The notes: generated from the sequence alone by a model not told the origin. Positions 1 to 64,000 are shown, numbered from the stretch's first letter. The stretch is DNA of 64,000 bases from Aquabacterium fontiphilum (GCF_009909205.1 NZ_JAAAPN010000005.1:84847-148846), one strand, 5' to 3'. Made by a program: numbers and translations.

Positions 1-647
1 AGAAGTCGGCCCTGCTGGCCGATTCGGGCCCGCTGTTCCAGGTCAACCGCACGGACAGCCCGACGGTCTCGCCCTCGGTCAAGCTGCACAACAAGATCCG
101 CGACGTCTGGGGGCTGGACGGCGCCGATGGTCTGGTGACCAAGCTGCTGACGATGTACCCCGATGCCGGCACGGCCGAAAACCTCGGCTCGCTGACCACC
201 GGCCTGGCCAAGATCTTCCCTCGGGACCGCATGAACTTCAGCGTCTTCCAGCAGGACGCCATTTATTCGGCCTTCTCGTACACGCCCTTCTACCCGGAGA
301 TCGCGGCCGCCGAGTCGGGTGTGCCGCGTGACACACTGCTCAACCAGAAGTGGGCGCCCGAGGTGAGCAAGTGGGTCAATGCGATGAAGCCGTATCCCAA
401 CGTGGGCTACTACGTGCCGTACTACCGCGATTTCCTGAAGTCGCACACGCTCACCACACTGACCTTCTCGGGTACCGCCATCAAGGAGGCCAACATCGAC
501 AACCTGAACGTTGTGTTGGACAACCTGCTCGATGGCTCGGGCACCCCGATTCGTGCGTTTGAAACCCAACGCAATCTGCAGAACACCAAGGTCCCGGGCA
601 CGCTGGATTCGTTCCTGGCCTCGGTGTACAAGGCCCTCGGCTTGTAA
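1..647 (+). CDS. C-terminal part of a hypothetical protein; the reading frame is open from nt 3 and the gene continues upstream of the window
   Basis: Frame 3 is open from position 3 to the TAA at 645-647. The track ORF 135..647 is only the portion after an internal Met. No recognisable family motif. Confidence 0.5.
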   Translation, partial: KSALLADSGPLFQVNRTDSPTVSPSVKLHNKIRDVWGLDGADGLVTKLLTMYPDAGTAENLGSLTTGLAKIFPRDRMNFSVFQQDAIYSAFSYTPFYPEIAAAESGVPRDTLLNQKWAPEVSKWVNAMKPYPNVGYYVPYYRDFLKSHTLTTLTFSGTAIKEANIDNLNVVLDNLLDGSGTPIRAFETQRNLQNTKVPGTLDSFLASVYKALGL

Positions 648-678
648 GCGAGCGGCTCTCTCTCCTCCTCGTGTTTGG

Positions 679-709
679 GCGCCGCACCCTCGGGTGTGGC
701 GCTTTTTTG
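679..709 (+). terminator. Rho-independent terminator after the first gene
   Basis: GC-rich 11-bp stem (gcgccgcaccc / gggtgtggcgc) with a tcgg loop, followed by TTTTTTG, 30 nt after the stop. Confidence 0.6.
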
Positions 710-785
710 TCGGGAAAGCCTGAGCGTGGCGCAGCGCAGCCTCGCGCTATGCTGTGGGCCGTGTACCAGAGGACATTGAACGGAG

Positions 786-1790
786 ATGCACATCTCGCCC
801 ATGCACCTGAAGATCCTGGCCTACACCCTGGAGGTGGAAGGCCATGGTGCGTCGGCCGTGCTGCAGCGTTGCGGCTACCGGGTGCTGGATGACATCGACG
901 AAGAGGGCGATTGGGTGCCCTTGGCGCGATTCGACGAGATGATGGCCGCCGCGCTGGAACACACGGGCGACCCGGCCTTCGCGCTGGTGGCGGGCAAGAG
1001 CCTGGCGCTGATGCGCTACGGGCACATGGTGCCGCTGGTGCTGTCTGCCCCCACCCTGCGCGCCGTGATTCAGGATCTGGATCGGTATGCCGCGCTGGTG
1101 CAGGACCGCTCCGAGCTGCAACTGGAAGACGCGCCACCGCATGCGCGCATCCATGTGCAGCCGCTGGTATCCGGGGGCGCCAGCGGGCACTTCCGGGCGG
1201 AGTTTGCCGTCACCAGCGCCATCCAGATGCTGCGTTTCGCCGGGGCCGATTCGGTCGACATCCTGCGGATTGACCTCGGGCTGCCCGAGCCTTCCGGCCT
1301 GCGCGCGCGCTACGAAGCCGCGCTGGGCAACCGCCTGCACTTCGGACAGGCCGAGTGGGGCGTTGTGTTCAATCGGGCATTGCTGGATCGGCCCTTGCCG
1401 GCGCACGATCCGGTGGCCTATTCTGCGGCGCGCACGCGGGCCGAGGCGGCCTTGCAGGCCGTGCAGAGTCGCTCGGACGTGGCCGAGCGCGTGCGCCAGT
1501 GGCTGGTGGCCGAGTTCCCCCGTGTGGCGGCCATTGGTGAGGCCGCCCGCCACGTCGGCGTGTCAGAGCGCACGCTGCGGCGCCAGCTCTCGGCGCTGGG
1601 CACGTCTTACATGGAACTGGTGCAACAGAGCCAGCGGCTCATGGCCGAACAGTTGCTAGCCGAGCGGCGCCTGTCGATCAAGCAGGTGGCCGATGAGCTC
1701 GGGTTTGCGTCGGTGAGCACCTTCCACCGGGCTTTTCGGCGCTGGACGGGCCATACGCCGGCCACCTGGCAGGCCGATCAAGGCGCCTGA
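786..1790 (+). CDS. AraC family transcriptional regulator with an N-terminal AraC-type ligand-binding domain
   Basis: C-terminal HTH typical of AraC/XylS (…IKQVADELGFASVSTFHRAFRRWTGHTPATW); 334 aa. Confidence 0.85.
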   Translation: MHISPMHLKILAYTLEVEGHGASAVLQRCGYRVLDDIDEEGDWVPLARFDEMMAAALEHTGDPAFALVAGKSLALMRYGHMVPLVLSAPTLRAVIQDLDRYAALVQDRSELQLEDAPPHARIHVQPLVSGGASGHFRAEFAVTSAIQMLRFAGADSVDILRIDLGLPEPSGLRARYEAALGNRLHFGQAEWGVVFNRALLDRPLPAHDPVAYSAARTRAEAALQAVQSRSDVAERVRQWLVAEFPRVAAIGEAARHVGVSERTLRRQLSALGTSYMELVQQSQRLMAEQLLAERRLSIKQVADELGFASVSTFHRAFRRWTGHTPATWQADQGA

Positions 1791-1831
1791 GCCCGGGCGG
1801 CTTGGGCGCGTCTGGCCGACAATCTCGGCCC

Positions 1832-2793
1832 ATGTGGGCCCTGATCCAACAGTTTCTGCCGTTTTTCCTGCTGGTCGCCCTGGGCTGGGCGGCCACGCGC
1901 CGTGGGCTGGTGCCGGTCGATGGCATTGCCGCGCTCAACGTCTTCGTGCTGTATTTCGGCCTGCCCGCGATGCTGTTCAGGCTGGGGTTGGGCGGCGCGC
2001 TGTTGCAGCCGGGCCTGTCGGGGCTGGTGCTGGCTTATGCGCTGGCCGGCGGGGTTGTGCTCGCGCTGGGCTTCAGGTGGGCGGCTAGGCAAAGGCTCGG
2101 CCGCATGGATGCCGGCATGGCGGCGCTTGTGACGGCTTTCCCGAACACCGGCTTCCTGGGGCTTCCGCTGCTCACTGGCTTGCTGGGCCCACAGGCAGCC
2201 GGGCCCGTGGCGGCCACCATTGCGGTCGACGTGCTGCTCTTCAGCACCTTCTGTCTGGCCTGGGGGCATGCCGGCGTGGGGCGGTGGGCGCTGTGGCCGC
2301 CGCTCGGGGGGGCGCTGCGCAATCCCTTGCTGCTGTCCATGGGGGCGGGCATGGTTTTCCAAGCGTGCGATTGGACCTTGCCGGGGCCGCTGGATGCCAC
2401 GGTGATGCTGCTTGGGCAGGCTGCTTCGCCTGCCGCGCTGTTCACGCTGGGTGCCATCCTGGCGCGCGCTGGCGTGCGCGCGCGCATGACGCATCACGTG
2501 GGGGCAGCGACTGGTTTCGCCCTGGCCTGGCCAGTCGGCGTCAAGTTGCTGGTGCATCCGGTCTTGGTCTGGGGCGCCGGCCTGGCATTGCAGGCCCTGG
2601 GGCTGCCGGTGTCCGACGCAGGGCTGTTGGCGCTGACCCTCGCGGCCGCCCTGCCTGCGGCCAGTAATGTGTCCATGCTGGCCGAGCGCGTGGGTGCCGA
2701 CACACAGGTCGTGGCCCGCATCATCCTGTGGACCACCGCGCTGGCGCTGTTGAGCCTCAGTGTGTGGGCGCCGTTGCTGGGCTTGAGCGTCGG

Positions 2794-2797
<4 letters not shown>
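1832..2797 (+). CDS. AEC (auxin efflux carrier) family permease
   Basis: Polytopic membrane protein, [19 protein letters not shown]… with about 10 predicted TM segments. Internal Met at track ORF 1802 + 30 nt chosen as the start. Confidence 0.75.
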
Positions 2798-8697
<5,900 letters not shown>

Positions 8698-8889
8698 GGT
8701 CGGCCTTGTGGGAGACAGAACGGGGCGGTGACCCCGAAGCCCGAACATTCTAGGGACCCCGCGGTGACCCTGTTTGCAGCCCACCTGTTCGAGGGCGGGG
8801 TCGCTCGCGACAAGCGCGATTCATGTCAGGATGGCGTCTGGACGGCGGGGGAGGGCTCGGTCGTCCAGCATCTGTTTGACGACATCGAC

Positions 8890-9345
8890 ATGAACAAGCG
8901 CGTTGTGATCCTGGTGGTGGCACCCGTGGTGGTGCTGGCTGTGCTGGCGGCTTATCTGACGGCCGCATGGAGCTGGAGTTATTCGTCCGGCGAGCGGGCC
9001 GGGTGGGTGCAGAAATTCTCCAAAAAAGGCTGGATCTGCAAGACCTGGGAGGGCGAACTGGCCCTGGTCTCGATGCCAGGCGCCCCGCTGGAGAAATTCA
9101 CCTTCACCGTCGTGGATGACGCCGTCGCCGAAAGCATCAACCGTGTCGTAGGCCGCCGGGTGGCGCTGCATTACGAGCAGAAGGTAGGCCTGCCGACCTC
9201 CTGCTTCGGCGACACCCGCTACTACGTCACCAAGGTGACGGTGGCCGATGACATTTCCTTGTCGCCCGGCGTGGTCATCCACCCGAACCAGGGCGTTCCG
9301 CCCGCGCCTGCCTCGTCTCCCTCTGCACCGATCGACCGGCCTTGA
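8890..9345 (+). CDS. Small membrane-anchored hypothetical protein (N-terminal TM helix, Pro/Ser-rich C-terminus)
   Basis: MNKRVVILVVAPVVVLAVLAAYL… hydrophobic anchor, in frame within track ORF 8257..9345. Divergent from the UvrA-like gene. No clear SD. Confidence 0.5.
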   Translation: MNKRVVILVVAPVVVLAVLAAYLTAAWSWSYSSGERAGWVQKFSKKGWICKTWEGELALVSMPGAPLEKFTFTVVDDAVAESINRVVGRRVALHYEQKVGLPTSCFGDTRYYVTKVTVADDISLSPGVVIHPNQGVPPAPASSPSAPIDRP

Positions 9346-9556
9346 TTCGGGGTAATCGGTCACGCTGCAGCGTGCCGATGCCCCTCAAGCTGCGCCTCGG
9401 GTGGCCGATATCCCGGCCGCAATCGCCGCGCTGCACAACGGCGCGGTCATGCGGCACCCTGCGTCCGGTGATCCCCAGGACGCATGCGGTCACGCGGAAC
9501 GACCCATGCAAACATGTGTTCCGTCACGCACGCCTGTGCGAGCCCGGAACTGATCG

Positions 9557-11488
9557 ATGTCTGCCTGGATTGCCAATCTGCCCATTCGCCACAAGTTTCT
9601 CCTGCTGTGTCTGATTGCCCTCTTCATGGTGGCCACGCCGGTCGCCCTGGTGTTGCGTGCCATGGTGCACAACCTTCAGACCATCGAAGCCGAACGGCTC
9701 GGGCTGCCGCCCACGCGTGATGTGCTCACCGCGGTCAAGCTGTTGCAGGAGCACCGCGGCCTGTCGAACGCCTATCTGAACGGCGATGATTCCCGCCTCG
9801 CTGTGCTGCAGGCCCGTCGTCGCGACGTGACAGCTGCGCTCACGCATGCTGGCGAGAGCCTGACACCGCTTCGCGACCCGGGGCCTGGCCGAGCCCTGCA
9901 GGCGCTGGCTGCAGACTGGGAGACACTGGCGCAAGAGGTGGCTCAGGGCCAGCTGGCTGCGCCCTTGAGCGTTCAGCGGCACACCGAACTGGTCATGCGG
10001 GCCATCCACCTGGTCGAGGATGTGGCGGCCGTGAGCGGCCTGTCGCTCGACCCGGAAGCAGAAAGCTACTTCCTGATCCAGGCGCTGACGCGCGACATAC
10101 CACGCCTGACCGAGCAACTCGGACTGGCCCGGGCGCGTGGCACGGCCATGCTGGTGCGTGAGGATTTTGCCCCTGAGCAGCGCCAGGCCCTTCGCGACCT
10201 GCGTCGCTGGGCGGTGACCTACGCGGACGATGCCAAACGCAATCTGGCGCGTGCGGCTGCACGCCGAGACCAGGGGGGCGATGTCTCTGAGCTTGACGCC
10301 AGGGTCCAGGCCGCGCAGTCGGCGGTGACGCGTGGCGTGGGCATCATCGATCACCTGCTCGATCCCAAGGTCGAACCGGACATGGCTTCCACAGCCTACT
10401 TTGATGCCCTGACCGAGGTCATCGCCGACCAGTTCGCGCTCAGCGAGGTGGCCATGAAGCGGCTGGGTGCGCTGCTCGACCAGCGGGCCCTCGCTCACCG
10501 CGCCGAACTGTCCGCGATGGGCGTCGTCGTGGCGCTGGCGCTCGCGCTCGGTGGCGCGGTGGCCGTTGTGGTGACCCGCACGACGACGCGGGCCATGCGC
10601 GACGCGATGCAGGCAGCGCAAGCTCTGGCCGAGGGCGACCTGACGGTGCACTTGCGCAGCAAAAGCCGTGATGAGGTGGGTCACATGGTGGATGCGCTGG
10701 GTCGGGCCGTGTACCAAATGCGCGGCACCATCGAAGGCATCAAGTCCGCCAGCGATTCGGTGGCGACGGCATCCAGCCAGATTGCGCAAGGCAACCTGGA
10801 CCTCAGCGCCCGCACCGAGAGCCAGGCATCGTCCGTGCAGCAGACAGCCTCTTCCATGGAGCAGATGGCGGGCGCGGTCGATCAGAATGCCGGCACGGCG
10901 CGCGAGGCCAACGCGCTGGCCGATGCCGCGGCCCAGGACGCGGCGCGCAGTGGCGAGGCCTTCAGCCAGGTGCTGGCCAAGATGGCCGAGATCAAGCAGA
11001 CGAGCGCGCGCATTGCTGAGATCAACGGCGTGATCGATGGCATCGCATTCCAGACCAATATTCTGGCGCTGAACGCGGCCGTGGAGGCGGCGCGAGCCGG
11101 TGAGCAGGGACGTGGTTTCGCCGTGGTGGCAGGCGAGGTGCGGACGCTGGCTCAGCGCAGCGCCCAGGCCGCACGCGAGATCAAAGGGCTGATCCACAGC
11201 AGCGTCGACAGCGTTGAGCAAGGCTACGAACTGGCCACGCACAGCAGCGCGTCGGTCGAACGCCTGATCGAGCAGGTGCAGCGCGTCAGTCAGCTGATGT
11301 CGGAAATCGCGGGTGCCAGCGTCGAGCAAAGCCATGGCATCGCGCAGGTCAACCAGGCGGTCACGATGCTGGACCAGACCACGCAACAGAACGCCGCGCT
11401 GGTCGAGGAGTCGAGCGCTGCTGCAGCCAGTCTGCATGACCAGGCTGCCCGGCTTCAATCCGCGGTGGGCCGGTTCCGCTTGGCGTGA
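9557..11488 (+). CDS. Methyl-accepting chemotaxis protein (N-terminal TM + sensor, HAMP, MCP signalling domain)
   Basis: Highly conserved MCP signalling motif …AFQTNILALNAAVEAARAGEQGRGFAVVAGEVRTLAQRSAQAAREIK…; 643 aa. Confidence 0.9.
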   Translation: MSAWIANLPIRHKFLLLCLIALFMVATPVALVLRAMVHNLQTIEAERLGLPPTRDVLTAVKLLQEHRGLSNAYLNGDDSRLAVLQARRRDVTAALTHAGESLTPLRDPGPGRALQALAADWETLAQEVAQGQLAAPLSVQRHTELVMRAIHLVEDVAAVSGLSLDPEAESYFLIQALTRDIPRLTEQLGLARARGTAMLVREDFAPEQRQALRDLRRWAVTYADDAKRNLARAAARRDQGGDVSELDARVQAAQSAVTRGVGIIDHLLDPKVEPDMASTAYFDALTEVIADQFALSEVAMKRLGALLDQRALAHRAELSAMGVVVALALALGGAVAVVVTRTTTRAMRDAMQAAQALAEGDLTVHLRSKSRDEVGHMVDALGRAVYQMRGTIEGIKSASDSVATASSQIAQGNLDLSARTESQASSVQQTASSMEQMAGAVDQNAGTAREANALADAAAQDAARSGEAFSQVLAKMAEIKQTSARIAEINGVIDGIAFQTNILALNAAVEAARAGEQGRGFAVVAGEVRTLAQRSAQAAREIKGLIHSSVDSVEQGYELATHSSASVERLIEQVQRVSQLMSEIAGASVEQSHGIAQVNQAVTMLDQTTQQNAALVEESSAAAASLHDQAARLQSAVGRFRLA

Positions 11489-11507
11489 GCGCCCCCGCGT
11501 GACATGG

Positions 11508-11531
11508 CAAGGGGCCACGCGAGGCCCCTTG
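11508..11531. terminator. GC-rich hairpin between the convergent MCP and uspA genes (possible bidirectional terminator, no clear U-run)
   Basis: caaggggcc-acgcga-ggccccttg, 9-bp perfect stem in the 55-nt convergent spacer. Confidence 0.3.
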
Positions 11532-11543
11532 CCTGGCGCTGCA

Positions 11544-11966
11544 TCAGCGCACCAGCAACACGGGCGCCTTGCAGCGCGCCAGCACCTGGTTGGTCACAGA
11601 GCCCATCACCAGGTTCATCAGGTTGCCGTGTCCGTGTGAGCCCATGATGACCATGTCGAACTTGCCTTTGTCGGCCATCTTGGCAATCACATCGGGCGCA
11701 TGACCCGTCTTGCCCACATAGGCGGTGGCCATGTCGTGCTTGGCCATGAACTTGCGGATGGGCTTGAAGACCGACTCGGCCGTGTCTTCGTAGTAGCTCT
11801 TGAGTTGGTCGGCCGGGAACATGGCCGCCGCATGGGGCGGAATCAGCGGCACCACCGTCAGCACGGTGAAATGGTGATCGCCCTTGACCCACTCGTCGTG
11901 CGTGGCCAGCCAGGCCAGCATGCGCTTGGTGTAGGGGCTGCCGTCAACGGGAAGCAGGATCTTCAT
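11544..11966 (-). CDS. Universal stress protein UspA family
   Basis: MKILLPVDGS…GSHGHGNLMNLVMGSVTNQVLARCKAPVLLVR. AAGGAA RBS 6 nt upstream of the Met at residue 97 of the track ORF. 141 aa. Confidence 0.85.
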   Translation of the reverse strand: MKILLPVDGSPYTKRMLAWLATHDEWVKGDHHFTVLTVVPLIPPHAAAMFPADQLKSYYEDTAESVFKPIRKFMAKHDMATAYVGKTGHAPDVIAKMADKGKFDMVIMGSHGHGNLMNLVMGSVTNQVLARCKAPVLLVR

Positions 11967-12034
11967 CAGCGGTTCCTTCGTCAGGTAGATGAGCCAGTGT
12001 ACGCAGCCGGCGGGGCTGGGTGCTTGATCAAGGT

Positions 12035-12898
12035 TCAGTAATGGCGTGCGGGCCGGCGAGGCACCTCCACGACCATGCATTCCTGGTACGCCTCCTGCTC
12101 GCCCTTGACCGCATAGCCTCGCGGGTTGGAGACGATGCGGCACTCCCAGGGTCGGGCCTGCTCGATGCCGCGCACGATGTGGTCGTTCGGGCAGTGCAGG
12201 TGACCATGAATCCACAGGTCGGCCAGGTGCAGCAGGTCGTCCAGCCCGTTGCAAAAACCCGCCGTGCCGGGGTTGAGACCATACCGCGGGTCATTGCTGT
12301 GCAATGTGGGCGCGAAGTGCGTGACGACCACCGTCGGGCCGTGGTGCGGCGTTTCCAGCGCGCGGCGCAGCCAGCGCTGGCAGTCGCGCGCCAGCGGCTG
12401 AATGTCTTCAGCCAGCATATGCTGCCCATTGCGCAAGGTGCTGTTCTTGCGGAGGTAGAAGTTGGCTGCGCGCAGCGCCTTGTCGAGCGCCGCCACCCGT
12501 TTGGCAGGTTGGGCTTCGCGGTCGGCCAGCGATTCGAAATCGCTCCACAGCGTGGTGCCCACGAACCGCACGTCCTCGATGACCACCGCTTCGCGCTCGA
12601 GCCAGATCAGGCCCAGCCGGGCGCAGACTTCGCGCAGGCGCTGATCGACCTCGTCGTATTCCAGCCCGTCGTACTCATGGTTGCCTGGCACGAAGACCAC
12701 ATGCTGCCATGGCGCACCCTTCAGCGGTGAGAAGCGGCCCAGGCCGAAGTCCTTGTCGCCGCGCAGCGCCAGAAGAGAACCTGGCTGATAGGAGCCGATG
12801 TCGCCTGCCAAAACCAGCACATCGGCGTCCGTGGCGGCCAGCGGGGTGAAATCCGGATACCGCTCCAGGTGCAGATCGGAAACCAGTTGCACGCGCAT
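12035..12898 (-). CDS. Calcineurin-like metallophosphoesterase
   Basis: MRVQLVSDLHLE…LVLAGDIG…GNHEYD…GHLH metal-binding motifs. Start at Met23 of the track ORF. Confidence 0.8.
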   Translation of the reverse strand: MRVQLVSDLHLERYPDFTPLAATDADVLVLAGDIGSYQPGSLLALRGDKDFGLGRFSPLKGAPWQHVVFVPGNHEYDGLEYDEVDQRLREVCARLGLIWLEREAVVIEDVRFVGTTLWSDFESLADREAQPAKRVAALDKALRAANFYLRKNSTLRNGQHMLAEDIQPLARDCQRWLRRALETPHHGPTVVVTHFAPTLHSNDPRYGLNPGTAGFCNGLDDLLHLADLWIHGHLHCPNDHIVRGIEQARPWECRIVSNPRGYAVKGEQEAYQECMVVEVPRRPARHY

Positions 12899-12912
12899 GG
12901 GCGAACGCGGGG

Positions 12913-13632
12913 TCAGTTGGCCCCGTGGCAGTGCTTGTACTTGCGGCCGCTGCCGCAGGGGCAAGGGTCGTTGCGGCCGACCTTGGGTTGCTCGCGCACC
13001 ACGGTCTCGACCTTCAGACGCTCGGCGGTGCCGATCTGCGTAAGGTCGACCACATCGAACACCAGGGCCTCAATGGCCTCGTCCAGGTTCTTGAGCGGGT
13101 GTTCCTCGTTGAGTGCCTTGGTCATGGCCTGCTGGGTTTCGTCCTGCTCGGGCAGGTGGCGCCAGATCGAATCGAGCAGATCCGGCACCCCCGGCAGCGC
13201 GGCGTCTTCCAGTTGCGGGAAGTTGGCCAGCGCCCACTCGAAACCAGCCGCCCAGTAGCCCACGCCCTGCATGGCTTCGTCGCCTTCGACGGGCTTGCCG
13301 TCGTCATCCTCGATCATGGGCACGATCGGGTCGAACCAGCCGTCTTCCAGGATGCCGCGCTGGATTTCGTTCTTGCGTCGCGTGATCAGCTCGATCAGGC
13401 GGTTGTGCTGCTCCTCGGTCCAGCCCGGGATGCCAGGCTTGGGCGCCCCTTCGGTGCCGAAGATCGGTCCGAGCCAGTCCTCCTCCGGGATCTCCACCGG
13501 CTGCACCAGCACGCCCGCCAGATAGCCGTCCAGGATCACGGCATCCACCGTCTCGTATGGTGCAGGCACGGCGGCCAGCAGCATGTCGATTTCGTGGATT
13601 TCTTCGTCGCTCAGGGCGGTCTTGGGGTTCAT
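12913..13632 (-). CDS. YecA/UPF0149-family protein with C-terminal SEC-C metal-binding motif
   Basis: C-terminus …[17 protein letters not shown] (SEC-C motif); 239 aa. Confidence 0.8.
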
Positions 13633-13739
13633 GGTGTGGAGGCGAGCCGCAAAACCCCCATTGTGCCGTTATTGCATGACCACGGAGCGCGGCGGTGGCT
13701 CCTTCGCGCGCGCCGCGATGGTGCGTGCCCCAAATCGGG

Positions 13740-14477
13740 TCAGAACTCCACGTCGAGTTCGTCGATGTCGATGGGTTCGGCCTTGGCTGCCTTGATCCAC
13801 GCCTTCATCTCGGGCTGGCCCAGCATCCGCTCGCAGTAGGCCTGGCAAACCGGATCAAGCTTGACGTCGTAGGTGGCAAAGCGGGTGCAGACCGGGGCGT
13901 ACATGGCGTCGGCCATGGTGCGTCGCGCACCAAACAGGTAAGGGCCGCCATAGGTTGCCAGACAGTCATGCCAGATGGCGACGATGCGGTCGATGTCGGC
14001 CTGCGCGCGCGACCACACCTTGAATCCCGGGAAGTGGCTGCGCAGGTTCATCGGCAGGGCCGATCGCAGCGCAGAGAAGCCCGAGTGCATTTCGCCGCAG
14101 ATGGCACGGCAGTGCGCGCGGGCCTTCACGTCTGCTGGCAACAGCCCCGCTTCGGGGCACACCTCGTGCAGGTATTCGCCAATGGCCAGTGTGTCCCACA
14201 CGCGGATGCCGTTGTGGGTGAGGCAGGGCACCAGGATGGACGACGACAGCAACAGGATTTCCGCCCGCGTGGACGGGTCGTCGGGTGGCAGCACATGTTC
14301 CTCGAAATCCAGCCCGGCAAACCGCGCCAGCAACCAGCCGCGCAGCGACCATGAGGAGTAGTTCTTGCTCGTGATGGTCAACGTGGCGCCGGCCTGCGCG
14401 GCGCTGGGCTTGCCGGCGTGCGTGGCGGCAGGCGCCTTAGGGGCGGGGCGTGCGGGCGCCTTGGCGGTTTCGGCCAT
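13740..14477 (-). CDS. Glutathione S-transferase family protein with Ala/Pro/Lys-rich N-terminal extension
   Basis: GST N-domain …TLTITSKNYSSWSLRGWLLARFAGLDFEEHVLP… GAGGAG RBS ahead of the Met at residue 49 of the track ORF. Confidence 0.8.
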   Translation of the reverse strand: MAETAKAPARPAPKAPAATHAGKPSAAQAGATLTITSKNYSSWSLRGWLLARFAGLDFEEHVLPPDDPSTRAEILLLSSSILVPCLTHNGIRVWDTLAIGEYLHEVCPEAGLLPADVKARAHCRAICGEMHSGFSALRSALPMNLRSHFPGFKVWSRAQADIDRIVAIWHDCLATYGGPYLFGARRTMADAMYAPVCTRFATYDVKLDPVCQAYCERMLGQPEMKAWIKAAKAEPIDIDELDVEF

Positions 14478-14608
14478 CGGGTCTCCTCGGTATGGGGCGG
14501 GCGCGCAGCGGCGCACAGCGGGGGGCCGTGCAAACTGCGTGCCACCCCGCGAGGCCGAAGATGGCTCGCAACTTGCTGAGACAGCGTGACCACTCCACAA
14601 GGACGCGC

Positions 14609-15859
14609 ATGCTGTACGCAAGCTATCAGGCCCAACACACTCTGCTGGAACCGTGGCGCGAACTGGCGCAGGGCACCGCAGACTGGTTGCACCGGCTGTT
14701 GCCGGATGGGCCCGCAGAGAGCGGGCTCGACGAGTGGCTGGCCGGTGGGGTGCTCGCCCGCTCGGCCGCAGCGGCCAGCGAGGTGTTCGCCCGCCTGCGC
14801 ACCACCCACCAGCGCCCGCCGTACCGGATTGAGTCGGTCGTCAGCCAGGGGCAGACGTATGCCGTCAGCGAAGAGGCGGTGCTGCGTACGCCGTTCGGCA
14901 CGCTGCTGCGCTTCCGCAAGGAGGGCGCGCCCGAGCAGCCGCGCGTTCTGCTGGTGGCGCCCATGTCGGGTCATTTCGCCACCTTGTTGCGCGACACCGT
15001 GCGCACGCTGCTGCAGGACCACGATGTCTACATCACCGACTGGCACAACGCCCGCGATGTGCCCGTGCGCCATGGTGCGTTCGGGCTGGACGATTACATC
15101 GGCCACCTGATCCGCTTTCTCGACCAGATGGGCCCGGGCGCCCATCTGATGGCGATCTGCCAGCCCTGCGTGCCGGCGCTGGCCGCCGTGGCCTTGATGG
15201 CCCAGGATGCGCATCCTGCCCAGCCTCGCAGCCTCACCTTGATGGCCGGCCCGATCGATTGCCGCATCAACCCCACCCGCGTCAATGAGCTGGCCACGGA
15301 GCGTCCCTTGAGCTGGTTCGAAGAGAACATGATCCACACCGTGCCCTGGCCCCAGCGTGGCATGGGGCGCAAGGTCTACCCAGGCTTCGTGCAGCTCACC
15401 GCCTTCATGAGCATGAACCAGGAGCGCCATGCGCAGGCCTTCCGCGACCTGTACCACGCGATTGCCGAAGGCGACCACGACCGCGTGGCCCACACCAAGG
15501 CCTTCTACGAAGAGTACTTTGCCGTGGCCGACCTGCCGGCCGAGTTCTACCTCGAGACCGTGGGCAAGGTGTTCCAGCGCTACGAGTTGGCCACCGGGGC
15601 GCTGACCTGGAATGGCACACCGGTGGAGCCGGCTGCCATCCGGCGCACCGCGCTGCTGACGGTCGAAGGCGAGCGAGACGACATCTGTTCGCTGGGCCAG
15701 ACGGTGGCAGCGCACGATCTGTGCACCAGTGTGCGCCCCTACTGGCGCCAGCACCACATCCAGACCGGCGTGGGCCATTACGGCGTGTTCAACGGCCGCC
15801 GGTGGCAAAACGAGATCTATCCGCGGGTGCGCGACCTCGTTCACCAGACCAGCCGCTGA
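14609..15859 (+). CDS. phaZ: Intracellular poly(3-hydroxybutyrate) depolymerase
   Basis: Starts MLYASYQAQHTLLEPWRE…, like PhaZ (MLYQLHE…) of Cupriavidus/Ralstonia. 416 aa. AAGGA RBS 6 nt upstream. Confidence 0.8.
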   Translation: MLYASYQAQHTLLEPWRELAQGTADWLHRLLPDGPAESGLDEWLAGGVLARSAAAASEVFARLRTTHQRPPYRIESVVSQGQTYAVSEEAVLRTPFGTLLRFRKEGAPEQPRVLLVAPMSGHFATLLRDTVRTLLQDHDVYITDWHNARDVPVRHGAFGLDDYIGHLIRFLDQMGPGAHLMAICQPCVPALAAVALMAQDAHPAQPRSLTLMAGPIDCRINPTRVNELATERPLSWFEENMIHTVPWPQRGMGRKVYPGFVQLTAFMSMNQERHAQAFRDLYHAIAEGDHDRVAHTKAFYEEYFAVADLPAEFYLETVGKVFQRYELATGALTWNGTPVEPAAIRRTALLTVEGERDDICSLGQTVAAHDLCTSVRPYWRQHHIQTGVGHYGVFNGRRWQNEIYPRVRDLVHQTSR

Positions 15860-15881
15860 AACGTGCCGGTAACGGGCCGCT

Positions 15882-15930
15882 ATGGCCCGTCGTGGCCCGT
15901 TGTGGCCCGTTGTGGCCCGTTGTGGCTCGC
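15882..15930. repeat. Tandem 10-bp direct repeat (GTGGCCCGTT, about 5 copies with degenerate ends) filling the convergent phaZ/prpE spacer
   Basis: tatggcccgtc gtggcccgtt gtggcccgtt gtggcccgtt gtggctcgc read directly; it abuts the prpE stop at 15931. Confidence 0.8.
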
Positions 15931-17826
15931 TCAGCGCGCCACGGCCTCCTGCAGTTGCTGCAGCGCGGCCGGGTCTTCGATGGTGGTCAGGTCGCCTGTG
16001 GCGCGGCCTTCGCACACGGCCTGGATGGCCCGGCGCAGCAGCTTGCCCGAGCGCGTCTTCGGCAACACGTTGACGAAATGCACACGCGCCGGGCGGGCCA
16101 CCGCGCCCAACTGCCCATCGACCGTGCGCATGATCTCGGCCTCGAGCGCCGCGCGGCCGGCGTCGTCAGCCACGCGTTGCGGATCCTTGACCACCACGAA
16201 GGCGCGCGCCACCTGGCCCTTGACCTCGTCGGCCACACCCACCACGGCCACCTCGGCGACGGCCGGGTGGCTGCTCACGGCCTCTTCAATCTCGCGCGTG
16301 CCCAGGCGGTGGCCGGCCACATTGATGACGTCGTCCGTGCGGCCCAGGATGAAGTAATAGCCGTCTTCGTCGCGAATGCCCCAGTCGAAGGTGTTGTACA
16401 CCGGCTGGTTCGGGAAGGTCGACCAATAGGTCTGCACGAAGCGCCGGTCGTCGCCCCAGACGGTCTGCAGGCAGCCGGGCGGCAGGGGCCCGTCGATCGT
16501 CAGCACGCCCTTCTGGTTGGCGCCGGTCAGCGGCTCGCCCGTCTGGTCGTCGCGCAGCGTCACCTTGTAGCCCGGCATCGGCACACCCGGCGAGCCCAGG
16601 CGTGGCGCCTGATGCGGGTCCACCCCGCGTGCCAGGCTCAGAATGGGCCAGCCCGTCTCGGTCTGCCAGTAGTTGTCGATGATGGGCTTGCCGATGGCCT
16701 CACCGATCCAGCGCGCGGTGGGCTCGTCCAGCGGCTCGCCGGCCAGAAACAGGTGCTTGAGGCTGGAGAGGTCATGCCGCTTGAGGCAATCCGGATCCTG
16801 CTTCTTGAGCACCCGGATGGCGGTGGGCGCCGAGAACATCACGTTGGCGCGGTGGCGCTCGACGATGGACCACCACACGGCCGCATCCGGCCGGACGGGC
16901 AGGCCCTCGTAGACGATGGTGGTCATGCCGGCCAGCAAGGGCCCGTAGACGATGTAGCTGTGGCCCACGACCCAGCCGATGTCGCTGGTGCAGAAGAAGG
17001 TCTCGCCGGGCTGGCCGCAGTAAATCAAGTCCATCGACATGGCCAGCGCCACGGCGTAGCCGCCCGTGTCGCGCTGCACACCCTTGGGCTTGCCGGTCGT
17101 GCCACTGGTGTAGAGCGTGTAGCTCGGGTGTTCGGATGCAACCCACTCGCATGGCACCTGGGCGTCCATCACCTCGCGGCGCAGCGTGTGGAAGTCGTGG
17201 TCGCGGCCGGCCTGCAGCGGCGCGGGCGCAAGCCCACGGTCGACCACCACCACGTGTGGCACAGCATGCTGCGCCTGCTTCAGCGCCTCGTCGAGCAGCG
17301 GTTTGTAGGCAATGACCTTGCCGCCGCGCGAGCCGGCATCGGCCGTGAACACGACGGTGGGCTGCGCATCGTCGATGCGGCTGGCCAGCGCGTGGCTGGC
17401 AAAGCCTCCGAACACGACCGAGTGAATGGCCCCCAGACGCACCGTGGCCAGCATGGCCACCACCGCCTCGGGGATCATCGGCATGTAAATCAGCACCCGG
17501 TCGCCCTTGCGCACGCCCATGGCCTGCAGGATGGCGGCCGTGCGCTGCACCTCGACATACAGCTGACCGTAGCTCAGCGACCGCTCCTGCCCGGTCTCGG
17601 TGGAGATGTAGACCAGTGCGGGCTGATCGGGTCGCTGAGGCACGTGGCGGTCGACCGCGTTGTGGCAGAGGTTGGTCAGCCCGCCGGCGAACCAGCGGGC
17701 AAACGGCGGCTGGCTGTGGTCGCATACCTGCTCGAAGGGCTGGTGCCAGTCGATGCGGGCGGCTTGCTCGCGCCAGAACGCTTCCGGCTCGTCGATCGAG
17801 CGCCGGTACAGAGCGTCGTAATCCAT
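15931..17826 (-). CDS. prpE: Propionate--CoA ligase (AMP-forming acyl-CoA synthetase)
   Basis: N-terminus …YRRSIDEPEAFWREQAARIDWHQPFEQVCDHSQPPFARWFAGGLTNLCHNAVDRH… closely parallels enterobacterial PrpE. 631 aa; AMP-binding motif TSGTTGKPKG. Confidence 0.8.
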   Translation of the reverse strand: MDYDALYRRSIDEPEAFWREQAARIDWHQPFEQVCDHSQPPFARWFAGGLTNLCHNAVDRHVPQRPDQPALVYISTETGQERSLSYGQLYVEVQRTAAILQAMGVRKGDRVLIYMPMIPEAVVAMLATVRLGAIHSVVFGGFASHALASRIDDAQPTVVFTADAGSRGGKVIAYKPLLDEALKQAQHAVPHVVVVDRGLAPAPLQAGRDHDFHTLRREVMDAQVPCEWVASEHPSYTLYTSGTTGKPKGVQRDTGGYAVALAMSMDLIYCGQPGETFFCTSDIGWVVGHSYIVYGPLLAGMTTIVYEGLPVRPDAAVWWSIVERHRANVMFSAPTAIRVLKKQDPDCLKRHDLSSLKHLFLAGEPLDEPTARWIGEAIGKPIIDNYWQTETGWPILSLARGVDPHQAPRLGSPGVPMPGYKVTLRDDQTGEPLTGANQKGVLTIDGPLPPGCLQTVWGDDRRFVQTYWSTFPNQPVYNTFDWGIRDEDGYYFILGRTDDVINVAGHRLGTREIEEAVSSHPAVAEVAVVGVADEVKGQVARAFVVVKDPQRVADDAGRAALEAEIMRTVDGQLGAVARPARVHFVNVLPKTRSGKLLRRAIQAVCEGRATGDLTTIEDPAALQQLQEAVAR

Positions 17827-17957
17827 GCAGAGGGCTCCCTGGCGCCTGCGCGCCTTGTGTCTTGTATGGGACCCATGCTAGGGGGGATCACCCCCCTTGA
17901 ACACGGGGGAAGCCCGGGAATGTCAGGATGCCGACGTTTTGAACCCGCTTGGCGGCC

Positions 17958-18140
17958 TCACACCAGCGCGGCGCGGCGCAAGACCCAGATGGCCGCAAAT
18001 GCCATCAGCAGCACCAGGCCCCATTTCACCGGCACCATGGCCCGCTGGCGCCACACCGGCTGGCCGGTGAGCGTGTACAGCGCCATGCACACCAGGAAGG
18101 CGAGCAGGATCAGGAAGCCGGCTGTGCGCAACAACAACAT
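17958..18140 (-). CDS. Small two-helix membrane protein (60 aa) between lpxC and prpE
   Basis: MLLLRTAGFLILLAFLVCMALYTL…WGLVLLMAFAAIWVL, strongly hydrophobic; weak RBS. Confidence 0.4.
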   Translation of the reverse strand: MLLLRTAGFLILLAFLVCMALYTLTGQPVWRQRAMVPVKWGLVLLMAFAAIWVLRRAALV

Positions 18141-18147
18141 GGCGAGG

Positions 18148-19083
18148 TCACCACGCCGGGGCCAGTTCGGCCATACCGCGCGGTGCCTGCCGCTCGTCTT
18201 CGAACGAGGCGATCTCGTACGCGTCGGGCTGGGCCAGCAAGGCGCGCAGCAACTGGTTGTTCAGTGCGTGGCCGGATTTGTAGGCCGTGTAGGCGGCCAG
18301 CAGCGGGTGGCCCACGACGTACAGGTCGCCGATGGCATCCAGGATCTTGTGCTTGACGAACTCGTCGTCATAGCGCAGCCCGTCGGCGTTGAGCACGCGG
18401 TAGTCGTCCACCACGATGGCGTTGTCCATGCTGGCGCCCAGACCCAGGCCGCGTGAGCGCATCATCTCCACGTCTTTCGTGAAGCCAAAGGTGCGCGCGC
18501 GGGCGATGTCGCGCTTGTACTGGCCGCTGCCGAAGTCGAACTCGACACGCTGGCCCGTCTGGTCCACTGCCGGGTGGTCGAAATCGATCTCGAAGGCCAG
18601 TTTGTAGCCGTGATAGGGCTCCAGCCGGGCCCACTTCAGCGTGCGGCCTTCGCCCTCGCGCACCTCGATCGGCTTGAGCACGCGGATGAACTTCTTGGGC
18701 GCCTTCTGCAACTCGATGCCGGCGCTTTGCAGCAGGTACACAAACGCGGCCGACGAGCCATCGAGGATGGGGACCTCTTCGGCGGTGATGTCGACGTAGA
18801 CGTTGTCCAGCCCCAGGCCGGCGCAGGCCGACATCAGGTGCTCGATCGTGTTGACCTTGGGCGCTCCAGGGTCGCCGCCGGGTGAGATGGTCGTGGCCAT
18901 GCGCGTGTCGCACACCGAGCCCGGGTTGACCGGGATGTCGACCGGTTGTGCCAGATCCACCCGGCGGAACACGATCCCGGTGTCCGGCGGCGCCGGTCGC
19001 AGCGTGAGTTCGACGCGCTGGCCACTGTGCAGGCCCACGCCCACGGCCCGGGTCAGCGACTTGAGGGTGCGTTGTTGCAGCAT
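18148..19083 (-). CDS. lpxC: UDP-3-O-acyl-N-acetylglucosamine deacetylase
   Basis: [32 protein letters not shown]… matches the LpxC N-terminus (E. coli [21 protein letters not shown]…). Start at Met16 of the track ORF. Confidence 0.9.
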
Positions 19084-19145
19084 GGGAGGGATTATCCCAG
19101 CGAAGCCCGGCGCGTGCACGGCGGGCACGCTATGGCCGTCATAGC

Positions 19146-20345
19146 CTAGAGCGTGTGCGTCCGGTCGCCATGTGCGAACCCGATGGCGTCAAACCACGGC
19201 CCTTTCACGAAGCCGATCACCTTGAACAGCTCGCCCATTTCGTGCTCGGCCACGAGCATCTGCAGGGCGTTACGCGCCTTCAGATCAGCTGCGGTGCTGG
19301 CATCACCTGTGCGCGCCAGCGCCTCGCCCAGGCCGCAGTTCATCAGAAAGCGCCCCTGGCTGGTGTAGCCCAGCACCTCCCAGCCGCCCTCCTGTCCGGC
19401 CAGCGCAATGCCGGTGAAGTTGACGTGGGCGGTGATGTCCTTCTCGCCGACCTGGCTCAGCGGATCCGGGTCGCTGCGGTGGGCGTGGTGGCACATCAAC
19501 GTCCCGCCGGTGCGCTGGGGCAGGTAGTACTCGGCTTCCGGAAAGCCGTAGTCCACGAAAAAAGCCGCGCCGCGTGTCATCAGCTGCGCCAGCGTGGTCA
19601 CGAAGGCTTCGGCCTGGCCGTGGGTCTCGGTCACCGTGCCGGGGGCGAACGCCTCGTCGCTGTGCTCGGTCGGGGGGCGCACGCCAGCCGGGGCGGGCCG
19701 GTCGGCCCATACAAAGGTCGGCGTCTCGGCTTGCGCATCAGCGGCCGTGGCGTCGGCCAGCGCCACGCCGCGCTCCTGCCAGACCTCGCCGTTCCAGGCC
19801 AGCAGGTGCACCGGCATGGCGTCCAGCACCTCGTTGCCCACGATCACGCCTTCCAGCGTGTCGGGCAGGCTGTCGGCCCAAACCACCTTGTGAACCAGTT
19901 CAGGGTGGCGCTTGAGCAGGCGCTGGTGCTGGCGGTCGCGCAGCGTGCCTGACAGGTCGACGATGGTGTAGCGCTGGATGCGGTCGCCCAGCTCACCCAA
20001 CAGCTGCTCGGCCAGCGCGCCGCTGCCGGCGCCGAACTCCCAGATCTCGTCGGTGCCGGTGGCGTCCAGCGCCTGCGCCACCTGGCGGGCCAGCACCTCG
20101 CCGAACAATGGCGTCAGTTCCGGGGCGGTGACGAAGTCGCTGCCATCCTGCGGCATCTGCCCCAGCACGCGGCGACCGCCGCTGTAGTAGCCCAGCCCAG
20201 GTGCGTACAGCGCCAGTTCCATGAAGCGCTCAAAGCGCATCCAGCCACCGCGTTCGCGGATCTCGTGGGCAATCAGCAGTGCCAACGGATGGGCGGAGAC
20301 TGGTGCGGCCACTACACTCGGGCCAGTTGTGCTTGGGCGTTGCAT
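19146..20345 (-). CDS. Class I SAM-dependent methyltransferase, COG1565/DUF185 (MidA/NDUFAF7-like)
   Basis: …[18 protein letters not shown]… and the [13 protein letters not shown]-binding motif; 399 aa. Confidence 0.7.
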
Positions 20346-20371
20346 GCCCCATTGTAGAAAGCCTGATTGCC

Positions 20372-21169
20372 ATGTCGGAACACGCTGACTCTCCTGCCGG
20401 TCATCCTGTTGTGCTGGTCACTGGCGCGGCCAGGCGCCTGGGGCGTGACATCGCGCTGGCGCTGGCGCGCCAGGGATGGGATGTCGCGGTGCATTGCCGC
20501 CATTCGCGGGCCGAGGCCGACGAGACGGCTGCCGACATCCGGGCGCTCGGGCGCCGCGCGGCCGTGCTGCCCGCCGATCTGGGCGACGAGGCCGCTGCCC
20601 GCGCCCTGGTGCCGCAGGCGGTGCAGGCGCTCGGCCGGCTCGATGCCGTGGTCAACAGCGCCTCGACCTTCGAGTACGACTCGGCAGCCACTTTCAGCTA
20701 CGCCATGCTCGAGAAGCACCTGCGCGCCAACACCGCGCCGGCCATCGTGCTGGCCCAGGCTCTGGTTGAACATCTTGCGCAGCGTGAGGCGCAGACCACC
20801 CGCGTGTGCGAGGGCGCCGTGGTCAACCTGCTTGATCAAAAACTGTGGAACCCCAACCCTGACTTCCTGAGCTACACGCTGTCGAAGGCGGCCCTGGAAT
20901 CGGCGACCACCTTGCTGGCGCTGGCGCTGGCGCCCCGTGTACGGGTGGTGGGTGTGGCCCCCGGCCTGACGCTGACGAGCGACTGGCTCAAGGGCGAGGC
21001 GTTCGAACAGGCCCACAAGTTGTCGCCATTGCGGCGGTCATCGTCCCCACAGGATGTGGCCGCCACGGTGGCCTTTGCGCTGCACAACCGCTCGATCACC
21101 GGCACGACGCTGCTGGTGGATGGCGGGCAGCATCTGCAGCGCTTCGAGCGCGATTTTTCGATGATGTGA
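20372..21169 (+). CDS. Short-chain dehydrogenase/reductase, pteridine reductase-like (FolM/PTR1-type)
   Basis: VLVTGAARRLGRDIALALARQGWDVAVH… Rossmann motif, YxxxK (YTLSK). Immediately followed by folB. Start at Met32 of the track ORF. Confidence 0.7.
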   Translation: MSEHADSPAGHPVVLVTGAARRLGRDIALALARQGWDVAVHCRHSRAEADETAADIRALGRRAAVLPADLGDEAAARALVPQAVQALGRLDAVVNSASTFEYDSAATFSYAMLEKHLRANTAPAIVLAQALVEHLAQREAQTTRVCEGAVVNLLDQKLWNPNPDFLSYTLSKAALESATTLLALALAPRVRVVGVAPGLTLTSDWLKGEAFEQAHKLSPLRRSSSPQDVAATVAFALHNRSITGTTLLVDGGQHLQRFERDFSMM

Positions 21170-21182
21170 GAGGCCCTGCGCC

Positions 21183-21554
21183 ATGTCCCTGACCAAAGGC
21201 AACCAGACCCTGACCCTGACCGGCCTGCGCTTCAACGCCAGCCTGGGCGTGCTCGACCACGAGATCGACGCACCCCAGCCCATCATGGTCGATGCCGAAC
21301 TGAACATGGGCAGCCAGCCGCTGCTGCCGCACGACGACGAGATCCTCAATGTGCTCGACTACCGCAAGGTGCGCAGCATCATCATCGAGGAGTGCACGTC
21401 CGAGCATGTCAACCTGCTGGAGACGCTGATCGGCAAGCTCTGCAAGCGCCTGATGGACTTGCCGGGGGTGCTGGGGGTGCGGGTCAAGATCGCCAAGCTG
21501 GAGATTTTTGACGACTGCGAGGTGGCGATTCGGATGGAAACGGGGCAGTGGTGA
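21183..21554 (+). CDS. folB: Dihydroneopterin aldolase
   Basis: 123 aa, MSLTKGNQTLTLTGLRFNASLGVLDHE… typical FolB fold length and motif (…LDYRKV…). Confidence 0.75.
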   Translation: MSLTKGNQTLTLTGLRFNASLGVLDHEIDAPQPIMVDAELNMGSQPLLPHDDEILNVLDYRKVRSIIIEECTSEHVNLLETLIGKLCKRLMDLPGVLGVRVKIAKLEIFDDCEVAIRMETGQW

Positions 21555-21565
21555 GCTTTGTGCAG

Positions 21566-21783
21566 GACGTTTGGCGTGGGTAGCCAACGACGCTCATGTC
21601 CTCCGCCCCGGCTTTGCCGGGGCTCCCCCTTTACTTCGCTCTGTTGGCTACCCACGCCAAACGTCTTGCGGCGCTCTGGCAGCCCTCGCCCCACCGCGCG
21701 GTGGGAGGAACAGGGGCTCGGGGTGCAGGGCGTAGCGAAGTAAAGGAGGAGGGCGGGCGCAGCCCGTCCGGGGGACATGAGCG
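21566..21783. repeat. REP/MITE-like nested inverted-repeat element in the folB-ttcA spacer
   Basis: Perfect 23-bp inverted repeat gacgtttggcgtgggtagccaac (21566-21588) / gttggctacccacgccaaacgtc (21642-21664) enclosing hairpin ccccggctttgccgggg. A second diverged inverted copy of the inner segment follows (cgctcatgtcc 21590-21600 pairs with ggacatgagcg 21773-21783; ccctttacttcgct 21628-21641 pairs with agcgaagtaaagg 21733-21745). Confidence 0.75.
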
Positions 21784-21871
21784 CAGCCCTGTATCCCGAG
21801 TCCCTGTTCCGTTTTTCGCCTCCCAATCACCCCGTTGCCCGTTTTGCCAGTAGATCGGCGAAAATCTCGGG

Positions 21872-22846
21872 ATGAACGACGCCGTAGCTCCCCACATCCT
21901 CTCCTCGCCTGACGAAGAGGCCAAGGCGAAAAAGCACGCCTTCGAGATGAACAAGCTCAGCAAGCGCCTGCACCGCGAGGTGGGACAGGCCATTGCCGAC
22001 TACAACATGATCGAAGACGGCGACAAGGTCATGGTCTGCATGTCGGGCGGCAAGGACAGCTACGGGATGCTCGACATCCTGATGAACCTGCAGAAGCGCG
22101 CACCGATCCGCTTCGAACTGGTCGCCGTCAACCTCGATCAGAAACAGCCCGGTTTCCCCGAGCATGTGCTGCCCGAGTACCTGACCCAGGTCGGCGTGCC
22201 CTTTCGCATCGAAGAGCAGGACACCTACAGCGTGGTCAAACGCGTGGTGCCCGAGGGCAAGACCACCTGCTCGCTGTGCTCGCGGCTGCGACGCGGCATC
22301 CTTTACCGTGTCGCCACCGAACTGGGCTGCACCAAGATCGCGCTGGGCCACCACCGCGACGACATCCTGCAGACCATGTTCATGAACATGTTCTTTGGCT
22401 CCAAGCTCAAGGGCATGCCGCCCAAGCTCGTGACCGACAACGGCGAGCACGTGGTCATCCGGCCCATGGCCTACTGCCGTGAAAAAGATCTGGCCACCTA
22501 CGCCGAACACCGCCAGTTCCCGATCATCCCGTGCAACCTGTGCGGCAGCCAGGAAGGGCTGCAGCGCCAGCAGATGCGCGAGATGATCAACGACTGGGAT
22601 GCCCGCTTCCCGGGTCGGGTCGACAACCTGTTCACGGCGCTGGCCAACATCGTGCCTTCGCACCTGATGGACCGCAGCCTGTACCCGTTCGAGACGATCA
22701 AGGCCACTGGCACGCCGGTGAAGGGCGGCGACATCGCCTTTGATGAAGACGAGGACGACTGTGGCTCGCATGAGGCCCCGCGCGACGGGTTGCCCGCGCA
22801 GGCCACCATCTCGCTGGATGCGCTCAAGCGCAAGAAAGAGGCCTGA
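21872..22846 (+). CDS. ttcA: tRNA 2-thiocytidine(32) synthetase
   Basis: PP-loop SGGKDS, CxxC pairs (CSLCSR, CNLCGSQ); 324 aa. Confidence 0.9.
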
Positions 22847-22847
22847 C

Positions 22848-23450
22848 ATGTGGATGCGCCGCCTGTTCCTGCTGACCGTGGTGCTGGCCCTGAGTGGCTG
22901 CGCCAGTCTCAACCAGTTCAGCAGTCAGGTGAGCACGCATGGCAGCTGGCCGCAAGGGCGCGCCCCGGGCAGCTACGCCTTCGAGCGCCTGCCCTCGCAG
23001 GCCGCCCAGCCTGCGCTGCAGGATCAGTTGGAAGCGGCCGCGCGCCCGGCCCTGCAGGCCGCCGGCTTCACCGAAGCGCCCGATGCGAAACAGGCCTCGG
23101 TCGTGGTGCAACTGGCCGCGCAAGTGCAGGTCGAGCCCCGGCCGCCGCTGGACAATTTCTGGTACCCCTATGGCCGATGGGGCTGGGGTGGCTTCTGGGG
23201 GCCTGGCCGCAGCGGCATGGCGCTCAGCCTGCACATGGAGCCGCCTTACGTGCAGATGTCCGTCAGCCTGTTGATCCGCGACCGTCAGACCCACGACGTG
23301 CTGTACGAGACCCGCGCCCGACATGACCGGCTCGGGGCGGTGGACGCCCGTCTGTACCCGCTGCTGTTCGAGGCCGCGCTCAAAGACTTTCCACAGGTGG
23401 CGGTCAGCCCGCGCACCGTCACACTCACGATTCCACCGCAGTCCCGCTGA
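22848..23450 (+). CDS. Lipoprotein (DUF4136-like); start follows the ttcA stop by 1 nt
   Basis: MWMRRLFLLTVVLALSGCAS gives a signal peptide plus LSGC lipobox. Start at Met37 of the track ORF. Confidence 0.7.
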   Translation: MWMRRLFLLTVVLALSGCASLNQFSSQVSTHGSWPQGRAPGSYAFERLPSQAAQPALQDQLEAAARPALQAAGFTEAPDAKQASVVVQLAAQVQVEPRPPLDNFWYPYGRWGWGGFWGPGRSGMALSLHMEPPYVQMSVSLLIRDRQTHDVLYETRARHDRLGAVDARLYPLLFEAALKDFPQVAVSPRTVTLTIPPQSR

Positions 23451-23459
23451 GCAGTTTTC

Positions 23460-24854
23460 ATGACCCTTTCCATCGTCATCATGGCCGCGGGCAAAGGCAC
23501 CCGCATGAAGTCGTCGCGGCCCAAGGTGCTGCATGCGCTGGCCGGCCGGCCCATGCTGGCGCATGTCGTTGACACGACCGCCACGCTGGCGGCCACGCAG
23601 CAGATCGTCATCACCGGCCATGGTGCCGAGCAGGTCGAGGCCACGATGCGGGTCGCCTGCGCCGAAGCGCCGCTGCAGTTCGTACGCCAGGAGCCGCAGC
23701 TTGGTACGGGCCACGCCGTGCAGCAGGCCGTGCCGGTGCTGCCCGATGAGGGCATCACGCTCATCCTCAACGGCGACACCCCGCTGATCGCGGCACGCAC
23801 GGCCCGGGCGCTGATCGAGGCGTGTGCCGGTGAGCGGCTGGCCTTGCTCACCATGTCGCTGGACGATCCGACCGGTTATGGCCGCATCGTCCGCGACGGC
23901 TGGGGCGAGCAGGTATTGGCCATCGTCGAGCACAAGGACGCCACCGAGGCCCAGCGCGCGCTCAACGAGGTCTATACCGGCGTCATGGCCGCGCCCACGC
24001 GCCTGCTCAAGGGCTGGTTGGCTCGCCTGACCAACGACAACGCCCAGCGCGAGTACTACCTCACCGACGTGGTGGCCATGGCCTGCCGCGACAAGGTGCC
24101 CGTGGTGGCGGCCCACCCGCAAAGCGAAGTTGAGGTGCTCGGGGTCAACAGCCCTGCGCAGCTGGCCGAGCTGGAGCGGCGCTACCAGCGCGTTCAGGCC
24201 GAGCGCCTGATGGAGCAGGGCGTGCGCCTGGCCGACCCGGCACGCTTCGACCTGCGCGGCCGCCTGCACTGCGGGCAGGACGTCGACATCGATGTCAACT
24301 GCGTGTTCGAAGGCGATGTGCAGTTGGGCGACAACGTGCGCATCGGCGCCCACTGTGTCGTTCGCAACGCGGTGATCGAGGCCGGCGCCGTCATTCACCC
24401 CTTCACGCACATCGACGGCGACAAGGATGGCGTCACCGTGGGTGAGGGCGCGCTGATCGGGCCCTTCGCCCGCCTGCGCCCGGGTGCCCGCCTGGGCCCC
24501 GAGGTGCACATCGGCAACTTCGTCGAGGTCAAGAACAGCACGCTGGCGCGCGGCGCCAAGGCCAACCACCTGGCCTACCTGGGCGACGCCACCGTGGGCG
24601 AGCGGGTCAACTATGGCGCGGGCGCCATCACGGCCAACTACGACGGCGCCAACAAACACCGCACCGTGATCGGCAACGATGTGCACGTGGGCAGCAACTG
24701 CGTGCTGATTGCGCCCATCACGCTGGGTGACGGCGCGACCATCGGCGGCGGCAGCACCGTCAGCAAGGATGCGCCCGCCGGCCAACTCACCGTGGCGCGC
24801 GCCAAGCAGGTGTCGCTCAGCGGCTGGACACGGCCGCGCAAGACCCGCGACTGA
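23460..24854 (+). CDS. glmU: Bifunctional UDP-N-acetylglucosamine pyrophosphorylase / glucosamine-1-phosphate N-acetyltransferase
   Basis: MTLSIVIMAAGKGTRMKSSRPKVLH… and C-terminal left-handed beta-helix hexapeptide repeats; 464 aa. Confidence 0.95.
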   Translation: MTLSIVIMAAGKGTRMKSSRPKVLHALAGRPMLAHVVDTTATLAATQQIVITGHGAEQVEATMRVACAEAPLQFVRQEPQLGTGHAVQQAVPVLPDEGITLILNGDTPLIAARTARALIEACAGERLALLTMSLDDPTGYGRIVRDGWGEQVLAIVEHKDATEAQRALNEVYTGVMAAPTRLLKGWLARLTNDNAQREYYLTDVVAMACRDKVPVVAAHPQSEVEVLGVNSPAQLAELERRYQRVQAERLMEQGVRLADPARFDLRGRLHCGQDVDIDVNCVFEGDVQLGDNVRIGAHCVVRNAVIEAGAVIHPFTHIDGDKDGVTVGEGALIGPFARLRPGARLGPEVHIGNFVEVKNSTLARGAKANHLAYLGDATVGERVNYGAGAITANYDGANKHRTVIGNDVHVGSNCVLIAPITLGDGATIGGGSTVSKDAPAGQLTVARAKQVSLSGWTRPRKTRD

Positions 24855-24958
24855 GCGGGCGGATGAGTGGGATCCCGCTGGGACGACGGGTAGCCAGCCG
24901 GTAAGATTGACAGATTGAACGCCCCGGAGACGGGCTCTGTAACTGGAAGTTTCGTGCC

Positions 24959-25837
24959 GTGAACCATTACGAACGCCTGAAAGTGTCGCGCGATGCACCG
25001 CCCGAGGTCATTCGCGCCGCTTACCGGGCACTGGCCACCAAACTGCACCCCGATCGCGCGGGCGCAGACACGGGGCCGGATGACGACCAGCACGCCCAGA
25101 TGGCGGCGCTGAACACGGCTTACGAAACGCTGATGGACGCCCGTGCGCGCCAAGCCTACGACCAGGCGCTGGACGTGGGCTCGAGCGCGTCAGCAGGGTG
25201 GTCTGCGGGGCGGACGGCCGGGCCGTCTTCGGCCGACCGAGAGCGTGCCGAACGCGCGGATCGCGCTGAACGCCCGGATCGCGCCCGTGGCAAGCGCAAG
25301 GAAACGGATGCCGACGAAGAGGCCAACGGCCCCAGCACCCGTGTCGACATGGATTGGCTCACCCCGCGTGCTGCCGAGGCGCGCACCCTCTGGCCCCCGA
25401 GCCCGCGCCTGGCCATGGCCGGCGGCGGCGTCGGTGCGCTGCTGGTCCTGGGGCTGGTGGGCTGGCTGTGGCAGATGTGGGGCCAGCACCAGATGGAGCG
25501 GGCGCTGTCGCATCAGTATGCGAGCCGCCCTGTGGCCGTGGAGGCCAACAACCCTCCGCCTGATCTGCTCACCCGCCAGGCCACCGGGATGACGCCCCCC
25601 GCGCCAGCGCGGCCCGTGCCGCCCGGCGGCCAGCCGCCGACGGTGGAAGAGCTTTCGCGCATGAGCGACGAAGAGCTGCTCAGCGCCTTGCCGGCCCTGG
25701 ATGGCGCCATGCCCGTGGCCACAACCCGCATGCCCTCGCTCATCGTGCCGGGACGCGACCGCCCGCATCCGCTGGATGGCGGCGCGCCGCTGCGCTTGCG
25801 GGCCGATCAGGATCTGGTCGATCCGCTGGCGCCCTGA
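24959..25837 (+). CDS. J-domain (DnaJ-like) protein with a central TM segment and Pro-rich C-terminus
   Basis: MNHYERLKVSRDAPPEVIRAAYRALATKLHPDR (J domain with HPD), then hydrophobic LAMAGGGVGALLVLGLVGWLW. Confidence 0.75.
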   Translation: MNHYERLKVSRDAPPEVIRAAYRALATKLHPDRAGADTGPDDDQHAQMAALNTAYETLMDARARQAYDQALDVGSSASAGWSAGRTAGPSSADRERAERADRAERPDRARGKRKETDADEEANGPSTRVDMDWLTPRAAEARTLWPPSPRLAMAGGGVGALLVLGLVGWLWQMWGQHQMERALSHQYASRPVAVEANNPPPDLLTRQATGMTPPAPARPVPPGGQPPTVEELSRMSDEELLSALPALDGAMPVATTRMPSLIVPGRDRPHPLDGGAPLRLRADQDLVDPLAP

Positions 25838-25885
25838 CCCCGAACCCATAGACCTCTCTGACCCCCTGAAGCGGGAGACATCTGC

Positions 25886-34423: not shown

Positions 34424-34766
34424 TGTATCAGAGTGGGGAGTGTCGAGACGCATCAACGCGTATCTACAACTCCTTTACCCGGTTTGCTTCGATCCTCATG
34501 CAGGACGGCTTGTGTCTGTTCAACAGTGGTATCGATGATGGTGGCGAACAGTCGATTCGAATCACATGCACCCAATCCAGGATGCGAACCCATTTGCCCA
34601 GCCGCACGAAAGCGGCCCATACTGGGGCGGCTGTTGCGGACGATGAGAATGGTTTGCACGATGGTTCCTTGTGAGTCGAATCAGAGCGAGAGTTGATGAA
34701 TGGCCAAGCAGGTCATGCCATTGCATGCTCGACAACATCAAAATCGTAAAGACTCTTTACCTTTCT

Positions 34767-34781
34767 GTCAACACTGTTGAC
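34767..34781. promoter_or_regulatory. Perfect palindrome GTCAACA-C-TGTTGAC overlapping a TTGACG -35-like hexamer, about 50 nt upstream of the HTH gene (candidate operator)
   Basis: Read directly in the AT-richer 34700-34830 spacer. The half-site doubles as a -35-like element, with an A/T-rich -10-like stretch downstream. Confidence 0.45.
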
Positions 34782-34830
34782 GCTGATCTGAGAAAATTCC
34801 ACTCAAACATGTAGTCACTCGTTCACGATC

Positions 34831-35199
34831 TTGAGCAACATCACCATCAACCGACGACGCAATGCGCTCACGCTGTTTCAGCTCTTTGCTGAAGAGGCGT
34901 TAGCCAAGGGCGTTCCGCCCAAAGGCCTGGAGCAGTCCTTCGCACGCCACGTCGAGATCTCACCCAGCATGTGGAGCCAGATCAAGTCATCTCGCCCTAT
35001 TGGCGACAAGATGGCCAGGCAGATCGAGCAGCACTGTGGCAAGCCATCGGGATGGCTTGATGAAGAGCGAGAGGCGGCAAGCATGACGCCAGCCGAGCAG
35101 CATTTCCTGTCTCTGGCCCTTCAGGCCTGGCGCTCAACCAATACGGCGGGGCGCAAGGCGCTCAGAGAGCATCTCAAGAAGCTGCTTACTCAAAGCTGA
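34831..35199 (+). CDS. Small XRE/Cro-like helix-turn-helix DNA-binding protein (122 aa)
   Basis: …VEISPSMWSQIKSSRPIGDKMARQIEQHCGKPSGWLDEE… fits an HTH_XRE-type recognition helix pattern. Sits in the island, convergent with rtcA (14-nt overlap of 3-prime ends). Confidence 0.65.
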   Translation: MSNITINRRRNALTLFQLFAEEALAKGVPPKGLEQSFARHVEISPSMWSQIKSSRPIGDKMARQIEQHCGKPSGWLDEEREAASMTPAEQHFLSLALQAWRSTNTAGRKALREHLKKLLTQS

Positions 35200-36232
35200 C
35201 CAACCATCCTGCTTGCCTGTCTGCCTGCTCACTTACAGTGATCTTGACTGGCAAGAAGCGACGGATCACATCCAGATTGCTCCAAGCATGCTCCGTCATC
35301 TCGCTGGCCACGTAGGCGCCCGGCTTTCCGCTGGCTTGTACGGCCAATGCCATGGGCAGCGCCAGTTGATCAGCCAGGTGAGGCCCCACCGGGGCTTTGC
35401 TCTCCATATAGGCGGACACCTCCTTGGCCAGAAGCCTGGCCACCTTTTCAGAGGTAACCTCCTTCTCGCCAAAGCTGGTGAACACCTCGGTCACGTGCTC
35501 ATGCACCAGTGTGGCCATGAGCGCATTGCCGGGGCCTTCATTCTGGCGCGATGGCATGACACTCAACTGCTCCGCCGCCCAGCCCAATGTGCGGCCCAAA
35601 GCCTCCAGTTCGCGGTCCGCAATGCGACGAGACAAGCCGGGCACGAGGCATTCGCCAAAAGCCGCTTTGTGTGCGCCACGATCTAGCAGATCGAAGGGTG
35701 ACAGGCCTTCGGATGTAGGCTTGATGCAAAGCTCGACCTCGCCTCCGCCTGCTGGATAGAAGCCGTGGCGCAAGAGTTTGCCCTCCAGCGTCACGCCCAT
35801 GCGTGCAAGCAAAGGAGCAAAGGTACGCTCGATGAAGTGCCAGGTCGGCGCCATCGGGTTATGCGTACCGCCAGACAGTTTCAGCGTACTGGGTGCCTTG
35901 GTCTGCATCAAAGCCGGCAACACCGTTTGCACAACCAGCATGCAGCTGCCCGCCGTACCGATGGCAAAGCTGTAGTCACCCGCCTGCGTGGTGCCTGGCA
36001 CAAAACGCAAGGCGGTCGAGCCCAGTTCGGCGCCGTCCACCGTGGCCCCAGAAACAGCTTGGGCAGCATGCACGCAGACGAGGTGCTGGCGCATCAAGCC
36101 AGGCTTGGGACGCTTGGCGCGAATCTGGCTGATCTGTACCGGCTTGCCCGTACACATGGACAAGGACAAGGCGGAGCGCAGGATCTGGCCGCCGCCTTCG
36201 CCTTGAGAGCCATCAATATCAATCACGTTCAT
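35186..36232 (-). CDS. rtcA: RNA 3-prime-terminal phosphate cyclase
   Basis: MNVIDIDGSQGEGGGQILRSALSLSMCTGKPVQISQIRAKRPKPGLMRQHL… near-identical motif order to E. coli RtcA. Start at Met7 of the track ORF. Confidence 0.9.
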   Translation of the reverse strand: MNVIDIDGSQGEGGGQILRSALSLSMCTGKPVQISQIRAKRPKPGLMRQHLVCVHAAQAVSGATVDGAELGSTALRFVPGTTQAGDYSFAIGTAGSCMLVVQTVLPALMQTKAPSTLKLSGGTHNPMAPTWHFIERTFAPLLARMGVTLEGKLLRHGFYPAGGGEVELCIKPTSEGLSPFDLLDRGAHKAAFGECLVPGLSRRIADRELEALGRTLGWAAEQLSVMPSRQNEGPGNALMATLVHEHVTEVFTSFGEKEVTSEKVARLLAKEVSAYMESKAPVGPHLADQLALPMALAVQASGKPGAYVASEMTEHAWSNLDVIRRFLPVKITVSEQADRQAGWLVSFE

Positions 36233-37055
36233 TCTTCTTTTCCTCCACATGGGTCACCACGTCAAACAGAAAGACATCCAGGCCTGAGGTGTCTGGTCGT
36301 GGATCGTGTTCTACCTTGTGCGCCTGCGCCATTTGCAACTCACTTTCGATGAATGCGTGTATGGCTGGCCACCTGGTGCTCGTCGCAGCCTCTCCAGCGC
36401 GCATCTTCACTTCAAGCAAGCGATTGAGTTCGTCGAGAAGGGCATCGTCCCGCACCGTCGCCTGTGCCAGCTCTGCAAAGCGCATGGGCGGTACACCCCC
36501 GCCTTCTCGGATCCAACGTGCAGCCAACAGCGGACGCAGCACATACAGATACTTCTTGTAGCGCACAACCTCTCCCTTGAGGTGCTCCCGAAAGTTCTTC
36601 TTGGCCATCGACACGTAGTGGTGATAGCCGCGAAGCGACGAGAAGCCTGTTTCAGCCAGGCCCCGAAAACGGGTCATGACATCCACGTCCTCCATGTACA
36701 CGATGGGCGAACGCAGCCATTCCAGCAAGGTTGGGTTCGATCGTTTGAGCAATTGCAGGGCTTTGCGCAGATCCCAGCCGTTGATGTCCAGGTCGCCGCT
36801 GATGGGCAACTCGATCACATCACGGTGTGGATCAACCGAGAGATACCAGGCGGGTCGGTTCACGTAGATGAAACGCACGTCGTAGTCGCTGTCTGGCGAA
36901 GCGAATCCCCAGCCTCGGCTGCCCGATTCGCAAGCGAAGAGCACCTTCACGTCGTGCTGGTGCTCCAAAGCTCGCAGGCTATCCATGATCTGTGCCCGGA
37001 CGGCATCGTCCACAGGATGGGCGCTCAGCAGTTTTTCATGTTGTGTGTGGTTCAT
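36219..37055 (-). CDS. Pol-beta-superfamily nucleotidyltransferase (COG3541-like) inserted between rtcB and rtcA
   Basis: NTase motif …FACESGSRGWGFASPDSDYDVRFIY (GS…DxD). Overlaps the rtcA start by 14 nt. 278 aa. Confidence 0.7.
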   Translation of the reverse strand: MNHTQHEKLLSAHPVDDAVRAQIMDSLRALEHQHDVKVLFACESGSRGWGFASPDSDYDVRFIYVNRPAWYLSVDPHRDVIELPISGDLDINGWDLRKALQLLKRSNPTLLEWLRSPIVYMEDVDVMTRFRGLAETGFSSLRGYHHYVSMAKKNFREHLKGEVVRYKKYLYVLRPLLAARWIREGGGVPPMRFAELAQATVRDDALLDELNRLLEVKMRAGEAATSTRWPAIHAFIESELQMAQAHKVEHDPRPDTSGLDVFLFDVVTHVEEKKNERD

Positions 37056-37103
37056 GGTTCCTCCCTGAGCAGCCCTGTTGTCAGAGCCTGTTGCAGAGAA
37101 TGT

Positions 37104-38324
37104 CTATCCTTTGACGCACAGCACCTGCTTGAGTGTGTAAACCACCTCCACCAGGTCCTTTTGCGCTTCCATCACGGCGTCGATGTCCTTGTAGGCCATC
37201 GGAATCTCGTCGATCACGTTCTCGTCCTTGCGGCATTCCACGCCTTCGGTCGCCTTGATCTGATCGGCCACCGTGAACAGTTTCTTGGCCTTGGTGCGGC
37301 TCATCACGCGACCAGCGCCATGGCTGCAGCTCTCGAAACTCTCCGGGTTACCCAGGCCGCGCACGATGTAGCTGCGCGCGCCCATGCTTCCCGGAATGAT
37401 CCCCAGCTCACCCTTCTTGGCGCTCACCGCACCCTTGCGGGTCACGAAGACGTCTTCACCGAAGTGCGTTTCCTTCTGCACGTAGTTGTGGTGACAGTTC
37501 ACCGCTTCCACGTGGGCCTCAAAAGGCTTGGTGATGACCTTGCGCACGGTGGCGACCAGGTTCCTCATCATCACCTCGCGGTTGAGCCTGGCGAACTTCT
37601 GTGCCCAGCTCACGCCACGCACATAGTCACCGAAGTACTGCGCACCTTCTTCGAAGTACGCCAGATCCTTGTCCGGAAGATTCCGCTGATGTTGCTCGGC
37701 GTCCTTCTTGGCCAGTTCGATGAAGGTCGTGCCGATGGCATTACCCACACCGCGGGATCCTGAGTGCAGCATGAACCACACGGCTCCAGCTTCGTCCAGG
37801 CAGACCTCGATGAAGTGGTTACCCGTGCCGAGCGTTCCCAGGTGTTTGCGGTTGTTGGTGTTGCGCAGGCGAGGGTACTTCTCGCAGATGGCTTCGAACT
37901 CATCCACCAGCGTGGCCCAGGCCTGGTCCACCAGTTCAGGCGGGTTTTCCCAGCTCCCTTGGTCGCGTCCGCGCTGCCTGATGGGCGTCATGCCGTGGGG
38001 CACCGCTTTCTCAATGGCCGAGCGCAGAGGGCCCAGATTGTCAGGGAGGTCCTCAGCACGCAGTGAGGTCTTGCACGCCATCATCCCGCAGCCGATGTCC
38101 ACCCCCACTGCGGCGGGAATGATGGCCTTGATGGTCGGGATCACCGAGCCCACCGTCGCGCCGATGCCAAGGTGCACGTCGGGCATGGCAGCGATGTGCT
38201 TGAACACGATGGGCAGACGCGCGGCATTGGCCAGTTGTTGGCGTGCGTCGTCTTCCACGGGGACGCCTTTGGTCCACATCTTGATGGGCAGCGCGCCTTC
38301 TTGCTGTTCGACGTTGTAGTTCAT
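37104..38324 (-). CDS. rtcB: RNA-splicing ligase RtcB (3-prime-phosphate/5-prime-hydroxyl RNA ligase)
   Basis: 406 aa; …MPDVHLGIGATVGSVIPT…, …GTGNHFIE…, …SCSHGAGRVMSR… conserved RtcB metal- and GMP-histidine motifs. GAAGGTGAG RBS. Confidence 0.95.
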   Translation of the reverse strand: MNYNVEQQEGALPIKMWTKGVPVEDDARQQLANAARLPIVFKHIAAMPDVHLGIGATVGSVIPTIKAIIPAAVGVDIGCGMMACKTSLRAEDLPDNLGPLRSAIEKAVPHGMTPIRQRGRDQGSWENPPELVDQAWATLVDEFEAICEKYPRLRNTNNRKHLGTLGTGNHFIEVCLDEAGAVWFMLHSGSRGVGNAIGTTFIELAKKDAEQHQRNLPDKDLAYFEEGAQYFGDYVRGVSWAQKFARLNREVMMRNLVATVRKVITKPFEAHVEAVNCHHNYVQKETHFGEDVFVTRKGAVSAKKGELGIIPGSMGARSYIVRGLGNPESFESCSHGAGRVMSRTKAKKLFTVADQIKATEGVECRKDENVIDEIPMAYKDIDAVMEAQKDLVEVVYTLKQVLCVKG

Positions 38325-38374
38325 GGTGCTCTCACCTTCTGATCAATGTTCTTTCCTTGTGTGCCTTCTCTATC

Positions 38375-38389
38375 GCAATGGGTGTGCCA
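38375..38389 (-). promoter_or_regulatory. Sigma-54 (-24/-12) promoter for rtcB
   Basis: Minus-strand sequence TGGCAC-ACCCA-TTGC matches the TGGCAC-N5-TTGC consensus exactly, about 50 nt upstream of the rtcB ATG and oriented toward rtcB. Confidence 0.7.
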
Positions 38390-38532
38390 ACTTGCTTTGG
38401 TCGGATGGGTGGCCTGTCTATCTCTTTGATTTGAAATGGATTTCTGCTATTTTGGCCTGTACATCAAAAAGCTATCGTTGGTAGATGCGCCTTGCGAATT
38501 AGAATAAAAGATAAATAAATAGCCAAAAAGAT

Positions 38533-40143
38533 ATGGCCAAGAAAACAGTCGTCATTGGGTTTCTGGGGTCGCAGCTGGATGCGGGGCAAGGTGCAGGGCG
38601 CTGGGAGAAGTGGCGGCCGACGGTCTCATTGGCACAGCATGAAGACACCTTGATCCATCGCGTGGAGTTGCTTCACTCGCCACAGCACATCCGCCTGGCT
38701 GAGCGTGTGAAGGAGGACATCACTTCGGTGTCGCCGGATACCGAGGTTCGGCTGATCGAGATGGCGCTTGCCGACCCATGGGACTTTGGTGAGGTGTACG
38801 CCGCCTTATATGACTGGGTGAAGGCTTATCCCTTCAAACCCGAGCGGGAGCAGTATTGGGCGCACATCACAACCGGCACGCACGTGGCACAGATCTGCAT
38901 GTTCTTGTTGGTGGAGGCCGGGTTCATTCCTGGCGTGCTGTTGCAGACATCCCCGCCTCGAAAGCAAACCCATGGGAACCCGGGCACCTATACGCTGATC
39001 GACCTGGATCTCTCACGCTATGACATCCTGGCCCAGCGTTTCGAGCAAGAGCACCGCGATGCGCAGGCCTTTCTCAAAAGCGGCATCCCAACCCGCAACA
39101 AGCACTTCAACGCATTGATTGACGAGATCGAGCGCGTGGCCGTTCGATCCACTGCGCCCATCTTGTTCACTGGCCCGACAGGTGCCGGCAAGTCGCATTT
39201 GGCCCGGCGCATGTTCGAATTGAAGAAAGCGCGGCACCAGGTCAAGGGCCTCTTCGTGGAGGTGAACTGCGCAACCTTGCAAGGTGATGGCGCTGCCTCG
39301 ACCCTTTTCGGACACAAGAAGGGCGCGTTCACCGGCGCGGTGGTCGATCGCCCGGGGTTACTGTGTACCGCCCATGAAGGCGTGCTGTTTCTGGATGAGA
39401 TCGGTGAGCTGGGGCTCGATGAGCAGGCCATGCTGCTCAAAGCCGTCGAGGAAAAGCGTTTCTATCCAGTGGGCAGTGACAAGGAGGTTGCCAGCGACTT
39501 CCAATTGATCGCTGGCACCAACCGCGATCTGCGCCTGGACGTGGCGGCAGGTCGCTTTCGTGAAGACCTATATGCCCGTGTGAACATCTGGTCGTACGAG
39601 CTGCCCGGCTTGTCTCAGCGCACCGAGGACATCGAGCCCAATGTAGACCACCTGCTGGCCAGGAGCGGAGTAGAGATGGGGCGTGCCGTTCGCTTCAATG
39701 CCGAAGCGAAGTCCATGTACATGCGCTTTGCGCAATCTTCAGAGGCTGCTTGGCTGGGTAACTTCCGTGACCTGACGGCCAGCGTGACGCGCATGGCCAC
39801 CTTGGCTGAGGGCGGTCGTATCACCACCGATCTGGTTGAGGCTGAACTGCAGAGGCTGCGATGGATGTGGCAGCGGGCCGATCATGACAATGATGCTGCC
39901 AGCGAGGCCGTGGATCTCAGTCAATGGATTGAGCCCAAGACGCTTGCTGACATGGACCTGTTTGATCGCTTGCAACTGCAGGCGGTGATCGGCGTGTGCT
40001 TGACGGCCAAAAGCCTGTCTGATGCTGGTCGGCGCTTGTTTGACCGATCCCGCGAGCAGCGTTCTGCTGTGAATGATGCCGACAGGTTGCGCAAGTACCT
40101 GGCGAAGTTTGGCTTGAGTTGGCAACTCTTGACGAAGAGATAG
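38533..40143 (+). CDS. rtcR: Sigma-54-dependent transcriptional activator of the rtc operon (N-terminal domain resembling the RtcR ligand-sensing domain + AAA+ + HTH)
   Basis: MAKKTVVIGFLGSQLDAGQGAGRWEKWRPTVSL… (RtcR N-terminal domain); AAA+ sigma54-interaction motifs GPTGAGKSHLAR, GAFTGA, ELGLDEQAMLLKAVEEKRFYPVGS. Divergent from rtcB. Confidence 0.9.
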   Translation: MAKKTVVIGFLGSQLDAGQGAGRWEKWRPTVSLAQHEDTLIHRVELLHSPQHIRLAERVKEDITSVSPDTEVRLIEMALADPWDFGEVYAALYDWVKAYPFKPEREQYWAHITTGTHVAQICMFLLVEAGFIPGVLLQTSPPRKQTHGNPGTYTLIDLDLSRYDILAQRFEQEHRDAQAFLKSGIPTRNKHFNALIDEIERVAVRSTAPILFTGPTGAGKSHLARRMFELKKARHQVKGLFVEVNCATLQGDGAASTLFGHKKGAFTGAVVDRPGLLCTAHEGVLFLDEIGELGLDEQAMLLKAVEEKRFYPVGSDKEVASDFQLIAGTNRDLRLDVAAGRFREDLYARVNIWSYELPGLSQRTEDIEPNVDHLLARSGVEMGRAVRFNAEAKSMYMRFAQSSEAAWLGNFRDLTASVTRMATLAEGGRITTDLVEAELQRLRWMWQRADHDNDAASEAVDLSQWIEPKTLADMDLFDRLQLQAVIGVCLTAKSLSDAGRRLFDRSREQRSAVNDADRLRKYLAKFGLSWQLLTKR

Positions 40144-40217
40144 ATTCGGTTCGCTGTCCGAATCGTGTCACGGACTTCCCTTAGACTGCTGAAAAAAATG
40201 AGGAGGAGCGTGCTGTC

Positions 40218-41549
40218 ATGGCGCTGACGATGGAGGGTGTGATCGCGCTGGCGCCAGACGATGCGTCAGCCAAGGCTGCGCGTGGCTTGACGGCGCCGTC
40301 CAAATGGCCTTTGCTCGGTGCCAATGACCTGGCGGTTTGGGGGGAATGCCAAGGCAGTGGCTCTAAACCGTATCAGACACAGGTGGACTTGAGCGGCCCA
40401 GCCTTTCGGTGCAGTTGCCCGAGTCGCAAGTTTCCTTGCAAGCATGGTCTGGCGCTGCTGTTGATTCAAGTGCAAAGTCCGCAGTTGTTTCAGGGTAAGG
40501 ATGTGCCGGCGTGGGTGGACGAGTGGCTGTCATCCCGCGTAGAGAAAGCGCAGAAGAAGGAAGAGCGGCAGACCCAGAAAGCTGCGGTGCCAGTCGACCC
40601 ACAGGCCGCAGCCAAGCGTGAGGCGCAGCGTTGGCAGCGCATGGAAGTGGCCGCCCAGGAGTTGCAGCGCTGGTTGACTGATCAGTTGACCAGTGGACTG
40701 GGGGCGCTCGACGTTGAATCACTCAAAACCTGGCAGACCATGGCTGCGCGCATGGTCGACGCGCAGGCGCCTGGTTTGGGTATGCGTCTTCGTGATGCGG
40801 CCGCTGGGGTGAAGCAGGGAGAAGACTGGCCCGAGCAGACCCTGGCTCGCCTGGGCATGCTGCAATTGATCTGTGATGCCATGGCACGCCGAAGCAGTTT
40901 GAGCGCGCCCTTGCAGGCTGAACTGCGAACCGTTCTGGGTTGGCCCCATGACAAGGCCGACGTACTGGCTGAAGGTGAACGTGTTCATGATCGCTGGACG
41001 GTATTGGGCGTGGCGACCGATGAGCGTGACGACAAGTTGACAGAGCGCCGCGTGTGGTTGCACGGTGAGCAAACTGGCCGTCGGGCCTGGGTGCTGGATC
41101 ATGCGTTTGGCGGTCGGGGGTTTGAACAAGCCTGGCTGACCGGCACCAGCGTCGAATGCACGCTGGCGTTCTTCCCCGGGGCGAGCGCCCTGCGTGCGCT
41201 GGCCGCGGAGGTGCACGGGCCCCCTCAGTGCGCTGTTTGGCCCAGCACCACATTGAACGAGGAGTGGCAGCGCGTGGCAAAACGCATGGCGGCCAGCCCC
41301 TGGGTGAACTTGCACCCGGTGGTCATCCCGGATGCTGTGCCTTGCCAGTCAGGTGAGCGCCTTGCCTTGGTTGCGGACGGGCGCTCATGGCCGTTGATCG
41401 TGAGGGACACGGACACCTGGACATTCCTGGCGTACAGCGGCGGGCACCCGGTGCAAGTCATGGGAGAGTGGAATGGTCGTGCGTTAAGGCCGCTGACAGC
41501 TTGGCATGCCACTGACGCGTCGGCCGTCTGGCAAGAGGGGGTGGCATGA
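40218..41549 (+). CDS. SWIM zinc-finger family protein (first gene of a five-gene cassette)
   Basis: SWIM CxC…CxH motif …FRCSCPSRKFPCKHGLALLL…; GAGGAGGAG RBS; 443 aa. Confidence 0.8.
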   Translation: MALTMEGVIALAPDDASAKAARGLTAPSKWPLLGANDLAVWGECQGSGSKPYQTQVDLSGPAFRCSCPSRKFPCKHGLALLLIQVQSPQLFQGKDVPAWVDEWLSSRVEKAQKKEERQTQKAAVPVDPQAAAKREAQRWQRMEVAAQELQRWLTDQLTSGLGALDVESLKTWQTMAARMVDAQAPGLGMRLRDAAAGVKQGEDWPEQTLARLGMLQLICDAMARRSSLSAPLQAELRTVLGWPHDKADVLAEGERVHDRWTVLGVATDERDDKLTERRVWLHGEQTGRRAWVLDHAFGGRGFEQAWLTGTSVECTLAFFPGASALRALAAEVHGPPQCAVWPSTTLNEEWQRVAKRMAASPWVNLHPVVIPDAVPCQSGERLALVADGRSWPLIVRDTDTWTFLAYSGGHPVQVMGEWNGRALRPLTAWHATDASAVWQEGVA

Positions 41550-43093
41550 GCAATGTGTGGACGCCACTGTTGCCCGTGGCCATGGTGGGCACAGCGCGCC
41601 AATCGGTGTCGGCGAGCTGGTCAGGCCAGGTCGGCGAGATGATCTCACAGACGCTCGATCGGGCCAGTGATGCGCCCACGGGTGTGTTGCGGGTGGCCGG
41701 GATCCTGTGCATCTGTGGCCTGGCGGGGGCGCAAGGATTGGTCGAGACGGCTCCCTTGCCAAAGGCGGCGCCGGATGATGTGCTGCCTGCTGTTCAGGAC
41801 GGCACGCTGCTTGCGCTGATCGACTGGGCCTTTCGTGACGGGCCTGCGCGGCTGCACCACGAGGTGTGTGTGGCACTGTCTGTCGCGGGGTATCGGTTGC
41901 CCGTTCGTTTGCTGCCCTTGTCGCTCGATCTGGGGCGTCGGTCTGTGGCCTTGCGTTCGGCGTTGCTGCCGATTTTGGGCAACAGAGGTCTGTGGCTGGC
42001 GGCTCAGCGAGATGATTGGCGCTATGCCACTGGCGTGAGCACTGAAGGCACTGGCGAGGCCATCTGGACCGATGGCAACATCGAGCAGCGCAGGGCTTTT
42101 CTGGCCAGTGAGCGGGCAGAGCATCCTCAGGCTGCGCGAGAGCGCCTGATGCAGGCGCTGGCAGAGCTCTCGGCCAACGAGCGGGCGGACCTCGTCACGG
42201 TGCTGGCCCATGAGCTGACGCTGGATGATGAGCCCTTGCTTGATGCTTTGCGAGCCGATCGCAGCAAGGAGGTGAGGGTTGAGGCGCTGAACTTGCTTCT
42301 TCGTTTGCCAGGGGCGGCGCATCCGCAACGTGCCATGGCGCGCATGGCCATGCAGGTCATAAAAGAGCGTGTGCTGCTGCATCAACGCTGGGTGGTAGAG
42401 GCGCCCACGGCCATGGGGGATGACTGGAAGGTCGACAACCTCGACGCACCTCGGCCCCCACATGAGTCCCTGGGCGATCGCGCGTGGTGGTTGTATCAAA
42501 TGGCCAGGCAAGTGCCGTTGCCTTGGTGGACCGAGCATACGGGCATGGAGGCCAACGAGCTGCTCAAATGGGCTCAAGGCACCGACTGGCACGAGGCTTT
42601 GGTGCGCGCCTGGCGCGATGTCTTGATGGCGACTGCCGATCCAGCCTGGTGCGAAGCTTTTTTGAGCCAATGGCCTCAGACCAAACTGCGTGATGATCCG
42701 GCCTCCGTGCTCGCGCTGTTGCCGCGCGAACGACGAGAGCAGCATTGGATGCGCCATCTTCGCGACGCATCAGAGGCCCCCTTGCAGGTGCTTGTGCCGC
42801 AAATGCTCGGTGCGTGCGCTGCTGGCGATACCCTGTCCGCCCCGTTGTCGAAAGCGCTGGCGCATGTGCTGCAGCAGCGCGCGGCAAGCCAGACGCTGAG
42901 CAATGATCAGCATCTGCGGTGGTACTTGCCAGACCTGGTTTGCGTCCTGGACCACAGCGTGCTGAGGCAGATCGATCAATGGCCTCGTCATGTCGACGAG
43001 GCTGCTTCATTCTCCACAACGATGCATGCGGTGACGCAAATCGTGGCTACTCGCCTCGCTCTTCAACAACTCACAACCTCGATGACACCATGA
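41546..43093 (+). CDS. Hypothetical protein (515 aa, Leu/Ala-rich, helical-repeat-like), second gene of the cassette
   Basis: Start overlaps the SWIM gene stop (ATGA) and the end overlaps the next gene start (ATGA). No motif recognised by eye. Confidence 0.6.
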   Translation: MSNVWTPLLPVAMVGTARQSVSASWSGQVGEMISQTLDRASDAPTGVLRVAGILCICGLAGAQGLVETAPLPKAAPDDVLPAVQDGTLLALIDWAFRDGPARLHHEVCVALSVAGYRLPVRLLPLSLDLGRRSVALRSALLPILGNRGLWLAAQRDDWRYATGVSTEGTGEAIWTDGNIEQRRAFLASERAEHPQAARERLMQALAELSANERADLVTVLAHELTLDDEPLLDALRADRSKEVRVEALNLLLRLPGAAHPQRAMARMAMQVIKERVLLHQRWVVEAPTAMGDDWKVDNLDAPRPPHESLGDRAWWLYQMARQVPLPWWTEHTGMEANELLKWAQGTDWHEALVRAWRDVLMATADPAWCEAFLSQWPQTKLRDDPASVLALLPRERREQHWMRHLRDASEAPLQVLVPQMLGACAAGDTLSAPLSKALAHVLQQRAASQTLSNDQHLRWYLPDLVCVLDHSVLRQIDQWPRHVDEAASFSTTMHAVTQIVATRLALQQLTTSMTP

Positions 43094-44181
43094 ATGCGCC
43101 AACCCAACATGTGATGCGCCAGCATGCCGAGCAGCAGTTCGCACAAGAGCTGGATGAATTGCGCAAACAGGACCAGCGACCCAAACCAGAGAACTGGATG
43201 CTGTCACCCTGGGCCGTGGTGCAGTACCTGATGGGCGCCAAGCTAGACAACGGCTTCGAGGTCAGCGCCAAGTACATCGGCTCTGCCCGCTTGATGGAAA
43301 TCGCGGTGGCCACTTTGGCCACTGATCGTGGATTGTTGTTGTACGGCGTTCCAGGCACGGCGAAATCGTGGGTCTCCGAGCATCTGGCCGCGGCCATCAG
43401 TGGTGACTCCACCTTGCTGATCCAAGGCACGGCAGGCACCAGCGAAGAGCAACTGCGCTATGGGTGGAACTATGCCCAGTTGCTGGCCAACGGTCCATCT
43501 GACAAGGCGCTGGTTCCCAGCCCGCTCATGCAGGCCATGCGCAGCGGCAAGATCGCCCGGGTGGAAGAGCTCACGCGCATCCCCGCCGATGTGCAGGACA
43601 GCCTGATCACGGTCTTGTCTGAGAAGACATTGCCTATTCCCGAGTTGGGCAGCGAAGTGCAGGCGGTGCGCGGCTTCAGCGTCATTGCCACAGCCAACAA
43701 CCGCGACAAGGGTGTCAACGAACTGTCGGCCGCGTTGAAGCGCCGGTTCAACACAGTCGTTTTGCCTGTGCCTGGCAATGAAGATGATGAAGTGGCCATT
43801 GTTGTCAAGCGCGTGGCCGAGATGGGGCGGGCATTGCAGCTGCCTGCCGAGCCACCTGCACTGAAGGAAGTGCGACGCATCGTGCAGATTTTTCGCGAAT
43901 TGCGCAATGGCAGAACAGAAGATGGCAAAACGCAGATCAAGTCGCCCAGTGCGACCTTGTCAACGGCCGAAGCGATCTCTGTCATTAACAGCGGTATGGC
44001 ATTGGCTGGTCATTTCGGTGACGGCGTGTTGCGACCCGTGGACATGGCGTCTGGTCTGATAGGCGCGGTCGTGAAAGACCCGGTGCAAGACCAAGTGGTG
44101 TGGAACGAGTACCTCGAAACGGTGGTGAAAGAGCGCAGCGACTGGAAGGACCTCTACCGCGCCTGCCGCGATCAGAGCTGA
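43090..44181 (+). CDS. MoxR-type AAA+ ATPase
   Basis: Walker A LYGVPGTAKSW, Walker B …KIARVEELTRIPADVQDSLITVL…, sensor/arginine …VIATANNRD…RRFNTVV. Start at Met58 of track ORF 42919..44181. 363 aa. Confidence 0.8.
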   Translation: MNAPTQHVMRQHAEQQFAQELDELRKQDQRPKPENWMLSPWAVVQYLMGAKLDNGFEVSAKYIGSARLMEIAVATLATDRGLLLYGVPGTAKSWVSEHLAAAISGDSTLLIQGTAGTSEEQLRYGWNYAQLLANGPSDKALVPSPLMQAMRSGKIARVEELTRIPADVQDSLITVLSEKTLPIPELGSEVQAVRGFSVIATANNRDKGVNELSAALKRRFNTVVLPVPGNEDDEVAIVVKRVAEMGRALQLPAEPPALKEVRRIVQIFRELRNGRTEDGKTQIKSPSATLSTAEAISVINSGMALAGHFGDGVLRPVDMASGLIGAVVKDPVQDQVVWNEYLETVVKERSDWKDLYRACRDQS

Positions 44182-44193
44182 GGTTGCGGCCGA

Positions 44194-46494
44194 ATGAGCG
44201 AGCCTCATTTTTTTGGCATCAGGCACCATGGACCAGGCTGCGCGCGCAGCTTGGTTCGCGCGTTTGCCGTCCTCAAGCCAGACTGCGTCTTGATAGAAGG
44301 GCCGCCTGAGGGCGACGCCTTGCTGCCCTTGATCGCCAGCGAGGGCATGCGGCCCCCGGTGGCCTTGCTCACCTATTGTCCGGACGAGCCCCGGTTGGCC
44401 GTGTACCACCCCTTTGCCGTGTTTTCGCCTGAATGGCAGGCTGCGCACTGGGCTGTTGTCGCAGGTGTCCCGGTCCGATTCATTGACTTGCCGATCACGC
44501 ATGGGCTGGCGCTGGACAAAGTGCAGCGTGACCTTGAGCGGGTTGCCGATCAGACGGCCGAGCCAGACGCCACCGGCCTTGATGCACATGGGGCTTCTCC
44601 AGCGTCTGTCCTGCCCGAGCCCGTGGAACGCCGCGATCCATTGAACTGGCTCGCGCATGCTGCCGGTTATGCAGACGGCGAATCCTGGTGGAATCACATG
44701 GTCGAGGAGCGAGGAGACGGCGAGCAACTCTTTGCCGCCATCTCCGAAGCCATGCTTGCGCTGCGGGCCGACTGGAAAGACAGCCCTTGTGATGAGCATG
44801 AGGCCCACCGGGAGGACTTGAGAGAGGCTCATATGCGGCAGTGCATCCGTGCTGCCCAGAAGGAAGGCTTCGAGCGTATCGCGGTCGTCTGTGGTGCCTG
44901 GCATCTGGGGGGGCTGCAAGCGAGCACCACGGCGAAGGCCGATCAGACCTTGCTCAAAGGCTTGCCCAAGGTCAAGGTGCAAACGACGTGGGTGCCGTGG
45001 ACCTACCGTCATTTGACGCGTGCCAGTGGTTATGGTGCGGGCATCGCCTCGCCAGGGTGGTACGAGCACCTCTGGGCCAGCCATGACAACGCGCAGCCTC
45101 GGACCGTGACCTGGCTGGCGCGCGTGGCTCGGCTGATGCGAGAGCGGGATCTCGATTGTTCATCGGCGCACTTGATCGAGGCGGCCCGATTGGCCGATGC
45201 TCTGGCGGCCCTGCGAGATCGTCCTGCCCCCGGCCTGGAAGAGCTGCATGAGGCGAGTCGTACCGTCCTGACCATGGGCGACGAATCGGTGCTGCATTTC
45301 ATTCGGGATGCCTTGGTGGTCGGCGATCGGCTGGGCCAAGTCCCGTCCGATGTGCCCACAGTGCCCTTGCAGAGGGATGTCGAGCAGGCACAGAGATCCT
45401 TGCGGCTCAAACCCGAAGCCACACAGAAGACGCTGGACCTTGATCTGCGCCATGCCAATGACCTGGCGCGCAGCCATCTGCTGCACCGCCTGCACCTGCT
45501 GGACATCCCTTGGGGCACGATGACCAAGGTGGGCCGGTCGTCCAAGGGTACCTTTCACGAGGTCTGGTCTCTCCAATGGCAGCCTGAGTTCGTGCTGCGT
45601 CTGATCGAAGCCAGCCAGTGGGGGCAAACCGTGCAGGACGCCGCCGTGGCCAAGGTGGTCGATCAGTGCTCGCGTATTGGCACCTTGTCTGAGTTGTCGG
45701 CTTTGGTCGACCGGGTCTTGCTGGCGGATCTGCACACGGCCGTGGCGGTGGCCACACGCGCACTCGAAGATCGGGCTGCGCTGACTGGTGATGCCCTGCA
45801 ACTTCTGGCCGCCTTGCCCTCATTGAGCAATGTGTTTCGCTATGGCAACGTGCGACAGACCGATGCGGCTATGGTCGGGCATGTGCTGGATGGCCTCATT
45901 GTTCGGGCCGCCATCAGCCTGCCGCTGGCTTGCGCTGCATTGGACGACGCCGCTGCTGATGCGTTGCGGGACAAGCTGCTCGGCGCCCATGCGGCGGTCA
46001 AGCTGCGAGACGGTGATGAGCAGGCCGAACTCTGGCAGCAATCCTTGAACCAGATCGCCCTTCACTCTGGCGCACACGAGTTGCTGCAAGGCGTGGCGGT
46101 GCGCTTGCTGCTGGATGATGGCACCTGGACCGTGGACCGAGTCGCCAGCGCCTTGTCATTGCACCTGTCATCTGGCGCCGAGCCTGCCAAAGCGGCCGCT
46201 TGGCTGGACGGCTTCCTGAACCGCAATGCGGTGGTACTGCTGCACGACGCCCGCGTCTGGCAACTCGTCAACGATTGGCTGGTGGGTTTGAACGAAGAGC
46301 ACTTCGTGCGTGTGCTGCCATTGGTGCGACGCACCTTCTCGGTTTTTGGTCCCAGCGAGCGTCGGGATCTGGGGCAGCGGGCCAGTCGCGGCGCACAGGT
46401 GCCTGCTGTGAAGATGGCACAGCCTCTCTGGGATGAAGACCGTGCCGTTCTGGCCTTGCCCGTCTTGCGGCAGATTCTGGGTGTGAACACATGA
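44194..46494 (+). CDS. Large hypothetical protein (766 aa), fourth gene of the cassette
   Basis: MSEPHFFGIRHHGPGCARSLV… Starts 12 nt after the MoxR gene and its end overlaps the VWA start. Function unknown. Confidence 0.6.
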   Translation: MSEPHFFGIRHHGPGCARSLVRAFAVLKPDCVLIEGPPEGDALLPLIASEGMRPPVALLTYCPDEPRLAVYHPFAVFSPEWQAAHWAVVAGVPVRFIDLPITHGLALDKVQRDLERVADQTAEPDATGLDAHGASPASVLPEPVERRDPLNWLAHAAGYADGESWWNHMVEERGDGEQLFAAISEAMLALRADWKDSPCDEHEAHREDLREAHMRQCIRAAQKEGFERIAVVCGAWHLGGLQASTTAKADQTLLKGLPKVKVQTTWVPWTYRHLTRASGYGAGIASPGWYEHLWASHDNAQPRTVTWLARVARLMRERDLDCSSAHLIEAARLADALAALRDRPAPGLEELHEASRTVLTMGDESVLHFIRDALVVGDRLGQVPSDVPTVPLQRDVEQAQRSLRLKPEATQKTLDLDLRHANDLARSHLLHRLHLLDIPWGTMTKVGRSSKGTFHEVWSLQWQPEFVLRLIEASQWGQTVQDAAVAKVVDQCSRIGTLSELSALVDRVLLADLHTAVAVATRALEDRAALTGDALQLLAALPSLSNVFRYGNVRQTDAAMVGHVLDGLIVRAAISLPLACAALDDAAADALRDKLLGAHAAVKLRDGDEQAELWQQSLNQIALHSGAHELLQGVAVRLLLDDGTWTVDRVASALSLHLSSGAEPAKAAAWLDGFLNRNAVVLLHDARVWQLVNDWLVGLNEEHFVRVLPLVRRTFSVFGPSERRDLGQRASRGAQVPAVKMAQPLWDEDRAVLALPVLRQILGVNT

Positions 46495-47678
46495 GCGCAT
46501 CATCGAATGACGACGACCGCCTGCGTCGCTGGCGAATGGTGCTGGGCGGCGAAGCTGAGCAGAGCTGCGGATCATTGACCGGTGCTATGGCCGAAATGGA
46601 CCAGGGCTTGGCTGCGCTTTATGAAGCGCAAGGGCCAGGTGGCTTGCAGTCCAGGGACAGGCGTGGCGGTCGGGGCGGTTCAGCCCCCAGTGTTGCGCGC
46701 TGGCTGGGTGACATCCGCAAGTACTTTCCCAGTTCTGTCGTACAGGTCATGCAGCGCGACGCATTGGAGCGGTTGAACATGCGCGACATGCTGCTGCAGC
46801 CCGAAATGCTCGAACGCGTGCAGCCTGATGTGCACCTGGTCGCCAACCTGATGGCCTTGTCCCGCGTGATCCCCGAGGGCACGAAAGAAACCGCCCGCAT
46901 GGTGGTGCGTCGGGTGGTGGATGACCTGATGAAACGGCTGGAAGACCCCATGCGATCGGCTGTCAGTGGCGCATTGGACCGCAGCCAGCGCAACCGCCGG
47001 CCACGTCATGCCGAGATCGATTGGCAACGCACCATACGGGCCAATTTGAAGCACTGGCAGCCCGACTACCAAACCGTCGTGCCAGAGACCTTGATCGGCT
47101 ATGGCCGCAAAGCCCGCAAGCCGCAACGCGAGGTCGTTTTGTGCATCGACCAAAGCGGCTCCATGGCCAATTCGGTGGTGTATGCCAGTATCTTCGGTGC
47201 CGTCCTGGCCTCCTTGCCTGCGGTAGCCACCAAGCTGGTCGTGTTCGATACGGCGGTGGTTGATCTCACCGAGCAGCTTCATGATCCGGTCGATGTCTTG
47301 TTTGGTGTTCAGCTGGGTGGCGGCACGGACATCAATGGTGCGGTGGGCTACTGTCAATCGCTGATACGGGAACCACGCAACACGATCTTCGTGCTGATAT
47401 CGGACCTGTACGAAGGCGGCGTCGAAGCCAACCTCTTGCGTCGTGCCATCGAACTGGTCGACAGCGGCGTGCAGTTCATCACCCTGTTGGCCTTGAGCGA
47501 TGAAGGCGCACCTGCCTACGACCATGCCTTGGCAGCCAAGTTGGCGGCATTGGGCGTGCCTTCATTTGCTTGCACGCCCGATGCCTTTCCGGGCTTGATG
47601 GCTGCGGCCATTCGGCGCGATGACATATCGGCGTGGGTGGCCGCTCAGGGGCTTGTGACCCGTGCAAAGGTTCGATGA
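46491..47678 (+). CDS. von Willebrand factor type A (VWA) domain protein with MIDAS motif
   Basis: …REVVLCIDQSGSMANSV… (DxSxS MIDAS) and …IFVLISDLYEGG…; 395 aa. Canonical partner of MoxR ATPases. Confidence 0.8.
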   Translation: MSASSNDDDRLRRWRMVLGGEAEQSCGSLTGAMAEMDQGLAALYEAQGPGGLQSRDRRGGRGGSAPSVARWLGDIRKYFPSSVVQVMQRDALERLNMRDMLLQPEMLERVQPDVHLVANLMALSRVIPEGTKETARMVVRRVVDDLMKRLEDPMRSAVSGALDRSQRNRRPRHAEIDWQRTIRANLKHWQPDYQTVVPETLIGYGRKARKPQREVVLCIDQSGSMANSVVYASIFGAVLASLPAVATKLVVFDTAVVDLTEQLHDPVDVLFGVQLGGGTDINGAVGYCQSLIREPRNTIFVLISDLYEGGVEANLLRRAIELVDSGVQFITLLALSDEGAPAYDHALAAKLAALGVPSFACTPDAFPGLMAAAIRRDDISAWVAAQGLVTRAKVR

Positions 47679-48005
47679 GCGCGAAGTTGTTTAGGACTTT
47701 GGCGTTTAGGTAGGACCGCCTGAAGCTTCGCAAGTGCTTGGTGCACAACGCGCATCGTTCACGACTTTGTTCGGTGACAACAGAGCGGGACATGGCGCCG
47801 AGGTTTGGGATTCAAGAGCCACGGATTGCCTCAGGGAGCACGCTTTCGAGCGACTCTTGGGCGGCGCGCCGTCGTTGCTTTCGGCATGAGTCAAGCGACT
47901 GCTGTGCTGCGTGAGGGGTATGGTCGTCCAGGATCTTGAATGGATCCGGGATGGTATCTTCAAACGGGCGAGAGAATCGTTAACTCAAACGTTCGGTAAA
48001 TGGAA

Positions 48006-50942
48006 TCAGAGGCGCCGGTCATGACGCCCCCCAGCCGCCAGCGCCAGCACCTCTGCCAAGTGCATCGGCAGGCCCAGCCCGGCCTGGCTGATCTGCTCGC
48101 GGCAGCTGAAACCGTTGGCGATCACGAGGGTGTCAGCCGGCGCCGAGCGGATCGCTGGCAGCAGCACGCGCTCGGCGCAGCGCTGCGAGACCTCGTACTT
48201 GTCGCGCTCGAAGCCGAACGAGCCGGCCATGCCGCAGCAGCCGGCATCCAGCAGGTTGACGTCGAGCCCCAGGCGCTGGAGCAGCGCCTGCTCGGCATCC
48301 AGGCCCAGCACGGCACGGTGATGGCAGTGCGCATGCACCAGCGCCTGTCTGTGCAGGGGAGTCCAGCCCGTGTCGACACCGGAGTCGAGGCGCGCCGCCA
48401 CGAAGTCGCCCAGCATCTGCGCCTGCTGGCGCAGCCGGCGTGCTTGCTGGTTGAAGGGCATGAGCGCGTGCAGTTCGTCCTTGAACACAGACATGCAGGC
48501 GGGCTCCAGCCCGATGACGGGCGTGCCGGCGCGGATGTCGGCGTCCAGCGCCTGAAGCACATGCTTGAGCTTGGCGCGGGCCTCGTCCAACAGGCCGAAC
48601 TCGTACAGCGGCCGCCCGCAGCACAGGGGCTGCGGCGGCACGACCACGTCGCAGCCCAGTTGCGTCAACACGCGCCAGGCGGAGGTGAGCGTATCGGGGT
48701 GGAAGTGGTTGTTGAAGGTGTCCGCCCACAGGATGACCCGCTGGCCTTGACGGTGCCCGGGCAGGCGATGCGCCCGATGAGCCGTGGTGAAGGGCAGGGG
48801 GGCGAAGGTTGGCAGGCGGCGTTGCGGCGCGATGCCGACGAGCCGCTTGAGCCAGGAGGCCGTGGGTTCGTGCTGGCTGAGGTAGTTGGCCAGCCGAGGG
48901 GCGTGAGCCGCCCACCGTGACCAGCGGTCGATGTGGCCGAACGCGTGGGCTGTCAGGGGCCGCAGCCGCCCGGCATAGTGGTGCGCCATGAACTCGGCCT
49001 TGTAGGTGGCCATGTCGACGCTGACGGGGCATTCGCGCTTGCAGCCCTTGCACGACAGGCAGAGGTCGAGTGCCTGTTTGACCGATTCGTTGCGCCAACC
49101 GTCTTTCAGCACGTCGCCTTCGGCCATCTCGAACAGCAGGCGAGCGCGTCCGCGCGTGCTGTGCATCTCGTCGCCCGTGGCCATGTAGCTGGGGCACATC
49201 AGGCCTTCTTGCTTGCGGCATTCGCCCACGCCCACGCAGCGCAGCAGCGCATGTGTGAAGCTGCCCGCGTCGTCAGGGTAGCGGAAGTGGGTGTCCAGGT
49301 CGGGGGTGTCGTAACGGGTGCCCAGCCGCAGGTTCTCGTCGGGCGCATAGGCGTCCACCACCTTGCCGGGATTCATGCGGTTGTGCGGGTCCCAGATGTG
49401 CTTGAAGGCCCGGAACGCTGTCATCAGGCGGGGGCCGTACATCAGGGGCAGCAGCGCCGCCTTGGATTGGCCGTCGCCGTGTTCGCCAGAGATGGCGCCA
49501 CCCATGCTGACAGCCAGCTGCGCGGCATCGTCAATGAAGCGACGAAAGCGCGCGATGCCCTGCGCGGTGACCAGATCGAAGTTGATGCGTGTGTGCACGC
49601 ATCCCTGCCCGAAGTGGCCGTATAGATCGGCTTCGTAGCCGTGCTGGTCCAGCAGCGCACGAAAGCGTCGCAGGTACTCGCCGAGCCGCTCGGGCGGCAC
49701 GGCGGCGTCCTCCCATCCCTCCCAGGTCAGGTGCTTGTCGGGCACGTGGGCTGTGGCGCCCAGCCCAGCCTCGCGAATGCGCCAGACCTGGTGTTGCTCG
49801 TCCGGGTCGGTGTAGAGCGCCATCGTGGGCGCGTCGGGGCTGGCTGACAGGGCCTGCATGGCAGCTTGCGCGTGCTGTGCCGCTTGTGCGGGGGTGTCGC
49901 CCCCGAACTCCACGAGCAGCCAACCTGCCCCGGAGGGCAGCAGCGCAAGCTCGTCCACCCGCAACCCGGATGCGCGCATGTCGTGGACGAGGTCGTCGTC
50001 CATGCCCTCCAGTGCGATGGGCCCGTGTTGCATCACCGTGCAGACATGGTCGCCCGCATCGTAGACGCTGGGGTAGCCCAGCACCAGCAACGCACGGTGG
50101 GCCGGGTTGTCCACCAGCCGCACGGTGGCTTCCAGCACGACGACGCAGGTGCCTTCGCTGCCCACCAGCGCCTGCGCGACGTGCATGGGCTGGCCGGGCA
50201 GCAAGGCATCGAGGTTGTAGCCAGACACGCGGCGGGGAATGTCGGGAAAGCGCGCGCGGATCTCATCACCGTACTGCGCACCCAGGGCGCGCAGCTCGGC
50301 GTGGATCTCGGCGATGCGGCCGCCCGCCAGCTGGATCGCCGCGAAGCAGGCGTCATCGACCTCACCGGCGTGCATGCGCGTGCCGTCGTACAGCAGGACG
50401 TCAAGGGCGACGATGTTTTCCTGCGTTTTGCCGCCCATCACCGAGTGGGGGCCGCATGAGTTGTTGCCGATCATGCCGCCCAGGGTGTTGTGATTGTGGG
50501 TGGACGGATCGGGCGCAAAGGTGAGGCCATGGCGCGCCGCCGCACGTCGGAGTTCGTCGAGCACCACGCCGGGCTCCACGCGGGCAACCTTGCGCGCCGG
50601 GTCGATCTCGATGATGCGGTTGAGATGCGCGGAGAAGTCGATGACGACGGCCGCGTTGCAGCATTGGCCGCACAGGCTGGTTCCGCCGCCCCGGGACAGC
50701 ACGGGCAGGTCGTGCTCGCGGCAGATGGCCACCGTGGTGACCACATCATCGACCGTGCGCGGGATGACCACGCCCACGGGCACCTGGCGGTAATTGGATG
50801 CGTCGGTCGCGTAAAGCGCCCGGCTCGCCGCATCGAAGCGCACGTCCGCCTGGGTGCGTGCGCGCAGCGCGGTCTCGACGGTGCGCATCACCTTGCCTGG
50901 CACCCGCTTTGCCGGGCGTGCATCTTGGAGTGGCTGGGCCAT
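48006..50942 (-). CDS. FAD-linked oxidase fused to a C-terminal Fe-S (CCG-type) domain, YdiJ-like 2-hydroxyacid dehydrogenase
   Basis: 978 aa; FAD-binding PCMH region …VVIPRTVDDVVTTVAICREHDLPVLSRGGGTSLCGQ…; C-terminal Cys clusters (CLSCKGCKRECP…, …CCGRP…, …DAGCCGMAGSFG). Confidence 0.8.
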   Translation of the reverse strand: MAQPLQDARPAKRVPGKVMRTVETALRARTQADVRFDAASRALYATDASNYRQVPVGVVIPRTVDDVVTTVAICREHDLPVLSRGGGTSLCGQCCNAAVVIDFSAHLNRIIEIDPARKVARVEPGVVLDELRRAAARHGLTFAPDPSTHNHNTLGGMIGNNSCGPHSVMGGKTQENIVALDVLLYDGTRMHAGEVDDACFAAIQLAGGRIAEIHAELRALGAQYGDEIRARFPDIPRRVSGYNLDALLPGQPMHVAQALVGSEGTCVVVLEATVRLVDNPAHRALLVLGYPSVYDAGDHVCTVMQHGPIALEGMDDDLVHDMRASGLRVDELALLPSGAGWLLVEFGGDTPAQAAQHAQAAMQALSASPDAPTMALYTDPDEQHQVWRIREAGLGATAHVPDKHLTWEGWEDAAVPPERLGEYLRRFRALLDQHGYEADLYGHFGQGCVHTRINFDLVTAQGIARFRRFIDDAAQLAVSMGGAISGEHGDGQSKAALLPLMYGPRLMTAFRAFKHIWDPHNRMNPGKVVDAYAPDENLRLGTRYDTPDLDTHFRYPDDAGSFTHALLRCVGVGECRKQEGLMCPSYMATGDEMHSTRGRARLLFEMAEGDVLKDGWRNESVKQALDLCLSCKGCKRECPVSVDMATYKAEFMAHHYAGRLRPLTAHAFGHIDRWSRWAAHAPRLANYLSQHEPTASWLKRLVGIAPQRRLPTFAPLPFTTAHRAHRLPGHRQGQRVILWADTFNNHFHPDTLTSAWRVLTQLGCDVVVPPQPLCCGRPLYEFGLLDEARAKLKHVLQALDADIRAGTPVIGLEPACMSVFKDELHALMPFNQQARRLRQQAQMLGDFVAARLDSGVDTGWTPLHRQALVHAHCHHRAVLGLDAEQALLQRLGLDVNLLDAGCCGMAGSFGFERDKYEVSQRCAERVLLPAIRSAPADTLVIANGFSCREQISQAGLGLPMHLAEVLALAAGGRHDRRL

Positions 50943-50963
50943 GGTGATGCGGGTGGGGCGCGG

Positions 50964-52769
50964 TCAGCGTCCCTTGTCGGCCGGGAACATCGTTGCCCAA
51001 AGCTGCCGGGCCGATTGCTTGACCATCTCGAGCGCGTCCGGGTCGCGGTGCCAGAGGGCAGACAGGTAGGCCTTGGCCTGCTCCAGCTTGATGTGCGGCG
51101 GCAGGGGCGGCACATTCGGGTCGGTCACCATCTCGACGACGGTAGGCACATCGGCCGCCAAGGCGGTGTCCCAGGCAGCGGCCACCTCTTCGGGCTGGGT
51201 GACGCGGATGCCGTTGAGCCCCAGCAGGCGCGCGTACTCGGCATAGGGAAAGTCGGGAACCACTTGCGAGGCCTCGAACTTGGGATCGCCCGCCATGGCG
51301 CGCTGCTCCCACGTGACCTGGTTGAGGTCGCCATTGTTGAGAACCAGAATGGTCAGCTTGGGGCTGGCCCAACGCCGCCAGTACGTGGCGATCGAGATCA
51401 GGCCATTGAGGCCGTTCATCTGCATGGCGCCGTCACCCAGCATCGCGATGACGTGGCGCTCCGGGTGGGCGAACTTTGCCGCAATCGCATAGGGAACGGC
51501 TGGGCCCATGGTGGCCAGCCCGCCAGACAGCGATGCTTTCATGCCTCGGCGGATGCGCAGATCGCGCGCATACCAGTTGGCCGCCGAGCCTGAGTCGCAC
51601 GTGAGGATGCAGTTGTCCGGCAGACGGGGCGACAACTCCCAGAAAGGGAGTTGAGGATTGATGCCGCTTGCACCCGCCATCGCCCGCGCCTCCAGCACGC
51701 GCCACCACCTTTCGACGCTTGCTTCGATGTCGTTTCGCCAGGCGCGGTCCGTCTGTTGCGACAGCAGGGGCAACAAGGCTTGCAAGGTTTCACGGCTGTC
51801 GCCGATCAGGCCCACCTCCATCGGGTAGCGCATGTTGAGCTTGCGGCCGTCGATGTCGATCTGCACGCCGCGGGCCTGGCCTTCTTCGGGCAGGAACTCG
51901 GAATAGGGAAAGCTGGAGCCCACCATGAGCAGGGTGTCGCAGCCGGACATCAGGTCCCAGCTGGGCTGGGTGCCCAGTAGGCCGATCGAGCCAGTCACAA
52001 AGGGCAGGTCATCCGGCACCGCGGCTTTGCCCAGCAGGGCCTTGGCGACGCCGGCGCCCAGCCGCTCTGCAACGGCAATGATCTCATCGGTGGCGTTCAG
52101 CGCGCCGGCCCCGACGAGGATGGCCACTTTCTTGCCCGCATTGAGCACGTCGGCGGCGCGTTGCAGTTCGGGCAGCGACGGCACGATACGCGCGCTCGGG
52201 TGGTCGATGCCGCTGAGGATGGTGCCGTGTTTGCGGGGCGGGGTCTCGACCGCATCGAGCTCTTGCAGATCGTGCGGCACGATGATGCAGGTGACGGTGC
52301 GCCGGTCGCGCGCGATGCGCACGGCGCGGTCGACGAGGTGGCGGATCTGCGCGGGCGCGGTCGCCATCTGCACGAACTCGTGGGCCACGTCCTTGAACAG
52401 CGATAGCAGGTCGACCTCTTGCTGGTAGTCGCCGCCCATGGCGGTGCGCGCCTGCTGGCCGACGATGGCCACCACGGGCTGGTGGTCGAGCTTGGCGTCA
52501 TACAAGCCATTGAGCAGGTGAATGGCGCCCGGGCCGGAGGTGGCCAGGCACACGCCGACCTCGCCGGTGAACTTGGCATGGGCACAGGCCATGAAGGCGG
52601 CAAGCTCTTCGTGTCGTGTCTGAATGAAATCGATGCCAAGGTCGTGCTTGCGCGCACGGTCCAGCGCGCCCATCAGGCCGTTGATGCCATCGCCGGGGTA
52701 GCCGTAGATGCGGTGCACGCCCCAGGCGTGCAGTCGTTTGAGCATGAAGTCGCTGACGGTGTCTGTCAT
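50964..52769 (-). CDS. poxB: Thiamine-diphosphate pyruvate oxidase/dehydrogenase (PoxB-like)
   Basis: MTDTVSDFMLKRLHAWGVHRIYGYPGDGINGL… TPP N-domain, GDGAMQMNGLNGLI TPP-binding motif, and C-terminus …PPLPPHIKLEQAKAY… resembling the E. coli PoxB membrane-binding tail. Confidence 0.75.
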   Translation of the reverse strand: MTDTVSDFMLKRLHAWGVHRIYGYPGDGINGLMGALDRARKHDLGIDFIQTRHEELAAFMACAHAKFTGEVGVCLATSGPGAIHLLNGLYDAKLDHQPVVAIVGQQARTAMGGDYQQEVDLLSLFKDVAHEFVQMATAPAQIRHLVDRAVRIARDRRTVTCIIVPHDLQELDAVETPPRKHGTILSGIDHPSARIVPSLPELQRAADVLNAGKKVAILVGAGALNATDEIIAVAERLGAGVAKALLGKAAVPDDLPFVTGSIGLLGTQPSWDLMSGCDTLLMVGSSFPYSEFLPEEGQARGVQIDIDGRKLNMRYPMEVGLIGDSRETLQALLPLLSQQTDRAWRNDIEASVERWWRVLEARAMAGASGINPQLPFWELSPRLPDNCILTCDSGSAANWYARDLRIRRGMKASLSGGLATMGPAVPYAIAAKFAHPERHVIAMLGDGAMQMNGLNGLISIATYWRRWASPKLTILVLNNGDLNQVTWEQRAMAGDPKFEASQVVPDFPYAEYARLLGLNGIRVTQPEEVAAAWDTALAADVPTVVEMVTDPNVPPLPPHIKLEQAKAYLSALWHRDPDALEMVKQSARQLWATMFPADKGR

Positions 52770-52847
52770 GTTCGGGCCTCGCAGGTGTCAAAAGGGTCGG
52801 CTCCCAGGCGGGGCAAATGGCGCGCCCAGCTGTGGCACGATGCCCCC

Positions 52848-53396
52848 ATGGGCCACCCTCCTGACCACGCACCCGACCGCGCCCCCAATCTTGTTTCTGC
52901 CGCGGACAAGACGCTGCTGATCGTCTACCACTCGATGACCGGTGGTGCCCACCAGATGGCGCAGGCGGCCTGTGACGGCGCGCAGGGCGAGCCCGGCGTG
53001 CGTGTGCGGCTGCGCCACGCCTCAGACGTGGCGCCCGATGAGGTGCTCGCGGCCGACGGCTACATCTTTGCCACGCCCGAGAACCTCGCGGCCATCAGTG
53101 GCCAGCTCAAGGACTTCTTTGACCGTTGCTACTACCCGGTGCTGGACCGCATCAACGGGCGCCCGTATGCCAGCCTGATCTGCGCAGGCAGCGACGGCAG
53201 CAACGCGGCCCGGCAGATCGCGCGCATCGCCATGGGCTGGCGCTTGAAGCCGGTGGCCGAGCCGTTGATCGTGTGCACGCACGCGCAGACGCCCGAGGCG
53301 ATTGCGGCGCCCAAGCAGATCGATGAGGAATCTTTGACCGCCTGCCGAGCCCTGGGTGAGGCGCTGGCGGCGGGCTTGGTGTTGGGCGTGTTCTGA
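52848..53396 (+). CDS. Flavodoxin-like fold / NAD(P)H-dependent FMN reductase-like protein
   Basis: …KTLLIVYHSMTGGAHQMAQAA… and …ADGYIFATPENLAAISGQLKDFFDR… typical flavodoxin-like motifs. Start chosen at an in-frame ATG; true start uncertain. Confidence 0.6.
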   Translation: MGHPPDHAPDRAPNLVSAADKTLLIVYHSMTGGAHQMAQAACDGAQGEPGVRVRLRHASDVAPDEVLAADGYIFATPENLAAISGQLKDFFDRCYYPVLDRINGRPYASLICAGSDGSNAARQIARIAMGWRLKPVAEPLIVCTHAQTPEAIAAPKQIDEESLTACRALGEALAAGLVLGVF

Positions 53397-53416
53397 CTGC
53401 CGCAGCTGTGGCCCGC

Positions 53417-54199
53417 TCAGGTGTCTGAGCGCGGGTTGGCGGTATCGGGATGCGCGAGCAAGGCCTTGGCGGCCTCCACCCGCAAGGCCAGCGGCGCCCG
53501 GTCATCTTGCATCACCTGCAGCAGAAACTGCCGGGGCCCGAGCGACGCCGCGGGCGATGGCGCATGGGCCGCTGGGGTATCAAGGGCCGGCCCGGGCGGC
53601 TGGGTGTCCGATGCCGCCTGCGAGCCCGCGTGCGCTTGCGGGGCGATGGCAGCCAGGGCGGTTCGCCAGGCGGTGGCGTCGATGGGCCGGAGCGCCGTCA
53701 GCAGGTCGGCCTGGCCATCGTCTGCGGGCGGGATGTCGAGCCAGGGGGCATCGGCAAAGATGGGCGCCAGCCCCGCCGTCACAAAGGCCGACCATTGCCC
53801 CGCCTGCACCGGCGCGGGCGGCAAGGTGGGCGTGAGCAGGGTGCCTTCGGCGGGCCACTGCCGCACCGCCCGAGCGGGCAGCGCCCCCAGAAAACGCGCA
53901 CGCAGCGCGTCGAGAACGGCCTGTGCGGCCTCTGGCGCCACCGGCTCGGCGAGGCTGAACCACAGCTGAAAGCCATCGCGCCCGTTGACGGCGATGGCCG
54001 GTGCTGGCCAGCCCCACTCGTCCTGAACGCCTTGCCAGACCGAAGCCAGCGCATCCCAGCCCCCCGGTCGGCCCACCTCCAGCAAGAGGGCACGGGTCAA
54101 GGTTGGATGGTCGTACAGGCGCTGTTGCTCGGCTTCACGTCGGCTCAGGGGCATGCTGTCTGTCCTCGGGACGGATCTCAGGATGGGACCACGACCCAC
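53417..54199 (-). CDS. Hypothetical Ala/Pro-rich protein (260 aa), last gene of the SDR-cat operon
   Basis: ORF overlaps the upstream cat gene by 22 nt. No recognisable motif. Start (GTG per track) uncertain. Confidence 0.45.
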   Translation of the reverse strand: MGRGPILRSVPRTDSMPLSRREAEQQRLYDHPTLTRALLLEVGRPGGWDALASVWQGVQDEWGWPAPAIAVNGRDGFQLWFSLAEPVAPEAAQAVLDALRARFLGALPARAVRQWPAEGTLLTPTLPPAPVQAGQWSAFVTAGLAPIFADAPWLDIPPADDGQADLLTALRPIDATAWRTALAAIAPQAHAGSQAASDTQPPGPALDTPAAHAPSPAASLGPRQFLLQVMQDDRAPLALRVEAAKALLAHPDTANPRSDT

Positions 54200-54834
54200 T
54201 GGTCGGCTTGCGCACAGCGGGCTTCCAGGTGTTCAAAGAATCGCGCGACGTGCACGCCATCGACCGTGCCGTGGTGGACCTGGATGGCCACAGGCATCTG
54301 CCAGCGGCCAGCCGACTCGTTGAGCTTGCCCAGCGTGATGACCGGCACATGGGCGTACATCGGGTCATAGGGATGGGTAAAGCCGGTGAAGGCCAGCCAC
54401 GGCACGCTGGAGATGAAGAACAGGTGGTGCTTGGCGCCCAACGACAGGTCGGGCGCCTGCTGAACGGCCGCCATGCGTGCGCGGGTCTCGCGGCTGTAGG
54501 CAGCAAAGTCATCAAGGTGCACACCGTCGCAAAAGCTGAACAGGTCGCCTTCGCGGGCCACCGTGTAGCCCGGGTCGGTGTGCGTGTACTCGTACAGCAC
54601 ACCGTCGACCACGCGATGCCGCAACGCCGCCACGGCGTTGACGGAGCAGGACACCGCATGGCTGCTGGCCACGAACAGCGAGGCGCCTGTACGCACGCAG
54701 GCCTGCTTGAGTGCCGTGATATCGACCGCACAGGTGACGCTGAACTGCGGCATCTGCCGGTCGATGAAGGCGCGCAGGATGTCGGCGCGCGGGTAGTCGG
54801 CCAGGTCGATGACCCGGCGGGAAGGTGTGCTCAC
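54178..54834 (-). CDS. cat: Type A chloramphenicol O-acetyltransferase family protein
   Basis: …HHLFFISSVPWLAFTGFTHP… and …MPVAIQVHHGTVDGVHVARFFEHLE… correspond to CAT …[24 protein letters not shown]… (catalytic His in HH-x-x-DG). 218 aa. Confidence 0.8.
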   Translation of the reverse strand: MSTPSRRVIDLADYPRADILRAFIDRQMPQFSVTCAVDITALKQACVRTGASLFVASSHAVSCSVNAVAALRHRVVDGVLYEYTHTDPGYTVAREGDLFSFCDGVHLDDFAAYSRETRARMAAVQQAPDLSLGAKHHLFFISSVPWLAFTGFTHPYDPMYAHVPVITLGKLNESAGRWQMPVAIQVHHGTVDGVHVARFFEHLEARCAQADQWVVVPS

Positions 54835-55718
54835 GCGCGCGCCTGGGCGGCCATGGCCTGGCTCACCTCGTTGTGGCCCTGCTCGGCCCCGCTTTGCGGC
54901 ACGGTGGCACCGGCCGACGCGGTGACCGCACCCAACTGTGCCACGAGCTGCTCGGGCACGTGCGACCCGACGCCCAGGTGCAGGCCGCGGGTGAGCGTGA
55001 TCTGCGCGGCCTCAAAGGTGCCGGCGCCGGCGCACAGAATGGTGCGATTGGGCGCGTCGTCGTGCACCAGTGCGAGTAGCGCGGGCACGACCGCCTCGGG
55101 CTGCAGCAGCGACAGCATGGCGGGCGGCAGCAGGCCTTCGGTCATCTGCGTGGCGGCGGTGGGCGCCAGGCAGTTCACGCGGATGTCGTGCTTGGCGCCT
55201 TCAATCGACAAGGTCTGCATCAGGCCGACCAGCGCCATCTTGGCGGCGCCGTAGTTGGCCTGGCCGAAGTTGCCGAAGAGGCCAGACGACGAGGTGGTCA
55301 TCACGATGCGGCCATGCTTCTGCGCGGTCATCAGCGGCCACACGGCCTTGGTGCAGTGCACGGCACCCATGACGTGCACATCCATCACGAGCCGGAAGTC
55401 GTCCAGCTCCATCTTGGCAAACGACTTGTCGCGCAGGATGCCGGCGTTGTTGACCAGGATGTCCACGCGGCCCCAGGTGTCCTGCACCCGTTGCACCATG
55501 GCCTGCACCGCCGCCATGTCGGTGACCGAGCAGGCCACGCCGAGTGCCTCGCCGCCGGCTGCCCGGATCTCATCGGCCACGCGGGCCACAGCCTCGGGTG
55601 AGAGGTCGTTGACGACCACCTTGGCGCCGCGGGCTGCGAGGGCCAGGGCATGTTGACGGCCCAGGCCGCCGCCTGCGCCAGTGACGATGGCCACGCGGCC
55701 ATGGAATGCGAGTGTCAT
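54831..55718 (-). CDS. Short-chain dehydrogenase/reductase (HSD17B4/MFE-2 N-domain-like)
   Basis: GRVAIVTGAGGGLGRQHALALAARGAKVVV…NNAGILRD…YGAAK; its stop overlaps the cat start by 4 nt. Confidence 0.8.
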   Translation of the reverse strand: MTLAFHGRVAIVTGAGGGLGRQHALALAARGAKVVVNDLSPEAVARVADEIRAAGGEALGVACSVTDMAAVQAMVQRVQDTWGRVDILVNNAGILRDKSFAKMELDDFRLVMDVHVMGAVHCTKAVWPLMTAQKHGRIVMTTSSSGLFGNFGQANYGAAKMALVGLMQTLSIEGAKHDIRVNCLAPTAATQMTEGLLPPAMLSLLQPEAVVPALLALVHDDAPNRTILCAGAGTFEAAQITLTRGLHLGVGSHVPEQLVAQLGAVTASAGATVPQSGAEQGHNEVSQAMAAQARA

Positions 55719-55778
55719 CGAGCGTGTCTCCTTCTGCGCGTCGATGGTACACGCGCCGGGCCGGGCTGCCCGTGGCGC

Positions 55779-58022
55779 TCAGGCGGCATCCGTGCTGATC
55801 ACACAGTGCGTGTTGCGGCCGGCGGCCTTGGCCGCATACAGCGCGCGGTCGGCCGCCTCCAGCAGTGCTTGAGCGCCGTGCTGGCCCCGAGCCTGATAGG
55901 CGATACCGATGCTGGTCTGAACGGGCAGCGTGAGCCCGGCGCTGAGCTCGAAGGGGTGGTCGATCGCCGCCAAGATCTTGCGCGCGACGATGTCGGCTTC
56001 GTGGGCGTGGTTGAGCCCTTCGAGGATGATCACGAACTCGTCGCCCGCCAGGCGGGCCACGGTGTCGGTCATGCGCACGCACGAGGTCAGCCGCAGCGCA
56101 AAGGTCTGCAGGACTTCGTCGCCGATGCCATGGCCATGGGTGTCGTTGATCAGCTTGAAGCGGTCGATGTCCATAAAGGCCAGCGCAATCGGCCGGCCCG
56201 TACGCCGGTGGCGGGCCATTGCCTGGTCGAAGGCTTCTTCGAATGCGCGGCGGTTGGGCAGCCCGGTGAGTGCGTCCGTACGCGCGAGCTGAATGAGCTG
56301 GCGGTGGGCGAGGCGGGTCTCGGTGACATCGGTGGCCAACGCGTACAGGCCCTGTACCTGACCATCGGGAGCCGTGTCCGGGAAGTAGCGCAGATGCAGA
56401 TGGCGCACGTCGTCCCCCTGCGGCACCTCGATGTCGGCTTCGGCCTGCTCGCCCGCCAGCGCCCGTTCGATCAGCGGCCGCCGCAGGGCGTAACCCTGCT
56501 CGCCCAATACGGCGGCCACGTGCTGCCCCACCGCTGCGGCGGGGTCCACGCCCAGCCAGGTCCGGTAGGTTGCATTGCAGAAGCCGTATCGTTGCTCACG
56601 GTCGACGTAGGCCACCAGCACGGGCAGGTTGTCGGTGATCACGCGCACGCGCCGCTCGCTGGCAAGCAGGGCGTCCTGGGCCGAACGGCGCGCAGAGATG
56701 TCGTGCAGAAAGGCAAAGAACACGGGCTTGCCACCGGTCTGCGGCAAGGTGTTGATGGTGACCTCGCAGGGCAGCGTGAGGCCGTCGCGCCGCATCGCGG
56801 GCAACTCCATGCGCTGGCCGATGACCGGGGCCTCGCCCGTGCGGGTCATGTGGGCCATGCCGGCGACGTGGGCCTCGCGCATGGTCGGCGGAATGATGAG
56901 CTGCGCGAGTGGCTGGCCGGTGGCTTCGGCTCGGCTCCAGCCGAACGTCTGTTCCGCCTGGCGGTTCCAGTGGATGACCAGACCATCGCCGTCGATGGCC
57001 ACGAATGCGTCCAGTGCGTTCTCGAGGATGGCTTCCAGCTGCTCGCTGCGCACCCGCAGTTGCTCCGTGCGGTCCAGCACACGGCGCTCCAGGTCGTCGC
57101 GCAGCATGGCCAGCGCGTGTTCGGTGGCCTTGCGGCTGGAGATGTCATCGACCGTGGCCACGAACCAGGCCGGCACACCGTGCTCGCGCACGATGCCTAC
57201 GGTGAGCTGACCCCAGACCACCGTGCCGTCGGGACGCAGGTAGCGCTTCTCCATGGCGTACTGGTCACGTTCGCCCTGCAGCAGGGCCTGCATCTGGGTG
57301 AGGTCGGCATTCAGGTCGTCCGGGTGTGTGACGGCCTGAAAGGTGTGACCGATCAGTGCCGCGGCAGGGCGGCCCAGGATGTCACATATGCGCTGGTTGA
57401 CACGCAGCCATGAGCCATCCAATCCGACCATGGCCATGCCCACGGCCGCGTGTTCGAACAAAGTTTGCACCAGCGCGCCTCGTTGGGCGAGCAGGCGGCC
57501 ATCGGCTTGTGCCAGCGTGCGGGCTTGCAGGCTGGCTTCCCGCCGCAGCAGCTCCTGGCGGGCCAGGTCGGCGAGGTCGGCCAGCGTTGCGAGCTCATCC
57601 GCCGTGAACTCGCGTGGCGACTGATCCAGTACACACAGCGTGCCCAAGGCCAGTCCCTCAACGCTGCGCAGTGGCACGCCAGCATAGGCCCGCACTGCCA
57701 ATGGGCCAGTGACCAGCGGGTTGTCGCGAAAGCGTGGGTCGAGCCGGGCGTCGTGGACGACCAATGGCTCGTCCTTCAGGATGGTGTGCGCACAGAAGGC
57801 CTGACTGCGCGGCGTCTCCGCTGCGTCGAGGCCCGCGCGGGATTTGAACCATTGGCGGTTGGTGTCCAGCAAGGACACCAGCGCCGTGGGGACGCGCAAG
57901 GTGCGTGCTGCCAGCCGGGTCAGGGTGTCGAAAACGGGCTCGTTCGGACTGTCAAGCAGATCCAGCGCGTACAGCAACGCCAGGCGTTGGGGTTCGTTGT
58001 CGGGAAGGGGGGGCTGCTGCAT
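55779..58022 (-). CDS. GAF-PAS-PAS-GGDEF signalling protein (diguanylate cyclase-type, A-site motif RLAGDEF)
   Basis: C-terminal …LTGLPNRRAFEEA…FMDIDRFKLINDTHGHGIGDEVL…RLAGDEFVIIL… GGAGAC RBS ahead of Met35 of the track ORF. 747 aa. Confidence 0.8.
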   Translation of the reverse strand: MQQPPLPDNEPQRLALLYALDLLDSPNEPVFDTLTRLAARTLRVPTALVSLLDTNRQWFKSRAGLDAAETPRSQAFCAHTILKDEPLVVHDARLDPRFRDNPLVTGPLAVRAYAGVPLRSVEGLALGTLCVLDQSPREFTADELATLADLADLARQELLRREASLQARTLAQADGRLLAQRGALVQTLFEHAAVGMAMVGLDGSWLRVNQRICDILGRPAAALIGHTFQAVTHPDDLNADLTQMQALLQGERDQYAMEKRYLRPDGTVVWGQLTVGIVREHGVPAWFVATVDDISSRKATEHALAMLRDDLERRVLDRTEQLRVRSEQLEAILENALDAFVAIDGDGLVIHWNRQAEQTFGWSRAEATGQPLAQLIIPPTMREAHVAGMAHMTRTGEAPVIGQRMELPAMRRDGLTLPCEVTINTLPQTGGKPVFFAFLHDISARRSAQDALLASERRVRVITDNLPVLVAYVDREQRYGFCNATYRTWLGVDPAAAVGQHVAAVLGEQGYALRRPLIERALAGEQAEADIEVPQGDDVRHLHLRYFPDTAPDGQVQGLYALATDVTETRLAHRQLIQLARTDALTGLPNRRAFEEAFDQAMARHRRTGRPIALAFMDIDRFKLINDTHGHGIGDEVLQTFALRLTSCVRMTDTVARLAGDEFVIILEGLNHAHEADIVARKILAAIDHPFELSAGLTLPVQTSIGIAYQARGQHGAQALLEAADRALYAAKAAGRNTHCVISTDAA

Positions 58023-58152
58023 CCGAGTGTCTCCGTGGCCGTCAGAATGCCCAAGTCCGCCACGTTGGCCCATGGCAAAACCACGCTGACGTCGTGGTTT
58101 GCGGGCAGGCCTGTGACTTGCCAATGGAGCGGCATTCCGGATACGAGGAGCA

Positions 58153-58506
58153 TTGATGGCCCTGCCTCACGCCCATCCCATGGAAGTGATCGACCTGGCG
58201 CCGCTGGGTGCGCGCTTGGCGGACACGCCCAGCACCAGCCTGATCCGGGCCGAAGGATTGCAATTGCTGCACATCGTGCTGCGCGACGGGCAAGATCAGC
58301 CGTTGCACAGCGTGGCATGTGCCAGCGTGCTGCATTGCCTGGAGGGGCGAGTAGAGGTGTTCTGGCCCGGCGGCGTGCTTCCGCTGCAGGCCGGCCGGCT
58401 GGTGGTGTTGCCAGGTGGGCAGGTGCACGGGTTGCGCGCCCGCAGCGACGCAGCCGTGCTGGTGACCCTGCTGGCGGAGCACGCCGCCGGGGGCGATCAG
58501 CGGTAG
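58153..58506 (+). CDS. Cupin-domain protein (117 aa)
   Basis: Small beta-barrel-type sequence …HCLEGRVEVFWPGGVLPLQAGRLVVLPGGQVHGLRA… (cupin motif G(X)5HXH…G…P…G…H-like). Confidence 0.55.
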   Translation: MMALPHAHPMEVIDLAPLGARLADTPSTSLIRAEGLQLLHIVLRDGQDQPLHSVACASVLHCLEGRVEVFWPGGVLPLQAGRLVVLPGGQVHGLRARSDAAVLVTLLAEHAAGGDQR

Positions 58507-58742
58507 AAGGCTTCGACCTGGCCTTTTAGCTTGATCAGCATGGGGCGACCCTTGCGGTCCAGCGTGCGACCCGCAGCGACCTTGATCCAGCCTTCGCTGA
58601 CGCAGTACTCCTCGACATCGCCGCGCTCCTTGCCGTTGAAACGGATGCCGATGTCGTGCTTGAACACGTCGGCGTTGTAGTGGGGGCTGCGCGGATCGAT
58701 CGACAGATGGTCGGGAAGGGCGGGGCGCTCGGTCTGGCTCAT
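58497..58742 (-). CDS. Small conserved hypothetical protein (DUF3297-like, about 81 aa)
   Basis: MSQTERPALPDHLSIDPRSPHYNADVFKHDIGIRFNGKER… Start at Met4 of the track ORF. Its 3-prime end overlaps the cupin gene convergently. Confidence 0.45.
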   Translation of the reverse strand: MSQTERPALPDHLSIDPRSPHYNADVFKHDIGIRFNGKERGDVEEYCVSEGWIKVAAGRTLDRKGRPMLIKLKGQVEAFYR

Positions 58743-58791
58743 GGTTCGCAAACAGGTGGACAGGCCGCCAGTTTACGTTCACCCTGAGGGC

Positions 58792-59580
58792 TCAGGCCGC
58801 ATCGTCGTAGCGCAGCGGATGTGTCTGGCTGCGTGTGCGGCACGCCCGGGCGAAGGCCTCCAGGCTGCGCTGGTAGAAGGGGATGCGGTCGTGCTGCCAT
58901 TCCGGGTGCCACTGCACGCCGTAGGCGAAGGCCTTGGCGTCGGCCACGCGCACGCCCTCGACCAGCCCATCGGGTGCATGTGCTTCGGCCACCAGGCCGG
59001 GTGCCAGCTCACGGATGCCCTGGGCGTGGAGCGAGTTGACGCGTGCGGTGAGGCCGCCCGCCCACTGGGCGAATGCGCTGCCGGGCGTCAGCATCACATC
59101 GTGGCGCTCGGCAAACTGCGCCTCCAGGTCGTCGGTTTCCGGCTCGCGGTGGTCGAGCCGGCCGGTCTCGGTGTGCAACTGCTGGTAGAGCGAGCCGCCG
59201 AGGGCGACGTTGATCTCCTGCAACCCGCGGCAGACGCCGAGAAGCGGCGTACCGGACTCGATGGCCGCGCGTACCAGCGCCATCGTGAGCCGGTCGCGTC
59301 GCGGGTCCAGCAGATCGCTTTCAAGGGCGCTGAGACCGAAGTGGTATGGGTCCACATTCGACGGCGAGCCCGTGAGCAACACGCCATCGACCAGCGGGAG
59401 CAAGCCGGGCACATCCGCAGCACCGGCCATCGGGAACAGTACGGGCTGCATGCGCAGCTGGCATACCACGGCGGCATAGCGGTCGGCCAGCACCGTGTAG
59501 CCGCCCGGGTCGGACAGGTCCAGATGGCGGTGGCACGCCGGCAGCCAGACCAGCGGCTTGTGGGCAGGCACGCGCGGCAT
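58792..59580 (-). CDS. Class I glutamine amidotransferase / gamma-glutamyl-GABA hydrolase (PuuD, peptidase C26) family
   Basis: …LLGVCRGLQEINVALGGSLYQ… (catalytic Cys in GxCxG) and …WHPEW… (His). 262 aa. Confidence 0.75.
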   Translation of the reverse strand: MPRVPAHKPLVWLPACHRHLDLSDPGGYTVLADRYAAVVCQLRMQPVLFPMAGAADVPGLLPLVDGVLLTGSPSNVDPYHFGLSALESDLLDPRRDRLTMALVRAAIESGTPLLGVCRGLQEINVALGGSLYQQLHTETGRLDHREPETDDLEAQFAERHDVMLTPGSAFAQWAGGLTARVNSLHAQGIRELAPGLVAEAHAPDGLVEGVRVADAKAFAYGVQWHPEWQHDRIPFYQRSLEAFARACRTRSQTHPLRYDDAA

Positions 59581-59597
59581 GGTGCGCTCCTGAGGCC

Positions 59598-60494
59598 TCA
59601 GTGCTGGCTGGCCCCGCGACCGAAAACCTGACCGCGCTGGCTGGCCCGGTAAAGCGCGCCCTCGCTGTGCTGCGCTGGCTCGTCGCGCTGCTGGCGATCG
59701 GCTTGTCGTGCGGCCATGCGGTCGCTGAGGCTGGGCATGAAGCGGGCTGCCGCCACATTGAGCTTGGCCATGACGCCGACGGTGATGTCTCGCCCGCCTT
59801 CGGTGGCGGCCTTCAGGATGGCCTGGGCCACTTCCCGAGGGTCGAGCTGCGGCGTGGGCAGCTGCGGTTCGACCGACAGGTAGTTGCGTGCGTTGTCGGG
59901 GAAGGGTGTGTTGACCGCTGTGGGCTGGATCAACACGATGGACACCGGGGCTTTGTCAAGCTGCTCCACCTCGACGCGCAGCGCGTCGGTGAAGCCCTTC
60001 ACCGCGTGTTTCGAGGCGCTGTACATGCCCTGCAGGGGCAGCACGGTATCGGACACCTCGCTGCCCAGGTTGATCAGCGCACCGCCATGGCGCTTGAGGT
60101 GGGGCAGCGCGGCGAGCGAGCCGTAGACCACGCCCCAGAAGTTGGTGTCGAACAGCTTGCGGTTGTCGGTGTCGGAGACCTCTTCCAGCCGGCCGAAGAT
60201 CGACACACCTGCGTCATTGATCCAGGTGTCGATGCAGCCAAAGTGGCTGATGGCGGTGTCCGCCACCGTTTGCATGTCGGCCTGACGACCTACATCGGCC
60301 ACCACCGAGATGGCTCGGGCCCCGGCGATCTGCAGGCGCTGCACGATGGACTCGAGCGTCTCGCCACTGCGCGCGACCAACACCAGTTTGGCGCCGGCCT
60401 CCGCGGCGGCTTCTGCGGTGGCCAGGCCGATGCCGCTGGAGGCGCCGGTGATGACGATGACCTGTTCGTGAAGGGGCTTGAGGTGAACGGACAT
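59598..60494 (-). CDS. Short-chain dehydrogenase/reductase
   Basis: VIVITGASSGIGLATAEAAAEAGAKLVLVAR…NDAGV…YSASKHAV; 298 aa. Confidence 0.85.
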   Translation of the reverse strand: MSVHLKPLHEQVIVITGASSGIGLATAEAAAEAGAKLVLVARSGETLESIVQRLQIAGARAISVVADVGRQADMQTVADTAISHFGCIDTWINDAGVSIFGRLEEVSDTDNRKLFDTNFWGVVYGSLAALPHLKRHGGALINLGSEVSDTVLPLQGMYSASKHAVKGFTDALRVEVEQLDKAPVSIVLIQPTAVNTPFPDNARNYLSVEPQLPTPQLDPREVAQAILKAATEGGRDITVGVMAKLNVAAARFMPSLSDRMAARQADRQQRDEPAQHSEGALYRASQRGQVFGRGASQH

Positions 60495-60510
60495 GGGGTG
60501 AGCTCCTGTG

Positions 60511-61353
60511 TCAAGAGGCCCCGCGTTTGCGACGGGCCGGGGTGGGTGGGTTGGCGGGATGGGCCAGGCTGCGCTTGAGCAGTTCGGTCAGATCGATCAC
60601 ATTGGTGGGAGCCGACGCCCCCGGCACTTGCGGCTCCAGCGGCGTGACCTGGTGGACATCGCCCGCCTCGCGCTTGCGCTCGACCAGCGCCATCACGGCC
60701 TCGCGGAAGGCGTTGTGGTGGGCTTCTGGCTGCCACGGGCGGCTCATGTCGTCGACCAGCGCGCGCGCCATGCTCAATTCGCGCTCGGTCAGCCCGGCGG
60801 CGCGCGGGCCGGCTTCGGGCAAGGGGATGTCCTCCCAGGTGCGGATCTCGCTGGGCCAGCGCAGCAGATTGAGCACCAGGGCTGGCCCGGAAGCCACCAG
60901 CGCCGCCAGGTGCTGTTGGCTGTGGATCACCACGCGGGCCAGCCCGATGCGCTCGGTGGCCAGCAGGGTCTCGCGCAGCAGCGCGTACACCTTCTCACCA
61001 CGGCTCAGTGGCCCAAGGTAGTAGGGGCGCTCCAGGTGAACGAAGGGCAACTCGCGGGGGTCGATGAAGGCCTCGATCTCGATGGTCTGGGTGGTGCGCG
61101 GGTAGGCGTCGCGCAGTTCGTCATCGCCGACCACCACATACTCACCTTCGCCAGCCGCGACCCCGCGCACGATGTGCTCCTTGGCGATCTCTTTGCCCGT
61201 GCGCTTGTTGATGCGCTTGTAGCCGACCGGGTCCATGGTGCGGCGGTCGAGCCAGTCGAAGTCAATCTGGTCGTCGCGCGTGGCGGGGTACAGGGCCACG
61301 GGAATGTGGACCAGACCGAAGGAAATGGCGCCTTTCCAGATTGAGCGGAGCAT
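60511..61353 (-). CDS. ku: Non-homologous end joining protein Ku
   Basis: MLRSIWKGAISFGLVHIPVALYPAT… canonical bacterial Ku start. GAGGG RBS. Start at Met48 of the track ORF. 280 aa. Confidence 0.9.
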   Translation of the reverse strand: MLRSIWKGAISFGLVHIPVALYPATRDDQIDFDWLDRRTMDPVGYKRINKRTGKEIAKEHIVRGVAAGEGEYVVVGDDELRDAYPRTTQTIEIEAFIDPRELPFVHLERPYYLGPLSRGEKVYALLRETLLATERIGLARVVIHSQQHLAALVASGPALVLNLLRWPSEIRTWEDIPLPEAGPRAAGLTERELSMARALVDDMSRPWQPEAHHNAFREAVMALVERKREAGDVHQVTPLEPQVPGASAPTNVIDLTELLKRSLAHPANPPTPARRKRGAS

Positions 61354-61541
61354 GGGGCCCTCACGCATGGGTGGCCGCGGGATCACCGACGACCATTGCA
61401 GGATGGTGTGTGCAGACTTGCGCCAGATCAGCCGGCAGGTGGCGTGCCTGCGAGCGGGGTGGCACGCCCCGGGGCGCGGCAGCTGCCTGCCCATCCGCCC
61501 TGCCGACGGTTGTTGGGCGCGCGGCTTGCTCCTTGGCCGGC

Positions 61542-63953
61542 ATGACCGACCCCCTGGCCAGCTATCGGACCAAGCGGCGCTTTGCCAGCACGCCTGAGCC
61601 CTCTGGTGACGAGTCGGGCGCTGCGACGGAGCGCAGGCGCGGCCGTGGCCGCGTGCGACAAGGCGAGCGCGCCGGCTTGGCCGAGCGGGCCTTTGTGGTG
61701 CAGCGCCACCAGGCTCGGCGCCTGCATTTCGACTTCCGGCTGGAGCTCGATGGGGTGCTCAAGAGTTGGGCCGTGCCGAAAGGGCCCAGCCTGGATCCGG
61801 CCGACCGTCGCATGGCCATCGAGGTGGAAGACCACCCGCTGGCCTATGCGCGATTCGAAGGCGTCATCCCGCCGGGGCACTACGGTGCCGGCACCGTTCA
61901 GATCTGGGACGAGGGCACATGGCATCCGCTGGGCGATGCGCAGGCGGGCTACCGCGCCGGCAAGCTGCGTTTCGCGCTACAGGGTCAGCGCTTGACAGGG
62001 GTGTGGAATCTGGTGCGGCTGCGCGGTCACGAGGGCGATCGCCAGCCGCCCTGGCTGCTCATCAAGGAACGAGATGGCAGCACCCCCGTCGCCGCGCCAC
62101 GCGGTGACCCAGGCGGCTTGCCGCCTAAGCTGTCGCCCGCGCTGGCCACGCTGGTGTCAGCCCCGCCCGCCGCCGGTGAATGGCTGTACGAAATCAAGTT
62201 CGACGGCTACCGCATCCTGGCGCGCGTGGCGGATGGCGAGGTGCGTCTGTTCACCCGCCAGGGGCTGGACTGGACGCATCGGCTCCCGGCGCTGGCGCGT
62301 GATCTGGCCCAGCCCGCGCTGGCGGGTTGCTGGCTGGACGGCGAGATCGTGCTGCCTGCCGCAGACGGGACCGCGGATTTCCAGGCCTTGCAGGCCGCTT
62401 TCGAGGTAGGCCGAACCGACGAGATCGTCTACCACGTGTTCGACCTGCCCTTCGCGGCCCACGAGGATCTGCGCGCGCAGCCCTTGTATCTTCGGCGTGA
62501 AGCCTTAAGGGAACGTGTGCTGGCGCTGAGCGCGCCCCGCGTGCGGTTCAGCGAAGACTTCCCCGTGGCGCCCCAGGCGCTGTTGCACGCGGCATGTGCC
62601 TTGCGGGTCGAAGGGGTGATGGGCAAACGCCGCGAGGCCCCTTACCCGCAGGGCCGCAGCGCCGATTGGATCAAGCTCAAGTGCACGCAGCGGCAGGAGT
62701 TCGTCGTCGCGGGCTACACCGCGCCAAAAGGCGGGCGCATCGGGATTGGCGCCCTGGTGCTCGGCGTGCACGACGCGGCTGGGGGGCTGCACCATGTCGG
62801 GCAGGTGGGAACGGGCTTCACCGAGGCGGCCTTGCGTGGTCTGCACACTCAACTCACGCGGCTGCACAGCGACACCATGCCCTTCGTGGCGCTGCCCAAA
62901 GGATTGAAGGCGCGGTGGGTGAAGCCCGTGCTGGTCGCAGAAGTGTCGTTTGCCGCCTGGACGCGTGACGGCCACCTGCGACAGGCCGTCTTCCATGGCC
63001 TGCGTGATGACAAGCCGGCCCGTCAGGTCCGGCGGGACAAGCCCGTTGCCCCACCGTTGGAGGCACCCAAGCGTGGACCGATGCTGGCACGGTTTCGTGT
63101 CACGAACCCGCACCGCGTGGTGGACGCGGCTTCTGGTCTGACCAAGCAGGACCTGGTCGACTACGCCGCAGCAGCCAGCCGCCGCTGGCTGCCTCAACTC
63201 GCCGACCGCCCGGTGGCGCTGCTGCGAGCGCCCGACGGACTGGCGGGCGAGACCTTCTTTCAGAAGCATGCCGGCGGCGCGGGCCTCAAGGGGTTGACCC
63301 GCCTGCCGGCAGCGCTCGATCCGGGCCATCCGCCGCTGCTGGCCGTCCAGAATGTGCAGGCCTTGCTGGACGCCATGCAGGCCAATGTGCTGGAGCTGCA
63401 CACATGGAACGGTCGGGCGCGCGATCTGGCGCACCCGGATCGCATGACTTTCGATCTGGACCCCGGCGAGGGCGTGCCCTGGGCGCGTGTGCAGGAGGCG
63501 GCGCAGCTGGTGCGCGCCCTGCTCGAAGAACTGGGGCTGCGCAGCTTCCTCAAGACCAGCGGGGGCAAGGGCTTGCATGTGGTGGTACCGATTGCGCCAC
63601 GCGAGGGGTGGGACGAGGTCAAAGCCTTGTCGCATGCGGTGGTTCGCCACCTCGCCGCCACGCTGCCGGATCGCTTCGTCAGCAAGAGCGGTCCGCGCAA
63701 CCGCGTGGGACGCATTTTTGTTGACTACTTGCGCAACGGCCGTGGCGCCACCACGGTGTCGGCGTGGTCGCCGCGCGCCCGGCCGGGTCTGGGGGTGTCG
63801 GTGCCGGTGGACTGGTCGGAACTGTCTGATCTGCGCGGTGGCGCCCACTGGACGGTGCGGACCGTCGGGGCTCGCCTGGTCGAGCCCGACCCCTGGGCGG
63901 GCATGGCGCGATTGCGGCAAAGCTTGCGCTCACTGCGCAGGGCGCTCGGGTGA
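61542..63953 (+). CDS. ligD: Multidomain ATP-dependent DNA ligase D (phosphoesterase-ligase-polymerase order)
   Basis: N-terminal PE domain (…FVVQRHQARRLHFDFRLE…), ligase (…YEIKFDGYRIL…, adenylation Lys in KFDG), C-terminal primase-polymerase (…FLKTSGGKGLHVVVP…). Start at Met68 of the track ORF. Divergent from ku. Confidence 0.9.
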   Translation: MTDPLASYRTKRRFASTPEPSGDESGAATERRRGRGRVRQGERAGLAERAFVVQRHQARRLHFDFRLELDGVLKSWAVPKGPSLDPADRRMAIEVEDHPLAYARFEGVIPPGHYGAGTVQIWDEGTWHPLGDAQAGYRAGKLRFALQGQRLTGVWNLVRLRGHEGDRQPPWLLIKERDGSTPVAAPRGDPGGLPPKLSPALATLVSAPPAAGEWLYEIKFDGYRILARVADGEVRLFTRQGLDWTHRLPALARDLAQPALAGCWLDGEIVLPAADGTADFQALQAAFEVGRTDEIVYHVFDLPFAAHEDLRAQPLYLRREALRERVLALSAPRVRFSEDFPVAPQALLHAACALRVEGVMGKRREAPYPQGRSADWIKLKCTQRQEFVVAGYTAPKGGRIGIGALVLGVHDAAGGLHHVGQVGTGFTEAALRGLHTQLTRLHSDTMPFVALPKGLKARWVKPVLVAEVSFAAWTRDGHLRQAVFHGLRDDKPARQVRRDKPVAPPLEAPKRGPMLARFRVTNPHRVVDAASGLTKQDLVDYAAAASRRWLPQLADRPVALLRAPDGLAGETFFQKHAGGAGLKGLTRLPAALDPGHPPLLAVQNVQALLDAMQANVLELHTWNGRARDLAHPDRMTFDLDPGEGVPWARVQEAAQLVRALLEELGLRSFLKTSGGKGLHVVVPIAPREGWDEVKALSHAVVRHLAATLPDRFVSKSGPRNRVGRIFVDYLRNGRGATTVSAWSPRARPGLGVSVPVDWSELSDLRGGAHWTVRTVGARLVEPDPWAGMARLRQSLRSLRRALG

Positions 63954-64000
63954 GCAGCGCCGGCTCTGCTGTGCTGCATCCGTTTGCAACCTGACTGCGT

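Follow-up and report, generated by a model that had tools for sequence, protein, structure and literature searches.

What kind of system is the five-gene cassette of Aquabacterium fontiphilum that begins just behind a set of RNA-repair genes, and what might it do? The window analysed is one stretch of 64,000 nucleotides (GCF_009909205.1, NZ_JAAAPN010000005.1:84847-148846). A preliminary description had placed in it five co-oriented genes joined by overlaps and one 12-nt gap and had proposed a single operon; the open reading frames, all on the + strand and spanning 40218-47678 as it had given, and their junctions confirm this. The features are as follows.

40119-40146, weak sigma-70-like site upstream of gene 1
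40143-40164, hairpin 3' of the rtcR stop, upstream of gene 1
40200..40208, + strand, Shine-Dalgarno-like GAGGAGGAG, 9 nt 5' of the gene 1 ATG, read in the sequence
40218..41549, + strand, gene 1, SWIM zinc-finger protein, 443 aa (Pfam SWIM)
41546..43093, + strand, gene 2, DUF5691 protein, 515 aa (Pfam DUF5691)
43090..44181, + strand, gene 3, MoxR-class AAA+ ATPase of the YehL subfamily by similarity, 363 aa (Pfam AAA_5)
44194..46494, + strand, gene 4, DUF5682 protein, 766 aa (Pfam DUF5682)
44194..45093, + strand, N-terminal ~300 residues of gene 4, TIKI/TraB/erythromycin-esterase-like domain
45094..46494, + strand, C-terminal ~465 residues of gene 4 in DUF5682, a mixed region at ~390-480 followed by helical repeats
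46491..47678, + strand, gene 5, CoxE-type VWA protein, 395 aa (Pfam VWA_CoxE)

As read from the sequence, genes 1 and 2, 2 and 3, and 4 and 5 share ATGA start/stop overlaps at 41546, 43090 and 46491. At the remaining junction 12 nt separate the TGA stop of gene 3, spanned by a GAGG, from the gene 4 ATG at 44194. The ATG of gene 3 sits within a longer GTG-initiated open reading frame. The five genes form a single translationally coupled operon, at which a search for riboswitches and other known regulatory RNAs found none. None of the five proteins has a hydrophobic segment of the membrane-span type (the 19-residue hydropathy maximum, 2.0, falls within the VWA core), and the cassette products would form a self-contained, cytoplasmic five-protein machine.

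The SWIM, MoxR ATPase and VWA-MIDAS identities proposed previously agree with the Pfam matches to SWIM, AAA_5 and VWA_CoxE and with intact motifs. Genes 2 and 4 had been regarded as having no motif recognisable by eye; a Pfam check places them in DUF5691 and DUF5682. Such an arrangement is far beyond chance. What the preliminary description missed altogether is the relation to Escherichia coli K-12 yehLMPQ, evident in the homology of yehL, yehM and yehP, and on sequence similarity the cassette is best described as a paralogous variant of that operon. The gene 3 ATPase (AAA_5, E 7.5e-39) is 42% identical to YehL over its full 363 aa (E 6e-84), and by pairwise similarity it is assigned to the YehL subfamily of MoxR ATPases, being nearer to YehL than to other MoxR subfamilies. 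Its Walker A (GVPGTAKS, residues 86-93, nt 43345-43368), Walker B (VEE, 158-160) and arginine finger (RRF, 238-240) are intact, and its closest solved structures are the AAA modules of midasin (2.4e-17) and NorQ (3e-5). Gene 5, which is 36% identical to YehP (E 3e-81), carries an N-terminal helical extension; its VWA_CoxE match (E 3.2e-50, residues 154-365, nt 46950-47585) covers the VWA domain with an intact MIDAS motif, DQSGS, at residues 220-224 (nt 47148-47162). The three ATPase motifs and the MIDAS motif are also conserved in YehL and YehP. In the gene 1 protein (SWIM, E 1.3e-05) a CxCx6CxH finger at residues 65-76 (nt 40410-40445) precedes a charged linker, which leads into a C-terminal domain, and C65, C67, C74 and H76 are invariant across 49 homologues. 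Gene 2 (DUF5691, E 8e-110) encodes a HEAT/ARM-like alpha-solenoid; the HEAT-like solenoid nature of DUF5691 is new here.

Gene 4 matches DUF5682 over residues 23-762 (E 1.8e-265) and is 27% identical to E. coli YehM. Its N-terminal domain has an alpha/beta TIKI fold of the TIKI/TraB/erythromycin-esterase type, with a parallel beta-sheet core and a signature consisting of a first GxxH (G8-H11), E35, R210-E211 and a second GxxH (G234-H237). Among 378 DUF5682 relatives, which range down to ~25% identity, the signature is essentially invariant: R210, E211 and G234 are present in 378/378, H237 in 377/378, E35 in 374/378, H11 in 370/378 and G8 in 365/378. The order and spacing of these residues agree with those of the E. 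coli TraB-family protein YbaP and of RRSP, and two GxxH motifs with a conserved Glu and a basic residue are what the 2His/2Glu + Arg catalytic set of the superfamily calls for. A TIKI/TraB-type fold for the DUF5682 N-terminal domain, together with its signature, is new here, and the domain is predicted to be a hydrolase, with the signature residues assumed to cluster in one site. Pfam matches of the TraB_PrgY_gumN type were sub-threshold in 3/8 diverse DUF5682 members (E 0.019, 0.037 and 0.68), an hhalign comparison with YbaP was likewise sub-threshold and covered the second GxxH motif only, and a Foldseek search of the DUF5682 model against the PDB returned nothing significant. From the secondary structure of the model, the domain holds a ~175-residue insertion that includes a disordered loop. 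The TIKI-type fold can be non-catalytic, as in ChaN and PMT.

The cassette recurs far outside Aquabacterium. The same five-gene order is found in ~70 complete loci and at least five phyla with differing flanking genes, including identical orders in Deinococcus, Rhizobium, Hymenobacter and Fusobacterium, and across 80 related genome loci order and strand are kept wherever the contig permits. Start/stop overlaps occur between genes 1 and 2 in 61/70 loci, between genes 2 and 3 in 50/75 and between genes 4 and 5 in 47/75, and the VWA_CoxE gene is conserved in 77/80. The preliminary description had raised the point whether genes 2 and 4 keep their partners elsewhere; the neighbourhood survey shows that they do, across phyla. 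The cassette is also, as it had suggested, uncharacterised and not a universal housekeeping operon. The family is patchy across phyla and often megaplasmid-borne. It is essentially missing from the phage and viral collections searched, and therefore these give no sign of a phage-borne arms race. Two kinds of gene fusion, likewise new here, were encountered. SWIM is fused to DUF5691 in one plasmid lineage, that of Hymenobacter sp. HDW8 (hhalign E 1e-82), a sister record of which has frameshifts, and DUF5682 is fused to VWA_CoxE in two Streptomyces atratus strains. SWIM and DUF5691 are the fast-evolving components, DUF5691 the fastest.

We propose a MoxR-VWA motor that gates a TIKI-type predicted hydrolase, with target selection by the SWIM and HEAT-like proteins, an explanation that, taken whole, we place a little short of an even chance. 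By analogy with other MoxR-VWA couples, a predicted MoxR ring of gene 3 would spend ATP and pull on a partner through the MIDAS adaptor of gene 5. The partner would be DUF5682, because the DUF5682-VWA fusion points to it. The pull may activate or shut down the TIKI-type hydrolase, or may deliver a substrate to it, and the machine would end by cutting a peptide or ester bond. Recognition of the target or the trigger would fall to the SWIM-HEAT pair, which evolves fast and occurs as a fusion in one lineage. As to the purpose of such a machine, we lean slightly toward a function in stress or conflict, which we regard as possible rather than probable and place a little ahead of the dedicated maturation of a client whose gene lies elsewhere. 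The leaning rests on HEC-02 and DarT-NADAR genes nested in the operon of relatives, on the silencing of E. coli yehLM by H-NS/StpA, on the dispensability of the E. coli yeh region, on the low G+C of the locus (2-kb windows at 28-48 kb have 0.58-0.63, versus 0.65-0.70 elsewhere in the 64-kb window) and on the fast evolution of SWIM and DUF5691.

A dedicated maturation or assembly chaperone in the manner of CoxD-CoxE, NorQ-NorD, CbbQ-CbbO or RavA-ViaA, which activates an enzyme encoded elsewhere or loads it with a cofactor, is the best-placed alternative, and we judge it unlikely. Here the MoxR-VWA pair would act with its three accessory proteins, and the task of the ChaN/TraB-like domain would be to bind a ligand or cofactor instead of cleaving a target. 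Every MoxR-VWA pair that has been studied by experiment is a maturation factor (PMC3893208, PMC7159879), and the cassette VWA protein belongs to the CoxE type. The near-core status of yehLMPQ in E. coli, where it is present in 5353/5426 complete genomes, also agrees with such a role, as do the ordinary metabolic genes that flank the cassette and, in one relative, an Hsp90 paralogue and a TPR protein inside the operon, which fit a chaperone theme. However, no conserved client gene lies beside the cassette, the most frequent Pfam neighbour family accounting for only 5/130 nearest flanking ORFs, and for want of one the earlier suggestion of a metallo-chaperone complex finds no footing. No CobN/BchH-like or metal-cluster genes were detected by Pfam, the cassette has neither a riboswitch nor any other regulatory RNA that is known, and the invariant, catalytic-type GxxH/E/R/GxxH signature suits an enzyme better than a ligand binder.

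Less likely still is anti-phage or anti-plasmid immunity of the vWA-MoxR conflict type, in which the SWIM-HEAT pair would sense an invader and the MoxR-VWA couple would free the TIKI-type protein as a protease acting as a toxic or abortive effector. Other defence genes nested inside operons are a pattern familiar from defence systems, and such nesting occurs here: HEC-02A/B (E 9e-161 and 3e-59; HEC stands for Hma-embedded candidates in PADLOC naming) lies inside the operon in two relatives (L017 and L031), and DarT with its NADAR antitoxin (DarTG) lies inside it in a third (L071). By a conservative hand tally, defence matches are enriched among embedded ORFs, 4/13 versus 4/130 flanking ORFs (Fisher p 0.002). 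The toxins RRSP and HopBA1 are of the TIKI fold, H-NS silences the E. coli homologue, and the patchy distribution across phyla, often on megaplasmids, is of a piece with this. Against immunity, the independent embedding events number only two, and near-core presence in E. coli is unusual for an immune system. None of the five proteins matches a PADLOC defence model; in PADLOC-DB v2 only IetA was returned, at E 0.004 for the P-loop of the ATPase, and nothing for the other four. The flanks of related loci are not defence islands: at E<=1e-10 each PADLOC family had a match in at most one of the 130 nearest flanking ORFs, about four of which matched such families, and the others have ordinary roles in metabolism or transport. 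In Aquabacterium itself the Rtc-adjacent island is free of known defence systems, the CARF regulator RtcR excepted. The evidence for a defence role is mixed.

A tie to the Rtc RNA-repair/tRNA island, with the cassette as a midasin-like ribosome or RNP remodeller acting with RtcB/RtcA after RNA damage, is very improbable: five tRNA genes and rtcA/rlaP/rtcB/rtcR lie directly upstream, gene 1 starts 74 nt 3' of rtcR on the same strand, midasin/Rea1 modules are the best solved relatives of the ATPase and RtcB and SPFH genes also lie upstream in one relative (L007), but the flanks of the other related loci lack Rtc genes, the 25 neighbour families listed for the 130 nearest flanking ORFs (Pfam) include none of the Rtc type, E. 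coli yehLMPQ does not adjoin rtc, and the midasin similarity is limited to a generic AAA_5 module. The adjacency noted in the preliminary description is therefore real, whereas the linkage is restricted to this genome and that one relative; apart from Rtc in L007, none of the window's own flanking genes recurs beside the cassette in related loci.

The cassette shares features with several known systems. In the maturation couples, as in the cassette, a MoxR-class AAA+ gene adjoins a MIDAS VWA gene, and the cassette VWA protein is a CoxE family member; those couples adjoin the genes of their client enzymes or have a known client, whereas the cassette has no conserved client neighbour and has three extra conserved proteins, including the predicted hydrolase. 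Cobaltochelatase and Mg-chelatase (CobNST, BchHID) were rejected as models, the large CobN/BchH subunit being absent. Midasin/Rea1 also combines AAA_5-type modules with a MIDAS domain, but it does so within a single giant polypeptide, where six tandem AAA modules have the MIDAS in cis; the cassette has a single AAA_5 module in 363 aa, a separate VWA gene and no ribosome-biogenesis context, and was likewise not accepted as a midasin.

The vWA-MoxR ternary conflict systems (Kaur et al. 2020, PMC7159879), of the VMAP, iSTAND, FtsH and beta-propeller types, share with the cassette a core of MoxR and CoxE-like VWA, further conserved components and possibly a peptidase-like effector output. The preliminary description had offered a 'ternary' system of this sort as one possibility; in addition to the lack of PADLOC matches, the features that define these systems were not found, and the cassette was rejected as one of them. 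The bpMoxR profile PF20030 scored 22.4 bits on gene 3, against a cut-off of 27 bits, and over 50 residues only. No VMAP, iSTAND, FtsH or beta-propeller component, the defining third partner, was detected by Pfam in the five proteins. No effector is fused to the gene 5 C terminus: the VWA_CoxE match reaches residue 365 of 395, and the ~30 residues left are too short for an effector domain. PMC7159879 names neither SWIM, YehL nor TraB. The TIKI/TraB/PrgY/GumN/ChaN/erythromycin-esterase superfamily, with RRSP, Tiki, EreB/EreC and HopBA1, shares its fold and motif order with the DUF5682 N terminus. Unlike these proteins, DUF5682 has diverged below the Pfam TraB threshold, contains the long insertion, continues for ~465 residues downstream and is coupled to a MoxR-VWA motor, a coupling of which we found no description for any member of the superfamily.

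The closest known system is the uncharacterised E. coli K-12 operon yehLMPQ. It lacks DUF5691, and its upstream genes are yehF/yehH/yehI/yehK, with a WGR/DUF4132 protein and a small ORF instead, an arrangement also found in Variovorax sp. KBW07; hhalign detected no relation between DUF5691 and YehI (probability 0.3%). Upstream of the cassette is rtcR and not WGR/DUF4132, and the cassette type puts SWIM-DUF5691 first. Both operons include a SWIM zinc-finger gene, but YehQ has 614 aa and is encoded last, whereas the cassette protein has 443 aa and is encoded first, and the alignment of the two is confined to the finger and not significant. In the remaining three genes the likeness is close: AAA_5, DUF5682 and VWA_CoxE genes are contiguous, tightly packed and in the same order in yehL-yehM-yehP, and both operons encode the TIKI-type signature together with the Walker and MIDAS motifs. 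The cassette is not a new kind of system; it shares its ATPase, predicted hydrolase and VWA adaptor with an operon of E. coli K-12.

The cassette consists of five genes on one strand, laid out exactly as in the preliminary description, which had proposed a single operon.

40218-41549, plus strand: gene 1, SWIM zinc finger protein
41546-43093, plus strand: gene 2, DUF5691 protein
43090-44181, plus strand: gene 3, MoxR/YehL-type AAA_5 ATPase
44194-46494, plus strand: gene 4, DUF5682 protein
46491-47678, plus strand: gene 5, VWA_CoxE protein

The ATGA start/stop overlaps at 41546, 43090 and 46491 were confirmed by reading the junctions, and 12 nt separate the stop codon of gene 3, which is spanned by GAGG, from the ATG of gene 4. 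A Shine-Dalgarno sequence, GAGGAGGAG, lies 5' of gene 1, and the promoter and terminator scan gave counts near those of shuffled controls. The G+C content of the five genes is 0.59-0.63, compared with 0.66-0.69 for the two genes downstream, and a G+C dip extends from approximately 28 to 48 kb (0.58-0.63 versus 0.65-0.70 in the remaining window).

Genes 2 and 4, which had been described as lacking a recognizable motif, belong to the catalogued Pfam families DUF5691 (E 8e-110) and DUF5682 (E 2e-265), respectively, and the gene 2 product is 100% identical to Aquabacterium fontiphilum GTZ97_07420. In the SWIM zinc finger of gene 1 (Pfam), C65, C67, C74 and H76 are invariant across 49 homologues. 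Gene 3 encodes an AAA_5 ATPase (Pfam) with the Walker A motif GVPGTAKS, Walker B VEE and an RRF arginine finger, and the CoxE-type VWA domain of gene 5 (Pfam) possesses a complete MIDAS motif (DxSxS, here DQSGS, residues 220-224). The system is probably cytoplasmic, since no hydrophobic segment of the membrane-span type occurs in any of the five proteins. A PDB sequence search found no match for genes 1, 2, 4 and 5, and NCBIfam yielded only far-sub-threshold matches to the ATPase. DUF5682 and DUF5691 are mentioned nowhere in the literature searched, and a search on the MoxR/SWIM/vWA combination returned unrelated papers only.

The five parts are inherited together. With one genome per species and gene 4 as the query, 477 close relatives were found and 80 loci fetched, in which the order SWIM-DUF5691-AAA-DUF5682-VWA is maintained wherever the contig permits. 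The three ATGA junctions are conserved, in gene order, in 61 of 70, 50 of 75 and 47 of 75 loci. The sole apparent exception to the five-gene set is a Comamonadaceae metagenome-assembled genome (L076) that encodes the SWIM, DUF5691, ATPase and DUF5682 proteins, with no VWA gene detectable within 10 kb downstream of 12316. The same five-gene order is found on a Deinococcus megaplasmid, on Rhizobium plasmids and in Hymenobacter (Bacteroidota), and at lower similarity in Fusobacterium, where tblastn did not detect the DUF5691 gene. Actinomycete records (Nonomuraea, Nocardia) match gene 4 at approximately 45% identity, which suggests that the DUF5682 family extends into actinomycetes. DUF5682 forms 4374 clusters at 50% identity in a library of 1.84 billion proteins. 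The divergence rates of the components differ greatly across one genome set: identity is 78-93% for the ATPase, about 68-90% for the VWA protein, 54-78% for DUF5682, 42-68% for the SWIM protein and 32-58% for DUF5691. Phage and viral collections are nearly empty of the family: 50,697 phage records gave a single match, to an unverified faecal contig, and 2.9 million viral contigs likewise gave one. A phage origin of the cassette was rejected on these counts.

By sequence comparison, the cassette is a paralogous variant of the yehL-yehM-yehP-yehQ operon of E. coli K-12. YehL is 42% identical to gene 3, the DUF5682 protein YehM 27% identical to gene 4 and YehP 36% identical to gene 5; YehQ is the SWIM protein of the E. 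coli operon. The SWIM protein of the E. coli type is longer than that of the cassette and is encoded last rather than first; this type lacks DUF5691, and on its upstream side it has a WGR/DUF4132 protein and a small ORF. The alignment of gene 1 with YehQ is confined to the SWIM finger, and a 623-aa downstream protein of Streptomyces gave no signal with gene 1. The possibility that DUF5691 is a diverged DUF4132 or YehQ was rejected, there being no hhalign signal. Variovorax sp. KBW07 shares the E. coli-type layout, and Streptomyces has a related one. There are thus two stable architectures of the YehL-type operon, and both exist within the genus Variovorax, in different genomes. Small ORFs with no Pfam match accompany the operon at two differing positions and may represent a sixth, poorly conserved component.

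L086 (Deinococcus) 6759-6995: 78 aa, between the ATPase and DUF5682 genes
L087 (Hymenobacter) 6362-6973: 203 aa, between the ATPase and DUF5682 genes
L081 (E. coli) 13973-14290: YehK, 105 aa, upstream of the ATPase gene
L082 (Variovorax) 8362-8796: 144 aa, upstream of the ATPase gene

MoxR ATPases comprise seven subfamilies; that of YehL was described as being of unknown function (PMC3893208), and the yehLMPQ literature gives no function. H-NS/StpA silence the operon (PMC3686432), and the reduced-genome strain DGF-298 can do without it (PMC10652928). In yehP, codon 291 is a reported site of +1 ribosomal frameshifting, and knockout of the gene is reported to give a swarming phenotype (PMC2790909). 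The homologous operon is present in 5353 of 5426 complete E. coli genomes, so tests are feasible in the best genetic model. DNA identity across yehL-yehQ (L081 14597-20945) is widely spread, with 934 records at 90-95%.

Two gene fusions predict which of the proteins are physical partners, namely SWIM with DUF5691 and DUF5682 with VWA.

L087 2183-5212, Hymenobacter sp. HDW8: SWIM+DUF5691 in one 1009-aa ORF containing the whole SWIM protein (hhalign E 1e-82 and Pfam)
L090 7947-11714 and L094 6947-10714, two Streptomyces atratus strains: DUF5682+VWA_CoxE in a 1255-aa ORF

In a sister plasmid record laden with frameshifts, from H. radiodurans (L093 1184-4212), the SWIM+DUF5691 ORF is split into two overlapping annotated genes, so a single lineage supports this fusion.

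We identify DUF5682/YehM as a predicted TIKI/TraB-type hydrolase with an invariant candidate catalytic signature. The RRSP paper names the ChaN, HopBA1, Bcr135 and PMT structures as members of the TIKI superfamily, for which it defines a catalytic set of two His, two Glu and one conserved Arg (PMC6254334). Gene 4 carries the candidate signature G8-x-x-H11, E35, R210-E211 and G234-x-x-H237; across 378 family members, with identities as low as approximately 25%, each of these residues is invariant or almost so. The TraB-family protein YbaP of E. coli (GSIH…ALIVE…R…GALH) agrees with gene 4 in motif order and spacing; in RRSP, the H to E and R to H spacings are 28 and 29 residues, compared with 24 and 27 in gene 4. 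The Pfam TraB profile gave sub-threshold matches only, in three of eight diverse DUF5682 members. When the DUF5682 profile was aligned to YbaP with hhalign, the second motif alone aligned, in a short and non-significant match, and a Foldseek search of the PDB with a DUF5682 model found nothing significant.

In the MoxR-VWA couples RavA-ViaA, CbbQ-CbbO, NorQ-NorD and CoxD-CoxE, the AAA+ ring draws on ATP to remodel the partner that the MIDAS adaptor holds, and the midasin ring and its MIDAS follow the same principle (PMC3893208, PMC7159879). Our model applies this principle to the cassette, and from it we infer the interactions, catalysis and biological role. The VWA protein would hold DUF5682, as the fusion data suggest, and the SWIM and HEAT (DUF5691) proteins would form a separate, fast-evolving module; the AAA+ ring would therefore gate or feed the TIKI-type hydrolase, with its target chosen by SWIM-HEAT. 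We advance this whole mechanism, a MoxR-MIDAS gated hydrolase with SWIM-HEAT targeting, tentatively and with slightly less than even confidence.

A broad stress or conflict role, which would include a dedicated defence system, is rather unlikely, though rated slightly above the other roles. Its support derives mainly from genes nested in the operon of some relatives.

L017 12219-13963 and L031 12171-13906: HEC-02A/B (PADLOC), between the DUF5682 and VWA genes, co-oriented
L071 10197-11403: DarT and NADAR antitoxin (DarTG), same DUF5682/VWA junction, co-oriented
L037 7625-14181: 1659-aa NTPase-like protein (weak AAA_22 match) and 526-aa protein, between DUF5682 and VWA, co-oriented
L044 12567-13376: 269-aa protein, unknown, between DUF5682 and VWA, co-oriented
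L066 5604-9959, Variovorax sp. OK212: Hsp90/HtpG paralogue (E 1e-31 to TRAP1) and 784-aa TPR protein, ATPase/DUF5682 junction
L072 8024-9768, Candidatus Competibacter: SIMPL/DUF541 protein and 201-aa ORF, ATPase/DUF5682 junction

Defence or toxin-antitoxin modules seem to insert preferentially at the junction of genes 4 and 5; of these, the HEC-02A/B and DarT/NADAR modules favour a conflict role. In a conservative hand tally, defence models matched 4 of 13 embedded ORFs and 4 of 130 flanking ORFs (Fisher p 0.002), representing two independent events only; the HEC-02A/B genes of L017 and L031, whose embedded proteins share 87-90% identity, go back to a single ancestral event. Weighing against a conflict role, besides the PADLOC and flank results given below, are the near-core status of the E. 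coli version, the near absence of the family from phage and viral collections and the Rfam scan, which found no riboswitch or other RNA family within or upstream of the cassette.

That the cassette serves to mature a client encoded at another locus is a doubtful alternative. MoxR-VWA pairs are widespread, and few have a known client; if the cassette were a maturation factor, client discovery would fill an annotation gap in E. coli K-12.

A dedicated defence system, the narrower form of the conflict reading, is improbable. It shares the support of the nested modules, but none of the five cassette proteins matches a PADLOC model, and PADLOC found nothing in the rest of the window's island except the CARF regulator RtcR. 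PADLOC families suggest about four matching ORFs among the 130 nearest flanking ORFs, no family being matched by more than one ORF (E<=1e-10). The other flanking ORFs are ordinary metabolic and transport genes with no recurrent partner, and the flanks of two fully annotated loci are likewise ordinary, without defence context.

Five tRNA genes lie upstream of the cassette, together with the minus-strand genes rtcA, rlaP and rtcB and the plus-strand gene rtcR.

35186-40143: complete Rtc RNA-repair module; rtcA, rlaP and rtcB on the minus strand, rtcR divergent
32801-34065, minus strand: five-tRNA cluster, Thr-TGT, Glu-TTC, His-GTG, Pro-TGG and Arg-ACG
27872-32570, minus strand: FtsH-like, Kelch-repeat and SPFH/Band-7 genes at the left edge of the low-G+C region
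48000-48920, plus strand: 306-aa ORF starting with ATG, matched by neither Pfam nor PADLOC

An Rtc-linked function is very improbable, and a functional tie to the Rtc, tRNA or SPFH neighbours was rejected, since these recur in just 1-3 of approximately 70 loci. Apart from RtcB together with SPFH in one relative (L007) and an SPFH homologue in a further two (L072 and L080), no gene that flanks the cassette in this window recurs beside it in the related loci. RlaP is a Pol-beta-family nucleotidyltransferase and RtcR a CARF/sigma-54 activator; 74 nt separate the end of rtcR from the start of gene 1, with a hairpin (40143-40164) after the rtcR stop codon. The tRNA cluster lies within the low-G+C island and adjoins the rtc operon; the tRNAs may be island-borne spares because their Rfam scores are 43-66 bits. 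The FtsH-like protein (676 aa) has AAA and M41 peptidase domains, the Kelch-repeat match is below the Pfam threshold (40 versus 50 bits), and none of the three genes has a PADLOC match. The 306-aa ORF, wholly antisense to a 978-aa FAD-oxidase/Fe-S gene (48006-50942, minus strand), is most likely spurious, of a kind common in high-G+C DNA.

Despite the occurrence of the YehL subfamily in E. coli K-12, we know of no clue to its function from the time of its definition onward. The MoxR-MIDAS gated hydrolase model supplies a specific hypothesis open to mutational testing, and the two architectures together with the fusions predict binding partners. A bolder and unlikely proposal is that YehL-type cassettes are an unrecognized class of ATP-gated proteolytic machine, a "split midasin" in which the MoxR ring and a MIDAS adaptor would mechanically control a TIKI-type protease, with a SWIM-HEAT receptor setting the target, serving as an immune/abortive-infection or regulated-proteolysis module from E. 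coli to Deinococcus, Bacteroidota, Fusobacteria and Actinomycetes. If true, whether as ATP-gated protease or immune module, this would be a new mechanistic class.

The family's catalogue entry and the names of the E. coli genes predate this analysis; the predicted TIKI-hydrolase assignment and the gene fusions are new, and the searchable literature holds no earlier function or fold assignment for the cassette families. The cassette falls outside the published vWA-MoxR ternary conflict systems, which had been suggested as one possibility for it, and belongs to no PADLOC system, nor to the chelatases, nor to midasin proper. It is a member of the YehL subfamily of MoxR and, among yehLMPQ-type operons, a variant with an architecture of its own, and it would work like a MoxR-VWA couple to which an enzyme and a receptor have been added.
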